NCBI GenBank assembly: GCA_032229905.1
Contig: JAVTWQ010000015.1
Span: 77,112 to 141,111 of the forward strand
Origin: Candidatus Saccharimonas sp.
GTDB lineage: Bacteria > Patescibacteriota > Saccharimonadia > Saccharimonadales > Saccharimonadaceae
Reading direction: 5' to 3'
DNA length: 64,000 nt
This document shows, one piece after another, positions 1-64,000 of the stretch. The first letter of the stretch is position 1, and each line of letters opens with the position of its first letter. The notes beneath the pieces are model-generated. The model did not search any database and was not told where the DNA came from. It was given only the letters and a program-made list of their open reading frames with translations. The translations under genes were made by a program, and so were the position numbers.

Positions 1-270
1 CCCCAGGTGCCCGCCGCAGTTAGCGCAGGTTATTTCTGTTCTCATGCCATCAGCGTCGAGCGTTTGCACGACAGCCCCGGGCAGCGCATCGTCAAAGCTT
101 GGCCAGCCGCAGTGTGAAGCGAATTTATCATTCGAGGTATACAACTCGGCGCCACACTGCCGGCATACGTACATACCTTCATCCGTCGCATCAACATATT
201 CGCCGGTAAACGGCGCCTCGGTTCCTTTGTCTATAATGACGTGTTTTTCAGCTGGAGTTAGCTCTTTCAT
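1..270 (-). CDS. msrB: peptide-methionine (R)-S-oxide reductase MsrB (3-prime end cut by window edge)
   Basis: Reverse-strand translation from the ATG at 270-268 reads MKELTPAEKHVIIDKGTEAPFTGEYVDATDEGMYVCRQCGAELYTSNDKFASHCGWPSFDDALPGAVVQTLDADGMRTEITCANCGGHLG. It has two CxxC pairs and the CGWPSF motif of MsrB/SelR. It is absent from the ORF track because it runs off the window. Confidence 0.85.
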   Translation of the reverse strand, partial: MKELTPAEKHVIIDKGTEAPFTGEYVDATDEGMYVCRQCGAELYTSNDKFASHCGWPSFDDALPGAVVQTLDADGMRTEITCANCGGHLG

Positions 271-330
271 TAATATGAGTATAGCATCTACAACATACTC
301 TATTATCTAGCTTGGCCAGTGAATTCTGCT

Positions 331-810
331 TTATCTTTTGTTACTATTAAGTTTCTCATTAATAGTAGCGACCTCCCCGCGCAGACTTGCCAAGCTAAAC
401 ATCAAAACAAATAGTATTAGCGTTCCTATGACTGCGCACACGGCTGTTATGAGCGGTGAGATAAGGACAGCGTTAGCTAATACTGTTTGGCCATTGTCGG
501 TAGCTTGAGTCCCAATCCTTGGTACATAGGTGCCACTTTTACTTTCCGCAGTAGAATTGCTATCAATGTTGCCGCTAGGAGGTGTCGTCCTAGGAATAAA
601 ATTGAAAGCGCTAGGGTTAGCATACATAAAATAGATTAAGCCAATCAATATCACAACTAAAAACACAGCCATGACTACCAGGCCATTCCTCTTATTCACG
701 CGTTTATTACTTATGGCCGGTTCTAAACCACTATCATCCAGCTCTGTCAGCTGACTCGTAACAGCAGCCTTGTCATCGTCTATTTTCAATATATTTTCAT
801 CATCGTGCAT
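331..810 (-). CDS. hypothetical membrane protein (two predicted TM helices)
   Basis: 159 aa ORF with hydrophobic stretches GLVVMAVFLVVILIGLIYFMY and LISPLITAVCAVIGTLILFVLMF. No recognisable catalytic motif. Confidence 0.5.
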   Translation of the reverse strand: MHDDENILKIDDDKAAVTSQLTELDDSGLEPAISNKRVNKRNGLVVMAVFLVVILIGLIYFMYANPSAFNFIPRTTPPSGNIDSNSTAESKSGTYVPRIGTQATDNGQTVLANAVLISPLITAVCAVIGTLILFVLMFSLASLRGEVATINEKLNSNKR

Positions 811-888
811 ATACTTATCATATCAAAACCCACCCATAACAATAACTTTATAATGGCAGGATACTAGGGCGCTGGTATAATCAAAACA

Positions 889-1764
889 ATGGCAAACGTA
901 TTTAAAAACCTGCTTGGGCTTGCTCCAAAGCAAACCGACGATGGCGCTTATAGCCCGTCCTCATTTGCCCTCAAGCTCGCAACTTCTGATGTTACAGATT
1001 ATAAACAATGCAAGTACGAGAAGCTTCCTAAAAAATACAAGATATTGATGCTGTGTTCCGAGCAATCAAACGTACCGATGACAAATGGTACATATTTTTC
1101 GTCGGGCAATCACCCAGTGGAGACATTTGTGCCTATGCTACACCTTGAAAATGCAGGTTTTGAATTTGATGTTGTAACGCCAACAGGCAAACCGGTGAAA
1201 CTCGAGATGTGGGCGATGCCCAGTAATGACAAAAGTGTCCAGGTAATTTATAAAAAGTATAAAACTCAATTTGATCATCCGAAAAGTTTGACGGAACTAG
1301 CAGAAGATAACTTCGACACCGCCCACGACTACATCGCCATCTATGTTCCCGGAGGGCACGGGGCCTTACTTGGCCTCCCTACCGACAAACATGTCGGTGA
1401 CCTCATCAAATGGGCGCATCAAAATAGTTTGTTCCATTTATCAATTTGCCACGGGCCGGCGGCGCTACTTGCAGCTAAACCTACTGGCTATGAGCCATTT
1501 ATTTACGACGGCTATAAAATTGCAGCGTTCCCTGATGCCGTCGATCGCCGCACGCCGCTAATCGGATATATGCCTGGGCAATTAACCTGGTTTTTCGGCG
1601 AAAAACTCCAAGAGCTCGGGGTCACCATCATCAACAGAAAAGCCGACAAAACCTGCCATGTCGATAGAAAACTCATCACCGGCGCCAGCCCGAAAGCCGC
1701 CAATGAATTCGGCAAACTCGCCGCAACGACACTCGTCGAATACGTAAAGCAAAGCAGTTACTAA
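889..1764 (+). CDS. hchA: Hsp31-type glyoxalase III / protein deglycase (DJ-1/PfpI family)
   Basis: Alignable by eye along its length with E. coli HchA: GNHPVETFVPMLHLENAGFEFDVVTP, YVPGGHGAL, the nucleophile-elbow SICHGPAALL, and GYMPGQLTWFFGE. A TATAAT box lies at 876-881, 7 nt before the ATG. Confidence 0.85.
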   Translation: MANVFKNLLGLAPKQTDDGAYSPSSFALKLATSDVTDYKQCKYEKLPKKYKILMLCSEQSNVPMTNGTYFSSGNHPVETFVPMLHLENAGFEFDVVTPTGKPVKLEMWAMPSNDKSVQVIYKKYKTQFDHPKSLTELAEDNFDTAHDYIAIYVPGGHGALLGLPTDKHVGDLIKWAHQNSLFHLSICHGPAALLAAKPTGYEPFIYDGYKIAAFPDAVDRRTPLIGYMPGQLTWFFGEKLQELGVTIINRKADKTCHVDRKLITGASPKAANEFGKLAATTLVEYVKQSSY

Positions 1765-1861
1765 ATCCTCACCTTGTCTCCCCGCTCCTCACCGCCAAAC
1801 CGCAACCATGCGCCAGTAAACTGGCGCGATCTCTGGCTATCGGTTATGTTGCGGAGTCAAA

Positions 1862-1913
1862 CAAAAATACCCTGTGCGTGAGTTTATCTTTACTTGGCTC
1901 ACAATGATAGAGG
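1862..1913. repeat. diverged copy (D) of the same intergenic repeat family
   Basis: ACAAAAATACCC (1862-1872) compares with ACAAAATACCCC in copies A and B. CTTGGCTC (1893-1900), N6, then ATAGAGG (1907-1913) has the same spacing as in copy B. Confidence 0.45.
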
Positions 1914-1982
1914 GAGTTATAAATGTGATAACGACAAACCTATCATACATATTTGCCTAAATGCTTGATAGAATATAGTTAG

Positions 1983-3140
1983 ATGTCAGTAAGAAGAAAG
2001 ATCGACAGTACGCTCCGTAAATTTGAGAAAAACTTTGAAACTCAAAATCTTATTGAAGTGTCTAAGTCGGCGTTGATTAGCAATCTAAATCTATTCGGCA
2101 AAGTAAGCGGTAAGTCGGTTATACCTGTCCTTAAGGGCAATGCATACGGTCATGGTATTGAACAGGTTGCGACTGCATTAAAACATGAGGAGCTCACATA
2201 TATAGCCGTAGATGGCTATTTTGAGGCACTACGCGTCAGAGAGGTTAGTAAGCAGCCCGTGCTAATAATGGGGGCAATTATGCCCCAAAACTTCAAGCAT
2301 ATTAAATATAATGACTTTACGTTTGTGGTTCAAGATGAAGCTACCGTACACGCACTCGGTGCGACTGGTAAGAAAGTAAAGATTCATATTGAGTGTAATA
2401 CTGGCATGAACCGTTATGGCGTCAGTCCTGAAGGTGTCGAAGCTCTCACAAAACTTGTTCTGAACTATAAGAACCTTGAGCTTGAAGGCGTCATGAGCCA
2501 CCTAGCCGACAGTGACGGCTATGATGATAAAACCGTAGATACAGCCGTGGAACTGTTTGACGCAGCTATCGATACGATATTCGCTTGTGGAGCAACTCCA
2601 ACGATCTTTCATGTTGCACAATCTGCTGGAAGTATAAAAGCGAAATCTACATACGCCAACACCATACGATTAGGGATTGGATTATACGGCATAAACCCAT
2701 TTTCTGTTGGTCATAAACTGTATTTAGAGCTTGCCAATAAGCTGCAGCCAGCCATGAGGCTTATCAGCACTATTACTAAAGTTACTGGTTTGAAACAAGG
2801 TGATAAGGTCAGCTATAACTACACCTTTACCGCTCCAAAAAGAATGAGGCTTGGCGTTTTACCGCTAGGCTACTTCGAAGGTGTCAATCAGGCTCTAAGT
2901 AATGCGGGAACAACAAAGCTAAACGAGACTTACCTGCCTATTGTTGGTCGTGTATGCATGAATCACACCATGATTGACTTGGGGGATAGCGGGGCAAAAG
3001 TTGGGGACAGGGTAATCGTTTATAGCAATAAGACCAGTGCTCTAAATTCGATTGATTCAGTTGCAAAACAGCACAAACTTTTCAGCTACAACCTACTTAC
3101 TTGCCTAAGCTGTGATGTTAGAAGAGCCCTGGTAGATTAA
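1983..3140 (+). CDS. alr: alanine racemase
   Basis: PLP-lysine motif VLKGNAYGHG near the N-terminus, 385 aa length, and a C-terminal GRVCMNHTMIDL-type segment typical of Alr. Confidence 0.85.
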   Translation: MSVRRKIDSTLRKFEKNFETQNLIEVSKSALISNLNLFGKVSGKSVIPVLKGNAYGHGIEQVATALKHEELTYIAVDGYFEALRVREVSKQPVLIMGAIMPQNFKHIKYNDFTFVVQDEATVHALGATGKKVKIHIECNTGMNRYGVSPEGVEALTKLVLNYKNLELEGVMSHLADSDGYDDKTVDTAVELFDAAIDTIFACGATPTIFHVAQSAGSIKAKSTYANTIRLGIGLYGINPFSVGHKLYLELANKLQPAMRLISTITKVTGLKQGDKVSYNYTFTAPKRMRLGVLPLGYFEGVNQALSNAGTTKLNETYLPIVGRVCMNHTMIDLGDSGAKVGDRVIVYSNKTSALNSIDSVAKQHKLFSYNLLTCLSCDVRRALVD

Positions 3141-3185
3141 TTATTGCTACCATTACTCTTGGTCTCAATTCTAGCTTACGCATAT

Positions 3186-3226
3186 AAAAAGTCAGAACTA
3201 TCTTCACAGTTCTGACTTTTTCTTTT
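3186..3226. terminator. rho-independent terminator after alr
   Basis: A-tract, then stem GTCAGAACT (3191-3199), an 8-nt loop, AGTTCTGAC (3208-3216), and a T-tract at 3217-3226. Confidence 0.8.
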
Positions 3227-3241
3227 GCAGCTTGAATCCCC

Positions 3242-3257
3242 CTAGTGGACGAATTTC
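3242..3257. repeat. CTAGTGGACGAATTTC box (partner of 4769-4784)
   Basis: 15 of 16 nt identical to 4769-4784. Both boxes sit in intergenic DNA bracketing the 3315..4701 gene pair. Confidence 0.5.
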
Positions 3258-3277
3258 GTAATATCTATGCATTAATA

Positions 3278-3306
3278 TTGACTATTCATCATACTTATGC
3301 TAATAT
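3278..3306 (+). promoter_or_regulatory. sigma70-type promoter giving a near-leaderless transcript for the 3315 gene
   Basis: TTGACT (3278-3283), a 17-nt spacer, then TAATAT (3301-3306). The ATG at 3315 is only 8 nt after the -10 box and there is no SD. Confidence 0.6.
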
Positions 3307-3314
3307 GATATCAA

Positions 3315-4196
3315 ATGATTGAAAAACAAACATACGCAATTGAAAAAGAAGATATCAAAGTCCCTAACCTCTCAAAGGGCGAGTCCGCAATCGTTTTCCA
3401 GCGCCACGGTAAATATGAACGCGACAAGGCAAGTCCAAGCAGCGGGTCAATTACTGAAGATGCTGTAGAAGATTTATCAGCGGATGGTAAGGCATTCTTT
3501 GACGAACTGCTCTCTAGCGAACAGAGCCCAGGAGATGTGATGGTCTTCTTCGTATCAAGTGACACGAAGTACGGTAAGGGCTACCGATCGATGGAAACGG
3601 CGCAAATCGCCGAAGATACTGCTATTGAAGCATTCCGTGCAGCGGGGCTTGATCCAAGTAAGCAGATCATAAACCTAAGTCCGGATTTCAAAACGAATGC
3701 CTTTGATAAAACAGGGCAGGCTGTTCGGCCAGATGCGAAGATCCATGAACCTGAGTTCTTAGATAATAGAGGCTACGTCCAATTCCTGAAGGATAAGTAT
3801 AGCGATGGTGAAATACTCACGCCTAAGGCATGGGCTATGCACGAAATGGATACCGACAAGGAAGTCCGCGAGGAACATGGAGCAGAAGGTGTCCATGATA
3901 TCGTCGAGCGAACTAAAAAATCTCTTGCTATTCTGGAGCGATATGCTCGAATCTTCCACGCAAACAATCCCGGCAAAAAACTGATTATCTGGGCTGCGTC
4001 ACATTACGATACGCTCAGCCCACTGGTAAAAGATGCTACCGGTACCGATTTTGGTGATTACCTTCCCGTGGACTATGGCGCTGGCATTACCATCGAATTA
4101 AAGAATGGCCAGACGCCAACATTTGAAGTTGCCGGAGAGCGGGTGGCGCTAAGCTTAGCGTCTGCCGCTGCTAAGGCTGTTGAGTCAAAGCTCTAG
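3315..4196 (+). CDS. histidine-phosphatase-superfamily-like protein (function uncertain)
   Basis: N-terminal IVFQRHGKYER resembles the RHG catalytic motif of the phosphoglycerate-mutase-like family. A later AASHYDT supplies a candidate second His. Assignment is by motif only. Confidence 0.4.
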   Translation: MIEKQTYAIEKEDIKVPNLSKGESAIVFQRHGKYERDKASPSSGSITEDAVEDLSADGKAFFDELLSSEQSPGDVMVFFVSSDTKYGKGYRSMETAQIAEDTAIEAFRAAGLDPSKQIINLSPDFKTNAFDKTGQAVRPDAKIHEPEFLDNRGYVQFLKDKYSDGEILTPKAWAMHEMDTDKEVREEHGAEGVHDIVERTKKSLAILERYARIFHANNPGKKLIIWAASHYDTLSPLVKDATGTDFGDYLPVDYGAGITIELKNGQTPTFEVAGERVALSLASAAAKAVESKL

Positions 4197-4701
4197 TTGC
4201 CTCTTCTATCGATTTATGGAGTGGGACACCGTGTTCGGTGTTCCACTTTTGGATAATCTCGATACCCTTTTTCAGCTGCTCGTGTTGGTCACTCGTTAGT
4301 CCACCATCGTAGCCATTTTCTTGGCGATTTTCGATTTGAGCCGTTAGTATGTCCCATTCTGGAATGACGATTGCATCGGGTTTTAGCCAGGAGTTGATAG
4401 AGGTCATGATCCAAAATCCCTTATCGACACATTGCTGTGTAATAACGTCGCATCGTTGCTCTACGCGCTCAATAACCGGCACACCTTGGTTCCACCAATC
4501 ATTTTTGGGTTGAGCCCCTGAGCCAGTAAGCACCGTGTCGCCATCGATCCAGTGCTGCTCCTCTTGTCTCGAGCAAAAATATGTCTTACCCGCTCCAGAC
4601 GGAGTCATAATAAATAACCCTTTTGGATGTTGGACGTACTTCTTACCTAACTCCTCGAAAAAACTCTCACCACTTGCATATATGACAGTATCGATATTCA
4701 T
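4171..4701 (-). CDS. small P-loop NTPase / kinase-like protein
   Basis: Walker A MTPSGAGKTYF. 176 aa. Convergently overlaps the previous gene by 26 nt. Confidence 0.55.
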   Translation of the reverse strand: MNIDTVIYASGESFFEELGKKYVQHPKGLFIMTPSGAGKTYFCSRQEEQHWIDGDTVLTGSGAQPKNDWWNQGVPVIERVEQRCDVITQQCVDKGFWIMTSINSWLKPDAIVIPEWDILTAQIENRQENGYDGGLTSDQHEQLKKGIEIIQKWNTEHGVPLHKSIEEATRALTQQP

Positions 4702-4707
4702 ATATTT

Positions 4708-4784
4708 ATCATAACAAAATACCCCAGAACAAACTGAGGTATTTTAATCATAAGCGTTTTGGCTCCGGCTAGTAGACGAATTTC
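4708..4784. repeat. intergenic repeat copy A: AT-rich hairpin, tRNA-Asn 3-prime-end mimic and a CTAGTAGACGAATTTC box
   Basis: About 58 nt (4708-4766) match 5342-5399 with about 6 mismatches. The hairpin is AAAATACC (4716-4723) / GGTATTTT (4738-4745). TTGGCTCCGGC (4759-4769) is identical to 15475-15485 (tRNA CCA end plus acceptor stem). CTAGTAGACGAATTTC (4769-4784) recurs at 3242-3257 with 1 mismatch. Confidence 0.75.
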
Positions 4785-4794
4785 AGAACACAGG

Positions 4795-5334
4795 CTACAA
4801 AGAACTAGGATTTACAGAGTCGATCGTCACGCTCACGTAAATTTTACTGATCTCGTTGCCTGTCAGAATAATTGGCTTATAGGCTTCTGCTTCTTTCGTG
4901 AGATAGTCCTGCCATTCCATGAATCCCTTGCGCTGTTCAGGTGTCTTTCCAAATGGATTTACGCGTTCTTGGCTTGAGAGATTATTTAGTAGCTCATCCT
5001 CATTCTTTTGCATGATGAAGATCTTTCCAAAGAGCCCGTAGCATTCGGCTACATTCTCTGCTGAACCACATAGGATAGCTTGAGGATTGTCACTCAGAAA
5101 CTGCTTTAACCTCTCGGGCTTCCAATACCAACCATATTTGGCATACCAATTGTCTTCGCCGTTATCTTTATGCTCTGCTACGGGGCCAAGTACCTCGCCT
5201 GTCTCGAACTCGCGCCACTCACAGAGACCTTCGAGTTCATCTGTATCGAAAAATCGATTATCTCCGACAGACTGGGCATACCGAACCAGTGTAGTTTTAC
5301 CGGAACCGGGTGTACCGGTAACGAGAATATTCAT
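4795..5334 (-). CDS. P-loop kinase-like protein (adenylate/shikimate-kinase-like fold)
   Basis: N-terminal MNILVTGTPGSGKTTLV Walker A right at the start, as in small nucleotide/nucleoside kinases. 179 aa. Confidence 0.55.
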   Translation of the reverse strand: MNILVTGTPGSGKTTLVRYAQSVGDNRFFDTDELEGLCEWREFETGEVLGPVAEHKDNGEDNWYAKYGWYWKPERLKQFLSDNPQAILCGSAENVAECYGLFGKIFIMQKNEDELLNNLSSQERVNPFGKTPEQRKGFMEWQDYLTKEAEAYKPIILTGNEISKIYVSVTIDSVNPSSL

Positions 5335-5341
5335 ACCATTA

Positions 5342-5411
5342 TGATAACAAAATACCCCAGAATTAACTGAAGTATTTTAACCATAAGCGTCTTGGCTCCC
5401 TACTATAGAGG
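5342..5411. repeat. intergenic repeat copy B: hairpin and tRNA-Asn 3-prime-end mimic, candidate left junction of the integrative element
   Basis: Matches copy A. TCTTGGCTCC (5390-5399) is identical to 15473-15482. CTTGGCTC-N6-ATAGAGG (5391-5411) recurs with the same spacing at 1893-1913. Confidence 0.7.
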
Positions 5412-5459
5412 CTGTCATAACTGCGATAAAGCAAGACCTAGCTGTTGTATAGTTGAACA

Positions 5460-5651
5460 ATGACAAGGATAAGCCCTGAACGCATTAAGGAATTACAGAA
5501 GCTTCTCAAGGAGCAAACCGGCAAAGATTACAGTAGTGAGGAGGCTCAAGAAGCAGGCCTAGCGATCATGCGTTTCGTGATAGCTAAAGAGCAGCGCAAG
5601 CAACAACTACAGTCAGAGGCCGAGCCCACGCAAGTTGAGGACAAAAACTAA
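5460..5651 (+). CDS. small helical protein, paralogue of 11899..12060
   Basis: 63 aa. The SPERIKELQKLLKEQTGKDYSSEEAQEAGLAIMRFV segment aligns with SVALVAEFQELHFKKFGEVISSEVAELELLSLAELI of the 53-aa ORF. TATAGT at 5448-5453 lies 6 nt before the ATG. Confidence 0.5.
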   Translation: MTRISPERIKELQKLLKEQTGKDYSSEEAQEAGLAIMRFVIAKEQRKQQLQSEAEPTQVEDKN

Positions 5652-5752
5652 GTAGGGCTTCGTTCGATGGAGGGGGGGTGGGCATGCCCACTTGGACTAT
5701 TACCCGTTTATACATCCCACCCGAAAACTTTTTGATTTTTTACCAAATTTTA

Positions 5753-8014
5753 TCAATCAAACTCTATAGGAGCTTGTGCTGCGGCGTAAATGTCTACTTG
5801 CGTTTCAACGTTAAGAGGCTCGACGAGCCAACCCCGGAGCTGACATTGCTGAACAAAGCTATCTATTCTATTCTTACCGTTTATCTCTTTTAATGTAGCG
5901 ACTACGCCGAATTTTATATCCTTGCCGTCACCGTTATTTAAGCGGTCGTTTGTCTTAACACTTAGACCCCAAAGTCCTTTTTCAAGCGCAACTTTTGACC
6001 TTGTTCTTGAAGTATATTTATCCTGAACCCTTTTTGTATTATCCCATTTTCGATAAAGTACACGTGCGTCCTTCTCGTTCACGGTAAATCTTTCTCCACT
6101 AAGAACTTGCTGCACGTTGCCGTTAATAGATTTAACGTATTTGCTGAGCTTGCCCTCTGCGATACGTCCAAAATATAGGTCTAACTCTGTGTTCGTATAG
6201 TCAACTCCTTGATTGATAGAACACTTAGGAAAATAACAAAGAGTTGCACGTGCAACAAAGGGATGGTGACCGTTCTCAACTGGCACGGGGAGGTTGTAGT
6301 TATAAGTGTCCCATTTTTTTGATGTACCGCTGATTATAAAGCGTATTTCATCATCGGATGACTTGACGATGTCGTTGATGTGAGTAGGCACAATGCCGTG
6401 GCCAATATAGGGTGCCATAGCATGATCGATTGTATTTGTATCCCATTTTGCTGCCGAGTCAATTATAAGCGCTTTTGCGACTTCTCTAGGTAAGCCAAGT
6501 ATATGGATTAGGTAGGCCAGCTTACGTGTTACCCAAGGGGCAGCGAATGATGTTCCTGCCTTGCTACCTGCCCAGTTATCTGGAGTGCAAACCGTAATAG
6601 AGTCTCGACCTTCACCACCCTGTGCACAAATATCAGGCTTATTGAAGAATGATAGGACGATACCTTTTCTTGAATACGATGCAGATGTGCCTGAAGAAGT
6701 GACTGAATTCACGACCACTGAGTTTATTGAGTCTGCGGGTGCACCGATAATTTTTTCTGAATCACCATCTAGGACACCCTTATTTGTGCCTGCAACTACG
6801 AAAATGATGTCATTAAACTCGTACTGAAGCTCGTCTAACATTGCAGCTTCGGGTGATATAGAGTTCCTGTTAATTTCTTTGTCAGACCCGAGTGACAAAT
6901 TCCAGACCTTTATATCGCGATGCTTCCTGACTATGTCGCGTATCAGCTTCATGACTGTAAATGAACTGAAGTTCTTTCCTGTAGCGACACCGAAATGTCT
7001 GACTCTGAATTTGCCACACCCGTCTTCTAGGTGGCGATTGAACGAGGGACCATCTACTATTATTGATGTGACGGCAGTTCCATGCACCGCATCATCTGAA
7101 GCCCGCGGAAGGTTTTCGTCCAACATGTCGTGGTATTCAACCCAGTCCTTAAAATAGACCTTATCGCTAAAAGCTTTATCTATAACACCTATCACTGGTT
7201 CGTCCCCGGGTGGTTCGATCGTAATGATGTTTTCCGTTACTTCATCATCAGTCGAGATGTCTACATCAAGACTGGTTTCTTCATCAGCCGACATGGCAAT
7301 CAGAAATGGCGCTTTTTCATTTAATATCTCTATTTCATTTTTTGAGAGCAATAAGGTTGACGTGTGGACTAGATTACCCGGCAAAATTTCAATCTCTAGC
7401 TTTTGCATGAGTTCAAAAATATCGAGTCCTGTATCGTAGATCGTCACGATGGAGTTCTGGCTTGTATCAACGGTTCTTTGAGGAATTCTAAAATTCTCAA
7501 TGTGATATGAATCAACAATAATATTAAGAAATGAGCTTTTCGAAAGACCATAATCGTCGTATATAATCGAGTCGTCCAGCTTATCAATTTGGTCATAGGT
7601 AATTTGACCATCGAAACGATCGTCGGCATCAAGTATTAACTTGGCATTTTCTAATTTTTCAATCGTTTTCTCTACGACAGATAGTTTATCGAGGTAGTGC
7701 GTAATTACATGCTTCTCGCCACCTTCAGTAAATCTAGCACCAACAACACTATCGTTTGCCTTTTTGCCGTTGCCTGAAAATAGGGCCTGAATCCGATTGC
7801 TTTTTGGCACTACCGTTCTGTACTCCACGTCAATAATCGCGCCGGGTAGCAGATCTTCTTTATCCCACCATTCAAGTGCTGACTTTAACTGTCGTATTAA
7901 TAGGTCGATGTGCTCTATTTTGACAAGCTCATTAGCGTGTATATTTCTTGGTCCGCCACCGGGTCCACGATCTTTTTGCTCAAGTCGATTACTCATTTGC
8001 AGGATGTTATTCAT
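5753..8014 (-). CDS. S8 (subtilisin-family) serine peptidase with large unassigned N- and C-terminal regions and no signal peptide
   Basis: Catalytic triad motifs occur in order: VIGVIDKAF (Asp), HGTAVTSII (His), GTSFAAPWV (Ser). The N-terminus MNNILQMSNRLEQKDRGPGGGPRN has no hydrophobic leader. The ATG (8014-8012) directly abuts the upstream gene's stop codon. Confidence 0.85.
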   Translation of the reverse strand: MNNILQMSNRLEQKDRGPGGGPRNIHANELVKIEHIDLLIRQLKSALEWWDKEDLLPGAIIDVEYRTVVPKSNRIQALFSGNGKKANDSVVGARFTEGGEKHVITHYLDKLSVVEKTIEKLENAKLILDADDRFDGQITYDQIDKLDDSIIYDDYGLSKSSFLNIIVDSYHIENFRIPQRTVDTSQNSIVTIYDTGLDIFELMQKLEIEILPGNLVHTSTLLLSKNEIEILNEKAPFLIAMSADEETSLDVDISTDDEVTENIITIEPPGDEPVIGVIDKAFSDKVYFKDWVEYHDMLDENLPRASDDAVHGTAVTSIIVDGPSFNRHLEDGCGKFRVRHFGVATGKNFSSFTVMKLIRDIVRKHRDIKVWNLSLGSDKEINRNSISPEAAMLDELQYEFNDIIFVVAGTNKGVLDGDSEKIIGAPADSINSVVVNSVTSSGTSASYSRKGIVLSFFNKPDICAQGGEGRDSITVCTPDNWAGSKAGTSFAAPWVTRKLAYLIHILGLPREVAKALIIDSAAKWDTNTIDHAMAPYIGHGIVPTHINDIVKSSDDEIRFIISGTSKKWDTYNYNLPVPVENGHHPFVARATLCYFPKCSINQGVDYTNTELDLYFGRIAEGKLSKYVKSINGNVQQVLSGERFTVNEKDARVLYRKWDNTKRVQDKYTSRTRSKVALEKGLWGLSVKTNDRLNNGDGKDIKFGVVATLKEINGKNRIDSFVQQCQLRGWLVEPLNVETQVDIYAAAQAPIEFD

Positions 8015-9070
8015 CTAAGCGCTCAGCTCTCTCGATACTTGGCTTTTTGACGTGCCGGTTATAACTTCAATTTCACGAACGGTGTAGCCTTGCTTCTGAA
8101 GCTTCTTTATATCTGGTTCACCTTGCTTTGTGTCATTTAAAGCTTCATATATTCTCCGCAAATAGTCATATTCACTGCCCGGATCACTAAAAGCAAGGGA
8201 GGTTTTTATGATATTCTTCAGGTCGCCTGGATATGGCAATCTATTACTAGATGCAAGAATCTTCCTGAATAGCCTGACGTTACGGCTTGCGAATTTAAAC
8301 CTTGTTAACAACTCAGAAAGTATGGCATCTGCTGAATTAATTAGATCATCTTGGCTATAGCGATTAAAGTTGATAACAGCATCAAATCTTCGCGCAAGTG
8401 CCTTATCAAACTGCTCGTATAAATTAGTTGTTGCGATCAATATGATTCTTTCATCTAGTCCATCCATAGCCTTCAAGAAAGAGGAAGTCACTCGACCCAT
8501 CTCTCTTACATCTCTCGAATTAATCCTATCGAGTGCGATGGCATCAATTTCATCAACCAAAACTATAACGCCCTCAGGGTGAGGTAATTTTCTTAACTCT
8601 TCGAAAACAGCGCTGATATTCTTTTGGGTCTCCCCAAGTCGACTGCTTATTAAGCTGTCGAAATCAATCATGTACAGGCTACGATCTAGGATTGAAGCAA
8701 TCTGCTTTACGCTCTCTGTTTTACCAGTACCAGGTACTCCTTCAAATAAAAACTTATGAATTCCAACGCCATGTCGGATAGAGTTCATGGCACCAACGAT
8801 ATCGCTTTCTATGGCAGCCGGAAGCGGAAGTGCTCCACCTGTATTGGTGTTCACTTTTACAAAGTATGGCATGTCATCGCTGTGCTCTTGCGGCGAGAAG
8901 GTATTAGCACCAGACATAACGGCCATAATGTACTCAGCTAACTGCGTATCTCCGATACTGTTAAAGTATCTTGCAATATCGTAAGCCTCAGCCCTAAAGC
9001 CAGCATCATTGTTCTCTGAATAGTACTTAATTAGGTTCAGGATATTTTTCTTTTTGATTGGTTCTTTCAT
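8015..9070 (-). CDS. AAA+ ATPase with a C-terminal helix-turn-helix-like tail
   Basis: Walker A GVPGTGKT, Walker B VLVDEIDA, sensor/Arg-finger region IATTNLYEQFDKALARRFD, and C-terminal GYTVREIEVITGTSKSQVSRELS. I place the start at the ATG at 9070 (MKEPIKKKN). The track start at 9106 is a TTG that lies inside the predicted -35 box. Confidence 0.8.
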   Translation of the reverse strand: MKEPIKKKNILNLIKYYSENNDAGFRAEAYDIARYFNSIGDTQLAEYIMAVMSGANTFSPQEHSDDMPYFVKVNTNTGGALPLPAAIESDIVGAMNSIRHGVGIHKFLFEGVPGTGKTESVKQIASILDRSLYMIDFDSLISSRLGETQKNISAVFEELRKLPHPEGVIVLVDEIDAIALDRINSRDVREMGRVTSSFLKAMDGLDERIILIATTNLYEQFDKALARRFDAVINFNRYSQDDLINSADAILSELLTRFKFASRNVRLFRKILASSNRLPYPGDLKNIIKTSLAFSDPGSEYDYLRRIYEALNDTKQGEPDIKKLQKQGYTVREIEVITGTSKSQVSRELSA

Positions 9071-9077
9071 ACTTTCT

Positions 9078-9118
9078 ATTGTATCAGTTCTGGGACATAG
9101 TAGCAATACTTTGGGACA
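9078..9118 (-). promoter_or_regulatory. promoter of the AAA+/S8 operon with two TGTCCCA direct repeats
   Basis: On the minus strand: TTGCTA (9106-9101), a 17-nt spacer, TACAAT (9083-9078), then 7 nt to the ATG at 9070. The heptamer TGGGACA (plus strand) occurs at 9091-9097 in the spacer and at 9112-9118 upstream of the -35, 21 bp apart. Confidence 0.5.
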
Positions 9119-9247
9119 AAAATGCCTTGTGGAAAAATATAAGCGGTGCTACTCTAGGTGTAGAAACGACGAGCCAATAGGCTCTGGATACAAAAAGCCA
9201 AATAAAACTCTGAGGGTCAAAATGAGTTAGAAAGGGGAACTTAAGGT

Positions 9248-9391
9248 ATGGCAGCAAGTCGCAAAACAAGCGCTCGCGTGGCAAAAGTAGCATCAAAAGT
9301 GCTTAGCTCACCGGGTAGCAGCAAGTCAGTCCGCAAAGTAGCTGCATCGGCACTATCGCAGCGGGCGCCGCAAAAACGCGGCAAAAAGTAA
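9248..9391 (+). CDS. small basic protein (47 aa), not in the ORF track
   Basis: My translation is MAASRKTSARVAKVASKVLSSPGSSKSVRKVAASALSQRAPQKRGKK. It is followed by a perfect 9-bp hairpin at 9440-9463. It is divergent from the AAA+/S8 operon. Confidence 0.35.
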   Translation: MAASRKTSARVAKVASKVLSSPGSSKSVRKVAASALSQRAPQKRGKK

Positions 9392-9439
9392 AATCGCCAG
9401 ATTTGCATTCGTTTAGGAGCGAGCAAACTGACGATCGTT

Positions 9440-9463
9440 GGGGTGATAATCAAATATCACCCC
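9440..9463 (+). terminator. stem-loop after the 47-aa ORF
   Basis: GGGGTGATA (9440-9448), a 6-nt loop, then TATCACCCC (9455-9463). No clear T-tract. Confidence 0.4.
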
Positions 9464-9496
9464 TCCAATATATCATATAAACCATTGGAGGATAAA

Positions 9497-9712
9497 ATGG
9501 CCTATTTCTATATTAACCGCAACGCTCAAGATGATGGATATCACGAAGTTCATGACGATAGCGCGAACTGTTCACACCCACCGCTACCCGAGAACCGTGT
9601 ACGCATAGGTTACTACAACACTTGTAGCCAGGCAATTGCCGCAGCACGAGCGGCTAACCCGACCTTGTCTATCGACGGCTGTTACTATTGCACCGATTGC
9701 CACACTCGCTAG
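9497..9712 (+). CDS. small Cys-rich protein (71 aa) of a widespread uncharacterised family
   Basis: MAYFYINRNAQDDGYHEVHDDSANCSH...DGCYYCTDCHTR. The start is chosen at 9497 because GGAGG lies 5 nt upstream. The C-terminal CxxCxxC-H cluster suggests metal binding. Confidence 0.55.
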   Translation: MAYFYINRNAQDDGYHEVHDDSANCSHPPLPENRVRIGYYNTCSQAIAAARAANPTLSIDGCYYCTDCHTR

Positions 9713-9725
9713 TCCTGGTTCGGGA

Positions 9726-9757
9726 GGAGTAGGATCTTCAAGTCGAGCTCCTACTCC
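9726..9757. terminator. hairpin between convergent genes
   Basis: GGAGTAGGA (9726-9734) pairs with TCCTACTCC (9749-9757). The T-tract is weak. Confidence 0.45.
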
Positions 9758-9778
9758 TTACCGCACCATGGGTCGTGC

Positions 9779-10402
9779 TTAACGGCCAGCAAGGCTTGGA
9801 TTAATCACGTAACCTGCTGCGGTTAGTATCTTTTTATTTTGAAATTTATGCTTGGATTTAACGAAATTTGCAAACAATGGATGGGTGGTCATCATATACT
9901 TTACGTAGCTACCGTCCGAGTGCTGCGCCCTATCATCCGGGCCAGCAGCTAGACGACTGCCTCTGGCTTTGCCTGTAGTCATAAATTCCGTTGCTTCTGC
10001 CTCAGTCAACTTTGAGTTTTCAGAAGCACGCATGTACGTACCTTTTATCTGAGATTTGTAACAAGCGGCTACTGCATATATAAACGCATTCTGGAACAAA
10101 GCAAGGTACTCAGCTTTGCGATCGCTTTCATTAAAATCTTTGAGCATAAATCCTTGTACAAATTCTTCGGGGTCGTGTTTAACGAGAATACCGAGTGAAT
10201 ATATTGTCCTGAGTGTTTCGCGCTCTTTGACACCCATTTGAAGTACGAGTGCTCCCATTACATCTACAAAGCTAAAAAATGAGTTCTGAAATACTTGCTG
10301 GAAGTGCTTACTGTGTTGTACATCTTCTAGGATGCTACCTGTAAGGCTGTACTTATTACCAATGTGCATTTTATTAAGTGTCGGTCGAGTCTTCATATCC
10401 AT
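9779..10402 (-). CDS. hypothetical protein (207 aa), first gene leftward of the switch region
   Basis: Long ORF with GGAGA 9 nt upstream of the ATG. No motif I can assign. Confidence 0.55.
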   Translation of the reverse strand: MDMKTRPTLNKMHIGNKYSLTGSILEDVQHSKHFQQVFQNSFFSFVDVMGALVLQMGVKERETLRTIYSLGILVKHDPEEFVQGFMLKDFNESDRKAEYLALFQNAFIYAVAACYKSQIKGTYMRASENSKLTEAEATEFMTTGKARGSRLAAGPDDRAQHSDGSYVKYMMTTHPLFANFVKSKHKFQNKKILTAAGYVINPSLAGR

Positions 10403-10445
10403 TTTCGTTATCTCCTAATTAGTAAGGATGCCGAAAATAAAAAAC

Positions 10446-10461
10446 GACACCGCAAGGTGTC
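10446..10461. promoter_or_regulatory. operator-like palindrome O1
   Basis: GACAC-cgcaag-GTGTC, extending to GTGTCTAG. It shares the GACAC/GTGTC half-sites with 10608-10630. Confidence 0.45.
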
Positions 10462-10607
10462 TAGCCATTCACAAGTCAGTGTTAACCAAAATGCTTATGC
10501 GGTGCCGATTTTAACGGTTAACCGCAAAGAACATTTGCGTTCTGACTTAAATAATAGCTAGACTATTTGATTATATCATCGGTATGTCTTTTAGTTAGGT
10601 TGAACTT

Positions 10608-10630
10608 TGTAGACACTTACGGTGTCTACA
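10608..10630. promoter_or_regulatory. operator-like perfect palindrome O2
   Basis: TGTAGACAC (10608-10616), ttacg, then GTGTCTACA (10622-10630): perfect 9-bp arms. Confidence 0.55.
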
Positions 10631-10718
10631 ACTTGTTGTAGCAATATCAACATATATATTACCCCTAAAACAGAGGTGAGCTAATGTCTACAAAACGTGT
10701 AATTAACAGATGTGAGCT

Positions 10719-10738
10719 TGTAGACACTTACGTGTCAC
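10719..10738. promoter_or_regulatory. operator-like site O3 (one full half-site and one partial)
   Basis: TGTAGACAC (10719-10727), ttac, then GTGTCAC. An additional half-site, aTGTCTACA, lies at 10684-10692. Confidence 0.45.
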
Positions 10739-10820
10739 CTATTCGAAAAATAAATTCACGAACGCTAAAACACTCTTATGTTTTGGCTTTTGTTAGCAAT
10801 ATTAGATAATTAGTCTAATT

Positions 10821-11579
10821 ATGAAAATGAATATGATCGCTGGATTGCCACCTACAAAATTGATTAATAAATTTGTGTCTAAGCAAGCCCTCGATACTTA
10901 CTTCAAAGCTCCATCCATCGAAAAACTAATAATGGACTTACGAAAGCTAAGGAGAAGCGGCTACTTAGATTTTAACGTAAGGGTTAGCGCTGAGTATTTT
11001 GAATGGCAGCGTGATCGCATTGACCTAAAAATACGTGCAGATGTTCTACGCCACCCTGATCCGTTCGGCATAGCCTACAATGACGAATATGGATTAAGTG
11101 CACTACGCGATGATACAGACCAAGGTAAGCCACTCAGCGAGCAAGAGATCATAAAAGTGATATCTACCCTACCGAGTGATGTCGCGGAGAAATATCTTGA
11201 AATACAGATTTGTAATTTAGATCGCGACGAAATGAAAAAATTAATACCAAAAGCAAAACAAAAAAAGCGACATGAAGATATTGAGTATAAAGGACTTAAG
11301 ATCAGTAATGCTCGTGTTACATACCTCGACCAGCAGATCGACATGCAATTCAGAGAGATAGAAGCACTACGTATTTTTATGCAAAAGTACGAATCACTGG
11401 TGCCAGCGAACGATTTTATATCTAATCCTGATATATTTAGCCCAAAAAAAGAATATCCTTACCCTCATAAGACATGCAGTAAACTGGTGCACGATATCAG
11501 TAAAAAGCTGTCAGCATCAGTGGGTCAGAAGTGTATTTATAATCAACCCCTAGATGGTTGGAGGTTGAAGATCGCCTAG
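10821..11579 (+). CDS. hypothetical protein (252 aa), first gene rightward of the switch region
   Basis: Long ORF ending in TAG followed by TAA, with a strong terminator after it. No recognisable motif. Confidence 0.55.
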   Translation: MKMNMIAGLPPTKLINKFVSKQALDTYFKAPSIEKLIMDLRKLRRSGYLDFNVRVSAEYFEWQRDRIDLKIRADVLRHPDPFGIAYNDEYGLSALRDDTDQGKPLSEQEIIKVISTLPSDVAEKYLEIQICNLDRDEMKKLIPKAKQKKRHEDIEYKGLKISNARVTYLDQQIDMQFREIEALRIFMQKYESLVPANDFISNPDIFSPKKEYPYPHKTCSKLVHDISKKLSASVGQKCIYNQPLDGWRLKIA

Positions 11580-11603
11580 TAATTTGCAACTGAAAACTGA
11601 ATG

Positions 11604-11635
11604 AACGCCTCTTCGTATTCTGAAGAGGCGTTTTA
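11604..11635 (+). terminator. rho-independent terminator
   Basis: AACGCCTCTTC, a 7-nt loop, GAAGAGGCGTT, then TTTT. Confidence 0.8.
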
Positions 11636-11653
11636 AATATTTGGAGGATGTAA

Positions 11654-11845
11654 ATGAATGAAAAACAGACGTTAAAGATAAGGGATCTTGGATTGGCCGC
11701 TGCTTTAGTCAGTCTTGGACACGACATGTGTGCCACAGATCGTGATACGAATGGTCGTTCTTATTTCATATTCTTACAAACAGAAATGCTTGAGCGCGAC
11801 GTAAATGGCTACTGGGCTGACACACTCGATGTAAAAGCACGGTAG
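11654..11845 (+). CDS. DUF5659-like small protein, ending at an in-frame TAG that may truncate the domain
   Basis: MNEKQTLKIRDLGLAAALVSLGHDMCATDRDTNGRSYFIFLQTE..ERDVNGYWAD resembles DUF5659 as I remember it. GGAGG lies 7 nt upstream. The same frame continues after the TAG as YFDDIKMLKSRIYGER to a second TAG at 11894-11896. Confidence 0.55.
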   Translation: MNEKQTLKIRDLGLAAALVSLGHDMCATDRDTNGRSYFIFLQTEMLERDVNGYWADTLDVKAR

Positions 11846-11898
11846 TACTTTGACGATATCAAAATGCTGAAGTCGCGGATTTACGGCGAGCGTTAGTC

Positions 11899-12060
11899 AT
11901 GAGGCTCAGCGTAGCTTTAGTAGCAGAGTTTCAAGAACTGCACTTCAAAAAGTTCGGCGAGGTGATCTCGTCTGAGGTCGCTGAGCTAGAGCTACTAAGT
12001 CTTGCTGAGCTAATACGAATTACCCAACCTATGAAAACTAAGGAGATCGAAGATGAATAA
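11899..12060 (+). CDS. small helical protein (53 aa), paralogue of 5460..5651, not in the ORF track
   Basis: My translation is MRLSVALVAEFQELHFKKFGEVISSEVAELELLSLAELIRITQPMKTKEIEDE. Its stop overlaps the next gene's start (ATGAATAA). Confidence 0.45.
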   Translation: MRLSVALVAEFQELHFKKFGEVISSEVAELELLSLAELIRITQPMKTKEIEDE

Positions 12061-13651
12061 AGAAATGGAAGCTACTAAAAATACGCCCAAAAATAACAAA
12101 GATAAATCAATCAAGAATAAAGACAGTGATAACTCGACGCCAAAGCCAGCAGATGGCCACATTCCTCACACTCAAGCACTCATTAAAGCTATTGAAGCCA
12201 GTGATGCCGTGCTGTTTCACGACCAGTACCACGACACATACATTGCTTACGACGGCAATGGCAGTAACGTCAGTAAGATCAATTCAAAGATCAGTAAACT
12301 TTGGCTGACAGGCTATGGCTACTCAAGTCTAAATAGTGTTCTTACACCCGATACAATTAATCGCGTATTACAGACACTGTCTGCCAATGCGCATTTTCAA
12401 GGCAAACAATATCCTTTAGGTGTTCGCAGTGTTCATAACAGTGAAGGATTATGGTACGACCTCGGAGCAAGTGCAGTACATATAACTGAAAGCGGGTGGA
12501 TGATTACGGACAGACCACCTATTGTCTTTAAGCGGTTCCCTCACCAGAAAGCTCAGGTTACGCCTGTGCGTGGTGGCGATCTGCGGTTACTGCTCAAGTA
12601 CATCAACATCACCAATGAAGCTGAACAGTTATTGTTTCTTGTTTATGTGGTGGCAGCATTCATTCCTGACTATCCTCACCCATTGCTGATACTGCATGGA
12701 GCGCAAGGAGCTGGTAAAACGACACCCATGCGTGTAATGAAGGAGTTGATTGACCCTTCAGAACTAGGTGGTTCATCAGCACCGAAAAATATTGAAGTTT
12801 TTGTACAAACAATTAGTCACCACTCTTTTATGTTTTACGATAACTTATCAAAAATGCATGAATGGTTCTCTGATGCACTAGCTAGGGCTGCGACCGGTGA
12901 TAGCTTTAGCAAGCGTGAACTGTACACCGATGACGACGACGTTATTTATAGATTTCAGAAGACGATTGCGTTGAATGGCATTAATCAAGTTGTTTACAAA
13001 TCGGACTTACTTGACCGCTCAATCTTACTGAACCTTGAGCGTATTAGTCCTGAGAAACGCAAAGAGGCGCAAGTTTTTTGGACTGAATTTGAACTTGACC
13101 GACCACTAATACTTGGTGCTATTTTTGACGTGCTAGTTGAAGCCCTCGCGCTTTACCCGAAAACTAAGCTAGGAAAGTTGCCTCGCATGGCTGACTTTGC
13201 CCGCTGGGGTTACGTTATCGCAGAATCATCGGGATTCAGTGGCGAAGCATTCATAAAAGCGTATTCCAATAATATTGCCGTGCAACATGATGAAGCAATC
13301 GAAGCCAACCCTGTAGCGCAAACTATCATGGAGTTTATGCGTGACTGCAATGAATGGGAAGGTACACCAGCTCAGCTATACAGTTTACTAACTCCTATAG
13401 CGTACAGACTCCAGATTGGCCAGAGTCGAGGCTGGCCAAAAGATGCCGCTCGTCTTGGCAGAGCGCTTACACCTATAGCACCTAATCTAAATGCCAAAGG
13501 TGTTGATTTAGAGCGTTCACGCAGTAAAGACCGGCTGATCACTATAAGCAAATCTACTGTCATTACCGACGATGCTGACGTATCAGAGAGCAAACTAACT
13601 GATGGTGATGACGGTACGACGGTAACGTCAGTACAAGGAGAGCTGTTATGA
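12053..13651 (+). CDS. P-loop ATPase of the mobile-element replication type (D5/primase-associated helicase-like), function tentative
   Basis: Walker A LHGAQGAGKTT in the middle of a 532-aa protein. AAGGAG RBS. Its position just upstream of the recombinase is typical of island replication or initiation proteins. Confidence 0.45.
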   Translation: MNKEMEATKNTPKNNKDKSIKNKDSDNSTPKPADGHIPHTQALIKAIEASDAVLFHDQYHDTYIAYDGNGSNVSKINSKISKLWLTGYGYSSLNSVLTPDTINRVLQTLSANAHFQGKQYPLGVRSVHNSEGLWYDLGASAVHITESGWMITDRPPIVFKRFPHQKAQVTPVRGGDLRLLLKYINITNEAEQLLFLVYVVAAFIPDYPHPLLILHGAQGAGKTTPMRVMKELIDPSELGGSSAPKNIEVFVQTISHHSFMFYDNLSKMHEWFSDALARAATGDSFSKRELYTDDDDVIYRFQKTIALNGINQVVYKSDLLDRSILLNLERISPEKRKEAQVFWTEFELDRPLILGAIFDVLVEALALYPKTKLGKLPRMADFARWGYVIAESSGFSGEAFIKAYSNNIAVQHDEAIEANPVAQTIMEFMRDCNEWEGTPAQLYSLLTPIAYRLQIGQSRGWPKDAARLGRALTPIAPNLNAKGVDLERSRSKDRLITISKSTVITDDADVSESKLTDGDDGTTVTSVQGELL

Positions 13652-13690
13652 CTATGGATTGTCATCAAAAACATAAAGAGCTATAATGCG

Positions 13691-13797
13691 ATTGTTGACA
13701 CAATCCATAAAACACGCGCAGAGTGTTTTTATTTCCCGACCCAAAATGGGCGGCCGGTATCAGGAAATGGCTTTGCGCTATGGACTGTGTCAACAAC
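13691..13797. repeat. 19-bp inverted repeat pair upstream of the recombinase gene
   Basis: ATTGTTGACACAATCCATA (13691-13709) is the reverse complement, at 17 of 19 positions, of TATGGACTGTGTCAACAAC (13779-13797). A third partial copy, TATGGATTGT, lies at 13653-13662. Confidence 0.6.
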
Positions 13798-13825
13798 CGG
13801 CCGTCCTTTTTGATGGAGATAAAAT

Positions 13826-15517
13826 ATGAATAAACGTGAACTAAAATATCTACGCTATAGGCTTTACGCTCGCAAGTCTACTGATACAGAAGATAAGCAA
13901 GTGCAGTCGCTTGATGACCAAATTAAGTACATGACAGAAGTTGCGCAACGCGAGGGCTTGCATATTGTTGGCGAGCCAATTCGTGAGAGTCAGTCAGCTA
14001 AGCGGCCTGATGTTCGACCTAAGTTTAGAGCTTTACTAGAAGAAATTGAAGACGGAAATATTGACGGTATTATTTGTTGGAAATTAGACCGTTTATCACG
14101 TAACCCTGCCGATAGTGGCCGGATCCAACAACTGCTACAGGACGGCAAACTGCAACACATTCAAACTACCGAGAAAAGCTATTTTCCAGAAGATAACGCT
14201 ATCGTGTTTAGCGTTGAGGCCGGAATGTCTAACCAGTATATTCGTGAGTTAGCGACTAACACAAAACGCGGTATGCGATCTAAGGCAGAAAAAGGTGATA
14301 AACCTGGCGTACCACCTCCAGGCTATCTGAATGATAGGCTTAATAAAGTAATCGTCACTGACCCCGAAAACTTTACCCTGATACGTGTTCTGTGGGACAA
14401 AATGCTTACTGGTACTTATTCAATGGCGAAGCTTGCAGAAATTGCAGACAAAGAACTCAATATTCGCACACCAGTACGCGGCAAGACTGGTGGTAAACCT
14501 ATCGCTTACTCCAGCCTTTGTGTATTGTTCAAAAACCCGTTCTACACGGGTAAGCTGCTCTTTAACGGCGCAATATATGACGGCAATCATCCAGCCATGA
14601 TCACTGAAGAGGAGTTTGAACGAGTCCAACAAATCATTGACCCAGTTCATACAACTCGACCAAAGGACAGAACATATGACTTCCAACTACGTAACCTCTT
14701 TAAGTGTGGTGAATGTAATTTTGCCATAACCGCAGAGAGAAAGTATAAGAATATAAAATCTACTGGTGAACGTAAGGAATATATTTACTATCACTGCACT
14801 GGCAAGAATAAGCAGACTAAATGCAATCAGCCCCATCTACATGTTGCAGAAGACGAACTAATCAGACAGATCAAAGAAAAATTATCCAAATATACTATTG
14901 ACCCTGCTTTCTATCAACTTGCTATCAAAGCTCTTGCGGAAGAAGAAGATGAAGTTGTTGCGAAAGATCATGCAAAGACCAGTAGCAGAGACAATGCTAT
15001 CGAGAAAGCCAATCAAGCTATCGCTAACTTGCGCCGCATGCGTTATAACGGTGAGGCCGATGACGATGCTTGGTACTTTGCTGAGATGACTAGCCTAGAG
15101 AAGAACTTAGAAGCACTACAGAAAGACCGCAATAAGGCGGAATACAAAGCTCGCAACTGGCGTGAGGTAGCAGACGAGGTATTTAGCTTTGCTCGATACG
15201 CCAAAGAAGACTTTGACGGTGACGATTTAGAGAAGAAGCGTACTGTTATCATCAAGCTTGGAGAGAAGCTGTCAATTTTGGATAGAACCATACAGTTCAC
15301 CCCTAATAAATACTTCATTCCTATCGAAAAAATGAATGATGCGCTGAATAATGCTCAAAACATGGTTAGAACCGAAAATAGCACTGAAAATATAGCCCTA
15401 AAAAGCAAAAAGACCCCTGTTGGGTCTCTTGCTGTACCTAATGAGTCGACATCCCTCTTGGATGCAAATACATCTTGGCTCCGGCAGCTGGGCTCGAACC
15501 AGCGACCTAATCGTTAA
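13826..15517 (+). CDS. large serine recombinase (integrase)
   Basis: Resolvase-type N-terminus YARKSTDTEDKQVQSLDDQ and KLDRLSRN, a recombinase domain, a zinc ribbon (CGECNF...YYHCTGKNKQTKC) and a long coiled-coil tail. GGAG RBS. The last 42 nt overlap tRNA-Asn in antisense. Confidence 0.85.
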   Translation: MNKRELKYLRYRLYARKSTDTEDKQVQSLDDQIKYMTEVAQREGLHIVGEPIRESQSAKRPDVRPKFRALLEEIEDGNIDGIICWKLDRLSRNPADSGRIQQLLQDGKLQHIQTTEKSYFPEDNAIVFSVEAGMSNQYIRELATNTKRGMRSKAEKGDKPGVPPPGYLNDRLNKVIVTDPENFTLIRVLWDKMLTGTYSMAKLAEIADKELNIRTPVRGKTGGKPIAYSSLCVLFKNPFYTGKLLFNGAIYDGNHPAMITEEEFERVQQIIDPVHTTRPKDRTYDFQLRNLFKCGECNFAITAERKYKNIKSTGERKEYIYYHCTGKNKQTKCNQPHLHVAEDELIRQIKEKLSKYTIDPAFYQLAIKALAEEEDEVVAKDHAKTSSRDNAIEKANQAIANLRRMRYNGEADDDAWYFAEMTSLEKNLEALQKDRNKAEYKARNWREVADEVFSFARYAKEDFDGDDLEKKRTVIIKLGEKLSILDRTIQFTPNKYFIPIEKMNDALNNAQNMVRTENSTENIALKSKKTPVGSLAVPNESTSLLDANTSWLRQLGSNQRPNR

Positions 15518-15550
15518 CAGCGATCCGCTCTACCACTGAGCTATGCCGGA
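15476..15550 (-). tRNA. tRNA-Asn (anticodon GTT) with encoded CCA
   Basis: Folded by hand. Acceptor TCCGGCA/TGCCGGA; D-arm GCTC-AGTGGTA-GAGC; anticodon arm GATCG-CTGTTAA-CGATT (one G-U pair); variable loop AGGTC; T-arm GCTGG-TTCGAGC-CCAGC; discriminator G; CCA. Confidence 0.9.
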
Positions 15551-15653
15551 ATAATGTGCCCCCAACTGGTGTTGGTACAAATGGTAGTTTATCGCAATTT
15601 TAATCTGTTGTAAAGACTCATGCGCCGGGCTTAGGCCACAAATAACCCTGCAC

Positions 15654-17351
15654 TTAACGAATTTGCTCTAGCTGGCGAGTGAGATCGGCTATAGCCGACC
15701 AGCTGCTGCCATCGGTCATGACTGCCAGGACATACGTGCCTTTAGGGCCATAAACGATCGCCGCGTCGTGCAATAAACCATCCATGAACCCAACCTTATC
15801 GGCCACCTGCCCGCTAGCCCCAGCTGGTATACCCTGGCGGTAAACGTTACCAAGCATGGCGTTAGTAAGCCGCTGCCTACTCAAATCGCTAAACATCGTG
15901 CCACTTTCGAGCGTGCCTAGGTAAACAACCAGGTCATCGGCCGTAGTAAACGGCCCACCGGTTGTCGTGAAATTAGAGTCCATTAAGCCCAGGCTGTGGA
16001 TATCATTAGTCACGTTTTTAAGCCCGACGCTGTACAAAAATGCCTCTGCGCAAGCATTGTCGCTCAAGCTTATCATCTTATTAAAGCAGGCCTGGTTATC
16101 ATCCCAGCTCATCTGGCCGGCTTCTACCCGCTTTAAAACGCTGTAGGCCACAAATAATTTGTAGGTACTGGCCGTTACAAACTGCTTGTCGCCCTGGTAG
16201 CTCGCGAACCGGCGGTCTCCATACAGTTCGGCGTAAGATATGCCAAAAGTGCCTGGGTGATCAGTGGCATAGTTTTTAAATAATGCATTTAAGCCCTCAT
16301 CGGTTGAGCTATAGGTACGGATATAGCTGATATTAGCTGGTACTACCATAGTAGCGGCCATAGCCGTGCTACCAGTACCGTGTAGTACAGCGTTAATTGC
16401 AGCAGTGGTCTTATCGATATCAAGGGCCTGACCATTGCCGCCACCGCTACGCGACACCTCTGCAAAATCCAACGTAGTGATAGTAATAGTGCTGGGTGCT
16501 ACCGCCACTTTTGGCGCGATGTTCTTATCCATATAATCCTTAGCCTTGCTGGTGCTCACGCTCACCTCAACCTTGTTCGCACTAGGCGTAAAATCGAGCC
16601 AAGAATAAACATCGGCTGGCGCTAATACTACATTTTGCCCACTAACATTTAACGTAACGCCCAATTTCACCTGGGCCATGTACTGTTCCGCGCTAGCCTT
16701 AGCTACATCATCTTGAACAGCTGGCTTTAGTATTTTCATACTTATGCGCGCCGTAACTGGCTTTGTTAGGCTCGGCGTAATAGCCGCTAGCTCCTGTTTA
16801 ACGGTTTGTGGGTCACATTCGCCACCGTCCTTAGCCGGAACTACCTCTAGTTTGTCGCCATTTGCCTTTAAAGTGGCATCTTGTGGCGCTACTTGGCGCT
16901 GCTTTAATAAGCCCGAAATAAATTCATCGGTTTTTGCGCTACTGGTGGCGGCTGGTGGCGAACCTGCGCTATTGGCCCAAAAGAGCGAAGCCGGCACGAA
17001 CCTGAGCCACAACGGGTACTGTGCCGCATTTATCCTAGCTGTATTATCAACTACAATGCCAGCTTGATCTAGCGTAGGAGTGCTGACTGGATCGGGCTTA
17101 TCGCCAAGGTAAACCGCTAATGTACGGCGGCTATAGTCTCCGTTAAGGGTTTGTGCCGCCTCGGCTCGTGTCTTCGCTCCAACGGCAACGTTATCAATAT
17201 TTTGTAACGGCAGCAGCCTATCAGCTGGGTACAGTAACTGCACGGCAATCAAACCAACAACAAGCACAAGGCTAGTAATTATGCCGATACGCGGCCACGG
17301 TAGTGCGGCAAGCCAGTTGAGCCCACTCTGCGCTCGCTCCCTAAATCTCAT
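15654..17351 (-). CDS. membrane-anchored serine hydrolase with a class-A beta-lactamase / DD-peptidase fold at the C-terminus
   Basis: N-terminal TM (IGIITSLVLVVGLIAVQLL). The C-terminal domain has SxxK (ASTYK), SDN (LSDNACAE) and a KTG-like motif (DKVGFMDG). Confidence 0.65.
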   Translation of the reverse strand: MRFRERAQSGLNWLAALPWPRIGIITSLVLVVGLIAVQLLYPADRLLPLQNIDNVAVGAKTRAEAAQTLNGDYSRRTLAVYLGDKPDPVSTPTLDQAGIVVDNTARINAAQYPLWLRFVPASLFWANSAGSPPAATSSAKTDEFISGLLKQRQVAPQDATLKANGDKLEVVPAKDGGECDPQTVKQELAAITPSLTKPVTARISMKILKPAVQDDVAKASAEQYMAQVKLGVTLNVSGQNVVLAPADVYSWLDFTPSANKVEVSVSTSKAKDYMDKNIAPKVAVAPSTITITTLDFAEVSRSGGGNGQALDIDKTTAAINAVLHGTGSTAMAATMVVPANISYIRTYSSTDEGLNALFKNYATDHPGTFGISYAELYGDRRFASYQGDKQFVTASTYKLFVAYSVLKRVEAGQMSWDDNQACFNKMISLSDNACAEAFLYSVGLKNVTNDIHSLGLMDSNFTTTGGPFTTADDLVVYLGTLESGTMFSDLSRQRLTNAMLGNVYRQGIPAGASGQVADKVGFMDGLLHDAAIVYGPKGTYVLAVMTDGSSWSAIADLTRQLEQIR

Positions 17352-17358
17352 ATACTTA

Positions 17359-17754
17359 TTATACTACTTCGGTATCTGTAGCGTCGGCATAGCCAAGTAT
17401 AACTAAGGTTGCCCGCAGCACGTCAATTGCCTGGGCATTTTCATCTGGGTTAGTCTGCAAATCAGCGATTTTATCTTTAATTAGTTGCTCAGCTGAAACA
17501 TTTATTGTAGCTGATTTTACAACATCTGTTTTGGGCTCTAATTGCGACATCACTACTGTCAGCGAGCGGGCCGAATTGTCCTTTTTGACCAACCAACCCC
17601 GGCTAATGAGCCCTGTTACATGCGTAGCGACCGTACTGACACTCTTATAGTCGAGTGCCCGCATAATTTCACGGTAGCTTGGGCCATAGCCGTAGCCCTT
17701 TATAAACCCATCGATAAAGTTAAGCAGCTCTTTTTGCTTTTTTGTCGGCCTCAT
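17359..17754 (-). CDS. LexA-type winged-helix DNA-binding protein lacking the S24 peptidase domain
   Basis: MRPTKKQKELLNFIDGFIKGYGYGPSYREIMRALDYKSVSTVATHVTGLISRGWL matches the LexA N-terminal domain pattern. Only about 132 aa, with no Ser/Lys dyad region. The start is set at the internal ATG at 17754, 7 nt after the sortase stop. Confidence 0.6.
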   Translation of the reverse strand: MRPTKKQKELLNFIDGFIKGYGYGPSYREIMRALDYKSVSTVATHVTGLISRGWLVKKDNSARSLTVVMSQLEPKTDVVKSATINVSAEQLIKDKIADLQTNPDENAQAIDVLRATLVILGYADATDTEVV

Positions 17755-17761
17755 ACCCACA

Positions 17762-18901
17762 CTATACTCGTTTCGCGTACACAATTACACGGTGATCCAT
17801 TGTGGCATTACCATTAATCCATTGCCCCGTACAAGTCATAATATTTAACCCCTCCGCTGACCCTTGTGGGGTCAAAAATTTGGTCATATCGACCTTATCA
17901 AGTTCTATCACTTCACTCGTCATCACTTTATAGTTTAGTTTTTCACTATCGCCACGTTCAATGGTAATAATATCCCCTGCTATTAGCTTATCCAGGTTAC
18001 CTAGTAGCCCCTGATGTGTTTTACCGGAAGAATGTCCATCAATCGCCACTGCTCCGGCCGCACCAGGCTGAGCACTTGAACTATACCAACCGGCGTCAAA
18101 TATATTACGGGGTGCCTGTAATGAACCATCCGTATTAACAGTCATTGGTAGCACTCTTGCGTGCACGTTAATCTTAGGAATACTGATTAACCGTGGAGTA
18201 TTAGCAGCTACTTTATAACTATCTACACTACTTGATGGTACCGGGGTTTCATCTTGACCTTCTGATTCCTTGTTTGTAGACTCATCACCAGATGAAGTAG
18301 GTAAATGAACGCTGGCCTGTTGTCGTATTTGGCTATTTGTACGTAGGGTGTCATACATCACGTAAGCAGTCGCCGCTAGGACAAGTACAATGGTAAGAGT
18401 AGTTACTTTCTTTGCCGAGAACACCTTACCCATTGGCTTCCGAAAGATTAACTGCTTACGTCGCTTACGGTGGATGCTAGTATGCTCAAGCCTAACTAGC
18501 GGTGGCTTTGCCACACTTAAATGATTGGTGACCGGGGAACTGTTGGCTACCTTTGGCTCAACCTGGGTATCGGCAACAGCAGACTGAGCGGCTAATTGTT
18601 TACGCATACGAAGACCAGCCGGAACTAATGCCTGCGCCTTGGTAAATTCGCCTGGGCTAGCATGTATTGCTTGGTCTGCCGGCACGGTCGATAACTGCCG
18701 ATCTGTATTTGAGGATGCGGCTGTATGCGATGCGACTGTTGGCTTAGTCCTGGACTTAGCGTCCATGGCTAAGCCCGGTAATTGTATGCGACGAACCGTG
18801 TCTCTATTCGCTGCACTGCTACGGCTTGTGGCATATTGAGCACGTGCCGCCTCTCTGCGGCTAGCTGGCTCATCTCGTTTTCTAATGTTTGTTTGTGTCA
18901 T
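17762..18901 (-). CDS. sortase (membrane-anchored transpeptidase)
   Basis: His motif VAIDGHSSG, Cys motif LNIMTCTGQW, and a C-terminal Arg (VIVYAKRV). TM helix VTTLTIVLVLAATAYVMY after a long basic, low-complexity N-terminus. Confidence 0.75.
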   Translation of the reverse strand: MTQTNIRKRDEPASRREAARAQYATSRSSAANRDTVRRIQLPGLAMDAKSRTKPTVASHTAASSNTDRQLSTVPADQAIHASPGEFTKAQALVPAGLRMRKQLAAQSAVADTQVEPKVANSSPVTNHLSVAKPPLVRLEHTSIHRKRRKQLIFRKPMGKVFSAKKVTTLTIVLVLAATAYVMYDTLRTNSQIRQQASVHLPTSSGDESTNKESEGQDETPVPSSSVDSYKVAANTPRLISIPKINVHARVLPMTVNTDGSLQAPRNIFDAGWYSSSAQPGAAGAVAIDGHSSGKTHQGLLGNLDKLIAGDIITIERGDSEKLNYKVMTSEVIELDKVDMTKFLTPQGSAEGLNIMTCTGQWINGNATMDHRVIVYAKRV

Positions 18902-18942
18902 AACCCTAACCCGTAGATTGTATACCGCGCTTGTCGATCAAG

Positions 18943-21831
18943 CTATGTTAGTGATCGAGCCCTACGTAACATATATATGCTTACTGAGGCCATACCTACC
19001 GTAAGCACCACGCCACCGTATGACATCGCCATAAAGCCAGTATTTGGCGCATCTGGTACAACTGTTGTTGTAACGTCTGGGCTCAACATCTTGAGGTAAG
19101 TATGTTCAGAGCGCGCACCAACACGGTTGGTATATATATCACCGCCCTTATTGCCCTTCGTCTGTAGTGTTACGGTGAGCGTCCGGCTCGGATCGTTAGG
19201 TTGCCACACGCCCCCTATAACACGTAAAGCCGTAATACCTGATGCAGGCTTAGTAGCCGTCCAACCAACAGTGCTGCCTGTAGTACTACCGGCGCTACCG
19301 TTAGTACTATCGCCTGGGTCTAAGTTAATTGTACTTGGTGCCGCTGTCGAATAGTAAATAGTTTGACCACTATTTACTACAACATCCCCAACACTGTAGC
19401 CACCATTGAAACTCGTAGCTGGTGTCCGTCCGTCGCCATTATAAGGTAATACATCAATCAGATCAGTATACGACTGTTGAGTTGGGTCATGGTTATCCAG
19501 CGTTAATGTGTATGTCATACTACCGTTTGTATTGATCTTGCTCTTATCAACCGCTTTACTTATCTGTATATAGCCATATTGAGTAATATTAATTGACTTT
19601 GTACTTGTGCGCTGAGCTACTGGGGTTCCACCATCGAGAGAAGCACCTGTTGCGCTGTTGAGAGCCTGTGTAACGACCGTGTTAATAACACCCACATTAG
19701 AGCCGGCAGTAACTTTAGCACTATAGGTGAGGCTTGTGTTTGAACCGTTAGAGACATTGGCTATATTCCAAGTTATTGTAGTAGTACCATCAGCATTTAC
19801 TACAACTGATGTCGGCGCAACATTTGCACTTCCTGTAACATAGGCAAGATTAGCCGGTAGCGTATCGACAGCACGCGCAGTCACGCCAGATGAAGCCGAG
19901 CCAGATGAAACATTCGTTAAGATGTTTATCTTAAATGGAATGGTATCTCCAACGCTGTAGGTAGATTTACCATCTGTTGTAGTTTTCGTTGGTATCGTTT
20001 GGGCGCCTATAATCTCAGCGTAATCGTGGAAGATGTTTGTTCCTGGGTACTGCTTACCGGTAAGTGCCGTAATGGTGTAGCTCGGATTAGTGTTAAGGTC
20101 AGCTGGACGATTCCAGGTTGCTCCACCGTCTTGCGACAATACCCCATATTGCCACAGTTGACTACCGGCAGTCAGATTTGAGTTAGTTACCTGTGCGACT
20201 CGGAATACATAATAGAAGTCTGTTGGCTGGACAACGTGAACCGCACGGACACGGGTGATTGTTGTCGGATCTGATGGAGGCGTTGTCGACCACGGACCAT
20301 CGCCTGCACCACACGTCGACGTGTCCGGATTAGGCACTGCCGCTGTTGAATACTCTACCGCATTCGCTATCTTTACACTTGTTGCCCCAGTTGTCTGATC
20401 AACATAGAGGCCTCCGCCACTATCAGTTGGATCAACATGCAAGCTTGGACTAATAATAGAACACATGATGACCGTATTGCCGTTCCCGTGAGCTGGAATG
20501 TGTCCCTGAACCGATGCAATACTTTGGCCTGGCAGCTTTCGTATTTGTCCTGACCATGGAGAAACTTCCCATTGTGATGTCCACGCTCCAGGAGGGATGA
20601 TCGTATCAGTTGCATTATTATTCGTTACTATATCACCCGAGCCACTATTTACTTGCCCAGAAATAGAGGTCGTCTGATAATTTGAAGCGGTGAGTGTAAT
20701 GCTTCCGGTTATAGGATTTGTACCACCAGTTGTCCAGCTATCTGGCACCCATAGCCATACTACGCCAGAGGCATACTGTACCTCTGTTGTCGGCAAGGCT
20801 ATATTATTACCCCAAGGGCCAATACCGTTTGTTGGCTTTCTGAGCAATGAGCTGTCAATACCTGTAGCACTGAGCGTATAAACACCGTTGCTGCCCGTTA
20901 AACTACAGCTGCCAGAATTAGTATTGGCATTAATATCATTTGACGGTGTCACCCTTGAGTATGCCAGTTCGCCTCCGCCCGTACCATACTTCGGAATGAC
21001 TACCATTGAATCATCACTCGTCGATCCACTATTATTCCAGTCAAGCGGCTGTCCTAAATCAGCACAGGCATTGCTAGCCGGATATGGCGTAATGCTAGAA
21101 TAACTGGCGTTATCAGAGCCTGTGATCGTAAGTGTAGCAGTGAAATTGGTTTTTGCTGCTTCAGAACCAATACCCACCGCAACACGCCAATAATATGGCA
21201 CTGCTGTACCAACAGCACCGGTTACAGGGTTTGTCATTGTTCCATACGTATTCGAACTCGCTGCCGAATATATACCTAGGTCTGAGGAGAAACCAGCTGA
21301 AATAGTACGCACCTGGCCACTTGCACTTGTAATACCAGACCCATCAGATTGTACGTCGCCTGTGATATTCGCTTGCGCACTGTTAGGTCCAAGCGCCCTG
21401 GCGGTAACATTAATTACAAAGCTGCTTCCCTGTTTCCAGTTTCCAATATTACATGTAAGCGTCATACGATTAGCCGATATCGACGAAACTGGCGCAACAC
21501 CGCTTGTCATACATATTTCCGGCATTGCATCGAATACCGCGTTGGTTGCTTTGAGCGTTACGAACACATTCGTCGCATCAGCATAGTTCGTATTACCCCT
21601 AACTTCATATAAGATATTGTCGTTGTTTAAGACAGATCCTGCCTTTGGTGATACTGTCGTAATAGTTATCTCATGCTGAGACACTGTCGCATATGCAGAG
21701 ATAGCGTGAATGATCGACAATGCACCTATACCCAGTAAGGCTAAGGCGGCTAGCGGGCGACCTACCGCCCCAAACCTCCTTTTATTAACAATTCTACGAG
21801 GGTGACCCCGAGACTCCATGCCAAACACCAT
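18943..21831 (-). CDS. 962-aa cell-surface protein, predicted sortase substrate
   Basis: N-terminal signal peptide (RPLAALALLGIGALSIIHAISAYA) and a T/S/N/G-rich beta-type repeat body. The C-terminal sorting signal is APNTG, a hydrophobic stretch FMAMSYGGVVLTVGMASVSIYML, then RRAR. Confidence 0.75.
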   Translation of the reverse strand: MVFGMESRGHPRRIVNKRRFGAVGRPLAALALLGIGALSIIHAISAYATVSQHEITITTVSPKAGSVLNNDNILYEVRGNTNYADATNVFVTLKATNAVFDAMPEICMTSGVAPVSSISANRMTLTCNIGNWKQGSSFVINVTARALGPNSAQANITGDVQSDGSGITSASGQVRTISAGFSSDLGIYSAASSNTYGTMTNPVTGAVGTAVPYYWRVAVGIGSEAAKTNFTATLTITGSDNASYSSITPYPASNACADLGQPLDWNNSGSTSDDSMVVIPKYGTGGGELAYSRVTPSNDINANTNSGSCSLTGSNGVYTLSATGIDSSLLRKPTNGIGPWGNNIALPTTEVQYASGVVWLWVPDSWTTGGTNPITGSITLTASNYQTTSISGQVNSGSGDIVTNNNATDTIIPPGAWTSQWEVSPWSGQIRKLPGQSIASVQGHIPAHGNGNTVIMCSIISPSLHVDPTDSGGGLYVDQTTGATSVKIANAVEYSTAAVPNPDTSTCGAGDGPWSTTPPSDPTTITRVRAVHVVQPTDFYYVFRVAQVTNSNLTAGSQLWQYGVLSQDGGATWNRPADLNTNPSYTITALTGKQYPGTNIFHDYAEIIGAQTIPTKTTTDGKSTYSVGDTIPFKINILTNVSSGSASSGVTARAVDTLPANLAYVTGSANVAPTSVVVNADGTTTITWNIANVSNGSNTSLTYSAKVTAGSNVGVINTVVTQALNSATGASLDGGTPVAQRTSTKSINITQYGYIQISKAVDKSKINTNGSMTYTLTLDNHDPTQQSYTDLIDVLPYNGDGRTPATSFNGGYSVGDVVVNSGQTIYYSTAAPSTINLDPGDSTNGSAGSTTGSTVGWTATKPASGITALRVIGGVWQPNDPSRTLTVTLQTKGNKGGDIYTNRVGARSEHTYLKMLSPDVTTTVVPDAPNTGFMAMSYGGVVLTVGMASVSIYMLRRARSLT

Positions 21832-21993
21832 ATTTGTTTTCCTCTTCTCACTTTTTATGTTCTTATGGAACTTAATGATAGCTTAGCATTAGTGTTTTAA
21901 AAAATCAATTAGTAAGACAAACATTGCCTTATCATGACTATGCTAAAAGGTTATATAAAGATAGCTGAACCTCTACAGCGAGCGTTGTGTTAT

Positions 21994-23292
21994 TTACATC
22001 TTGTTTGAATCTGAGCGATCTGAAACCATAACGGCGGCTAAGCCCCACCATATAATGCTCACGGTATCATCGGCCCAAACTGGTAACATAAGGCCAACTA
22101 CGGCAAGGCCTAGCCCGCTACCAAACATGGTAAGGGCCAGCCAATCTTGCCGGCGACTCCAGAGCCCTATCATTATGGTTATAAATAAAGCTATGAATAA
22201 GCCCAGCCCAGCCCAGCCCACCTCATGGGCAATCATTAAATACTGGTTTTCAATAATAAGCCCATCGCCATTTAGTATTGAGGCCGAGCCAGTGCTGCCT
22301 ATGCCGGCCCCAAATGGTTGAACCGCTAACCTGCCTAAACTATCCTGGAGGGATTGAAGGTGCCCAGCGTTCGAATCAACCGCGGCCCCAGTAGTGGGAC
22401 TGTTATGCAGTACGACGTTTTTTATAAAATTAGTATCACGGAAAGCAAATAATAACCCGCCGGCAACTATGGCTATACTAGCTAGCACTACTACGCTGCG
22501 CCGGCTCAAGCGCCAGCCATAAGCCGCCACTAATATGGCAATTATGGCTACCAGTGTGCCCAGTACCGCACTGCGCGAATAGCTAATCCATAGCGCTACC
22601 GCTCCACCTACTGCCAAAAATACGTGCGCGAGTTTTACACCACCAGCAGCCACGCCGCGCCCTTTACGTACTCCGTAAGCTACTACCCCAGCTAGCACAA
22701 TTGAGGCATAGGCCCCTAGTGGGTTAGGGCCGCGCAGGGTACTGTTATGCCTAATATAGTCAGGGTTTTGATCGACAGTCATATAGGGCTTAATGGTACT
22801 ATCGCCGTAGCCCAGTGCCTCAAGTGAGGTCTTAGGTAAAAACAGCTGCATCACGGCAAAGCCAACTACAATAAGGGCCCCGGTAACGCCAACTAATATA
22901 AACGACTTTTTGTAGCTTGGGTAAAGAGTCAAAAATGCATACACAAGCACAAAATAGACTATGTAGCGCAAATCAATCATTAAACCAGCCACAGCTGGCT
23001 GCGCAGCCTGAGGGTAAAACCCTAAGCTAATAATATGGATGGCTATATAAAGCAGGGCTAGGGCAATAACTGGTTTTTTAATAAATTCCTTTAGCTGGCC
23101 CACCTGCATTAGCGCCACCACTAGGAACCCAGCTGCAACTAGCATTAAAATCTCTTTCCAGGCCTTAACACCAAGGGCTAGGCTAGGCACGTGTACACCC
23201 ACCCACACCGTTATGGGGGCATGAAACACAATCAGGCCACCAATTGTTAGCAGCAGCCAAGCTGGTAAATATTCGAGCATAAATCGCTTCAC
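21994..23292 (-). CDS. O-antigen ligase / Wzy-like polytopic membrane protein
   Basis: 432 aa with about 10-12 TM segments and a larger loop near residues 300-330, in a glycan locus. GTG start. The family call is from topology and context only. Confidence 0.5.
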   Translation of the reverse strand: MKRFMLEYLPAWLLLTIGGLIVFHAPITVWVGVHVPSLALGVKAWKEILMLVAAGFLVVALMQVGQLKEFIKKPVIALALLYIAIHIISLGFYPQAAQPAVAGLMIDLRYIVYFVLVYAFLTLYPSYKKSFILVGVTGALIVVGFAVMQLFLPKTSLEALGYGDSTIKPYMTVDQNPDYIRHNSTLRGPNPLGAYASIVLAGVVAYGVRKGRGVAAGGVKLAHVFLAVGGAVALWISYSRSAVLGTLVAIIAILVAAYGWRLSRRSVVVLASIAIVAGGLLFAFRDTNFIKNVVLHNSPTTGAAVDSNAGHLQSLQDSLGRLAVQPFGAGIGSTGSASILNGDGLIIENQYLMIAHEVGWAGLGLFIALFITIMIGLWSRRQDWLALTMFGSGLGLAVVGLMLPVWADDTVSIIWWGLAAVMVSDRSDSNKM

Positions 23293-23333
23293 ATTACCTA
23301 CTATACCGAAAAATGTTATACTAAGGCTACTAT

Positions 23334-24770
23334 ATGCTGTCTAAAAACACCAAATTATATAGCATTGTTTTAATGACCGCCGATTTTCTGGTACTTTTGG
23401 CTGCCTTTACGGTAGCCTATTTATTACGCGTACAACTAGACCACCGGCCCCTGGTGAACTCAGTCTACGCCTTTGACTACCTAGTGATGGCGTTAACAAT
23501 CTTACCACTTTGGATAATTGTATTTGCTAGCTTAACTATGTACCGTTCGCAAACTTACAGCCGGCGGCTAGCCGAGTGGGGCCGGGCCTTTATTGGCTGC
23601 CTAATCGGTATCCTAATAGTAATTGGCTGGGAATATATGACTGGCAAGGTGTTCTTCCCGGCCCGTTTAGTCGCTCTCTACGCTTTTATCGCCTCCTTTA
23701 CACTAATAGTCCTAGAGCGAGAGCTGATGCGCCTTGCCCGCTCGATGGCCTACCGCTATGGTGTTGGTATTAGCCGCGTACTTATTATTGGCGAAACGGC
23801 CGCCACCGAAGATATCGCCCTAGCGTTAGCTAGTACTGGCAAGTCAGGCTACCACGTTGTGGCTATGGCTACGCCTAAAAAATATGTCCCTTACCGGCGT
23901 GGCATAACGCACTATACCGATGTTGAAACCGCTTTAAAAAGCATAAAGGCCCAGCGAATTGATGCTATTATCCAGACCGACTTATCGCCCCATGATGATA
24001 TTAACGACAAAATCCTCACAGAGGCACAAATAAACCACATCCGCTACAGCTTTATACCAGGCGCACCCGAATTTTATACCGGCAAAAACACCGTCGATGT
24101 GTTCTTGGGCTATCCAATGATAAGTGTGTACCAGACCCCGCTAGTTGGCTGGGGGGCCATTGTTAAACGCATTTTTGATCTATTTATCGCCCTTATTACC
24201 CTGCCTATTTGGGGCACATTATTCATACTAGTTTATATATTACAAAAGCTGCTGAACCCTGGCCCGGCCCTTTATAGCTCCACTCGCCTAAGCCAGTTCA
24301 GTAAGCCAGTTACCCTATATAAGTTCCGTAGCATGGGCCGCCAATATGGCAGTAAAGACGCCGCCGAAGAGTTTGAACAAATGGGCCGCAAGGACCTAGC
24401 GGCTGAGTACCGCAAAAACCATAAAGTGGTAGACGACCCACGCATCACCTGGTTCGGCAAGTTTTTAAGAGCCAGTAGCCTAGATGAGCTACCCCAAATT
24501 ATTAATGTAGTCCGGGGCGACATCAGCTTAGTCGGCCCACGCCCAATCTTGCCACAAGAAGTTAAGTTCGCTCCTACAAAAACCGCCCTGCTCCACAGTG
24601 TAAAATCTGGCCTAACTGGCTTATGGCAAGTTAGCGGGCGCTCTAACCTAAGCTTTGAGGAGCGTATCGAACTCGAAACATTTTATGCCCAAAACTGGAG
24701 CTTTTTGCTAGACTTAAAAATATTATTTAAAACAGTCAAAGTTGTTATATTTGGCAGCGGAGCACGCTAG
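23334..24770 (+). CDS. polyprenyl glycosylphosphotransferase (WbaP/CpsE-type initiating sugar transferase)
   Basis: N-terminal TM bundle and a C-terminal bacterial sugar transferase domain with DELPQIINVVRGDISLVGPRP. Confidence 0.8.
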   Translation: MLSKNTKLYSIVLMTADFLVLLAAFTVAYLLRVQLDHRPLVNSVYAFDYLVMALTILPLWIIVFASLTMYRSQTYSRRLAEWGRAFIGCLIGILIVIGWEYMTGKVFFPARLVALYAFIASFTLIVLERELMRLARSMAYRYGVGISRVLIIGETAATEDIALALASTGKSGYHVVAMATPKKYVPYRRGITHYTDVETALKSIKAQRIDAIIQTDLSPHDDINDKILTEAQINHIRYSFIPGAPEFYTGKNTVDVFLGYPMISVYQTPLVGWGAIVKRIFDLFIALITLPIWGTLFILVYILQKLLNPGPALYSSTRLSQFSKPVTLYKFRSMGRQYGSKDAAEEFEQMGRKDLAAEYRKNHKVVDDPRITWFGKFLRASSLDELPQIINVVRGDISLVGPRPILPQEVKFAPTKTALLHSVKSGLTGLWQVSGRSNLSFEERIELETFYAQNWSFLLDLKILFKTVKVVIFGSGAR

Positions 24771-25888
24771 TGGCTGCGCCAAAAATCTGCATTGTTCACG
24801 ACTGGCTAACCAATATGGGCGGTGGCGAAGAGGTAGTGCTGGCTCTAACTAAAGCCTTCCCGGGTGCGCCCATTTATACCAGCACCTATGACCCTAGCAA
24901 AATGCCTAGGTTCAAAAACCTAGATGTCCGCACAACCTACTTACAAAACCTGCCCTTGGGGCTATCAAAAGCCCATAAACTACTACCCATGCTTCGTGTT
25001 AAGGCCTTTCAAAAACTAGATTTAAGCCAGTTCGATATCATTATTAGCAGTAGCAGCGCCGAGGCTAAACAAGTCCGTAAAACCAGGCCAGGACAAACCC
25101 ACATATGCTACTGCCATACGCCCATCCGTTACTACTGGAGCCACTACGCTGAATATAAAAAGGACCCAGGCCTAGGCAAGCTAAACGCAGTCGCAAAGTT
25201 AGCCATGCCCATATTGGTACCCTCCCTCAAAAAAGCCGATTATGAAGCCGCTCAAAAAGTTGATGTATTTATAGCTAATTCCACTGAAGTAGCTAAGCGC
25301 ATAAAAAAATATTACGGCCGCAGTAGTACAGTCGTTTACCCACCCGTAGCGGTTGAGCGCTTTACGCCAGCCCGCGAACGCGGTAATTACTATGTTACTA
25401 GTGGCCGCCAAGTGCCCTATAAGCACCACGATTTAGCCGTAGCCGCCTGCACCAAGCTAAACCTGCCACTCAAAGTATATGGTAGCGGCCCAGAACATGA
25501 GCGCCTAGTGGCCATGGCTGGTCCTAGTGTGCAGTTTTATACCGATAGATTTAGCGATGCTAGCGACGACGCTCTAGAACATGCCCTTAACCATGCCAAA
25601 GGCTTTATATTCCCAGCCGAAGAGGATTTTGGTATCGTAACCGTAGAGGCCCTGGCGGCCGGTGCGCCAGTAATTGGGCTAAACCGAGCCGGCACTAAGG
25701 AGATTATTGAAGACGAGGTAAGCGGCGTACTATTTGATCACCAAACCGTTGATGATGTCATAGCGGCCATTAAAAAAGCCGAATCAATTAAGTTTTTGCC
25801 CGGCACTCTACGCCGCAAGGCGCGCCGGTTCGATACATCACTATTCATCACAAAAATGCGCAAAATAGTCAGCGACCAATCCTCTTAG
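24770..25888 (+). CDS. glycosyltransferase family 4
   Basis: C-terminal EX7E-type motif EDFGIVTVEALAAGAPVIG. The GTG start overlaps the previous stop (TAGTG). Confidence 0.7.
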   Translation: MAAPKICIVHDWLTNMGGGEEVVLALTKAFPGAPIYTSTYDPSKMPRFKNLDVRTTYLQNLPLGLSKAHKLLPMLRVKAFQKLDLSQFDIIISSSSAEAKQVRKTRPGQTHICYCHTPIRYYWSHYAEYKKDPGLGKLNAVAKLAMPILVPSLKKADYEAAQKVDVFIANSTEVAKRIKKYYGRSSTVVYPPVAVERFTPARERGNYYVTSGRQVPYKHHDLAVAACTKLNLPLKVYGSGPEHERLVAMAGPSVQFYTDRFSDASDDALEHALNHAKGFIFPAEEDFGIVTVEALAAGAPVIGLNRAGTKEIIEDEVSGVLFDHQTVDDVIAAIKKAESIKFLPGTLRRKARRFDTSLFITKMRKIVSDQSS

Positions 25889-27715
25889 CTATTCAACCGT
25901 TACGCTCTTAGCTAGGTTACGCGGCTGGTCAACATCGTTACCGCGTGCAACCGCCATATAGTAGGCTATTAGCTGCGACACAATATTAAATACAAGGGGC
26001 AGCGTAAGATCAGCCTTAGTACTAATACGCACCACGGTCTCAGCCTCAATCTTCCGTTTGCTGTTAGTTACAACGATCGCGTGCGCGCCCCGGGCATTCA
26101 TCTCTATTAAGTTACTGAGGGACTTTTCAAAAAGCCAATTATCAGCAATAAAACACACCTCAAATATCTTGTCATCAATCAGAGCGATCGACCCGTGCTT
26201 AAGCTCGCCAGATGGATAACCTTCGGCGTGAATATAGCTCACCTCCTTAAGTTTGAGTGAACCCTCAAGAGCGGCTGGATATAGTGTATCGCGGCCAATG
26301 TATAGCGCATTTTCATAAATAGTATACTTATTTGCGATCTTCTGTATCTCAGCCTCATGGCTCTTAATAACGTCATCGATTTCTTCCGGTAAACGGTCAA
26401 GCTCTCCGATCCATGTGCCAAGCGTTTTTTTGCTCACACCCTTTGCCTCCGCCATAACAAGGCCAAATAGTATCATCGCCGCTGTCTGCGAGGTGAATGC
26501 CTTGGTGCTAGCGACGCTGATTTCGGCACCAACGTGCACATAGACTCCACCATCAACCTCGCGGGCAATTGAGCTGCCAACCGCATTAACAATGCCAAGG
26601 CAACGTACGCCGCGGCGCTTGAGCTCCTGCAGACAAGCTAGCGTGTCGGCCGTTTCACCCGATTGCGATACAATAAGCGCAACCGAGTTGTCGGCCACAT
26701 TAAATGACCGGTAACGTAACTCCGACGCAATCTCAACTTGTATAGTAACATCTGGGCAAAATTGCTCAATAAAATAACTTGCCTGTAGCCCCGCAAAATA
26801 AGCCGTACCGCAACCAACTATAATAATATTCCGTATTTCGCGCAGTTCCCCAGAGGCCATATTGATGCCGCCAAGCTGAGCCCGTAGCTCATCAACTATA
26901 AGCCGGCCGCTAAGCGTGGAGCGTAAACTCATGGGCTGTTCATGAATCTCCTTTAGCAAGAAATGGTCAAAGCCCTGCTTTTGGATTGATTGAATATCGA
27001 TCTCTAGTGTCTCAACCTGCGCGTCAACTACTTGGGCCTCAATATCATATAGCTGCACGCCATCACGCGTACAGACACCCATTTCGCCGTCGCGTAAATA
27101 AATAACTTTATCGGTATAGCCAACTAAGGCGCTAGCGTCGCTTGCTATAAATATTTCATTATCGCCAACACCAATTATCAAAGGGCTACCTTTGCGAGCG
27201 ACGATAATTTCATGTGGGTTCTTGACGCTCATTACCGCAATCCCGTAGGCGCCAACAACCATCTTGAGCGCCCCGCTAACGGCCTCCAGTAGGCTGTCTG
27301 ACTCACGGTACACATAGTCGATTAATGCGGTCAGCACCTCTGTATCAGTGTCGCTCTTAAAGATATAGTCCCGTTTTATGAGCATTGCTTTTATGTCCTG
27401 ATAGTTCTCAATTATGCCGTTATGGACTAGGTAGATATCGCCAACGCAGTGCGGGTGAGCATTACGCTTGCTGGGCGCACCATGGGTCGCCCAGCGAGTA
27501 TGGCCAATACCAGCCGTATCCTGAGTCTGGTGGGCCTCAACCTTATCGCTAAGCTCGCTCACTTTTCCTTTTGCGCGTAGTAGTGTCGGCTTTTGGCTCG
27601 TGTCCAGGGTCATTATGCCGGCGCTATCATACCCACGGTATTCCAGCCGTTTAAGCCCGCTCATGAGCACCGTCTGGGCCCTTTTATCACCGATGTATCC
27701 AACAATACCGCACAT
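25889..27715 (-). CDS. glmS: glutamine--fructose-6-phosphate aminotransferase
   Basis: MCGIVGYIG N-terminal nucleophile, 608 aa, two SIS domains, C-terminal ...AKSVTVE. GGAG RBS. Confidence 0.9.
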   Translation of the reverse strand: MCGIVGYIGDKRAQTVLMSGLKRLEYRGYDSAGIMTLDTSQKPTLLRAKGKVSELSDKVEAHQTQDTAGIGHTRWATHGAPSKRNAHPHCVGDIYLVHNGIIENYQDIKAMLIKRDYIFKSDTDTEVLTALIDYVYRESDSLLEAVSGALKMVVGAYGIAVMSVKNPHEIIVARKGSPLIIGVGDNEIFIASDASALVGYTDKVIYLRDGEMGVCTRDGVQLYDIEAQVVDAQVETLEIDIQSIQKQGFDHFLLKEIHEQPMSLRSTLSGRLIVDELRAQLGGINMASGELREIRNIIIVGCGTAYFAGLQASYFIEQFCPDVTIQVEIASELRYRSFNVADNSVALIVSQSGETADTLACLQELKRRGVRCLGIVNAVGSSIAREVDGGVYVHVGAEISVASTKAFTSQTAAMILFGLVMAEAKGVSKKTLGTWIGELDRLPEEIDDVIKSHEAEIQKIANKYTIYENALYIGRDTLYPAALEGSLKLKEVSYIHAEGYPSGELKHGSIALIDDKIFEVCFIADNWLFEKSLSNLIEMNARGAHAIVVTNSKRKIEAETVVRISTKADLTLPLVFNIVSQLIAYYMAVARGNDVDQPRNLAKSVTVE

Positions 27716-27923
27716 AGCTTATTCTCCTTTTAGGTTAAACAGTGGCTTCCTTACCCTATTTAAACGTAAAAGGAATATTAAGTCTATAAATAATTTATAA
27801 AATTTTATAAAAATCAAAAATTACAACACTTAAATCAATTAACCCTCTGCTTTTTAGTTAGCTATGGTTAAGCATTTATCTATGAATAAGCCCGCGGCTA
27901 CCCTAAGTCGCACTTAGCCGTGG

Positions 27924-29693
27924 CTAGTAGCCGGCCCCGTGCTGTAGGTAAAAGTAGTCGGTTACCTTATGCATATCACCCTGGCCATCAGAGGACATTA
28001 CGTAAAGCTCGTTGCTGTTTTTACTATAAATTATATAGTCATTGCCTAGCCAGCCGGCGGCTCTAAAGTTATCGCCACCACCAGTTTGGCGAGCGTTATT
28101 AGCGCTTATGTCGCCCACAAAGCTCATTGGTTTGCCGTCCCGGGTTTCGGTCCAGAATGTTTTTTCATTATTTGGCGAAGCGTAGTACGTTATTTGTTCA
28201 CCTGTAAAATCGGCCTCGCTTAGCTGTACGGTTTCGATAGCTTTACCCGCCTGATAGCGATAATATTGGACATCGTTATAGTCATTTGTGTTAGTAACCT
28301 TAAAGTATACTAACCCGGGCTTTTTTACTAAGGTATCGCAGTAGCTAGGCTTAGTTTGGTCAAGCTGTTTTAGTGTAGTCACCTTGCCATCTGACAACAT
28401 ATTTAGGCTCACCTTTTGGTGCAGCTCGCTACCATAATAACCAACGTAGCTCCAACATTTGGCGTAGTATAGCTTCCCAGCGTCAAGTTGGAACCGTGAG
28501 CTAAGCCCTTGCTCAACTTGCCCACTAGTATCATTGCCTACAATTGACGTATCGACAACGCTGCGCTTGTTAGCGGCGGCATCATAACTTATTAACTGAA
28601 AGCGCCCATCGGCTACGGCGCCGGCCTGCATATTGTTATAGTTCGTAAAGTATAAGGTGTTTCCGGCCCAACCAATAAGTAGCGTACCGGTGCCAACATC
28701 AATCTTAGTGAGCGACTTACTTGCGGTATCGATAATGTATAAGCTCGGCTTGTTGGCTTCGCGGCGGGCCGATAAGGCTAGCTTTGACTGGTCTCCATTA
28801 GCTATAAGCTGCATTTCGTAAGATAGCTCCTGACCAGTTCCAGCTAGTACCACCTCTTGCCCGGTGCCATCTAACTGGCTGCTCATCACATCAATTGTGC
28901 CGCTACGGTTTGAAAGGAAGTACAGCCTACCACTAGGAGTCAGTACTACTTCAGATACTGGGGCCATGTCTTTAGTGTTGACCGTAAAGCTAGCCGGCGC
29001 GTAACCGTTTAGGGTGGCCGCACCCGGCTGGTCGCCAGCCTGGATAGCTAGAGCCACGTTTGCGACACCGTTATCACTGGTAACGGCGCTTGTATCACCA
29101 ATTTTCACAGCCGCCCCAGGTAGGGGCTTGCCCGATATAAGGTTTTTAACTGTTATCGCCGCCATTCGGCCAGTGGCTTTTAGCTTTAAGGTTATTTTTG
29201 CCTCGCTAAATACTGGTACCGTATAGCTAGTGCTCGCCGTTTGGTAGTACTTTTTCTCAACGCTTAAAGGGTGATCGCCCACCGGCATATCCTTCAGTGC
29301 CACCACGCCATTTTTATCGGTCGTAGCATCGGCCCTAGCAAAATGCACCAACGCGTCGCTAACCGGCTTTCCTGTTGTATCATCAACAACAATAATAATA
29401 GCTTGTTTCTTTATAAAAAAGCCTAAAACAGCATAACGAGTCATAGGAACAGCAAAAATAACACCTGTGATAACAACAAAAACTACTAGTGTTTTACCCC
29501 AGCCACTCTTAAAAAACTTAGCTAATTTATGTCGCAAGGGATGGCGCCGACTAACTTGGCTCTCTTTTTCATCAGCCAAGACTAGGGTAACTGGTTCCGA
29601 ATCTATCTTGTCAGTCTTAGTTTCTTCATCCTCTAAGATCTCGTCAACACTGTCGTCAACCGTACTCTTTTTGTTATCTTCTCCCATTGCCAA
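27924..29693 (-). CDS. membrane-anchored extracytoplasmic protein (Ig-like/carboxypeptidase-regulatory-like domains followed by a beta-propeller-like region)
   Basis: Acidic N-terminus, a single TM (TLVVFVVITGVIFAV), and repeated short beta-strand motifs. No catalytic motif recognised. Confidence 0.45.
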   Translation of the reverse strand: MAMGEDNKKSTVDDSVDEILEDEETKTDKIDSEPVTLVLADEKESQVSRRHPLRHKLAKFFKSGWGKTLVVFVVITGVIFAVPMTRYAVLGFFIKKQAIIIVVDDTTGKPVSDALVHFARADATTDKNGVVALKDMPVGDHPLSVEKKYYQTASTSYTVPVFSEAKITLKLKATGRMAAITVKNLISGKPLPGAAVKIGDTSAVTSDNGVANVALAIQAGDQPGAATLNGYAPASFTVNTKDMAPVSEVVLTPSGRLYFLSNRSGTIDVMSSQLDGTGQEVVLAGTGQELSYEMQLIANGDQSKLALSARREANKPSLYIIDTASKSLTKIDVGTGTLLIGWAGNTLYFTNYNNMQAGAVADGRFQLISYDAAANKRSVVDTSIVGNDTSGQVEQGLSSRFQLDAGKLYYAKCWSYVGYYGSELHQKVSLNMLSDGKVTTLKQLDQTKPSYCDTLVKKPGLVYFKVTNTNDYNDVQYYRYQAGKAIETVQLSEADFTGEQITYYASPNNEKTFWTETRDGKPMSFVGDISANNARQTGGGDNFRAAGWLGNDYIIYSKNSNELYVMSSDGQGDMHKVTDYFYLQHGAGY

Positions 29694-29757
29694 GCCGCCT
29701 TTCCCCTTATGCTAACAGTTTAGTTAAAAACACTATAACCGTCAATAAGGCGCCTAG

Positions 29758-30813
29758 CTATCCCTGTTGTTTAGACTGAATCAATTTAGCCACATCGCCA
29801 CACTTCGCGCTAACATCTTTGCGAGCGACAAGTATTCCATCTGCTGTATTAACAACAACAATATTATCGAGGCCTATTACCGCAATTGGCTTATCGGCCA
29901 CTTCATTACGTATGTAAGAGTTTTCTGATTCGACTAAATAAACATCGTTACCCCTGATATAGTTACCCTGTTCATTCTTTGGCACTACGTCGTGTAGGTC
30001 CTTAAACGATCCTATATCCATCCAGTCAAAGTCGGCCGAAACAACCGCTAGGTCTGTGGCCTTTTCTAGTAAGGCAATATCAATAACCTGGTTATCAAGG
30101 CTCAGGTAGGCTTCCCGATACTCATCACTACCGTGTTCGCTAATAGATGCAAGCTTTTGGTAGGTTGCTTCGAGGTCTGGGGCAAACCGATTAATCTCAC
30201 CAATAAACGTATTGGCACTTCCAACAAAATAACCACAGTTCCATAAGTAATTGCCTGACTCAACGTAATTCTGGGCCGTTTCGTAGTCTGGTTTTTCTTT
30301 GAACATGATAACGCTGTATGTACCAGGCTCTGACTTAATAGCTTCGCCGCGTTGAATGTAGCCAAAGCCGGTAGATGGAAAAGTTGGCTCAATACCAATA
30401 AGTGTGATGGAGCCCTGCGCCTGGGCCACCTCGCCCGCAACCGCAAATGAACCAGCAAAGCCCTTGACGTCACGTATATTATGGTCGGCATGGATAAACG
30501 CAATCGGCTCGTCATTATCATGCGTGCGTGCAATCTTATCAAGAGCAAACAATATACAGTGAGCAGTGCCACGCCTGCCTGGTTCGATTAAGAATGCCTC
30601 ATCTGGCAGCTCAGGCAGCTGGGCCCTAAGAGCATCAGAGTGACTCGCCTCAGTAACAATATATACCTGGTCGCCAAGCTGCCTGGCCCTGTCATAGGCC
30701 TGCTGGATCATCGTCCGCTCACCTGTTAGTGCTAAAAGTTGTTTTGGGTTCTCTGGTGTCGAAAGCGGCCACAACCTTGTACCTGACCCTCCTGCAATAA
30801 TCACGGTAATCAT
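29758..30813 (-). CDS. manC: mannose-1-phosphate guanylyltransferase (nucleotidyltransferase domain only)
   Basis: ITVIIAGGSGTRLWPLS N-terminal motif. At 351 aa it lacks the C-terminal isomerase domain. TATAAT lies 7 nt before the ATG. Confidence 0.7.
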   Translation of the reverse strand: MITVIIAGGSGTRLWPLSTPENPKQLLALTGERTMIQQAYDRARQLGDQVYIVTEASHSDALRAQLPELPDEAFLIEPGRRGTAHCILFALDKIARTHDNDEPIAFIHADHNIRDVKGFAGSFAVAGEVAQAQGSITLIGIEPTFPSTGFGYIQRGEAIKSEPGTYSVIMFKEKPDYETAQNYVESGNYLWNCGYFVGSANTFIGEINRFAPDLEATYQKLASISEHGSDEYREAYLSLDNQVIDIALLEKATDLAVVSADFDWMDIGSFKDLHDVVPKNEQGNYIRGNDVYLVESENSYIRNEVADKPIAVIGLDNIVVVNTADGILVARKDVSAKCGDVAKLIQSKQQG

Positions 30814-30870
30814 ACTAACTATTATATACTAACCGCGGCAGCTTACCCTAGGTAAAGCCTAGCCTATATC

Positions 30871-33084
30871 CTACTGATTGCAGCCTAGGTTCGAGACTAC
30901 CACCCCATCCTGTGAGTTTGAGTCTAGTGTGACTGAACCATTTGCTATAAATCTTACTTGTTGCGGGGAAGTATTAATGTCTAGCTGTTGCACAACATGG
31001 CCACTCGACCACAACTTTAGCGTACTAATGCCTTGTCCCGCTGTCTGCACGCCAAAGCAAACCTCTCTGTCTTGATCATCCTTGTCCCCAGAAAGGGATA
31101 CGATGTTAATTGTGCTCTTTGGCGCCGATAGGTAACGCCAGTCAACAGCTGATCGAACATACGTCATGTTCCTGTAAAAACCTTCCTGCGGAGCAAGAAT
31201 ATAAGACTGTTTTTCTGTGACGTCCTTTAGGCTAATGATATACACATTATCTGTTTGAACTAGCGGAGAAAACCCAACCAATGTGAATCCGTTTGGCTCC
31301 GCGGTATATATAATCTTTCCGTATGGTATTTTCTGAGCCTCTTCCTTTGTTATACCATGTACAACAATTGCATCAATACCCATAGATTTCAAAACTGGTA
31401 TTGTCTGTGGGTCATATAGGTCCTTTAAGCCTGTCTTTTTCTGCTCCTGTGTTGTATAGCCTAATGATCCATTAAACAGCTTCTTGCCATGCACTACCTG
31501 CATTGTTAAGTAATAAGCCATGGAATTACCCTCTCCTCCACTACGCTCAAGTGGGTATTCGGCAATTGTACCAATGTCTTTCTGCTCTTTAAGCCAGTTA
31601 TACTGTTTTGGCACACTCTTTGTATAATCAAATGTTCCAAAGTCATTGCCCCTAAATGGTAGCTTAGCTGTCTGATATTCAATAATCACGGCCCCGAAGA
31701 TTAGAACAAACGCCACTACTATCAACCTTTTATTCTTTACTAGCTTAAGCTTATCCACAAAATAAACCATCGATATGGAAGCAAGAGTAATCATTACAAT
31801 GTTAAGCACAACAAATATGCGCGTTATCGTTCGCCATGTTGATGTAATCTGCAACATTTCATACGAAGGAGTCGGAATGCCATGGCGTATCATAGGCGGT
31901 AACCCAAGCAGTAAACACGCAAGGCCAACTGCCATTAATCCATATATCAAAATCTTAGGCTCACAACCTAGCAACTGGCCCATTCCAACTCGGCGGCGGT
32001 TCAGTCTATCCCATATAATCACAATAAAGCATATTAACGCTATCACAGACAAGGTGATGCTAAGCCCAACCACGTCCTCTCCAATCCCGCATGAGTAATG
32101 GTCCCTCATCATACTAACCGTTACGTCATACCTATCCTTGCCAGCAATGGCCTCAAATATAGGGTTAAACATAAACGGTACAAAATATTCGTGCGGCCAG
32201 TTACTACAGTACTGTGTTTCTAGTAAGATATTCCCCCTTGAGGCAGATACATTATTGGATATCTGTTTACCCTGGTTTATAAATACCATTACTAGGGGTA
32301 GCAAAAGTAAGAAAACGATACCGGCACTGATTAATAGCAGTTTAAGTTGTCGCTTTGTTGAAAGTCCATCAGCTTTCCTTGCCCAAAACCGCTTTAAAAA
32401 TACTTTTCTGTTTAAAACAAGCCATGTTATGCCCAGCGGAAACACGATAAGGGCTATTAATAGTGAATAGTATGGATCCCAATATATGCCCAGCACCGAC
32501 AGCAGTGCAAAGATTATCGCATCGCGTTTTCTATGTTTTTTAACCAGGTTGTAAAATGACCAAAATATGCCAATAAATATCGCTTGGAACCCAAAGCTAA
32601 AGTGGGCCCCAATCTTTAGCTGGAAATACGGCGCAAATGACACGGCGTATCCAGCGAGTAGCGCAATCCATCTATTCTTGGTGACCGCTAGTATAAACCC
32701 AAACATGACAAGCGCACTCAACATAAAGCCTGTCATATTGGCAATATTGTACCCACATATAGGCCCGGCAACTGTTGTCATGGTTTTAATGTAAAGTGAC
32801 TGAGCAATCAAACTGTATCCAATAGGATTTTCGAGGTTATCGCCATAAGGAGCATTTGTCATAGATGTAAATGAGCCAATTGGACCCTGCTTTTCTGGTA
32901 ATGACGCCTGCCAGATTGGCCCAGCGGTATTATCACCAAAACCATACACCGTCGTATTGCACGACGTCACAGATGGGCCCATGTAATAAAAAACAAAAAA
33001 ACCATACACTAATATGGCAAAGAATGTAAACCAGTTCTTCTTAAGGTATGGGGCAATATTACCCATATTCAATCTCTTATGCAT
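30871..33084 (-). CDS. large polytopic membrane protein with a C-terminal extracytoplasmic domain; candidate GT-C-type glycosyltransferase
   Basis: 737 aa with more than 12 TM segments in the first roughly 480 aa, then a soluble domain. Located in the glycan locus near polyprenol-phosphate GT2 and GtrA genes. Confidence 0.35.
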   Translation of the reverse strand: MHKRLNMGNIAPYLKKNWFTFFAILVYGFFVFYYMGPSVTSCNTTVYGFGDNTAGPIWQASLPEKQGPIGSFTSMTNAPYGDNLENPIGYSLIAQSLYIKTMTTVAGPICGYNIANMTGFMLSALVMFGFILAVTKNRWIALLAGYAVSFAPYFQLKIGAHFSFGFQAIFIGIFWSFYNLVKKHRKRDAIIFALLSVLGIYWDPYYSLLIALIVFPLGITWLVLNRKVFLKRFWARKADGLSTKRQLKLLLISAGIVFLLLLPLVMVFINQGKQISNNVSASRGNILLETQYCSNWPHEYFVPFMFNPIFEAIAGKDRYDVTVSMMRDHYSCGIGEDVVGLSITLSVIALICFIVIIWDRLNRRRVGMGQLLGCEPKILIYGLMAVGLACLLLGLPPMIRHGIPTPSYEMLQITSTWRTITRIFVVLNIVMITLASISMVYFVDKLKLVKNKRLIVVAFVLIFGAVIIEYQTAKLPFRGNDFGTFDYTKSVPKQYNWLKEQKDIGTIAEYPLERSGGEGNSMAYYLTMQVVHGKKLFNGSLGYTTQEQKKTGLKDLYDPQTIPVLKSMGIDAIVVHGITKEEAQKIPYGKIIYTAEPNGFTLVGFSPLVQTDNVYIISLKDVTEKQSYILAPQEGFYRNMTYVRSAVDWRYLSAPKSTINIVSLSGDKDDQDREVCFGVQTAGQGISTLKLWSSGHVVQQLDINTSPQQVRFIANGSVTLDSNSQDGVVVSNLGCNQ

Positions 33085-33137
33085 ACAGCTACCATTCTAC
33101 AGTATAAAGTAGCGGAGATGGTATACTATTATTAATC

Positions 33138-33965
33138 ATGAAGGCCCCCCTAGTTAGTATCATTGCTCCAACAAAAAATTCAAGCAACACCTTAGAGGCA
33201 TGCCTCGACTCAATACATAAGCAAACATACCCTGCCATTGAGATTATCGTTGTAGATAACTTTTCAACTGATGCTACCCCTGATATTTCAAAGCGTTTTA
33301 CTAAGAACTTTTACAGCAAGGGGCCGGAGCGGAGTTACCAAAGAAATTTTGCCGTAAGTAAAGCAAAAGGTGAATATGTCTGTATTATAGACAGCGACAT
33401 GAATCTTGAGCCTAATGTTATTCAGCAGTGTGTCGACCTTATGCAAGCTGATAAAAAAACTGTTGGAGTAACAATACCCGAAGAGTCATTTGGCGAAGGA
33501 TTCTGGGCCCAATGCAAGCAACTAGAAAGGAGCTTTTATGTCGGCGTGCCCTATATGGAAGCTGCCCGATTCTTCTACCGCCAAGACTTTAATGCAGTTG
33601 GTGGTTATGACGTAAAAATGGTAAGCGGTGAAGACTGGGATCTTTCACAACGTGTTGAAACGAAAGGGCGCCTAGTCCGAACACATGCCTACATTCACCA
33701 TAATGAGGGCCATATATCGTTATTTAAAACTATCAAAAAAAAGCTATACTATGCCCAGCTTTTTGCGACGTACGCAAAGGACTCCAACAATAAGCAGCGA
33801 GTAGGCCAGCAAACAAGCATACTCGGCCGCTATGCACTTTTCTTTTCTCACCCAACCAAGTTGTTCCGCAGGCCAATACTTGGGCTTGGCATGCTTTTCA
33901 TGAAGACATGCGAGTTTGGGTTTGGCGGTGTAGGCTATCTACTAGCTAAACTTAAGAACCGCTAA
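33138..33965 (+). CDS. glycosyltransferase family 2
   Basis: VSIIAPTKNSSNTLEACLDSIHKQTYPAIEIIVVDNFSTD and the IIDSDM (DXD) motif. Confidence 0.75.
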   Translation: MKAPLVSIIAPTKNSSNTLEACLDSIHKQTYPAIEIIVVDNFSTDATPDISKRFTKNFYSKGPERSYQRNFAVSKAKGEYVCIIDSDMNLEPNVIQQCVDLMQADKKTVGVTIPEESFGEGFWAQCKQLERSFYVGVPYMEAARFFYRQDFNAVGGYDVKMVSGEDWDLSQRVETKGRLVRTHAYIHHNEGHISLFKTIKKKLYYAQLFATYAKDSNNKQRVGQQTSILGRYALFFSHPTKLFRRPILGLGMLFMKTCEFGFGGVGYLLAKLKNR

Positions 33966-33972
33966 TCATAGA

Positions 33973-35220
33973 ATGCGTAAAGCAACCATTTATTTCATCC
34001 TCCTCAGTATCATTGGCTCTGCAATAAACTATATTGCATACCCAACGCTATCGCGCATACTGCCGGCAGAACAATACATAGATATAACCGTAGCCCTCTC
34101 ACTTCTTACGCAAATTAGCACTTTTATGTCATCATTGATAGCAATTACCATCGGGCTATCAAAGAGCCATAAAGATAGTAAAGAAACTGTCAGCAGGCTA
34201 CAGCAGATTATACTTCAAGCATTCCTCGTTCTAGGCGCGCTGTATTTGCTATGCGCTCCCATTATCATGCCTCAAATCGGATCTCCTACTGTCTATGCGC
34301 CCCCCATAACCGTCATGATAATTCTATCTATCCCCATAACAATAATATCTGGCTTTCTGAATGGCCGCCAGCGCCTAGTCCAGCTCGGTCTCGTCTCTGT
34401 CGTTACGGCATCACTTCAGCTTGCGGCTGGAGCCACCTGTGCCCTAATCACACGCAATGGCCCACTAACAATGCTAGTCATGGGGCTTACCCAAATCATA
34501 TCAATCAGCCTGCTACTAATACTATTCAAATCTGAAGGCTTGCCAAGCATACGGTCTAATATTTTTCACTTTGAAAGGCCAGAGCCTCATTTACGAAAGA
34601 TAATAGCTTATACTCTAATCTCATCTGTCGCAATCATGATAGTAAACCTACTGCAAGTACTCGACTTAGTCACAATAAAAAACATAGGTGGCGCAGAAGC
34701 CCAACTATACACTGATGTGTATGTAATCAGCCGCATCGTGTTCTTTGCGGGTATGATTTTTATATGGCCCTTCTTGGGCAGTATTAAGCTAGATGAACCC
34801 AAGTACAATGCTAAGTTATACATGAGGCTCGCCTTAGTATTCGCGCTTATTGGCGTTATTTCCATAGCTGGCTTTGCCGTATTTGGCGAAACCATATACC
34901 AACTCATGTTTGGTAGAGCAATTATGATAAGCGCTATATTACCAGTCGTAGTTCTTTCGATACTCTACAAGGTTATTTTACTACTGATCACCGCTCTGAC
35001 CCTTTACTTAATGGTCATCCGCAGCTACATGTGTATTGCCGTCTCTATTATTAGCTACCTAAGTACTGTGGTTTTGCTACAACTTAATCCAGGCGCCAAC
35101 AATATTCTCTCAATTCTAACTACATTAGTGGTAGGAGCCTCAATCGCCTTAGCCGCTAGCTTAATTATTATATTGACACTCAATACCCATAATCCTAAAT
35201 CACAGGTTAATATTACTTAA
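33973..35220 (+). CDS. oligosaccharide flippase (Wzx/MOP-family-like)
   Basis: 415 aa, about 12 TM segments, located in the glycan locus. The call is from topology and context. Confidence 0.45.
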   Translation: MRKATIYFILLSIIGSAINYIAYPTLSRILPAEQYIDITVALSLLTQISTFMSSLIAITIGLSKSHKDSKETVSRLQQIILQAFLVLGALYLLCAPIIMPQIGSPTVYAPPITVMIILSIPITIISGFLNGRQRLVQLGLVSVVTASLQLAAGATCALITRNGPLTMLVMGLTQIISISLLLILFKSEGLPSIRSNIFHFERPEPHLRKIIAYTLISSVAIMIVNLLQVLDLVTIKNIGGAEAQLYTDVYVISRIVFFAGMIFIWPFLGSIKLDEPKYNAKLYMRLALVFALIGVISIAGFAVFGETIYQLMFGRAIMISAILPVVVLSILYKVILLLITALTLYLMVIRSYMCIAVSIISYLSTVVLLQLNPGANNILSILTTLVVGASIALAASLIIILTLNTHNPKSQVNIT

Positions 35221-36321
35221 AATACCCTTAATAACAGTGGTGTCGGTATATCGTTTCATAAATTCTACCTGCCCAGCCTTAGTCTTAGCCCCCATGCTAC
35301 CAATAACCTCTGGCCCAAGCTGTGTCCTATCGGCCAACTTAACATACTTTGGGTAATCGCCAAATAAGCTCCTATAGTGTGGTAGCTCATAGGTAATAGC
35401 CAGGCAGCCACAATACATAGCCTCAGCCAGTGCTATACCCCACCCCTCCTCATAGCTTGGAAAGATAAAGAGCTTTGACTGCTTCATAATGATATACTTT
35501 TCAGCCTCTGAAATGTAGCCTAATAATGTAATATTAGTTAGTTGCTTCTGTATAATTTCTTGTTCAAATGCCCGACGATCCTGCCCGTCGCCTACTATAA
35601 TTATCCGCATCTCAGGGTCGTTATCTTTAAGAAACCTAGCACACTCAATGATATCAAAGATACCTTTTTGTTGCGTTAGGCGACCAACAAATACCGCCTG
35701 GTTTGGATTGCGACCAAATGTACCCTTAGAGAGCTCATCTATCTTATTAGTATCGATACCCGCATGCGCAACATACACCCCCTTCTCTGGGAGCCTCATC
35801 CGTAGGTCATCTCTAAGCAAATCATTACCAACCAAAATGACGTCAAAAAATCTATTGATTAAAGCTAGGGACGCTTTCTGTTCAAAGCGAGCAATGAGAA
35901 ACCTTATGTAAGCCAAGGCGGTTGCCGCTTTACGCTCTGGTAAGATGTGAAATAGTATAACGACACGTTTCTTTGCCTTAGAAAATATAGCCGGCAATAT
36001 GTCATATGCAAAAGGTGACGTTGAGATAACTACATCATATGTATTACGGTCCCTAGCGGCAGCAATCACTCCTTTTGCCGTACGAATCATGTAGCGTAAT
36101 ATGAGACCAAATAGTGATTTTGGCAATTTAGAGTCAAGTACTCTTATGGAATCTATGTTCTGTTGATCTGGATTAATCATTTCAAAGGCACGACCGGTCA
36201 ATATTATGCTAAGACTAGCGGTATCCACACCTATGCATTCTATTAACTTCTTAACATAAACATCACCTCCACTAACTTGCTGAGAAGCCATGCCGTTCCA
36301 TGTTAATAAAACCTTCTTCAT
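35200..36321 (-). CDS. glycosyltransferase family 4
   Basis: EEGWGIALAEAMYCGCLAITY motif. The start is chosen at MKKVLLTW (36321), with GATAAT 7 nt upstream. Confidence 0.7.
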   Translation of the reverse strand: MKKVLLTWNGMASQQVSGGDVYVKKLIECIGVDTASLSIILTGRAFEMINPDQQNIDSIRVLDSKLPKSLFGLILRYMIRTAKGVIAAARDRNTYDVVISTSPFAYDILPAIFSKAKKRVVILFHILPERKAATALAYIRFLIARFEQKASLALINRFFDVILVGNDLLRDDLRMRLPEKGVYVAHAGIDTNKIDELSKGTFGRNPNQAVFVGRLTQQKGIFDIIECARFLKDNDPEMRIIIVGDGQDRRAFEQEIIQKQLTNITLLGYISEAEKYIIMKQSKLFIFPSYEEGWGIALAEAMYCGCLAITYELPHYRSLFGDYPKYVKLADRTQLGPEVIGSMGAKTKAGQVEFMKRYTDTTVIKGILSNINL

Positions 36322-36377
36322 AACTGTTATTATCGCATACACATTACAAAAGCTCCTATATCATTTATACTGTTGCT

Positions 36378-37325
36378 ATGGCTTCAAAAATTGAACTCAT
36401 CAGTATTATTGTTCCCGTATATAACGAGGAGGCAAACTTAGAGTGGCATCACGAGATAATTAGCAAATATTTATCCAAATTAAAAGAAGCTTTTGAAATC
36501 ATTTATATCAACGACGGGAGTAAAGACGGTTCATTAAATATCTTGCGCCAACTTGCAAAATCCGACCCATCCACTCGCTACCTATCGTTCTCTCGCAACT
36601 TCGGCAAAGAAGCTGCAACAACTGCAGGCTTGCACGAAGCAAAAGGTGATGCCGCTATTATGATTGATGCCGACGGCCAGCACCCAATTGAGATGGTCGA
36701 AACATTTATTAAAGAGTGGCAGAACGGCTACGCAACGGTCATCGGGATACGCAAGAACGACGGGCACAATAACACCATAAAGTCCCTAGGTTCAAAGCTT
36801 TTCTATGCAACCCTCCGCACACTTAATTCTAACGAAAGTGCCCAGCATGGCCTTACTGATTTTAGGCTAATAGATCGCAAGATAATCGATGAATACAAAA
36901 AGTTCACAGAGCACAACCGCATTACCAGGAACCTCCTGGATTGGCTTGGCTACTCGCGTAAGCTTGTTCCTTTTGAGACGAAAGAGCGTCACGCAGGCAC
37001 CGCATCTTATTCTTACGGAAAGTTACTAAGGCTTGCTATTGATGGCGTGGTTAAACATTCAACAAAGCCCCTGCAGCTCATTGGCGTAGCCGGAATGATT
37101 GTATCTATCCTTACAGCATTAGTGGGCGGTTTTGTCTTAATTGAACAATACATCCTTAACGACCCTATGCATATCCACTTTAGCGGTACAGCTCTACTGG
37201 CTATATTCCTAAGTTTCATGGTGGGTATAGTCCTTGTATGCCAAGGCCTCCTTGCGCTATATATAGAGAACGTGTATTACGAATCCCAAAACCGCCCACT
37301 CTATGTAATAGAAGAGCAATCCTAA
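36378..37325 (+). CDS. polyprenol-phosphate glycosyltransferase (GT2, GtrB/ArnC/Dpm1-like)
   Basis: SIIVPVYNEE, INDGSKDGS and DADGQHP motifs, plus two C-terminal TM helices. Confidence 0.8.
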   Translation: MASKIELISIIVPVYNEEANLEWHHEIISKYLSKLKEAFEIIYINDGSKDGSLNILRQLAKSDPSTRYLSFSRNFGKEAATTAGLHEAKGDAAIMIDADGQHPIEMVETFIKEWQNGYATVIGIRKNDGHNNTIKSLGSKLFYATLRTLNSNESAQHGLTDFRLIDRKIIDEYKKFTEHNRITRNLLDWLGYSRKLVPFETKERHAGTASYSYGKLLRLAIDGVVKHSTKPLQLIGVAGMIVSILTALVGGFVLIEQYILNDPMHIHFSGTALLAIFLSFMVGIVLVCQGLLALYIENVYYESQNRPLYVIEEQS

Positions 37326-37328
37326 GCT

Positions 37329-38450
37329 ATGAATATTGTCTGGCTGTCGTGGAAAGACAGAGGCCATCCCCTTGCCGGTGGCGCGGAAAAAGTGTCGGGA
37401 GAGATAATGGATCGTCTTGCCGCTGGCGGACATAGCGTCCGGCTTATTACGGCCAAATACAATGGGAGTGCGGCGCATAGCTCGCCTAGTCCAAACTTAG
37501 AAATATTCCGGGCCGGAAACCGCTATAGTGTTTACACAAAGGCGCGTGGCCTATTTAAGCGGCTAGGGCGCGGCTGGGCGGATGTCGTAATAGACGAAAT
37601 GAACACAATCCCTTTTGGAGCTGGACACTATACTAAGAATACAGCTAACATCTTAGTCACCTACCAGTTAGCGCGTGAGGTATGGTTCTATCAAATGCCA
37701 TTCCCCCTCTCCTACGTTGGTTATACACTAGAGCCTTTAATGCTACGCTGGCTATCTAGGGGAGACTATGCCCGTATAGCCACTGAATCGCTCAGTTCTA
37801 AAAAGGACATGGAGCAGTATGGCTTCAAAGGTATTAAAACGTTCCGTGTTGGAATTCCAACAACTCCACTAACTGTTCTTCCCAAAAAGGAGAGCCCCTC
37901 TACAATACTCTCACTTGGCGCCATTAGACCAATGAAAAGGACGCTCGATGCAGTGAAAGCCTTTGAAGTTGCCTATAGAAATAACCCTAGGCTTGAAATG
38001 GTTATCGCTGGAGATGCATCATCGGGTTACGCAAAAAAGGTTATTAACTACATCAACCGTTCAGATTGTGCTAAAGCTATTACAGTACTAGGACGCGTTA
38101 CTGATGAAAAACGCTCCGAGCTTATGAAGTCAGCTGCCGTAATATTAGTCACCTCCATTAAAGAGGGCTGGGGCCTTATAGTAACAGAGGCCAATAGCCA
38201 GGGTACGCCAGCTATTGTATACAACGTTGATGGTCTGCGCGATAGCGTAGTGGCCGATAAAACAGGCCTAGTCGTTCCAAATAAAGATTACTATGCAATG
38301 GGTGAAGCAATCAATAGGCTACTTAGTGATCAGCCTACCTATACTGCCTACCGCGAGAACGCTTGGCAAATGAGTAAGGAATACACGTTTGATAATAGTT
38401 ACTTGGATTTTTTGAGAATTATCAATGAGGCAACCAGTCTAAAGAAATGA
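37329..38450 (+). CDS. glycosyltransferase family 4
   Basis: KEGWGLIVTEANSQGTPAIVYN motif. Confidence 0.7.
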   Translation: MNIVWLSWKDRGHPLAGGAEKVSGEIMDRLAAGGHSVRLITAKYNGSAAHSSPSPNLEIFRAGNRYSVYTKARGLFKRLGRGWADVVIDEMNTIPFGAGHYTKNTANILVTYQLAREVWFYQMPFPLSYVGYTLEPLMLRWLSRGDYARIATESLSSKKDMEQYGFKGIKTFRVGIPTTPLTVLPKKESPSTILSLGAIRPMKRTLDAVKAFEVAYRNNPRLEMVIAGDASSGYAKKVINYINRSDCAKAITVLGRVTDEKRSELMKSAAVILVTSIKEGWGLIVTEANSQGTPAIVYNVDGLRDSVVADKTGLVVPNKDYYAMGEAINRLLSDQPTYTAYRENAWQMSKEYTFDNSYLDFLRIINEATSLKK

Positions 38451-38637
38451 CTTAAGCTAGCCCCCGAAAATATATTTTTGAGGCTATAGTGACGCCATCT
38501 TGTTTGGTAAATATTGGCATGCCATGCCTTAGCGGGAATTCGCCAGTTATGTTATTTGATATGATTATATGGCTTTTTTATTGTGTTTATATAAAGTTTA
38601 TGATTAAATGGCTATATAATTATAAGTCGAGTACTAA

Positions 38638-39213
38638 ATGCAAATCAACAGAGATAATAAACAAAAACGACGACGCGTTATAACTATACTGGTTATTGTG
38701 TTCATTATCACCCTGGCGGCAGTGTCGGCCCATCTATTATTAGGGCGCTACTTTAATAAAAAAACCGCTACAACATCTGAGTCCCCCTCTACAGCTACAG
38801 GCTCACAAAATACCGGCAGCACCTCCAACTCATCAGGGCCGGTAAATTCATCAACTTCTACCACTAATACGGCCGAAACTCCTACCGTTGATACATCCGT
38901 TACACCCACTGCCCCATCTGGTACATTTGTAAGCAATCATCACCCGAACCTTAGCGCAACTGGTGCAGCTGGAGTCATCACCTCAACCTGCTCAACTACA
39001 CCTGGGGCTTCTTGCCTGATACAGTTTACTAGCGGTGGCAAAACTGTATCTTTGCCGTCTCAAAAAGCTGATTCTAACGGCAATACATACTGGACATGGA
39101 CGCTCCAGCAGGTTGGCGCGACGTCCGGTACCTGGAAGATCTCTGCTGTAGCAGTGAACGGAACTAAAACCAGCACCACAAACGATTCGCTGGATCTGGT
39201 GGTATCACAATAA
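38638..39213 (+). CDS. membrane-anchored Ser/Thr-rich protein
   Basis: N-terminal TM (VITILVIVFIITLAAVSAHLLL), an S/T-rich linker, and a roughly 90-aa C-terminal domain. The stop overlaps the next start (TAATG). Confidence 0.5.
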   Translation: MQINRDNKQKRRRVITILVIVFIITLAAVSAHLLLGRYFNKKTATTSESPSTATGSQNTGSTSNSSGPVNSSTSTTNTAETPTVDTSVTPTAPSGTFVSNHHPNLSATGAAGVITSTCSTTPGASCLIQFTSGGKTVSLPSQKADSNGNTYWTWTLQQVGATSGTWKISAVAVNGTKTSTTNDSLDLVVSQ

Positions 39214-41171
39214 TGAAGCGACTACATTTATCCAAGGTTACCACTATCGTTGCTAGTATGTGCCTACTGGTTCTTAGCAGCGCTATTGATCATACACCGG
39301 CCACGGCGGCAACAGACAACGGCTACCTGATCGACGATGCAATCTACTACAACACCTCATCAATGACAGTAGGCCAGATCCAAGATCTTATTAACAGGTT
39401 CCCAAAAAGCTGCTTATTGCCCTCCAACTACCCAGGCGGGCTCAGCTGGGCAACCTTCCGGGAACCAGCCGGATACTTCGACTACGGCAGCGTAGATGTC
39501 TCACCGGCCCAAATCATCTGGAAGGCCTCTCAACTTTATAGTATTAACCCACAAGTTATCCTTGCGACCCTAGAAAAGGAGCAGGCCCTGGTCAGCGGTA
39601 ATACTGTATACGGGGGCTGCGTACCTACGGCCTATAACTCGGCCATGGGCTATAACTGTCCTGATGGAAGCGAGAATAGTCTAAAGGATTACCCAGATTT
39701 AGGTGTAACTAAAACCTGTGTAGCTAAAGAATCAAATGTTACATTCTCCCGCCAGGTGAATCACGCCGCCTGGCAGCTGAGCTTTGACGGCAAACGAGCT
39801 AATGGCAACCTAGCTTGGATGGGAGATGGTGCTACTTATTATTATGGGCGCATGACGGCCGGCATAAGAGCCCGTGTCGCCGGTGGCACCGAGTCAATGT
39901 ACGATGGCTATACGACTATAGACGGTACTACTGTTTTCCTAAAGAATGGCGCTACGGCCGCCCTATATAACTACACCCCTCACTTCAATAGCTTCGCTAC
40001 TATATTCTCTAACTGGTTTGGATCAACCACTACATCGATTCCCTACGCTTGGCAGTATGTAAGTCAGGCCGCGTATCTAGACGCGGGTTATACGCAAAAG
40101 ATTAACTACGGTGATGTATCGGTACAGCCTGGGCAAACTATATATATTGAGATAGTAGCTAAGAATGTTGGCTACAAAGACTGGGACGCAAATACACACA
40201 TAGGCACATCCCACTCAAATGACCGCTCTAGTATATTTGCTAACTCAAGCTGGCTAGGAGCTCAAAGACCAGCCGGAATTATGAATCAGCTACCCGTCAC
40301 ACCGAGTAACAATGGCACCTTTAGGTTCTCTATAACTGCCCCAAGCTCAAAAAAATCATTTAGGGAGTACTTCAGCCTCGTCCAAGACGGCGCAATGTGG
40401 ATGAATGACCCAGGACTATATTTTAACTTTAATGTAACATCCACAGCAACAAACCGTTCTACCAACCGGTCGACACTTGGAGTAAATGAGTTACTAAAAG
40501 CAGGTCAGTACCTGTTATCTGATGATACAAATACCGCCCTGTACATGTCGCCCGCCGGTAACCTAGTGCTGATGAATAACATGCTAGCTGTCTGGTCAAG
40601 CGGTACATCGGGTAATCCTGGCAGCTATGCAGTGCTCCAGTCCGACGGCAACTTTGTGGTGTACTCAAAGAACAATCAACCACTGTGGAGCAGTGGAGTA
40701 CTAACAACCACACAAGGCAATACCCTGTCGCTCAAGCTGCAGTCTGATGCAAATCTCGTGCTATTACAGTCAGGTATCGCTAGGTGGAGTACCAAAACTA
40801 ATACCGTCCAAGATCAGTTAAGTGTTGTAAACACGGCTATTATCCAAGGCGGGATGATGCTCCCCGGCCAGAGTATCCAAACTGCAGATCGCACCCGTAC
40901 ACTAGTACTGCAGAGTGACGGTAATCTGGTTCTATATAATGCCTCAGGAATACCGCTATGGAACACTGGTACTAATGGCAAATCAACTGCATTCGCTATA
41001 ATGCAGACCGATGGCAACCTAGTGATCTATGATACCAGTTATAGGCCCCTCTGGAGTAGCCAAACCGATGGACGTGGCATGTCATACCTAAGACTACAGG
41101 ATGATTCTAACCTAGTTATCTACAACCTTAGCGCTCGCCCTACATGGGCAACCATGACAGATGGCAAATAG
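39213..41171 (+). CDS. secreted protein with two tandem C-terminal bulb-type (monocot mannose-binding) lectin domains
   Basis: Signal peptide. The C-terminal roughly 230 aa contain four intact QxDxNxVxY motifs (LQSDGNFVVY, LQSDGNLVLY, MQTDGNLVIY, LQDDSNLVIY) and two degenerate ones (SPAGNLVLM, LQSDANLVLL). Confidence 0.8.
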   Translation: MKRLHLSKVTTIVASMCLLVLSSAIDHTPATAATDNGYLIDDAIYYNTSSMTVGQIQDLINRFPKSCLLPSNYPGGLSWATFREPAGYFDYGSVDVSPAQIIWKASQLYSINPQVILATLEKEQALVSGNTVYGGCVPTAYNSAMGYNCPDGSENSLKDYPDLGVTKTCVAKESNVTFSRQVNHAAWQLSFDGKRANGNLAWMGDGATYYYGRMTAGIRARVAGGTESMYDGYTTIDGTTVFLKNGATAALYNYTPHFNSFATIFSNWFGSTTTSIPYAWQYVSQAAYLDAGYTQKINYGDVSVQPGQTIYIEIVAKNVGYKDWDANTHIGTSHSNDRSSIFANSSWLGAQRPAGIMNQLPVTPSNNGTFRFSITAPSSKKSFREYFSLVQDGAMWMNDPGLYFNFNVTSTATNRSTNRSTLGVNELLKAGQYLLSDDTNTALYMSPAGNLVLMNNMLAVWSSGTSGNPGSYAVLQSDGNFVVYSKNNQPLWSSGVLTTTQGNTLSLKLQSDANLVLLQSGIARWSTKTNTVQDQLSVVNTAIIQGGMMLPGQSIQTADRTRTLVLQSDGNLVLYNASGIPLWNTGTNGKSTAFAIMQTDGNLVIYDTSYRPLWSSQTDGRGMSYLRLQDDSNLVIYNLSARPTWATMTDGK

Positions 41172-41196
41172 CCCTACACTAGTGTAAAATATCTCT

Positions 41197-42354
41197 ATGG
41201 CAAAAAAAATAAAGATATTTGTTGATGGTGAAGTCCTTGTCGCGCCCCACTTTAGTGGGATTGGCCACTATACCCTAGGCCTACTCAAAGCACTTGATGA
41301 TTTAATTACAGATAAACCGAATGTGGTTGTTGAACTTGGAGTATATTTTAAGAGAACACCCGAAATTCGAAAGTTTGGATTTAATAACTTCAGAATACGC
41401 AAAACATATCTTCCACTCCGCATAACAAACAAGCTAAAGATTGAGGGGATACAATTTTACTATGACTTATTGTTTGGTAAGCGAATATATCTGTTCCCAA
41501 ACTATACATCATGGCCCCTGCTACGCTCAAAATCTATACCTATAGTATACGACCTATCGTTTGAGTATTTTCCTCACTACGTTGAACCCAATAATCAAAA
41601 GTTCTTGAGCGCAAATGTGAGAAAAAGTGTCGAGTGGGCTAGCCGAGTTGTAACCATCTCAAAGAATAGTCAAGAAGAGATCTCCGAATTCTATAAATTT
41701 CCAAAAGATAAAATCCAAATAATATATCCTGGAATTGATCAATCTGTATACTTCAGATACCCTAGCGATGCTGTAGCTAAAGTTAAGGCTAAATATGCAA
41801 TACACGGTAAATATATCTTATTTGTTGGTAATATTGAGCCTAGAAAAAACCTAAAAAATCTACTATTAGCTTATGAAAAACTACCTATTAAAATTCGTAA
41901 TGAATACTCCCTACTACTTGTAGGAGCCCGTGGCTGGCTTGATGACGAAATTTTTGCAATCATAGAGCGACTGCGTATTGCCGGTAGTATAATCCAGCAA
42001 CCCCAAGGCTATGTTCATGACGAAGACATAGCTGCAATATACAGCGGGGCCAGCTTATTTGTATATCCTAGCCAGTATGAAGGCTTTGGTATCCCCCCTG
42101 TTGAGGCCATGGCGTGCGGAGTGCCCGTAATAACAAGTGACAACTCCTCGCTCCCAGAAGCGGTTGGTAAAGCGGCGATTACTGTTCCAGCTGACTCAGT
42201 AACTAAGCTGTCCAGTGCGATCCATAATGTAATTGAGGATGAAAAGCTACAGAAGACTATGATCGAGAACGGCTATAAGCAGGCCGATAAGTATCGCTGG
42301 TACCCTGAAGCTATGAAGCTGCTAGATTTATTCACGAAGGTATCGGATGAGTAA
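41197..42354 (+). CDS. glycosyltransferase family 4
   Basis: YEGFGIPPVEAMACGVPVITS motif. Confidence 0.75.
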   Translation: MAKKIKIFVDGEVLVAPHFSGIGHYTLGLLKALDDLITDKPNVVVELGVYFKRTPEIRKFGFNNFRIRKTYLPLRITNKLKIEGIQFYYDLLFGKRIYLFPNYTSWPLLRSKSIPIVYDLSFEYFPHYVEPNNQKFLSANVRKSVEWASRVVTISKNSQEEISEFYKFPKDKIQIIYPGIDQSVYFRYPSDAVAKVKAKYAIHGKYILFVGNIEPRKNLKNLLLAYEKLPIKIRNEYSLLLVGARGWLDDEIFAIIERLRIAGSIIQQPQGYVHDEDIAAIYSGASLFVYPSQYEGFGIPPVEAMACGVPVITSDNSSLPEAVGKAAITVPADSVTKLSSAIHNVIEDEKLQKTMIENGYKQADKYRWYPEAMKLLDLFTKVSDE

Positions 42355-43570
42355 AGCTCTGAAAATCTGCTTTGATCTTAGGCCTTTGCAGATAGGTCAC
42401 GAAAACCGTGGAATCGGTATGCACATTAAGAGTGTCCTATCAAATTTACCTAGCGATGAATCTTATGAGTACATTTTCTACCATTTTGAGGACAATAACC
42501 CAATGGAGAACCTTAATATAGTCGCCGGAGCATCATATACGTCAATTACGACCCCGCGACTCGCAACTCAAGTTAGTGGAGTGTCAACCATAGTTGATAT
42601 TCTTAAACTTACATCACATAGTTTTAAAGAATTACGTGGACAGAATATCAATACATTCGTACAGTTTGACTTCATGCTTGGTATACCGAAAATCAAAGGC
42701 ATGGAAACTGTTATTATTGGCTATGACCTTATACCCCTAATCTTCAAAAATGTTTATATGCCAAACATACCACAGGCACTAGGGCATGCTACTGGCAAAA
42801 AGGCAAAGATAAGGGCGGCCCTAAGGTCTGTCTACTACCAAATTCGCTATAAGTTGAGTTACTCGGTTTTTAAACGGGCAGATAAGATACTATCGATTTC
42901 AGACTCAACAAGGCAATCGTTTATCTCATTGCTCGGTGTCAGCCCAGATAAAGTGACCACCATCCCCCTCGCGCCGGTTGCACTATCAAGTGGAATAGAC
43001 AATTCTATAATAAAGGCGATCTCTGATAAGCCATACATCATGTATATAGGCGGCACAGATTTCCGTAAGCGCATTGAAGATGTGGTCTACATATACAACA
43101 TTGTCAAAGGGCGAGGAAATAACGTATCCTTAGTTCTTGCTGGCAACGAATTTACAGACGTAGAAACTATTCCTTCCGTTATCGGTCGAAGCGCAATAAA
43201 AAACAGCCCCTATCGTGATGATATTCATCTTATGGGATTTGTTACTGATCAGGAAAAGAATGCGCTGTTTCAAAATGCTGCCTGCTTTGTGTTCCCAAGT
43301 ATTTACGAAGGATTTGGGCTTCCGGTACTAGAAGCGATGCTCGCTCCTTGCCCCGTGGTGTGTTATAACAATTCCTCCATACCAGAAAGCTCGGGCGGCC
43401 TAGCCACTATGGTCGATAGCCGAGACTTTACTACAGCGGCAAACTCTGTTATTTCTAAACTTAAAATGGACAAAGCCGAAAAAAGTAAGAGCCTTGAAGA
43501 CGGAAAGCTGTATGCAGAAAGCCTCTCTTGGAGCGCTTATGTTAACACATTAATTAATGAATTGTCTTAG
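42347..43570 (+). CDS. glycosyltransferase family 4
   Basis: YEGFGLPVLEAMLAPCPVVCYN motif. Overlaps the previous gene by 8 nt. Confidence 0.7.
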   Translation: MSKALKICFDLRPLQIGHENRGIGMHIKSVLSNLPSDESYEYIFYHFEDNNPMENLNIVAGASYTSITTPRLATQVSGVSTIVDILKLTSHSFKELRGQNINTFVQFDFMLGIPKIKGMETVIIGYDLIPLIFKNVYMPNIPQALGHATGKKAKIRAALRSVYYQIRYKLSYSVFKRADKILSISDSTRQSFISLLGVSPDKVTTIPLAPVALSSGIDNSIIKAISDKPYIMYIGGTDFRKRIEDVVYIYNIVKGRGNNVSLVLAGNEFTDVETIPSVIGRSAIKNSPYRDDIHLMGFVTDQEKNALFQNAACFVFPSIYEGFGLPVLEAMLAPCPVVCYNNSSIPESSGGLATMVDSRDFTTAANSVISKLKMDKAEKSKSLEDGKLYAESLSWSAYVNTLINELS

Positions 43571-43632
43571 AATCTAAAGAATGCGCGTTGGTCCCAGTTT
43601 AAACATTATGCTTTATGGCCATAAACCAAGCC

Positions 43633-44508
43633 CTAGGGCTTGTGTCTCTTTACGTTAACCCAATCAATAAATATTGAGTTTAGGGCCAGCTTAATCCTTG
43701 ACCTTAGCGGCCTTCCAACATAGCTAGTAGCTTGTAGTTCGTGTATAATAGCATCTTTCTCTACTATGCTGTTGGCTGCCTTACTCAGCCGTCCATCAAG
43801 CTCCCTCAGTCTATTCATTTGCTCCCTGAAAACATCATGCTGGTCTTTCCTCAAAAAACTTGCCCTAACCTTAACGGCCCGCTCGGCAAAGTCGGCTGTA
43901 AGGCTATCCCAGCGCTCCTGCGCGACGTAATATTCATTCAAACCATCTGCTATAAACAGCTTGTAGCCGGCCTGGTTGAGTAGGGGCCTCCAGTCCTTAC
44001 TTACATGATTTGATTCTATGCATACGATATATGGCCTATACTTGTCCCATTTGTTGCTGGAAACTACATCATACTCAAGGCCTTCTACATCAATCTTTAA
44101 AAAGTGTATTGTTGTAACCTTGTATCTTTTGAAAATGTCGCTAAGTGGTTCGGTTTGTATTTCATACTCAGTAAGCGCAGGTGCAGGCTCCCCCTCTGCA
44201 ACTTCTTTGGAGAATGTTGAGTGACCGTGACTCTCAAATTCTCTAAATAGAAGAGTTTGCCTCTTTCGGCTTACCCCAATATTCAAATTAATATCACGTT
44301 TTCGTTTTTTCTCTAAATCATTAAATAGCCGCGGAATTGGCTCTATATTTATCCCACTCCAGCCATTCTTATAAAAATATTTGGTAACTGAGTCTCTAGA
44401 CTCATAGTTTGCGCCTACGTCAACATAAAACCCATGAGTAACCTCATTGAGTAACGCCGACAGTAGGATGTCTTCTCCATACTGGGCGTAGCTTACTTTC
44501 TCAGTCAT
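43633..44508 (-). CDS. FkbM-family methyltransferase with a C-terminal coiled-coil extension
   Basis: YVDVGANYESRDSVTKYF SAM-binding-type motif of the FkbM family. The last roughly 90 aa are heptad-like and charged (VFREQMNRLRELDGRLSKAANSIVEKDAIIHELQ). The start overlaps the wzt stop by 8 nt. Confidence 0.65.
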   Translation of the reverse strand: MTEKVSYAQYGEDILLSALLNEVTHGFYVDVGANYESRDSVTKYFYKNGWSGINIEPIPRLFNDLEKKRKRDINLNIGVSRKRQTLLFREFESHGHSTFSKEVAEGEPAPALTEYEIQTEPLSDIFKRYKVTTIHFLKIDVEGLEYDVVSSNKWDKYRPYIVCIESNHVSKDWRPLLNQAGYKLFIADGLNEYYVAQERWDSLTADFAERAVKVRASFLRKDQHDVFREQMNRLRELDGRLSKAANSIVEKDAIIHELQATSYVGRPLRSRIKLALNSIFIDWVNVKRHKP

Positions 44509-45697
44509 GATCCCCGCGCCTCACTTCAATACTGAACCCTGGATCAATATCGTATGGTAAAAATCTTTTCTTGATATTTATCTCGCAGGCCTCATCCCAC
44601 CAATCAGAATTCGTAATTCCATCCTCTAATATTATAGATGGGTCAACGACATACCGCCCCTCGGCAAATATATTAGGGATCCTCCAGACAATTTCAACCT
44701 GCTCGCCAGCTTCAATCTTGCCAATATTAATGCCCTCTATCTTGGTGTTTGTCCCCGTAATGTCGCTTCCGCTGGCGCTCCTAATCCTTATCCCAACGAT
44801 AGGTGGTTCAGCTCGTCTTATGGCCTTAATGTGTTGGCGAATGGTTATATAGTCATCTGTCTTTTCGGCACGAATAGAGCTGGTTATAATGTCTCCATTA
44901 CCCCACCTATCGGTACCACCCTGGTAGCTATCCTCGGCTTCATTCTCTAAAAAGAGTTTACTGTATTGCTTTGCGACATCATTAGCGGTCCCTGTACATT
45001 CTATTTTACTGTCGTTAATCAAGACTGCATTATCACAGTATTCACGTATTGCACTCATGTCGTGACTAACGAATATTACTGTTTTTTTATATTTTTTCAA
45101 AGTTTTAAAGTAGTTAAAGCATTTACGTTGAAAATCGGCATCACCGACCGCTAAAACTTCATCGATAAGTAATATCTCAGAATCGGCTAAAATAGTTGCG
45201 ACCGAAAAGGCTAGGCGTACTTGCATGCCACTTGAGTAGTTTTTAAGCTTTTGGTCCATGAACCGTTCAAGCTCAGCAAAACTAACTATACTACTGTATT
45301 TTGCATCAACCTCTTTATCAGAAAAGCCCATAAGAGCACCGTTTAGGTAAACATTCTCACGGCCCGTCAATTCGGGATTAAATCCAACACCTAGTTCGAT
45401 AAATGGCACTAAGCGGCCATTAACTGTAACGCCTCCTTTAGTCGGCTGGTAAATGCCGGCCATTATCTTAAGCAGGGTACTCTTGCCGCTACCATTCCTT
45501 CCAACAATGCCAAAGAATTCACCTTTTTTTACTTCAAAATCTATGTCTTTTAGCGCATGTTGAGTCTCGGTCTTTAAATGAGCCTTACTCTTAAATGGAT
45601 TAACAAACAAGCTCTTAACTGAATCTACCTTTTCATGTGGCAGCTTAAAGTTCTTTGACACATGGTCAACTTTTATGGCTATTTCATCATGCGCCAT
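44501..45697 (-). CDS. wzt: polysaccharide ABC exporter ATP-binding protein with a C-terminal glycan-binding-type domain
   Basis: Walker A GRNGSGKST, signature YSSGMQVRLAF, Walker B ILLIDE, and about 140 extra C-terminal residues (Wzt_C-like). The start is chosen at MAHDEIA (45697) with GGAGGA 8 nt upstream. Confidence 0.85.
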   Translation of the reverse strand: MAHDEIAIKVDHVSKNFKLPHEKVDSVKSLFVNPFKSKAHLKTETQHALKDIDFEVKKGEFFGIVGRNGSGKSTLLKIMAGIYQPTKGGVTVNGRLVPFIELGVGFNPELTGRENVYLNGALMGFSDKEVDAKYSSIVSFAELERFMDQKLKNYSSGMQVRLAFSVATILADSEILLIDEVLAVGDADFQRKCFNYFKTLKKYKKTVIFVSHDMSAIREYCDNAVLINDSKIECTGTANDVAKQYSKLFLENEAEDSYQGGTDRWGNGDIITSSIRAEKTDDYITIRQHIKAIRRAEPPIVGIRIRSASGSDITGTNTKIEGINIGKIEAGEQVEIVWRIPNIFAEGRYVVDPSIILEDGITNSDWWDEACEINIKKRFLPYDIDPGFSIEVRRGDHD

Positions 45698-45698
45698 A

Positions 45699-46523
45699 TT
45701 AAATCTCCTCCGCAAACGTTGGCGATTGGCGCTTAAAATAAATTACCGATAGCACGAACGTTACTATAACAATTACCATTGGCACCGCTTGGATATACCA
45801 TTTATCTATATGATTCCATATAGTTATGGTATCTGTTGATATAGCCGCCCAGCGCGCGTCTTGAATAATCTGAGCCACTGGGCTAAGCAGCATAACCTTA
45901 GAGGCTAAAACCGAAGTCTTAACAACCATGACCATCGGGTAAAATATCGGCGTGGCGTAAAAACCAGCCTGCAAGACTAGTTCCCAGATATAGTTTATGT
46001 CGCGTAGCTTAACGCAAAGGGCGCCCAAAAAGAAAGCGATGGCTAGCGCAAATACATATAGCTCAATTATCAGTGGAACCATAATCAATAGCCTAGGGGT
46101 AAGCTCAACCCCATTTATTACTGTAAATAACAAGACTACTACTAGATTAATCGCAAAGTTAATTAAGGCTGAAAAAGAGGCTGCCACAACAACAACGTAC
46201 CTTGGAAAGTACAATTTACGCATCAGATCGCCCTTACCGACCACAGCCGACATTCCGTTCATGGTGGTTTCGGCAAAAAAATTCCATAGCACTGTACCAA
46301 GTAGCATATATACGGCAAAGTGCGGTATATCAGCTCCAAACTTTAGAAAATGTATAAACACTACATACATCACGGCAAATAAGGCGAGCGGCTTAAGCAG
46401 TGACCAAACATAGCCCAGGGCCGATCCTTTATAGCGGAGCTTAAAGTCTGTGATGACTAATTGTTTTAAAATAATCAAAGAATACTTATACCGGGCAGCC
46501 AGGTTGCGAAAAAAATCTGTCAT
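45699..46523 (-). CDS. wzm: ABC-2 type polysaccharide exporter permease
   Basis: 274 aa with six TM segments, immediately upstream of wzt with a 1-nt gap. Confidence 0.75.
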   Translation of the reverse strand: MTDFFRNLAARYKYSLIILKQLVITDFKLRYKGSALGYVWSLLKPLALFAVMYVVFIHFLKFGADIPHFAVYMLLGTVLWNFFAETTMNGMSAVVGKGDLMRKLYFPRYVVVVAASFSALINFAINLVVVLLFTVINGVELTPRLLIMVPLIIELYVFALAIAFFLGALCVKLRDINYIWELVLQAGFYATPIFYPMVMVVKTSVLASKVMLLSPVAQIIQDARWAAISTDTITIWNHIDKWYIQAVPMVIVIVTFVLSVIYFKRQSPTFAEEI

Positions 46524-46576
46524 CTATCGTATAATTATATACGAAATAGCCATCATTATACATAAAGGAGCGTAAC

Positions 46577-47503
46577 ATGCCACAAAATATTATCGTGACC
46601 GGCGTGAATGGTTTTGTCGGCGAGCATGTCGTAGACTCATTTAACAATGATTCCTTTGCGGTCATCGGGCTTGCTTATAACCCTGAGCCAAATAACAAGG
46701 TGGCTGGTAAGCTTGCCAGCTACCAGCCTTGTAACCTATTAGACGAATCTGCCGTTGAAACCGTTAGCCTAGATAATGTCCATGCCATTATTCACCTAGC
46801 GGGCCTATCAGCAGTCGGGGAGTCATTTGAGCAACCCCATAGGTATATTACAGAGAATGCCCTAATGACATATAACCTTCTTAGCTATGCCCATAATAAT
46901 CAGTTTAAGGGTCGTATAGTGGTAGTTAGCACGGGGGCACTTTATGCCTCCTCGCAGCCCCTGCCATTGTCGGAGCAGTCTGCCACTAGCCCAAGCTCAC
47001 CCTATGCTATTGGCAAACTTTCGACCGAACACGTTGTTAGCTATTTTAGTAACCGTGGGCTTGACGCGATATCAGTAAGGCCATTTAACCATATTGGGCC
47101 TGGCCAAGGTGAGGGCTTTATCTTACCAGACCTTTATAAGCAGCTCCAATCTGCCAACGAAACCGGTGAAATGTTAGTTGGTAACATCAAAACTAAGCGA
47201 GATTACACTGATGTACGCGATGTCGCCTCGGCCTATAAGGCACTGGCTCTAGCCAAAAGCCTAAGCCACCAACTATACAATATCTGTAGTGGCCACAGCG
47301 TATCAGGTATAGAAATGCTCGATCTGTTACAAAAAGAGGTCGGGCTTAATAATGTTAATGTTGTAATTGACCCTTCAAAGATTAGACCAACTGATGTTAT
47401 GGATATATACGGAGATGCCTCGCGGCTCCACTCTGAACTTGGGTGGGAGCCAAAAATACCTTTGCAGAAGACCATCCAAGACTTTGTTAAATCTAATCAA
47501 TAA
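46577..47503 (+). CDS. rmd: GDP-4-dehydro-6-deoxy-D-mannose reductase (SDR family)
   Basis: VTGVNGFVGEHV Rossmann motif, PYAIGKL (YxxxK), and RPFNHIGPGQ, the last identical to the corresponding segment of P. aeruginosa Rmd as I recall it. Convergent with gmd. AAGGAG RBS. Confidence 0.65.
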   Translation: MPQNIIVTGVNGFVGEHVVDSFNNDSFAVIGLAYNPEPNNKVAGKLASYQPCNLLDESAVETVSLDNVHAIIHLAGLSAVGESFEQPHRYITENALMTYNLLSYAHNNQFKGRIVVVSTGALYASSQPLPLSEQSATSPSSPYAIGKLSTEHVVSYFSNRGLDAISVRPFNHIGPGQGEGFILPDLYKQLQSANETGEMLVGNIKTKRDYTDVRDVASAYKALALAKSLSHQLYNICSGHSVSGIEMLDLLQKEVGLNNVNVVIDPSKIRPTDVMDIYGDASRLHSELGWEPKIPLQKTIQDFVKSNQ

Positions 47504-47545
47504 AAATACCCCAGCCCAAAACTTTAGGCCGGGGCAAATTGCTTT
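47501..47545. terminator. bidirectional terminator between rmd and gmd
   Basis: CCCCAGCC (47509-47516) pairs with GGCCGGGG (47527-47534) at 7 of 8 positions, flanked by an A-tract and a T-rich run. Confidence 0.6.
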
Positions 47546-47553
47546 CTTATGGT

Positions 47554-48582
47554 TTAAGCTTCGACTTCTAGATCATGAGCAACCATCAGCTTTACTAGGC
47601 CAGGGAAATCAACCTTTCGGCTCCAACCTAGCTCGGTCTCAGCTAATGCAGGGTTACCCAGTAGTAAATCAACCTCAGCTGGCCTAAAGAAATCTGGGTT
47701 TATGGTAATTAAGGCCTTACCGGTTGCTTTATCAACGCCCTTTTCATCAACACCGCTACCTTGCCACTCAATATCAACCCCAATCTCCTTGAAGGCTAGC
47801 TCGCAGAACTCACGGATAGAATGAGTTTCACCTGTGGCTAGCACGTAATCCTTGGGCTGATCCTGCTGTAACATCCGCCACATGCCTTCTACATAGTCGC
47901 CAGCGTAGCCCCAGTCGCGCATAGAATCAAGGTTACCTAGCTCAATATGGTCTTGCTTGCCGAGCTTTATGCGGGCCACGGCATTAGTAACCTTGCGTGT
48001 TACAAACTCTATACCCCGCCTATCACCTTCGTGGTTAAATAAAATTCCAGATACAGCATACATATTGTAGCTCTCACGGTAGTTACCCGTTATCCAGTAA
48101 CCGTAAAGTTTGGCTACACCATAGGGGCTGCGTGGGTGAAACTGTGATTTCTCATCATAGCCAACATCTGGTCGATTATACTCGAGCCCGCCAAACATCT
48201 CTGATGTAGAGGCCTGGTAAAAACGAACTTTGTTCTCTGGATCTGTTAACCTAATAGCTTCCAGTATATTTAATACGCCAGCCGCTGTAACATCAGCGGT
48301 TAGTTGTGGGTTCTTAAACGAGTAGCCAACATGGCTGACGGCCGCCAGGTTATAGACTTCATCTGGTTCTGCCGTTTTCATAGCCCGGATAAGCGAAGAT
48401 GTATCGGTTAGATCGGCCTCGATAAGGTGAACATATGGAAACTCTTGTTCAGTCTGACGACGCTTCGGGTTGTGCTGTCCCCTTATAATCGCGTAAATTT
48501 CATAGCCTTTATCGTGTAGTAATGCTGCCAAGTGGCCACCGTCTTGGCCTGTAATACCGGTAATTAATGCACGTTTTTGCAT
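47554..48582 (-). CDS. gmd: GDP-mannose 4,6-dehydratase
   Basis: KRALITGITGQDGGHLAALLHDKGYEIYAIIR and the overall pattern are typical of Gmd. 342 aa. Confidence 0.9.
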   Translation of the reverse strand: MQKRALITGITGQDGGHLAALLHDKGYEIYAIIRGQHNPKRRQTEQEFPYVHLIEADLTDTSSLIRAMKTAEPDEVYNLAAVSHVGYSFKNPQLTADVTAAGVLNILEAIRLTDPENKVRFYQASTSEMFGGLEYNRPDVGYDEKSQFHPRSPYGVAKLYGYWITGNYRESYNMYAVSGILFNHEGDRRGIEFVTRKVTNAVARIKLGKQDHIELGNLDSMRDWGYAGDYVEGMWRMLQQDQPKDYVLATGETHSIREFCELAFKEIGVDIEWQGSGVDEKGVDKATGKALITINPDFFRPAEVDLLLGNPALAETELGWSRKVDFPGLVKLMVAHDLEVEA

Positions 48583-48722
48583 AGTGATTAAAATTACTCC
48601 CCTGATGTTTAAGATTGGTAGATAATACCCTTATTATACACTACCGCCTCAGATGGCTTTAGTTATTAATACCCCAATCATCATCTCCATAATATGACAA
48701 TTCGCGCTATACTAAGTGTAGT

Positions 48723-49667
48723 ATGAAAAAGAAGCTAACTATACTTATACCGGCCTATAACGAAGAGGCCGTTTTGCCGATGCTACAAAAAAGACTGGTC
48801 TCGCTAGCTGATAGCTTACCAGGCTATAACCTAGAATTTTTATTTATTAATGATGGCAGCCGCGACAATACTATGCAGATTATTCGTGACTGGGCCGAAC
48901 AAGACGCTAGGGTTAGCTACGTCAACTTTAGCCGCAACTTTGGTAAAGAAATTGGTATGCTAGCTGGTTTTGACCACATAAAAAGTGATGCCACTGTTAT
49001 TATCGATGCCGACTTGCAAGATCCACCAGAACTGATACCTGATATGGTCAAACTATGGGAACAGGGCTATGACGACGTTTACGCAAAGCGTAAAACACGC
49101 GACGGTGAAACCTGGCTCAAAAAGAAAACCAGCGAGTTTTACTATAAAGTTCTACAAAAATCGACCCGCATTCCAATCCAGCGCGACACTGGTGATTTTA
49201 GGTTACTTAGCCAGCGCTGCATAACTGCCCTTACTCAGTTACGTGAAAGTGAGCGCAATACTAAGGCTCTATTTAGCTGGATAGGCTACAAAAAGAAAGA
49301 GATTTTATACGACCGTGACCCTCGTGCCGCTGGCGTTACCAAATGGAACTACGCCAAGCTAGTCGAGCTAGCCCTCGATGGCATCACTAGCTTTACGGTG
49401 GCTCCACTTAGGATAGCCACTTACTTTGGCGTATTAATATCACTCGCGGCCTTCATATATATCGCCTACTTACTTATCCGCCCCCTATTTGGCGTCGCTA
49501 CCGTGGCTGGTTACTCCTCGACCATGGCGGTTATATTGTTCCTGGGCGGCGTACAACTACTTAGCCTTGGAATAATTGGTGAGTACGTTGGCCGGATTTT
49601 TAAAGAGACCAAGAGCCGACCACTATACCTAGTCGATGAGTACCATGACGGATACGCTAAAAAATAG
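48723..49667 (+). CDS. polyprenol-phosphate glycosyltransferase (GT2, GtrB-like), second paralogue
   Basis: ILIPAYNEE, INDGSRDNT and DADLQDPP motifs, with two C-terminal TM helices. Confidence 0.8.
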   Translation: MKKKLTILIPAYNEEAVLPMLQKRLVSLADSLPGYNLEFLFINDGSRDNTMQIIRDWAEQDARVSYVNFSRNFGKEIGMLAGFDHIKSDATVIIDADLQDPPELIPDMVKLWEQGYDDVYAKRKTRDGETWLKKKTSEFYYKVLQKSTRIPIQRDTGDFRLLSQRCITALTQLRESERNTKALFSWIGYKKKEILYDRDPRAAGVTKWNYAKLVELALDGITSFTVAPLRIATYFGVLISLAAFIYIAYLLIRPLFGVATVAGYSSTMAVILFLGGVQLLSLGIIGEYVGRIFKETKSRPLYLVDEYHDGYAKK

Positions 49668-50064
49668 TAAATTGGCCCGTTTTATGGCCATTGGTGGAAT
49701 TAACACGCTAATTGATTTTGGGTTACTATTTGCTTTAACCAAACTTGGGCTACCAGTGATTGTGGCTAACACTATTTCGACTACGGTTGCCTTTATATTC
49801 AGCTTTTTTATGAACAAAAAGTATACGTTTAAGACAACCGATACCAATATTAAGCGTGAGGTTGTGCTTTTTGTCGCGTTTACCTTGTTTGGACTATGGG
49901 TGTTACAAAACGCTGTAATTATCGGCCTTAAACCACTGGTTACATCGTTCGGTTTTAGTGATTCGATCGCCGCTCTCATCGCTAAAATCCCAGCCACAAT
50001 CATAAGTATGGCCTGGAACTACCTCACCTATGACCGTTTTGTCTTTAAGCGTAAGTCTAGCTAA
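49636..50064 (+). CDS. GtrA-family membrane protein
   Basis: 142 aa with four TM segments. ARFMAIGGINTLIDFGLLFAL is typical of GtrA. Overlaps the GT2 gene by 32 nt. Confidence 0.75.
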   Translation: MSTMTDTLKNSKLARFMAIGGINTLIDFGLLFALTKLGLPVIVANTISTTVAFIFSFFMNKKYTFKTTDTNIKREVVLFVAFTLFGLWVLQNAVIIGLKPLVTSFGFSDSIAALIAKIPATIISMAWNYLTYDRFVFKRKSS

Positions 50065-50136
50065 AGCCCCCTAGGCTGCGAACACCTCAACCTGGCCTTT
50101 GTCGTCACACCTACAATAACTTATACTTAATACTGT

Positions 50137-51243
50137 ATGCATATCGTTCTAGATGTAAGGATATTAGAAACCAGCACCGGCCGCTACATGCAGCGCCTTA
50201 TTGAACATATCAATGATAAATACTGTAACGATGGCCACAAATATACGGCTATTATGCCCAATAAATATGTTAAAAAGTGGCAACACCGGCTACCAAACTT
50301 ATCAATAGTTGGTAGTGATGCTAAATGGTATACCATGAGTGAGCAGATTCAGTTTCGGAGCTTGCTTGCATCGCTTAAGCCGGATCTAGTCCACTTTACT
50401 ATGCCTCAGCAGCCTATTTTATGGCACGGCAAATCTATAACGACCGTGCATGATATGACCCTAATTCGTTTTGATAATATCGACTCAAGCGATAACAAAT
50501 ATGTTTATAAATTCAAAAAGTCTGTTTTTAACATACTTATGCAAAAGATTATGCGCGGGAGTAGTGCTATTATTACGCCAACCAACTTTGTCCGCAAGGA
50601 CCTAGGCCTAGTATATGGAGAGCGCTTTTTGCCAAAAATCCACGTAACCTATGAGGCCGGCGAAATACCAGATGAAAAGCCCGAGCCCCTAACAGATTTT
50701 ATTGGGGTAGACTATATCTGCACAGTTGGTAACATGTTCCCGTATAAAAACGTGGAGCGAGTCGTGCTCGCCTTTGAACAGGCTGTTAAGCAGTTCCCTA
50801 AGCTTCACTTACTTTGCGCTGGTAAAAAAGATGAGTTCTCAGATAAGCTTGAAGCCCTGGTATTAGAACGGGGCATACCCAATGTTCACTTTTTAGGGTT
50901 CATCACCGATGGCGAGAAGCGCTGGCTATTAGAAAACTCTAAGGCCTATGTAACCGCCTCGCTGTCTGAAGGTTTTTGCATACCGGTGCTAGAGGCCATG
51001 TACGCAGGCTGTCCGGTTATATCGAGTAACGCTAGCTGCCTGCCAGAAACCGGTGGTAAGGCCGCCCTTTACTTTGACCCAAGCTCGACCGATGAGCTAA
51101 CCGAAAAGATAGTCGATATCATGAACAATGAGCCCTTACGACAATCGCTTATCAAAAAGGGCTTGGTACACGTCAATAATTTTAGTTGGGAAAAGATGGC
51201 AAAGCAAACTCACGCTATCTACGAGCAGGTTCTAAAACCTTAA
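50137..51243 (+). CDS. glycosyltransferase family 4
   Basis: SEGFCIPVLEAMYAGCPVISS motif. Confidence 0.75.
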   Translation: MHIVLDVRILETSTGRYMQRLIEHINDKYCNDGHKYTAIMPNKYVKKWQHRLPNLSIVGSDAKWYTMSEQIQFRSLLASLKPDLVHFTMPQQPILWHGKSITTVHDMTLIRFDNIDSSDNKYVYKFKKSVFNILMQKIMRGSSAIITPTNFVRKDLGLVYGERFLPKIHVTYEAGEIPDEKPEPLTDFIGVDYICTVGNMFPYKNVERVVLAFEQAVKQFPKLHLLCAGKKDEFSDKLEALVLERGIPNVHFLGFITDGEKRWLLENSKAYVTASLSEGFCIPVLEAMYAGCPVISSNASCLPETGGKAALYFDPSSTDELTEKIVDIMNNEPLRQSLIKKGLVHVNNFSWEKMAKQTHAIYEQVLKP

Positions 51244-52616
51244 AGTCGCATTTCTTTAAAGGCTTTTTGCAACAGATCTAGCATGACAGAATAAGTTTCA
51301 ATACTTGTGCCGCGCTCGTTGGTATATAGGTACACTACGTTATCGACTACCTCTATATTTACATCAAACGGCAAAGCTTCGAGCTGCTCCATATAGGTCG
51401 GGTTAAGTAGTTCAAAGCTTGTAGCTTGCTCGGGTGCGCTAGCATACACTTCATACTTTTTATTAAACTGAGTCCATTCGGTCTCAACCCGTTCTAGCCC
51501 CCGGATCGGTAGCTGCAGGGTCTTTTTACGCCGTACCACAATATTGCCGTATTCACGAGGCACATTCACCTGGGCCACTACATAAGCTTTAGTGTTATTT
51601 TGCGGGTCTTTAACGTAGCTATACAGTTGCACCAACATTTCGCCCTTATATAGGCCTACTATGTGGTTATTGATATCTGAGGTACCAAACTTAGCCCCAC
51701 CAAACAGTTGCCCACGCTTTGGTATAAACAGCCAGCCCATATCTGGGCTATAGCAATATTTATTCTGCTGGGCTAGTAATTGTAGCTGGTTATTATTAGT
51801 ATACGGGTTAGCCGTCGCCTGGCTAATTACGTCTAGTAGCCAAGTATCGCCACTACGCCTAAACGTCCAGTATTCGGTAAAGCTGCTCGTATCCTTAAAT
51901 ATCAGGCTATCGTCAAGCGCCTCCACTAAGCTGTCCTCAGCCGAAGCGCTAAACCCAACTGTATAATAATCGCTGTTATTGTCTTCGGCATCATTCATAT
52001 CAATAATTTGAGCATTACTTATATGAACATTTTCCATAATGTCTTTGCGCTTCATGGTCTTAAGGGTAAAGACTAGTAGCGAAGCGTGGTAATGATACTG
52101 CGGCGTCATATAAGTTTTCATTGAAGCCGTATTTTGGCTAGACCAATCCTGCTGGTATTTTAGGAAGGTCTTTGTGGCATGATCTAGTAGCTTCTGCTCG
52201 TCCCAAGCGGCATCGGCCTCGGCGGCTTTTTGTAAGCGTCCTCTCATGAGCGGGCTCTGTTTTATCTTGTCAAACCAGCCGTATAACCCAGCTGCCATAC
52301 CTACTAAGGCGGCTGCCCCAATAATCCAACCCATGAAAGCCCAGGTATTAACCCAGAACATAGCGTAAAATATTGCGATAGGCCAGCCAATAAGTGATGC
52401 AACGACCGCCATAGCTAGGCTTTTCTTTTTTAGCCTGGCTAAAAGCGAACCTACAAAGTGCATAGGCAAGTAGCCAAACAGGACTTCGATACCGCCACCG
52501 GATCCTCCTGAACCACCAGAGCCTCCACCGCCCCCGCCACCACCAGAGCCGCCTCCGCCAGCACGAGCAAGCTGCTCTAAGAGCAGCAGTGTCTCGTGAG
52601 GCAGGAGGCTAAACAC
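51240..52616 (-). CDS. membrane protein with an N-terminal poly-Gly/Ser tract, a Tim44-like region and a DUF3137-like C-terminus (tentative)
   Basis: GGGGSGGGGGGGGSGGSGGSGGG at residues 20-42, two or three TM segments, then a soluble region. Sits directly downstream of lemA, a pairing I recall as common. Confidence 0.45.
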   Translation of the reverse strand: MFSLLPHETLLLLEQLARAGGGGSGGGGGGGGSGGSGGSGGGIEVLFGYLPMHFVGSLLARLKKKSLAMAVVASLIGWPIAIFYAMFWVNTWAFMGWIIGAAALVGMAAGLYGWFDKIKQSPLMRGRLQKAAEADAAWDEQKLLDHATKTFLKYQQDWSSQNTASMKTYMTPQYHYHASLLVFTLKTMKRKDIMENVHISNAQIIDMNDAEDNNSDYYTVGFSASAEDSLVEALDDSLIFKDTSSFTEYWTFRRSGDTWLLDVISQATANPYTNNNQLQLLAQQNKYCYSPDMGWLFIPKRGQLFGGAKFGTSDINNHIVGLYKGEMLVQLYSYVKDPQNNTKAYVVAQVNVPREYGNIVVRRKKTLQLPIRGLERVETEWTQFNKKYEVYASAPEQATSFELLNPTYMEQLEALPFDVNIEVVDNVVYLYTNERGTSIETYSVMLDLLQKAFKEMRL

Positions 52617-52634
52617 TAGTGAACCAGCCTATTA

Positions 52635-53210
52635 TTAAAACTTTACTTCGACTGGTTTTTCGATTTGAGCCTTTTCAGCTTCGCTTACATCAAAGAATTC
52701 TTTGTCTTGGTTAAAACCTAGCATGCCAGCAAATATGTTGGTTGGGAACACTTTACGCTTAGTGTTAAATGACGTTACGGCGCTGTTATAGAAGCGGCGG
52801 CTAGCGCTAATTTTATCCTCAGTATCAGTTACCTGAGCCTGTAGCTCCATAAAGTTTTGGTTAGCCTTTAGGTCAGGGTAGCTCTCAGCTACAGCAAATA
52901 AGCTTTTTAGGGCACCAGATAGCTCACCATCAGCCTTAGCAGCAGCAGCTGGGCCAGCCTGGGTAGCGGTCATAATAGCCGAACGGGCCTCAGTTACCTT
53001 AGTAAATACTCCACTTTCGTGGGCAGCGTAGCCTTTTACGGTTTCGACAAGGTTAGGGATTAAGTCGGCCCGGCGTTTTAGCTGCACTGTAATGCCACTC
53101 CAAGCTTCGTTGGCCTTTACATCTGAACGGACTAATCCGTTATACATCCCAGCAAAAATTGCGACCAGTACCAGTACAATGGCAACTGCTATAATTATTC
53201 CTACTAACAT
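52635..53210 (-). CDS. lemA: LemA family protein
   Basis: N-terminal TM, then YNGLVRSDVKANEAWSGITVQLKRRADLIPNLV, the typical LemA signature. GGAGG RBS. Confidence 0.85.
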   Translation of the reverse strand: MLVGIIIAVAIVLVLVAIFAGMYNGLVRSDVKANEAWSGITVQLKRRADLIPNLVETVKGYAAHESGVFTKVTEARSAIMTATQAGPAAAAKADGELSGALKSLFAVAESYPDLKANQNFMELQAQVTDTEDKISASRRFYNSAVTSFNTKRKVFPTNIFAGMLGFNQDKEFFDVSEAEKAQIEKPVEVKF

Positions 53211-53239
53211 TTTTGTTCCTCCTTATTTACCTTACTTAA

Positions 53240-53701
53240 TTATGAACTCTTTTGCGCAATAATAATATGCCTATCGTGTCCTTCGCCTTCGCTAAAGGTC
53301 TCGATATCATCGTACTCACCAGCTACACGGTGAACTACACGCCTGTCAGCTGCGTTTATCCGGGCTACGTAAGAATCACCACTCTGGCGTACGCCCTCTA
53401 TCCATTCGCGGGCCTTTTCAGCTAGCTTTTCTTCACGCTGCTTTTTATAATCGGCTACGTCTACATTTACGCGCACTAGCTCAGCGTTGTGGCTCCTGAG
53501 GGCCGTGCTAACAATAAACTGCAAACTACGCAATGTCTCGGCATTACGGCCAATCAAGATACTATTTAAATCGGATGTTTCAATATGAAGGTTAATAACC
53601 TCATCTTCAACACTCGCCTCGACCGCAAGGTTCTGCCCAAAGAACGCTATGATATTTTGTAAATACTGCTGCGCAAAATCTAACGCTTCTTCCTGGTTCA
53701 T
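53240..53701 (-). CDS. jag: Jag/KhpB-type RNA-binding protein (KH and R3H domains)
   Basis: R3H segment RRVVHRVAGEYDDIETFSEGEGHDRHIII. Sits immediately downstream of yidC with overlapping stop and start. Confidence 0.75.
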   Translation of the reverse strand: MNQEEALDFAQQYLQNIIAFFGQNLAVEASVEDEVINLHIETSDLNSILIGRNAETLRSLQFIVSTALRSHNAELVRVNVDVADYKKQREEKLAEKAREWIEGVRQSGDSYVARINAADRRVVHRVAGEYDDIETFSEGEGHDRHIIIAQKSS

Positions 53702-54645
53702 TACTTATTCCTCCTTCCAGAATCCTTAGCCACAATCCGTGTCACGTGGGCTTCTTTAGCCGCGCGGGCCCGGGCCTCAGCTGCTCGCTGGTTCTTACCT
53801 GTCGTTTTTTCAGCGGTTGGCTCAGAGGCAATTTCTTCCATTTCCTCTTCGTCCTCCTTTAGTATATAGGCTTGCTGGGCCACTGCTACCATGTTAGACA
53901 CTACATAATAAAGGGCAATGGCGCCGGGTAAAGATATCATGATAAAGAACATCATGATTGGCATAAACTTCATCATATTGTTACTTACGGCCTGGTTCAT
54001 ATCGCTTTGATCATGCTTTTTGCCGTCAGCTGCCTCGGACATAATATCGCGCAGTTTACGCTTTGGAACGTTTTTAGGCATAATTTGCTTACTCATTATG
54101 TACTGAGTACCAGCTCCAATTAGGGCGATAATCATAAGTGGCCAATAGATCTGGCCATTTTGAACAGCTGTTTTATTTAGGTCAATAAACCCAAAAGCCA
54201 CGTGCGACAAGCTACCGGGGTTTTGGATAAGGTTATGAACAGCTGGTAGGCCTTCTAAAAAGTCATAGGTCCACTTACCAATCTGGTCAGGTTGCTCAGC
54301 AAATATCTTAATAACACTAAACAAGCCAAAGAATATCGGTAGCTGGATTAGCAATATACCAATCGAGCGCCATGGGCTGACATTATACTTTTTATATAGC
54401 TCCATCATGGCTACGCCTTGCATTTGGCGGTTGTCTTTATACTGGGCCTGGATCTTTTTCAGCTCCGGCTGCAGCTTTTGCATAGCCCGCGATTGATGTA
54501 GCTGCTTTTTAAGCAGTGGGTACAGGGCAAAACGAATTACAATTGTGAATATTACTAAGGTGATACCAAGGTCAGCCCCCGGCACCACGCTATAAATAAT
54601 GACTAAGATATTGAAAATTGGTTGTACGATCAGCGAGTCAAACAT
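53701..54645 (-). CDS. yidC: membrane protein insertase YidC
   Basis: Conserved position rpmH-rnpA-yidC-jag, about five TM segments, and a basic C-terminal tail. Confidence 0.85.
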   Translation of the reverse strand: MFDSLIVQPIFNILVIIYSVVPGADLGITLVIFTIVIRFALYPLLKKQLHQSRAMQKLQPELKKIQAQYKDNRQMQGVAMMELYKKYNVSPWRSIGILLIQLPIFFGLFSVIKIFAEQPDQIGKWTYDFLEGLPAVHNLIQNPGSLSHVAFGFIDLNKTAVQNGQIYWPLMIIALIGAGTQYIMSKQIMPKNVPKRKLRDIMSEAADGKKHDQSDMNQAVSNNMMKFMPIMMFFIMISLPGAIALYYVVSNMVAVAQQAYILKEDEEEMEEIASEPTAEKTTGKNQRAAEARARAAKEAHVTRIVAKDSGRRNK

Positions 54646-54675
54646 TACTACTCCCAGGCTAGATTATTTTCACTA

Positions 54676-55038
54676 TTATACCACTGTTGCGGCGCCTAAA
54701 ATAGGGGTTTGGCTTAAGGAAGCCTTGATCGTTTCAGATAAATCACTATGACTAGCGGCTAATAGCTCGCCCGATATAATAATAACGGCGATATCATAGG
54801 TACCACTAAACCCGGGAAGCTCATTACGAATAATTTCATAAACCCGGCGGCGCGCCCGGTTGCGCCCAACAGCCGATTTATGCACCTTTTTACTTATAAC
54901 AACACTTATGCGGCTATGTTTCCGGCGTGGGTTGGGTGAATATTTTAGGGTCAGCCAATGAGACCGAACGGATGATCCGTTTTTATAGAGGTATTTTAGG
55001 CTCCCATGGCCATGAAACCGGTTAATAGCTGACAACAT
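54676..55038 (-). CDS. rnpA: ribonuclease P protein component
   Basis: 120 aa basic protein between rpmH and yidC, with the KSAVGRNRARRRVYE (RNR-type) motif. Confidence 0.8.
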   Translation of the reverse strand: MLSAINRFHGHGSLKYLYKNGSSVRSHWLTLKYSPNPRRKHSRISVVISKKVHKSAVGRNRARRRVYEIIRNELPGFSGTYDIAVIIISGELLAASHSDLSETIKASLSQTPILGAATVV

Positions 55039-55083
55039 ATGATCTTATTATACTAAAAACCCCGGGTTATCCGGGGGTTTTAG

Positions 55084-55221
55084 TTAAACGCTTAGTTTAG
55101 CGCGGCCTTTAGCGCGGCGGCGCTTAAGCACCAGTCGGCCAGATTTTGTGGCTACGCGGGCACGAAACCCATGCGTTTTAGCACGGTGGCGTGTGTGTGG
55201 TTGGTGTGTTCGCTTTGGCAT
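55084..55221 (-). CDS. rpmH: 50S ribosomal protein L34
   Basis: [45 protein letters not shown] (45 aa). The track ORF to 55335 is an upstream over-extension. Confidence 0.9.
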
Positions 55222-55230
55222 ATCTTTGGT

Positions 55231-55259
55231 ATTATACCCCTTCTCTCTCTTAAAATCAA
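55231..55259 (-). promoter_or_regulatory. rpmH promoter (near-leaderless)
   Basis: On the minus strand: TTGATT (55259-55254), a 17-nt spacer, TATAAT (55236-55231), then 9 nt to the ATG. Confidence 0.6.
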
Positions 55260-55327
55260 ACCTGGCTTTTTGTAAAGTTTGCAAATATATATACTCGCCA
55301 TATCCTTTATCCCCAATTGGTGTAGAA

Positions 55328-55424
55328 TTATCCACAGAATTAACAGGGGTAGTTTGAAACTGTGGATAATTATCACCCCTATTCTCACCTATCTTGTTGT
55401 TACTGAACCTCAGGTTGTGGAAAA
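55328..55424. promoter_or_regulatory. DnaA-box cluster upstream of dnaA (oriC part 1)
   Basis: A perfect TTATCCACA at 55328-55336, and its perfect complement TGTGGATAA at 55361-55369 (inverted, 24 bp apart). TGTGGAAAA at 55416-55424 has one mismatch. Confidence 0.75.
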
Positions 55425-55482
55425 CTACCCTACTCTTGTATACTTAAGGTAGTATTGAAGCATTTAGAGGGGGTTTTAGCTC

Positions 55483-56844
55483 GTGCAAAGCGCACTATGG
55501 CAGAGTGTTTTAGGGGAGATTGAGTTGACCGTTAGCCACGGTAACTTTACCACTTGGTTTAAAAACACCGAGCTATTAGAATGCACTGCCGACAAAGTAG
55601 TTATTGGTGTTCCGAATGTATTTGCCATTAGGCAGTTCGAGGTTAAGTTCGATGCAAATATCAGGAGCATCCTAAAAAGTAACGGTGTCGATACCGAGGC
55701 CGTACAATATGTTGTACGCTCCGCTAAAAAACACGTTATAAACCGCGAAACTACTGGTGAATCACGCCATGCCTCGGCCGCAAACGACCTACTGTCGCCT
55801 ATCACCCAAAATAGCGCCGGCACTACTAACCGCCTAAGCCTTAACCCCCGTTACACATTCGATAATTTTGTTGTTGGGTCTTGTAACGACCTAGCTTATA
55901 CCGCCTGCCAAGCCGTTGCCCATGAGCCCGGCACTAAATATAACCCACTATATATTTATGGTGGAGTGGGGCTAGGTAAAACCCACCTTATTCAGGCAGT
56001 TGGTAACGAAATATTAAAGCGTAACCCATCAGCTAAGATAATATACACCACCACCGAGGCCTTCACTAAAGAGTTCACCGATGCTATCCGCTACAAGCGC
56101 AAGGTGTCTGACCAATACCGCAAGGCCGACGTATTAATAGTTGATGATATGCAATTTATTGTCGGTAAAGAAAAAACCCAAGAAGAATTTTTCCATACCT
56201 TTAATGAGCTCCACCAGGCTAATAAGCAGGTTATAATTAGCAGCGATAAGCCGCCACGCAGTATCCCCACCCTAACCGAGCGCCTACGTAGCCGGTTTGA
56301 ATGGGGCATGACAATTGATATTCAAATGCCAGATTACGAAACCCGCTGCGCTATCATCGAAACCAAAGCCGCTCAATCTGGTATCACACTAGAGCGTGAA
56401 ACGGTTGAATACCTAGCCGAGAATATCAAAAGTAATATCCGCGAACTTGAAGGTGTATTAAACCAATTACTCGCCTACGCCGATATGCGCGGCATTACGC
56501 CCGATATAAATACAGCCGAAGGCTTACTTGGCAACGTAAGGCATAGCCGGCCTCAGCATATTACAGCTAAGCAAGTAATAGATAAAACTGCCAGGCATTT
56601 TGGTATCGAGGTGCGCGAAATCTGTGGCAATAAGCGCGATAAGCATATAGTTGTACCCCGTCAAATTGCTATGTATTTACTAAGGAGCGAACTGCACTTA
56701 TCGTTCCCTAAAATATCGCAAGAGCTTGGCCGTAAAGACCATACTACCGCAATCCATTCGGTTGAAAAGATTGAAAAGTCGATTAAGCTCGACCTACTAA
56801 CCCGTGAGCAAGTCGCCGAAATAAGGGATAAATTGTATGCCTAA
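55483..56844 (+). CDS. dnaA: chromosomal replication initiator DnaA
   Basis: GTG start. ALWQSVLGEIE N-terminus, Walker A GGVGLGKTHL, LIVDDMQF, and a C-terminal DNA-binding region (RDHTTAIHS-type, here KDHTTAIHS). Confidence 0.9.
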   Translation: MQSALWQSVLGEIELTVSHGNFTTWFKNTELLECTADKVVIGVPNVFAIRQFEVKFDANIRSILKSNGVDTEAVQYVVRSAKKHVINRETTGESRHASAANDLLSPITQNSAGTTNRLSLNPRYTFDNFVVGSCNDLAYTACQAVAHEPGTKYNPLYIYGGVGLGKTHLIQAVGNEILKRNPSAKIIYTTTEAFTKEFTDAIRYKRKVSDQYRKADVLIVDDMQFIVGKEKTQEEFFHTFNELHQANKQVIISSDKPPRSIPTLTERLRSRFEWGMTIDIQMPDYETRCAIIETKAAQSGITLERETVEYLAENIKSNIRELEGVLNQLLAYADMRGITPDINTAEGLLGNVRHSRPQHITAKQVIDKTARHFGIEVREICGNKRDKHIVVPRQIAMYLLRSELHLSFPKISQELGRKDHTTAIHSVEKIEKSIKLDLLTREQVAEIRDKLYA

Positions 56845-56902
56845 TAACTGTGCAAAAAACGTGTACAACCTGTGGCCTAGCCGCGGTACAACCTGTGCCT
56901 AT

Positions 56903-57110
56903 GAATCCACAACAAGTACTACACTTAGTACCAATAGCCTGCTTGTGTGGGTAAAAGTAGTTATACATCCGCTTTTTATCCGAGTGGCTTCCACTGTGTT
57001 TTCCACTGTTAAAATTACTTATTTAACTCCTACTGAACACTATTTGTACCCAGTTTCCACAGGCCCTATTATAAGGTTCACTAATTTAAAAAAAGGAAGG
57101 AATAACTAAT
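56903..57110. promoter_or_regulatory. dnaA-dnaN intergenic region with degenerate DnaA boxes and an AT-rich stretch (oriC part 2)
   Basis: TGTGGGTAA at 56946-56954 (1 mismatch); GAATCCACA at 56903-56911, TTTTCCACT at 56999-57007 and GTTTCCACA at 57053-57061 (2 mismatches each). The AT-rich TTCACTAATTTAAAAAAAGG lies just before dnaN. Confidence 0.55.
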
Positions 57111-58211
57111 ATGGAACTTTCAGTCACCCAGGAAAACCTAGCCCGCGCTTTAAGTGCAGTTAGTCGCGTAGCAAGCAGTAAGGCCGGCTTACCAATCCTA
57201 TCGAATATACTTTTTAGGACCGAAGGCAACCGCTTACTTGTAGCGGCCACCAACCTAGAAATCGCCGCCACCTACTATATTGGTGCAAAAGTAGCAAAAC
57301 AAGGTAGCGTAACTCTGCCAGCCCGGTTAGTTAGTGAGTTTGTTAGTTCATTACCACGTGGCACAGTCGATATAAGCGTAAAAGCTGCTCATATGACCCT
57401 AACATCCGGCAACTACACGTCGGTTGTTAATGGTATCGATGCCGATGAGTTCCCGGAATTACCAACTATAGACGAAACAAAAGCCGTTACCTATACGGTT
57501 GTTACGGCTGACTTAAAACAGGCTCTTGGCCAAACTATCATTACCGCAAGTAGCGACTCAACAAGGCCTGTCCTAACCGGTGTTTACTGGCATACAGTAG
57601 ATGGAGGCTTATACCTTGCTGCGACCGATGGCTACCGCCTATCGGAGCGGAAACTACTAGATAGCAATAGTGAAATCGCTGCTATCGTACCAACTAGTAG
57701 TTTGCAGGAAGTATTACGAACTATTAACGAAACAATTGATGAAGTCGAAGTTCTATTTGACGATACTCAGGTAAGGTTTAGGGTCGGCGAAGCCGAAATA
57801 ACTAGCCGCCTTATTGATGGCAAATACCCAGATTACCGCCAACTTATACCGGCTAGTTCTGAGACAACCGTGAACATAAAAGCGGAGGAGTTTACCCGTA
57901 CAGTTAAAATTGCTAGCTTATTTGCCCGCGAAAGTGGCGGTTCAGTTACTCTAAATGCCAGTAATGAGAAGCAAGAATTATCAATTCACTCAATCGCCTC
58001 GGAACTGGGCGAAAATACATCAGTTGCACCAGCTACTGTTAGTGCTGATGGCCAAATTACCCTTAACTCACGCTATGTAACAGATGCTTTATCGGTCCTA
58101 GATAGCCCCGAAGTGACCTTCCGTTTTAGCGGCAAGCTCAGCCCCTGTGTACTAACGGCTACTCAAAAAGACCAAACCTACACCCACATAATTATGCCAC
58201 TTAAAAGCTAA
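57111..58211 (+). CDS. dnaN: DNA polymerase III beta sliding clamp
   Basis: 366 aa, directly after dnaA. The N-terminus MELSVTQENLARALSAVSRVAS and three-domain length are typical. Confidence 0.9.
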   Translation: MELSVTQENLARALSAVSRVASSKAGLPILSNILFRTEGNRLLVAATNLEIAATYYIGAKVAKQGSVTLPARLVSEFVSSLPRGTVDISVKAAHMTLTSGNYTSVVNGIDADEFPELPTIDETKAVTYTVVTADLKQALGQTIITASSDSTRPVLTGVYWHTVDGGLYLAATDGYRLSERKLLDSNSEIAAIVPTSSLQEVLRTINETIDEVEVLFDDTQVRFRVGEAEITSRLIDGKYPDYRQLIPASSETTVNIKAEEFTRTVKIASLFARESGGSVTLNASNEKQELSIHSIASELGENTSVAPATVSADGQITLNSRYVTDALSVLDSPEVTFRFSGKLSPCVLTATQKDQTYTHIIMPLKS

Positions 58212-59569
58212 TTACTTATAATTCGCCCAGAGGTCGGGCTAACTATAACAAAATGATAGCTATAATTTGTTGCCTTTGGTTCTTTATGGATACAATCTGA
58301 AACCTGTTTTATGGTAGTTTCTAGTGAGCTATCGCTAAAGACGTTTATAGTATATTGTTTGTCAGAACTACTATAATTTATATCAGTAGAACAACTATTA
58401 ATTAGTGATGACACATCTGAATTATTTGTAATGGATGTCGATATAGTCGAACTACTATCACTTAATAAATAGTAGCTACTATCTCCTGATCTAAGCAATA
58501 TAAAGTTATCAGATTGACCAACCACGCTTGAAAAACTAGCATTATTAGGTAGCACTGAATCTTTAGTGATAGTTAAGGGTAAACCCAATAATGACTTAGT
58601 ATTATATTTAAGTAAGGCACCCCTACTATCATTATCAGATATAATTACAATGCGTCTGTTAATAACACCATAGTAATTATTAGTCGAGCTAACACTACCT
58701 AATGATTCCGTTTTACCGTTTGCTATATATAACTTAGCATCGTATGGCCCAGCGTCGGTGTATTCAACATTATCACTTACCGAACCAGTGGCTGTTAATA
58801 CAAGCGTTCCGCTAGGGTTATCGATATGAGTAGCTATACCAGTGTATGAGGCTATCTTATCAAAAAAGTGATCAGTTAGCTTAATAATAGTCGAGCTAAT
58901 GGCAGTACCGTCTTGGTTAATAGCGATAGCGCAAACTGATTTATCGCAGCCATAGATTGATGATATTGAAGCAGTGTTAGCCGATATGTCAGTAATAGTA
59001 TTAACTTGACCAGTGGACGGATTATATTTCTGGAAAGTAATCAAACCACCGGGAGATTGAATAGCGTAATAGGCTAAACCACTGTCTGTATCGTAATAAA
59101 CCTGGCTCACAACACTGTCGCGGGTTATGAGTCTAATATCTTTCGATGTAAAATCTATATACCATGAATAGTTTACGGCTTCTTGGTCTGTATCACTACC
59201 AAACACATCTATGCTATTTTGAGCCTTAGTGTATAGTACCGAGCCACTAAACTTTACTATCACGCCTTTATCCCCCACCCAAGCTAGGCTACTTATAGTA
59301 GGTATCCTTAGCCCATTAAGCAGGGTGGTAGTATCACCGGATTTTATATTTGTTTTCATGAATGCATCACCGTCTGTGCTATATATCTCACTATTATATA
59401 AGTGGGCATAACTATTACTTCCTAGAGCTAACTTGCTTATAACCGGTGAGCTAGCAGGGTTATTAGCTAGGGATAATATAACAATAAGTATAGTAATAGA
59501 TATTATTAATGAGGCTATAATACGAATAACCTTAGGTTTATTTTTGAATAAATCAATAATATTTTGCAT
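58208..59569 (-). CDS. membrane-anchored extracytoplasmic protein (beta-rich, S/T/N-rich), last gene of the 58-64 kb operon
   Basis: N-terminal TM (VIRIIASLIISITILIVILSLA). Very AT-rich coding sequence. Its stop overlaps the dnaN stop convergently. Confidence 0.5.
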   Translation of the reverse strand: MQNIIDLFKNKPKVIRIIASLIISITILIVILSLANNPASSPVISKLALGSNSYAHLYNSEIYSTDGDAFMKTNIKSGDTTTLLNGLRIPTISSLAWVGDKGVIVKFSGSVLYTKAQNSIDVFGSDTDQEAVNYSWYIDFTSKDIRLITRDSVVSQVYYDTDSGLAYYAIQSPGGLITFQKYNPSTGQVNTITDISANTASISSIYGCDKSVCAIAINQDGTAISSTIIKLTDHFFDKIASYTGIATHIDNPSGTLVLTATGSVSDNVEYTDAGPYDAKLYIANGKTESLGSVSSTNNYYGVINRRIVIISDNDSRGALLKYNTKSLLGLPLTITKDSVLPNNASFSSVVGQSDNFILLRSGDSSYYLLSDSSSTISTSITNNSDVSSLINSCSTDINYSSSDKQYTINVFSDSSLETTIKQVSDCIHKEPKATNYSYHFVIVSPTSGRIISN

Positions 59570-59572
59570 AGA

Positions 59573-60967
59573 CTATAAAGTCGATCCCTTATTAGGTAAT
59601 GCTTGAAATGTATTAAATAGCTGAGGTCCGATATCTCTAAAGAATTGTTGATTGGCTACAGGGCAATTTTCACGCTTACAGAATGGGCGCGAGCTACCTT
59701 GTACAGCATCGATATGCAGGTGAACCGTACCACAACCATTAGCAGCTGATCCAACTACGCCAACCTGTTGGCCGAGGTTTAACTGCTGACCTTTTGTTAC
59801 CATTGAAGACGTATTCATGTGCATATAGGTAATAGTTTTATTATTTTCTTTATTGTATACTTCGATTGCTCTACCGCCACATTTATCATTGCCAACACTA
59901 ACTACAGTACCTGACATGAAGGCAACGACTGGAGTGCCCGATGTGGATAATATATCAAATGCAATATACGGGTGTCCACTACGACTGGCCGTACCATTGG
60001 CAAACATGCCTGGATTAGTAACAACAGCCTTAGTGCCTTTTAACGGGAAGGCGGTGTCGCCTACAATAGACGCACTGCCGCCACCAGATCCACCAGTAGA
60101 CTCTACACCGCTGCAGGCGCTTGATTCTGATATATTAGATAGAGTAGCGGAGGCACTAGTATTACCATTCATTTTTCCACCAAGGTACTTATATACAGCG
60201 AGTGCCCCCACATTGCCATCCTTCTTACCTTCTACATTATTTAGTTTTTTAGAACCAAAGTATGAATCAGCGTGAATCCAGCTCATGCCTATATGCTGGT
60301 CGTCAAGGTAGTTAGCAACATACGGCGACTGCTGCCAGGTTGCACCGGCCGATTTATACATACTGCCACGGTTATAGGCTAGAAACCCATTAGCTATAGC
60401 GTCTAATGATTGATCAGTTTTAATATTCACACCATACACACCTTTCACGTTACCGATAAAATGTTGTGCTGCTAAGATAGCATCCTGGTTAGGATCAGAT
60501 GACATCCGTACACCATCTACAGATAAGCCATTTTTTAAAGGCTCACCATCGGCAATAGAACTAGTAGGGTTAAGTCCACCCTCACGGTAATGTAGGGCAG
60601 CTAGTATTTGCCAAGGCAAGCCAGTGGCGGACTGAGCGGCAGCGTAGCGTAGCATATTTGCCTGTACTTTTGCTAAAACATTACCACTTTTTAGTCTTGA
60701 TAAGGTTTCAGCTGGTAAATCACCAGATACATTTACACTAACACTTGTTGTATCTGAAGTTGAGGTTGAGGTTGAACACGTTGCACGAGGGTCATAGTAG
60801 AATATATCGTTATCTTTGTAGAATTGTTCGTCTAAGGACGTACTCGGGTCATTAGATAAAGCTGAGACAACTGAAGCTATACTGCTGGATAATAAGATAA
60901 CTATCAATAACAGACTAGAAGATCTTAATAAAAATTTATTTGTTCTTATTCTATTCACCACTATCAT
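59573..60967 (-). CDS. secreted/anchored peptidoglycan hydrolase with a C-terminal M23 (LytM-type) peptidase domain
   Basis: N-terminal signal anchor. The C-terminus carries HPYIAFD (HxxxD) and TVHLHID (HxH), the M23 zinc ligand motifs. The N-terminal roughly 250 aa are unassigned. Confidence 0.7.
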   Translation of the reverse strand: MIVVNRIRTNKFLLRSSSLLLIVILLSSSIASVVSALSNDPSTSLDEQFYKDNDIFYYDPRATCSTSTSTSDTTSVSVNVSGDLPAETLSRLKSGNVLAKVQANMLRYAAAQSATGLPWQILAALHYREGGLNPTSSIADGEPLKNGLSVDGVRMSSDPNQDAILAAQHFIGNVKGVYGVNIKTDQSLDAIANGFLAYNRGSMYKSAGATWQQSPYVANYLDDQHIGMSWIHADSYFGSKKLNNVEGKKDGNVGALAVYKYLGGKMNGNTSASATLSNISESSACSGVESTGGSGGGSASIVGDTAFPLKGTKAVVTNPGMFANGTASRSGHPYIAFDILSTSGTPVVAFMSGTVVSVGNDKCGGRAIEVYNKENNKTITYMHMNTSSMVTKGQQLNLGQQVGVVGSAANGCGTVHLHIDAVQGSSRPFCKRENCPVANQQFFRDIGPQLFNTFQALPNKGSTL

Positions 60968-61718
60968 TCCAATAGATTACTTTACCATTAGGCATTTGAT
61001 TATTGTTTGCATTGGCTGGATCAGCGTATTGTAAATAATAATCATATTTTTTACTACCAACCACCTGGCTAATGATTTGCAGTATATCATTATGGCTAGT
61101 GCCGGGCGCAGTTGATGTAACTAGCAAAATCGGACGATCTATATCATCTTGGGCTAATAGGTTAATCGTAACCTTATCAGATTGATAGAATGTAATAATA
61201 CCACTTAGGTAGTTTTCATAAAACACTATGGGTATAGCTTTGTCTTGTTGGTACTGAGACTCTAACTGTTTTTTCGCATCTAAAAAATCGTTTAAAGTAC
61301 TGGCCTTAATACAGGCTGAGTTATTGAAATGATTACAGAAACCAGCTGTAGTTAAGCTGTTTATTTTAATTGTGCCACTTGTGAGGTCTTTGGCTAGCGA
61401 GGCGGCGGCTAGCTCCCCAATGTCTATACTCGTATATAATATTGGGCTAATGTTGATGGTCTGTTTAACGCTATAATATCCGGTCTTAGAAACTGTTACT
61501 AAATGTTCCCCGCGTGATAAAAACTGTAACGAGCCTTGGCTAACAGGGCTAGTTGATGAATCAATAAATATACTAACTCCAGGAGTTGATGAATTTATAG
61601 TCACAACACCAGGTGCAAAAACGGCTAACATTATTAAAACAAAAATGAGTACACCTATAAGAAGCAGTTTCCGGTGAGAACTTAACCACTTGATTAAATA
61701 CCTAGAGCTATCCGCCAT
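60951..61718 (-). CDS. membrane-anchored protein with a PEGA-like beta domain
   Basis: TM (LLLIGVLIFVLIMLAVFA), then GVSIFIDSSTSPVSQGSLQFLSRGEHLVTVSKTGYYSVKQTINI. Overlaps both neighbours (17 and 11 nt). Confidence 0.45.
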   Translation of the reverse strand: MADSSRYLIKWLSSHRKLLLIGVLIFVLIMLAVFAPGVVTINSSTPGVSIFIDSSTSPVSQGSLQFLSRGEHLVTVSKTGYYSVKQTINISPILYTSIDIGELAAASLAKDLTSGTIKINSLTTAGFCNHFNNSACIKASTLNDFLDAKKQLESQYQQDKAIPIVFYENYLSGIITFYQSDKVTINLLAQDDIDRPILLVTSTAPGTSHNDILQIISQVVGSKKYDYYLQYADPANANNNQMPNGKVIYWNDSGE

Positions 61719-63945
61719 ACAGGGGTCCTAAATATTGGAAGTGCCAGGGTTCACAGGATGAGCCGCTACACCCACCGGCTGGCTGCATTTTCTTTGGGTT
61801 AATCCAGCCGAACTGGTAGGCGTTGCTTTTCATCCATGTGTAATCTGCAGATGTGAAACTAGAGATGCTAGCGCCCATGCCGGTTGCATTTGTGGAAATA
61901 CGAAAATCAATCGCTAGTCCCCAACCATGGTTTGATGAGCCAACTGGCGCCGCTTCGTTGCCGCCGGCCTTAGTAAAATTATCCCAGGCAGCTTGTTGTG
62001 CTGATATACTCCTAAAGCAGGCGCCTGGTATTAGATATCTGCCTGGGTTTGCTGTGTCAAACGCACGCATAAGTGCGGTAGCCGATGCTGCAGCGTTCGG
62101 GTTGAATTTGTTACCACCACCATTGGTATTTAAAGTATTACTTTGAGGGCAAATATTACCACCGCTAACACCAATTGGGGTTAAGACACCAGTTGAACTA
62201 TTGCCGTTACCTCCAAGGGCGGCTACCCATTTGTTCCATTGATCACTGCTTTTATTAATTAAACCATCGCTATCTTTACTTACCGCCCACTTGCTAGGGT
62301 CAACCATTGATACTGATCCACCACTGGTAGCGCTTGATGAGCCACCCGATGAATCACTTCCTGAGGCTTTTGGCTCATTGTCCATACCATCAATTAGCTG
62401 GCTATCGATTTGGTACAAGCCATAGTAGGCATGTTTTTTATCATCATCACTTACGGTACACTGCGACAATGAATACGAATCTCCACCGTTGCAGAGTGTT
62501 TTCCAGTTTTCAAGGTCGCTACCAGTAATAATTTTACCATCACTATCTATTTGTTTCTGATCATATAAGTACTTAACAACATCTCCTGGGTCTACCCCCA
62601 TGTAACCAGCAGGTATACCATACTGCACATCGCAGAGTGGACCAGCTGCTACGCCAGATGTAGCAACGGCATAGTCGCCATCTTCTGGGCACATTTGCCA
62701 GTCTGCCTCGCTTGCGGCACTAGCCGATGGCGCTATAAGTCCAGTGGGTATTTTACCAACAAGTTTAAATAATGATCCAAATGCATTATCAACTGATGAA
62801 AAGGTGCTGTAGTAAGGTATAAGCTGGGTGGTGATCGAACCCATAAAAGTATTAGGGTTGGATACATCTAGTGGGCTGTGAGTTAAACGGTCTTCCTCAG
62901 CCCAAGCTAGTTTGACTGGTTTTGTGATTTGATCATCAAACACCATTTTTTGCCGTGCCTTTAGCGGTAAATTGCCTACATGGTTGGATTTACTTGCCAT
63001 TACAGTTGCAAGTACTCCAACCATATCACCAAATCGTTCATTTTTAGCGTTTTTTACTAGATCACCCATAATTAGCGGGATTAAAGCCTTCCAGTCTATA
63101 ACACCCTTAAGGACATCAAGAGCCTTGCTCATAACAGTCTCAATAATAGCGTTTAGTGCTCCTGTATTGTCTAGTAACATTACAACACCGTCTACGGCAA
63201 GTGCAATCCAGCCAGCTGGGCCACTGGATGCCTTGATCGCCTTGATCGCCGATGCCGTTACCTGGGCTTCATTACTACTCACTGCATCGCAAACGGTTTT
63301 TAACTGAGGATTATTACCGGCTGCCGCAATCACATTTAGGGTAGAATTGCCGGTATAGCCTGGCATATATTCTTTTACGGTTTTAGATTTAGCGGCGCTA
63401 CCTCTATCGCCAACTACACCATAAAGTATAGCTCCAGAGTCCATGGCCGATTTACCAAGCTCCATTGCGCCAGTTGTAGTGTTCTTTACGTATTGTCGTT
63501 CGGTTAATAGGTTGCCTGTAATCTCTGTCATTCTTTCTGTTCCCTGGCCGGCTTTTGTAGCATCGGCTACTGTTAGCACAGTCGACATAACAACAGCCGC
63601 CATTTGCGCCATACGCAACTTACTTAATATGCTTACGTATACACCTGGTACTTTGGCGGCAGCACATATTCCACCACCAACCAGCAGGGCCGCATCACCC
63701 TTACCAGATAGGTCATGAGCGGTTGTTTTTGCAAACTTCTCGGCTTCGGTATCTAGCATTTCTGAGAGGCCTTTTTCTACGGCATCATCGGTTGCCCCGA
63801 GACCACTTGTTTTTGCATCTACCTTACTCGCGATGGCTTTATCAACTGCTTTCGAATCTGTGGCTTCAGATATAGATTTATCAATAGCTTTTGTCATGCC
63901 AAGTCTATGTAAAAAGTTCATCGCAGCGTCATCAAACCAGTTCAC
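61708..63945 (-). CDS. large membrane protein with a C-terminal M15 (VanY / D-Ala-D-Ala carboxypeptidase, LAS-fold) domain
   Basis: GTG start. Hydrophobic, Ala/Gly-rich N-terminal half with several TM-like segments. The C-terminus carries SSNHGWGLAIDF (SxHxxGxAxD) and CEPWHFQY, as in M15B/VanY peptidases. Confidence 0.65.
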   Translation of the reverse strand: MNWFDDAAMNFLHRLGMTKAIDKSISEATDSKAVDKAIASKVDAKTSGLGATDDAVEKGLSEMLDTEAEKFAKTTAHDLSGKGDAALLVGGGICAAAKVPGVYVSILSKLRMAQMAAVVMSTVLTVADATKAGQGTERMTEITGNLLTERQYVKNTTTGAMELGKSAMDSGAILYGVVGDRGSAAKSKTVKEYMPGYTGNSTLNVIAAAGNNPQLKTVCDAVSSNEAQVTASAIKAIKASSGPAGWIALAVDGVVMLLDNTGALNAIIETVMSKALDVLKGVIDWKALIPLIMGDLVKNAKNERFGDMVGVLATVMASKSNHVGNLPLKARQKMVFDDQITKPVKLAWAEEDRLTHSPLDVSNPNTFMGSITTQLIPYYSTFSSVDNAFGSLFKLVGKIPTGLIAPSASAASEADWQMCPEDGDYAVATSGVAAGPLCDVQYGIPAGYMGVDPGDVVKYLYDQKQIDSDGKIITGSDLENWKTLCNGGDSYSLSQCTVSDDDKKHAYYGLYQIDSQLIDGMDNEPKASGSDSSGGSSSATSGGSVSMVDPSKWAVSKDSDGLINKSSDQWNKWVAALGGNGNSSTGVLTPIGVSGGNICPQSNTLNTNGGGNKFNPNAAASATALMRAFDTANPGRYLIPGACFRSISAQQAAWDNFTKAGGNEAAPVGSSNHGWGLAIDFRISTNATGMGASISSFTSADYTWMKSNAYQFGWINPKKMQPAGGCSGSSCEPWHFQYLGPLYGG

Positions 63946-64000
63946 CCAGCGTGGGTTATAGGCTCGGCGGAAAGCGTTTCTAAATGCAGGGTCCTTTTCA
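63942..64000 (-). CDS. 3-prime end of an upstream gene in the same operon (partial)
   Basis: An open frame reading ...KRTLHLETLSAEPITHAG ends in a TGA that overlaps the GTG start of the next gene (GTGA). Only 19 codons are visible. Confidence 0.3.
   Translation of the reverse strand, partial: KRTLHLETLSAEPITHAG

Follow-up and report, generated by a model that had tools for sequence, protein, structure and literature searches.

An AAA+ ATPase gene and a subtilase gene that abut on the minus strand of a Saccharimonadales (TM7) chromosome appear to form an IetAS-family toxin–antitoxin and abortive-infection module of the Mycoplasma mycoides A132/T133 clade, carried as cargo of a 10.1-kb element at a tRNA-Asn gene (probability about 0.88). 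The family already has a name, so the pair is an ordinary new member of IetAS. Positions given below are those of the window, the whole stretch of 64,000 nt from Candidatus Saccharimonas sp. that was analyzed.

Both open reading frames are present and are located as follows, together with a promoter-like site.

8015–9070, minus strand: ietA, AAA+ ATPase of 351 aa, the putative antitoxin/regulator partner (the span includes the TAG stop at 8015–8017).
5753–8014, minus strand: ietS, predicted cytoplasmic S8 subtilase of 753 aa with an ATG start, the putative toxin/effector partner.
9078–9106, minus strand: candidate promoter-like site from a consensus scan (TTGCTA, a 17-nt spacer, TG-TACAAT), a short distance before the ietA ATG.

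The original prediction described a tight minus-strand unit, and this is what is found: the ietA stop codon TAG (8017–8015) directly abuts the ietS start codon ATG (8014–8012), and the two genes lie in one frame with only the TAG between them. Because this in-frame stop immediately precedes the ATG, no longer ietS open reading frame is possible. The 5′ end of ietA is different from that first proposed. It had been put at position 9118, but the codon there (9118–9116) is TGT, and the true start is the ATG at 9070–9068. This start is backed by the N-terminal sequence MKEPIKK, which aligns with the N-termini of homologues, and by the 351-aa product reported by gene callers. Promoter-like sites in the region are no more numerous than in shuffled sequences, and thus the site at 9078–9106 is only a candidate promoter.

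In the public records examined the proteins are named ‘AAA family ATPase’ and ‘S8 family peptidase’. PADLOC scans show four IetA models to match the ATPase (E-values of 1.1e-19 to 1.6e-40); with PDLC02196 (E-value = 1.6e-40), IetA residues 105–349 align with positions 123–368 of a 374-position profile. Seven IetS models match the protease, and with PDLC02197 (E-value = 2.7e-61) residues 241–741 align with positions 223–748 of 749. The top NCBIfam matches are ‘anti-phage ATPase IteA’ and ‘S8 family anti-phage peptidase IteS’ (the latter covers residues 226–740). The bit scores are far under the NCBIfam equivalog cut-offs (112.2 versus 510 bits for IteA, 150.5 versus 900 bits for IteS), thus the pair represents a distant IetAS clade and not an equivalog of the seed members. 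The arrangement is that of IetAS, i.e. adjacent, co-oriented genes with the ATPase upstream, intact ATPase motifs and an intact Asp/His/Ser triad.

BLASTP comparisons with the M. mycoides sequences (taken from S6 File of PMC8562856) place the pair more closely. A132 displays 49% identity to IetA over 346 aa (E-value = 3e-120, residues 5–346 versus 1–343) and T133 displays 38% identity to IetS (E-value = 8e-173, residues 1–753 versus 1–757).

A regulator of the CBASS TRIP13/HORMA type was also considered and rejected, the TRIP13 models being weaker (E-value = 9.8e-16) than all four IetA models. No HORMA or cyclase gene is found within the element.

Family membership bears out the proposal that an NTPase and a protease form a conflict module here. 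The original prediction also held the system to be undescribed, and named membership in an already named system as the result that would overturn this; the PADLOC HMM scan gives IetA and IetS, and NCBIfam and the A132/T133 homology agree. A previously undescribed AAA+/subtilase conflict system is highly improbable. The scores under the equivalog cut-offs point in that direction, as do the N-terminal domains of both proteins, which have no Pfam or PDB assignment and cannot be aligned to those of other IetAS clades. The matches to the IetA and IetS models are strong, however, with the protease match spanning the catalytic and C-terminal domains, and the clade has already been characterized as M. 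mycoides A132/T133, which was explicitly compared to IetAS.

Three regions can be distinguished in IetA.

8912–9052, minus strand: clade-specific N-terminal three-helix bundle, residues ~7–53, followed by a low-confidence linker to about residue 84.
8363–8749, minus strand: AAA+ core, with Walker A G111–T118, Walker B D173/E174, sensor-1 N216 and arginines R227/R228.
8021–8110, minus strand: C-terminal three-helix, helix-turn-helix-like tail, residues ~321–350 (AF2 model and clade conservation).

A complete AAA+ core and an intact protease triad had been predicted; the motifs of both are located, and are invariant in 21 homologues of the ATPase and 19 of the protease. The ATPase motifs are GVPGTGKT at residue 111, VLVDEIDA at 170, ATTN at 213 and ARRF at 226, and the residues that do not vary in the alignment are K117, T118, D173, E174, N216, R227 and R228. 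The Pfam AAA domain (PF00004) covers residues 108–236 (E-value = 1.2e-26). For the core, a PDB profile search yields AFG2, Cdc48 and p97, and Foldseek yields Rpt subunits, Vps4, FtsH, Rix7 and spastin. IetA is a classic-clade AAA+ ATPase. An aromatic residue is lacking at the pore-loop-1 position (S143-R-L-G-E-T148), where SRLG stands in place of the SYLG of the Agrobacterium-type IetA; this makes a threading/unfoldase mode of action uncertain.

The N-terminal bundle consists of helices at 7–18, 22–38 and 42–53 in the AF2 model. It is outside of the PADLOC and NCBIfam IetA matches, which begin at about residue 105. The homologue alignment shows the bundle to be kept within its own clade; neither the Agrobacterium-type IetA nor residues 1–61 of B. 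cereus IetA could be aligned with the N-terminal part. The C-terminal tail (helices 321–326, 331–338 and 342–350, pLDDT ~85–89 in AF2) is covered by the PADLOC IetA profile, at positions up to 368 of 374, and R332, E335, T338 and S341-K-S343 are invariant in the clade. Its helix-turn-helix-like form suggests that the tail may bind DNA.

IetS likewise shows three regions.

7280–8014, minus strand: clade-specific N-terminal alpha/beta domain, residues 1–245, with an acidic disordered linker (243–264) after it.
6425–7207, minus strand: subtilase catalytic domain, residues 270–530 (Pfam), with D279, H311, N411 and S489.
5756–6424, minus strand: C-terminal domain, residues 531–753, common to other IetS clades.

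The catalytic domain is a Pfam Peptidase_S8 match (E-value = 6.8e-33) in which the four listed residues are invariant among the 19 homologues, and Foldseek relates it to subtilisins, proteinase K and PagA (E-value ~1e-7). A signal peptide or transmembrane segment is absent from IetS, as had been anticipated: the highest 19-residue Kyte-Doolittle mean is 1.28, the N-terminus is hydrophilic, and a longer start is excluded by the in-frame stop. IetS is predicted from these properties to be a cytoplasmic protease. The C-terminal extension measures ~223 aa and not the ~190 aa first estimated. The PADLOC and NCBIfam IetS profiles match it through to their own C-termini, and the Agrobacterium-type IetS can be aligned with it as far as residue 708; it is poorly modelled by AF2 (pLDDT <50).

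The N-terminal domain of IetS is modelled with a pLDDT of 70–93 over residues 23–242. An exhaustive search of 1.84 billion representatives yielded 353 matching cluster representatives, and in the 150 matches listed the aligned part starts at residue 1 or close to it, the proteins being ~730–770 aa long or shorter. Ten of the shorter proteins were scanned; an S8 domain, mostly running to the protein end, is present in eight, and the other two (292 and 346 aa) have no Pfam match. The domain gave no PDB sequence match and no alignment to the Agrobacterium-type IetS. Since the N-terminal domains cannot be aligned to the Agrobacterium-type pair or to B. cereus IetA, trigger sensing may differ from that of other IetAS clades. 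The clade could even be a mechanistically distinct IetAS subtype, e.g. one in which a DNA-tethered ATPase would detect replicating phage and then license the protease, instead of serving as a simple antitoxin. The private N-terminal domains, the joining of the IetS domain to S8 alone wherever a partner domain is identified, the conserved helix-turn-helix-like tail and the non-aromatic pore loop suggest such a subtype. On the same reading, and within the literature searched, the clade on its tRNA-targeting serine-recombinase elements would be the first defence or addiction cargo reported from mobile elements of episymbiotic Saccharibacteria. This reading is considered unlikely.

The pairing of the two genes is strict, as the neighbourhood survey suggested in the original prediction shows. 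A full-length IetA homologue (52%–87% identity) ends 3–23 nt before IetS in 77 of the 78 genome loci that have room upstream of the IetS homologue. Relatives are encoded in at least 575 matched stretches of the species-genome collection, and the clade occurs in Patescibacteria, Bacillota, Mycoplasmatota and Campylobacterota with a patchy, horizontally transferred distribution on plasmids and integrative elements. The genes nearby differ between loci, most of them being serine recombinases, restriction-modification or other defence genes; SWI2/SNF2 genes make up 3 of 139 neighbouring open reading frames. In M. hyorhinis the pair adjoins type III methylases, and a related Saccharimonadales element at a tRNA-Gly likewise carries ietAS.

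This distribution bears on the reading in which the pair serves protein turnover, the protease being a housekeeping enzyme of the cytoplasm that is partnered by the ATPase. An eLife minimal-cell (JCVI-syn3A) model does count ietS/0133 as one of four peptidases that are taken to cleave imported peptides. Patchy occurrence with horizontal transfer on plasmids and integrative elements argues otherwise, as does the location of the present pair inside a mobile element; in addition, the protease is toxic by itself, and the ATPase becomes essential only in the presence of the protease (PMC8562856). A housekeeping role is extremely improbable.

The mobile element is defined by the following features.

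5390–15482, no strand assigned: integrative element of ~10.1 kb carrying ietAS, with the 10-nt direct repeat TCTTGGCTCC at 5390–5399 and 15473–15482.
13826–15517, plus strand: large serine recombinase (integrase) with Pfam Resolvase, Recombinase and Zn_ribbon_recom domains, its 3′ end overlapping the tRNA-Asn.
15476–15550, minus strand: tRNA-Asn (GTT), the integration target (ARAGORN; Rfam tRNA, 69.6 bits).

The sequence TCTTGGCTCC occurs exactly twice in the window, where 0.11 occurrences are expected by chance, and none of 100 shuffles had two matches. The repeats bound 5390–15482, thus the element is ~10.1 kb and the pair takes up about one third of it. A 10-kb AT-rich element with this share had been proposed; size and share stand, but the AT-richness is marginal (42.5% GC in the element versus 44.7% in the rest of the window). 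The pair is cargo of an integrative element, as proposed, in view of the recombinase, the tRNA-Asn and the direct-repeat borders. These are the characteristics of large-serine-recombinase elements: a three-domain recombinase, its position beside the target tRNA, and flanking direct repeats. NCBIfam matches of the recombinase (XisF- and Ccr-like) are below cut-off. A homologue of the open reading frame at 5460–5651 lies within the related element of L064. The host replicon is a Saccharimonadales chromosome, with the element inserted in tRNA-Asn, and ietAS is the sole recognizable cargo.

That so small an element has this pair as its only recognizable cargo is consistent with a role mainly in addiction, i.e. 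post-segregational killing that stabilizes the 10-kb element, rather than in phage defence. Other observations are in line with this: on a C. perfringens plasmid, parA/parB lie ~1.5 kb upstream of the pair, separated from it by two hypothetical genes; the sole experiments on the clade, in mycoplasmas, show toxin–antitoxin behaviour; and IetAS was first described in 2009 as a pTiC58 stability/incompatibility toxin–antitoxin (Yamamoto et al., as cited in PMC13069673). On the other hand, other IetAS members give phage protection by abortive infection, and in other genomes the pair often has restriction-modification or other defence genes beside it. One role does not preclude the other; the addiction reading concerns the same family with another selected role and is compatible with the best explanation. 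As the main role of the pair it is a possibility, tentatively entertained.

The assignment to IetAS as a toxin–antitoxin and abortive-infection module is based here on family membership, intact motifs, the cytoplasmic protease, strict pairing and mobile-element context. Properties shown for homologues would apply by analogy, namely toxicity with neutralization by the ATPase, lethality of ietA deletion, the anti-phage/Abi phenotype, a phage trigger and the need for protease activity. In M. mycoides T133 is toxic and A132 neutralizes it, deletion of A132 alone is lethal in JCVI-syn2.0, and homologues from three other mycoplasmas are functional too (PMC8562856). IetAS was reported as anti-phage in 2020 (Gao et al., as cited in PMC13069673 and bioRxiv 10.1101/2022.08.27.505566). 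The ietAS of B. cereus is an abortive-infection system whose trigger is YosG of SPbeta (bioRxiv 10.1101/2022.08.27.505566); IetAS defence needs protease activity, and no ietA mutant could be obtained (PMC13069673). The mechanism is still unsolved according to that 2026 paper.

A possible course of events is as follows. Unrestrained activity of the cytoplasmic subtilase IetS would be lethal, and IetA, made from the same transcript just upstream, would keep it harmless, probably in a complex and probably with a requirement for ATP. The helix-turn-helix-like tail of IetA may anchor the complex on DNA or serve in autoregulation of the operon. IetS would be freed when a phage protein disturbs the restraint, or when loss of the element stops the resupply of IetA. 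It would then presumably cut host, and perhaps phage, proteins, resulting in growth stop or death. The outcome would be an aborted infection or a punished loss of the element.

For annotation, IetAS can take the place of the general names found in the public records. For one very widespread clade, the mycoplasma literature on toxin–antitoxin systems and the IetAS literature on phage defence are thereby connected, and Saccharibacteria, with their reduced genomes, are shown to take up modules of this kind on small serine-recombinase elements inserted at tRNA genes. Nothing in this would surprise a specialist. The compact, well-conserved proteins with their clade-specific N-terminal domains may provide material for structural work on the IetAS mechanism.

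Compared with known systems, the pair shares the IetA + IetS core of ietHAS (IetAS with an SNF2 helicase; PMC13069673), but no helicase gene adjoins it within the window. With pTiC58 IetA/IetS, as far as that system is described in the citing paper, it shares the mobile-replicon setting and the combination of a serine protease as toxin with an AAA-ATPase as antitoxin. The comparison was made with a related pair from an Agrobacterium plasmid in place of pTiC58 itself; this pair aligns over IetS residues 270–708 and the ATPase AAA core, but with ~24% protease identity, different N-terminal domains and a different pore loop.

Anti-phage IetAS (Gao et al. 2020; B. cereus m1293) is likewise a two-gene operon in which the gene of an AAA+ ATPase precedes that of a cytoplasmic S8 protease; it falls into the same PADLOC and NCBIfam families and follows the same abortive-infection/toxin–antitoxin logic. 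Alignment to it is limited to the AAA core and the protease catalytic and C-terminal domains; the N-terminal domains have no detectable similarity, and the NCBIfam scores are below equivalog level. Phage protection is reported there, whereas the experimental record of the A132/T133 clade is toxin–antitoxin behaviour.

TA132/133 of M. mycoides subsp. capri differs in its host, a member of the Mycoplasmatota, from the Saccharibacteria pair on its tRNA serine-recombinase element, and the experiments were done on the mycoplasma copy whereas the Saccharibacteria copy is known from its genes. The gene order is the same, the lengths are nearly equal (353/757 aa versus 351/753 aa here), both are mobile and patchily distributed, and the homology runs end to end, so that the N-terminal domain of each protein and the C-terminal tail of IetA are covered as well.

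The ATPase and protease genes are both located on the minus strand and abut each other:

8015..9070, minus strand, ietA, encoding the 351-aa AAA+ ATPase IetA
5753..8014, minus strand, ietS, an ATG-initiated open reading frame encoding the 753-aa S8 subtilase IetS

The TAG stop codon of ietA (8017–8015) is followed directly by the ATG of ietS (8014–8012), and thus both open reading frames and their junction are as originally predicted. The upper limit of 9118 assigned to the ATPase is not correct, as there is no start codon at that position; the real start is the ATG at 9070. The N-terminus read from this ATG, MKEPIKKKNILNLIKY, lines up with the N-termini of 20 homologues, and gene callers give the same 351-aa product on two other contigs.

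The two genes are in one reading frame with a single stop codon between them. A longer protease open reading frame is therefore impossible, and there can be no hidden signal peptide. IetS also displays no hydrophobic N-terminus or transmembrane-like segment (the highest 19-residue Kyte-Doolittle mean is 1.28), which agrees with the predicted absence of both from the protease. Readthrough of the TAG (8012–8017) would yield an IetA-IetS fusion protein. The spacing between the genes varies, with gaps of 3–23 nt at other loci; the shared frame in the window is probably incidental.

Both proteins match a named family. PADLOC searches gave hits with four IetA models (best E-value = 1.6e-40) and with seven IetS models (best E-value = 2.7e-61), and the top NCBIfam matches are “anti-phage ATPase IteA” and “S8 family anti-phage peptidase IteS”. 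Since these HMMs place the pair in an already named system, IetAS, the original prediction that it is an undescribed module is refuted on its own terms. The features by which IetAS is operationally defined are all present: membership of both HMM families, adjacency and order of the genes, and intact active sites. The scores are below the NCBIfam equivalog cut-offs (IetA, 112 vs 510 bits; IetS, 150 vs 900 bits), and thus the pair forms a distant clade of IetAS that does not closely match the seed systems.

The pair resides in an integrative element inserted in a tRNA gene. The predicted integration gene was found at one end:

13826–15517, large serine recombinase of 563 aa, with Resolvase, Recombinase and Zn_ribbon_recom domains
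15476–15550, tRNA-Asn, overlapped by the 3′ end of the recombinase gene

The 10-mer TCTTGGCTCC spans the 3′ end of tRNA-Asn (15473–15482) and has one other copy in the 64-kb window, at positions 5390–5399. Two copies compare with 0.11 expected by chance, and two matches were found in 0 of 100 shuffles. Just inside the left repeat, an open reading frame (5460–5651) has a homologue within a related element. The repeat and this homologue together delimit an element of ~10.1 kb, one third of which is ietAS. Its GC content is 42.5%, compared with 44.7% in the rest of the window. The element is thus lower in GC as predicted, but by only about 2 points, and its description as AT-rich is weak evidence. 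The underlying logic of the prediction, an NTPase and a protease forming a conflict module carried as cargo of a mobile element, proved right: the pair is of the IetAS family and the element is of the serine-recombinase type.

Of the integration, replication and regulation genes of the original prediction, these searches bear out the recombinase. No match in Pfam, PHROG, NCBIfam or PADLOC was obtained for open reading frames 9779–10402, 10821–11579 and 12053–13651 of the element. The others show no PADLOC match and no family match apart from a weak DUF5659 signal (below the Pfam cut-off) and two small PHROG-matching open reading frames. The latter are on the plus strand, opposite and upstream of ietA: 9248–9391 encodes a 47-aa basic protein (phrog_5079, E-value = 8.5e-8) and 9443–9712 an 89-aa Cys/His-rich protein (phrog_4298, E-value = 2.7e-20). 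Homologues of these two adjoin ietA at two of the homologous loci used for comparison (L004 and L005). The largest remaining open reading frame, 12053–13651 (532 aa), has a Walker-A-like motif, GAQGAGKT, and may encode the replication protein of the element.

Two non-coding features were also observed. A perfect 15-nt direct repeat, TTGTAGACACTTACG, is present at 10607 and 10718 (region 10607–10732), with the first copy within an 11-bp hairpin. Both copies lie within the 420 bp that separate the divergent open reading frames 9779–10402 and 10821–11579, and they may represent operators or origin repeats. Just upstream of the recombinase gene, the intergenic sequence 13660–13825 has a 21-nt inverted repeat (13689–13709/13779–13799, 90% complementary) and folds much better than its shuffles (−32.1 kcal/mol, z = −5.1). 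This structure could be regulatory or recombination-related.

A related integrative element is found in a second Saccharimonadales MAG (locus L064, positions 6886–15855). It has homologues of three of the small and medium-sized open reading frames, and its serine recombinase runs into a tRNA-Gly(CCC). An ietAS pair of its own, whose protease shows 48% identity, is oriented the other way with respect to the recombinase.

To the left of the element in the window are two paralogous small P-loop open reading frames on the minus strand, 4171–4701 and 4795–5334. Each is preceded by a copy of a 73-nt direct repeat (4694–4766 and 5327–5399, 88% identical), and each repeat terminates in a copy of the 3′ end of tRNA-Asn (TTGGCTCCGGC at 4759–4769 and TCTTGGCTCC at 5390–5399). 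A third, more degenerate copy is at 3232–3257. The region 3232–5399 resembles a relic of tandem insertions that took place earlier at this tRNA-Asn. The surrounding chromosome contains:

55483–56844, dnaA
57111–58211, dnaN

Judging from these two genes, the region of the chromosomal replication origin probably falls within the window. The DnaA amino acid sequence shares 72%–75% identity with DnaA from Ca. Saccharimonas and from other Saccharibacteria. All named matches are from that group, and the host is identified on this basis as a Saccharimonadales bacterium.

Over 7,000 proteins related to IetS are present in the collection searched, and at least 575 loci of a species-genome collection encode a relative. 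The closest named relatives are from Ca. Saccharimonadales (76% identity), and full-length relatives of ~50% identity are found in Patescibacteria, Bacillota, Actinomycetota, Mycoplasmatota and Campylobacterota. Among 78 genome loci with sufficient upstream sequence, 77 have a full-length IetA homologue (52%–87% identity) that ends 3–23 nt before IetS. At the remaining locus, L074, IetS (8001–10112) is truncated at its N-terminus, missing the first ~42 residues, and no IetA gene is present upstream despite 8 kb of room. L074 may thus hold a degraded or orphan copy.

The neighbourhoods of ietAS were surveyed by a pooled scan of the two nearest open reading frames on each side at 35 loci (139 open reading frames), which gives a descriptive count. 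The most common families are serine recombinases, type I/III restriction subunits, DNA methylases, SNF2/DEAD helicases, Fic and GmrSD; there is no constant third partner among these 139. On a C. perfringens plasmid, two hypothetical genes separate ietAS from parA/parB, which lie ~1.5 kb upstream of it, and in M. hyorhinis it adjoins type III methylase genes. At the locus of the closest relative (L004), an open reading frame with a PLD-like nuclease domain (5403–5882; Pfam PLDc_2, E-value = 7.6e-10; PADLOC MkoC-like, E-value = 4.4e-13) is ~1 kb upstream of ietA.

All the motifs predicted for the two proteins were found. In IetA these are GVPGTGKT at residue 111, VLVDEIDA at 170, ATTN at 213 and ARRF at 226; in IetS the catalytic residues are D279, H311 and S489, together with N411. 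Pfam shows AAA alone in IetA (residues 108–236) and Peptidase_S8 alone in IetS (residues 270–530). The unassigned flanks of the original prediction are thus real, but that at the C-terminal end of the protease is ~223 aa and not 190.

The AF2 model of IetA (pLDDT 79.6) displays an N-terminal three-helix bundle (residues 7–53), a poorly ordered linker, the AAA+ core with its lid, and a C-terminal three-helix tail resembling a helix-turn-helix (residues 321–350). By fold and sequence, IetA belongs to the classic AAA clade, with Cdc48/p97, AFG2, Rpt subunits, Vps4, FtsH and spastin. The pore-loop-1 position in the IetA clade of the window is S-[R/K/H]-L-G-[E/Q]-[T/S], without an aromatic residue, in contrast to SYLG in an Agrobacterium-type IetA. 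Substrate threading by IetA is therefore not a safe assumption.

The IetS model, from a 19-sequence alignment, has a mean pLDDT of 56.5; the N-terminal alpha/beta domain (residues 23–242) is confident, the subtilase moderate, and the C-terminal ~230 residues poor (<50). Among the best 50 Foldseek matches to the whole model, only the subtilisin domain is matched and the flanking domains are not. A few alignments to the pro-enzymes 3whi_B, 3qfh and 3t41 extend over 400–430 columns, which might reflect a propeptide-like module preceding the catalytic domain; with an rmsd >20 Å, this possibility was dropped. When IetA and IetS were searched by sequence against the PDB, the matches were generic AAA+ and subtilisin ones, and no other solved relatives came up.

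Residues 1–245 of IetS were searched exhaustively against 1.84 billion representatives, of which 353 cluster representatives matched. Among the 150 that were listed, the match starts at or near residue 1, and the proteins are ~730–770 aa or shorter. Ten of the shorter ones were scanned: eight have an S8 domain, most reaching the protein end, and no Pfam match was obtained for the other two (292 and 346 aa). Wherever a partner of the N-domain was identified, it is S8.

The original accounts of IetAS, known through later citing papers, are reportedly those of Yamamoto et al. 2009 and Gao et al. 2020. Passages in PMC13069673 describe IetAS as first known as a plasmid-stability toxin–antitoxin, in which a serine protease is the toxin and an ATPase the antitoxin, and its anti-phage role as reported later. 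In B. cereus, IetAS acts by abortive infection, triggered by SPbeta YosG (bioRxiv 10.1101/2022.08.27.505566). The favoured model for the window pair is one in which it would work as a toxin–antitoxin and by abortive infection. No phage-challenge data on its clade were found in the literature searched. A 61-aa N-terminal fragment of the anti-phage-validated B. cereus m1293 system (from the first ~400 bases of the insert) showed no similarity to this clade (hhalign E-value = 0.16), and a search of plasmids with this short query gave no match. Interest remains in the mechanism of IetAS, in the clade-specific N-domains of the window pair, and in the occurrence of ietAS on Saccharibacteria integrative elements, a link absent from the top-ranked papers of a targeted literature search. 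Genetic tools have been reported for Patescibacteria (PMC10633639).

[quoted passage not shown] The two sequences were translated from S6 File of that paper and compared with the window proteins. IetA and A132 show an identity of 49% across 346 residues (E-value = 3e-120), and IetS and T133 an identity of 38% from first to last residue (E-value = 8e-173). This end-to-end similarity places the window pair in a clade already characterised and already compared with IetAS. An Agrobacterium-type pair aligns with the window pair only at the AAA core and at protease residues 270–708. The N-domains of both IetA and IetS are thus clade-specific, and may be sensing or regulatory parts.
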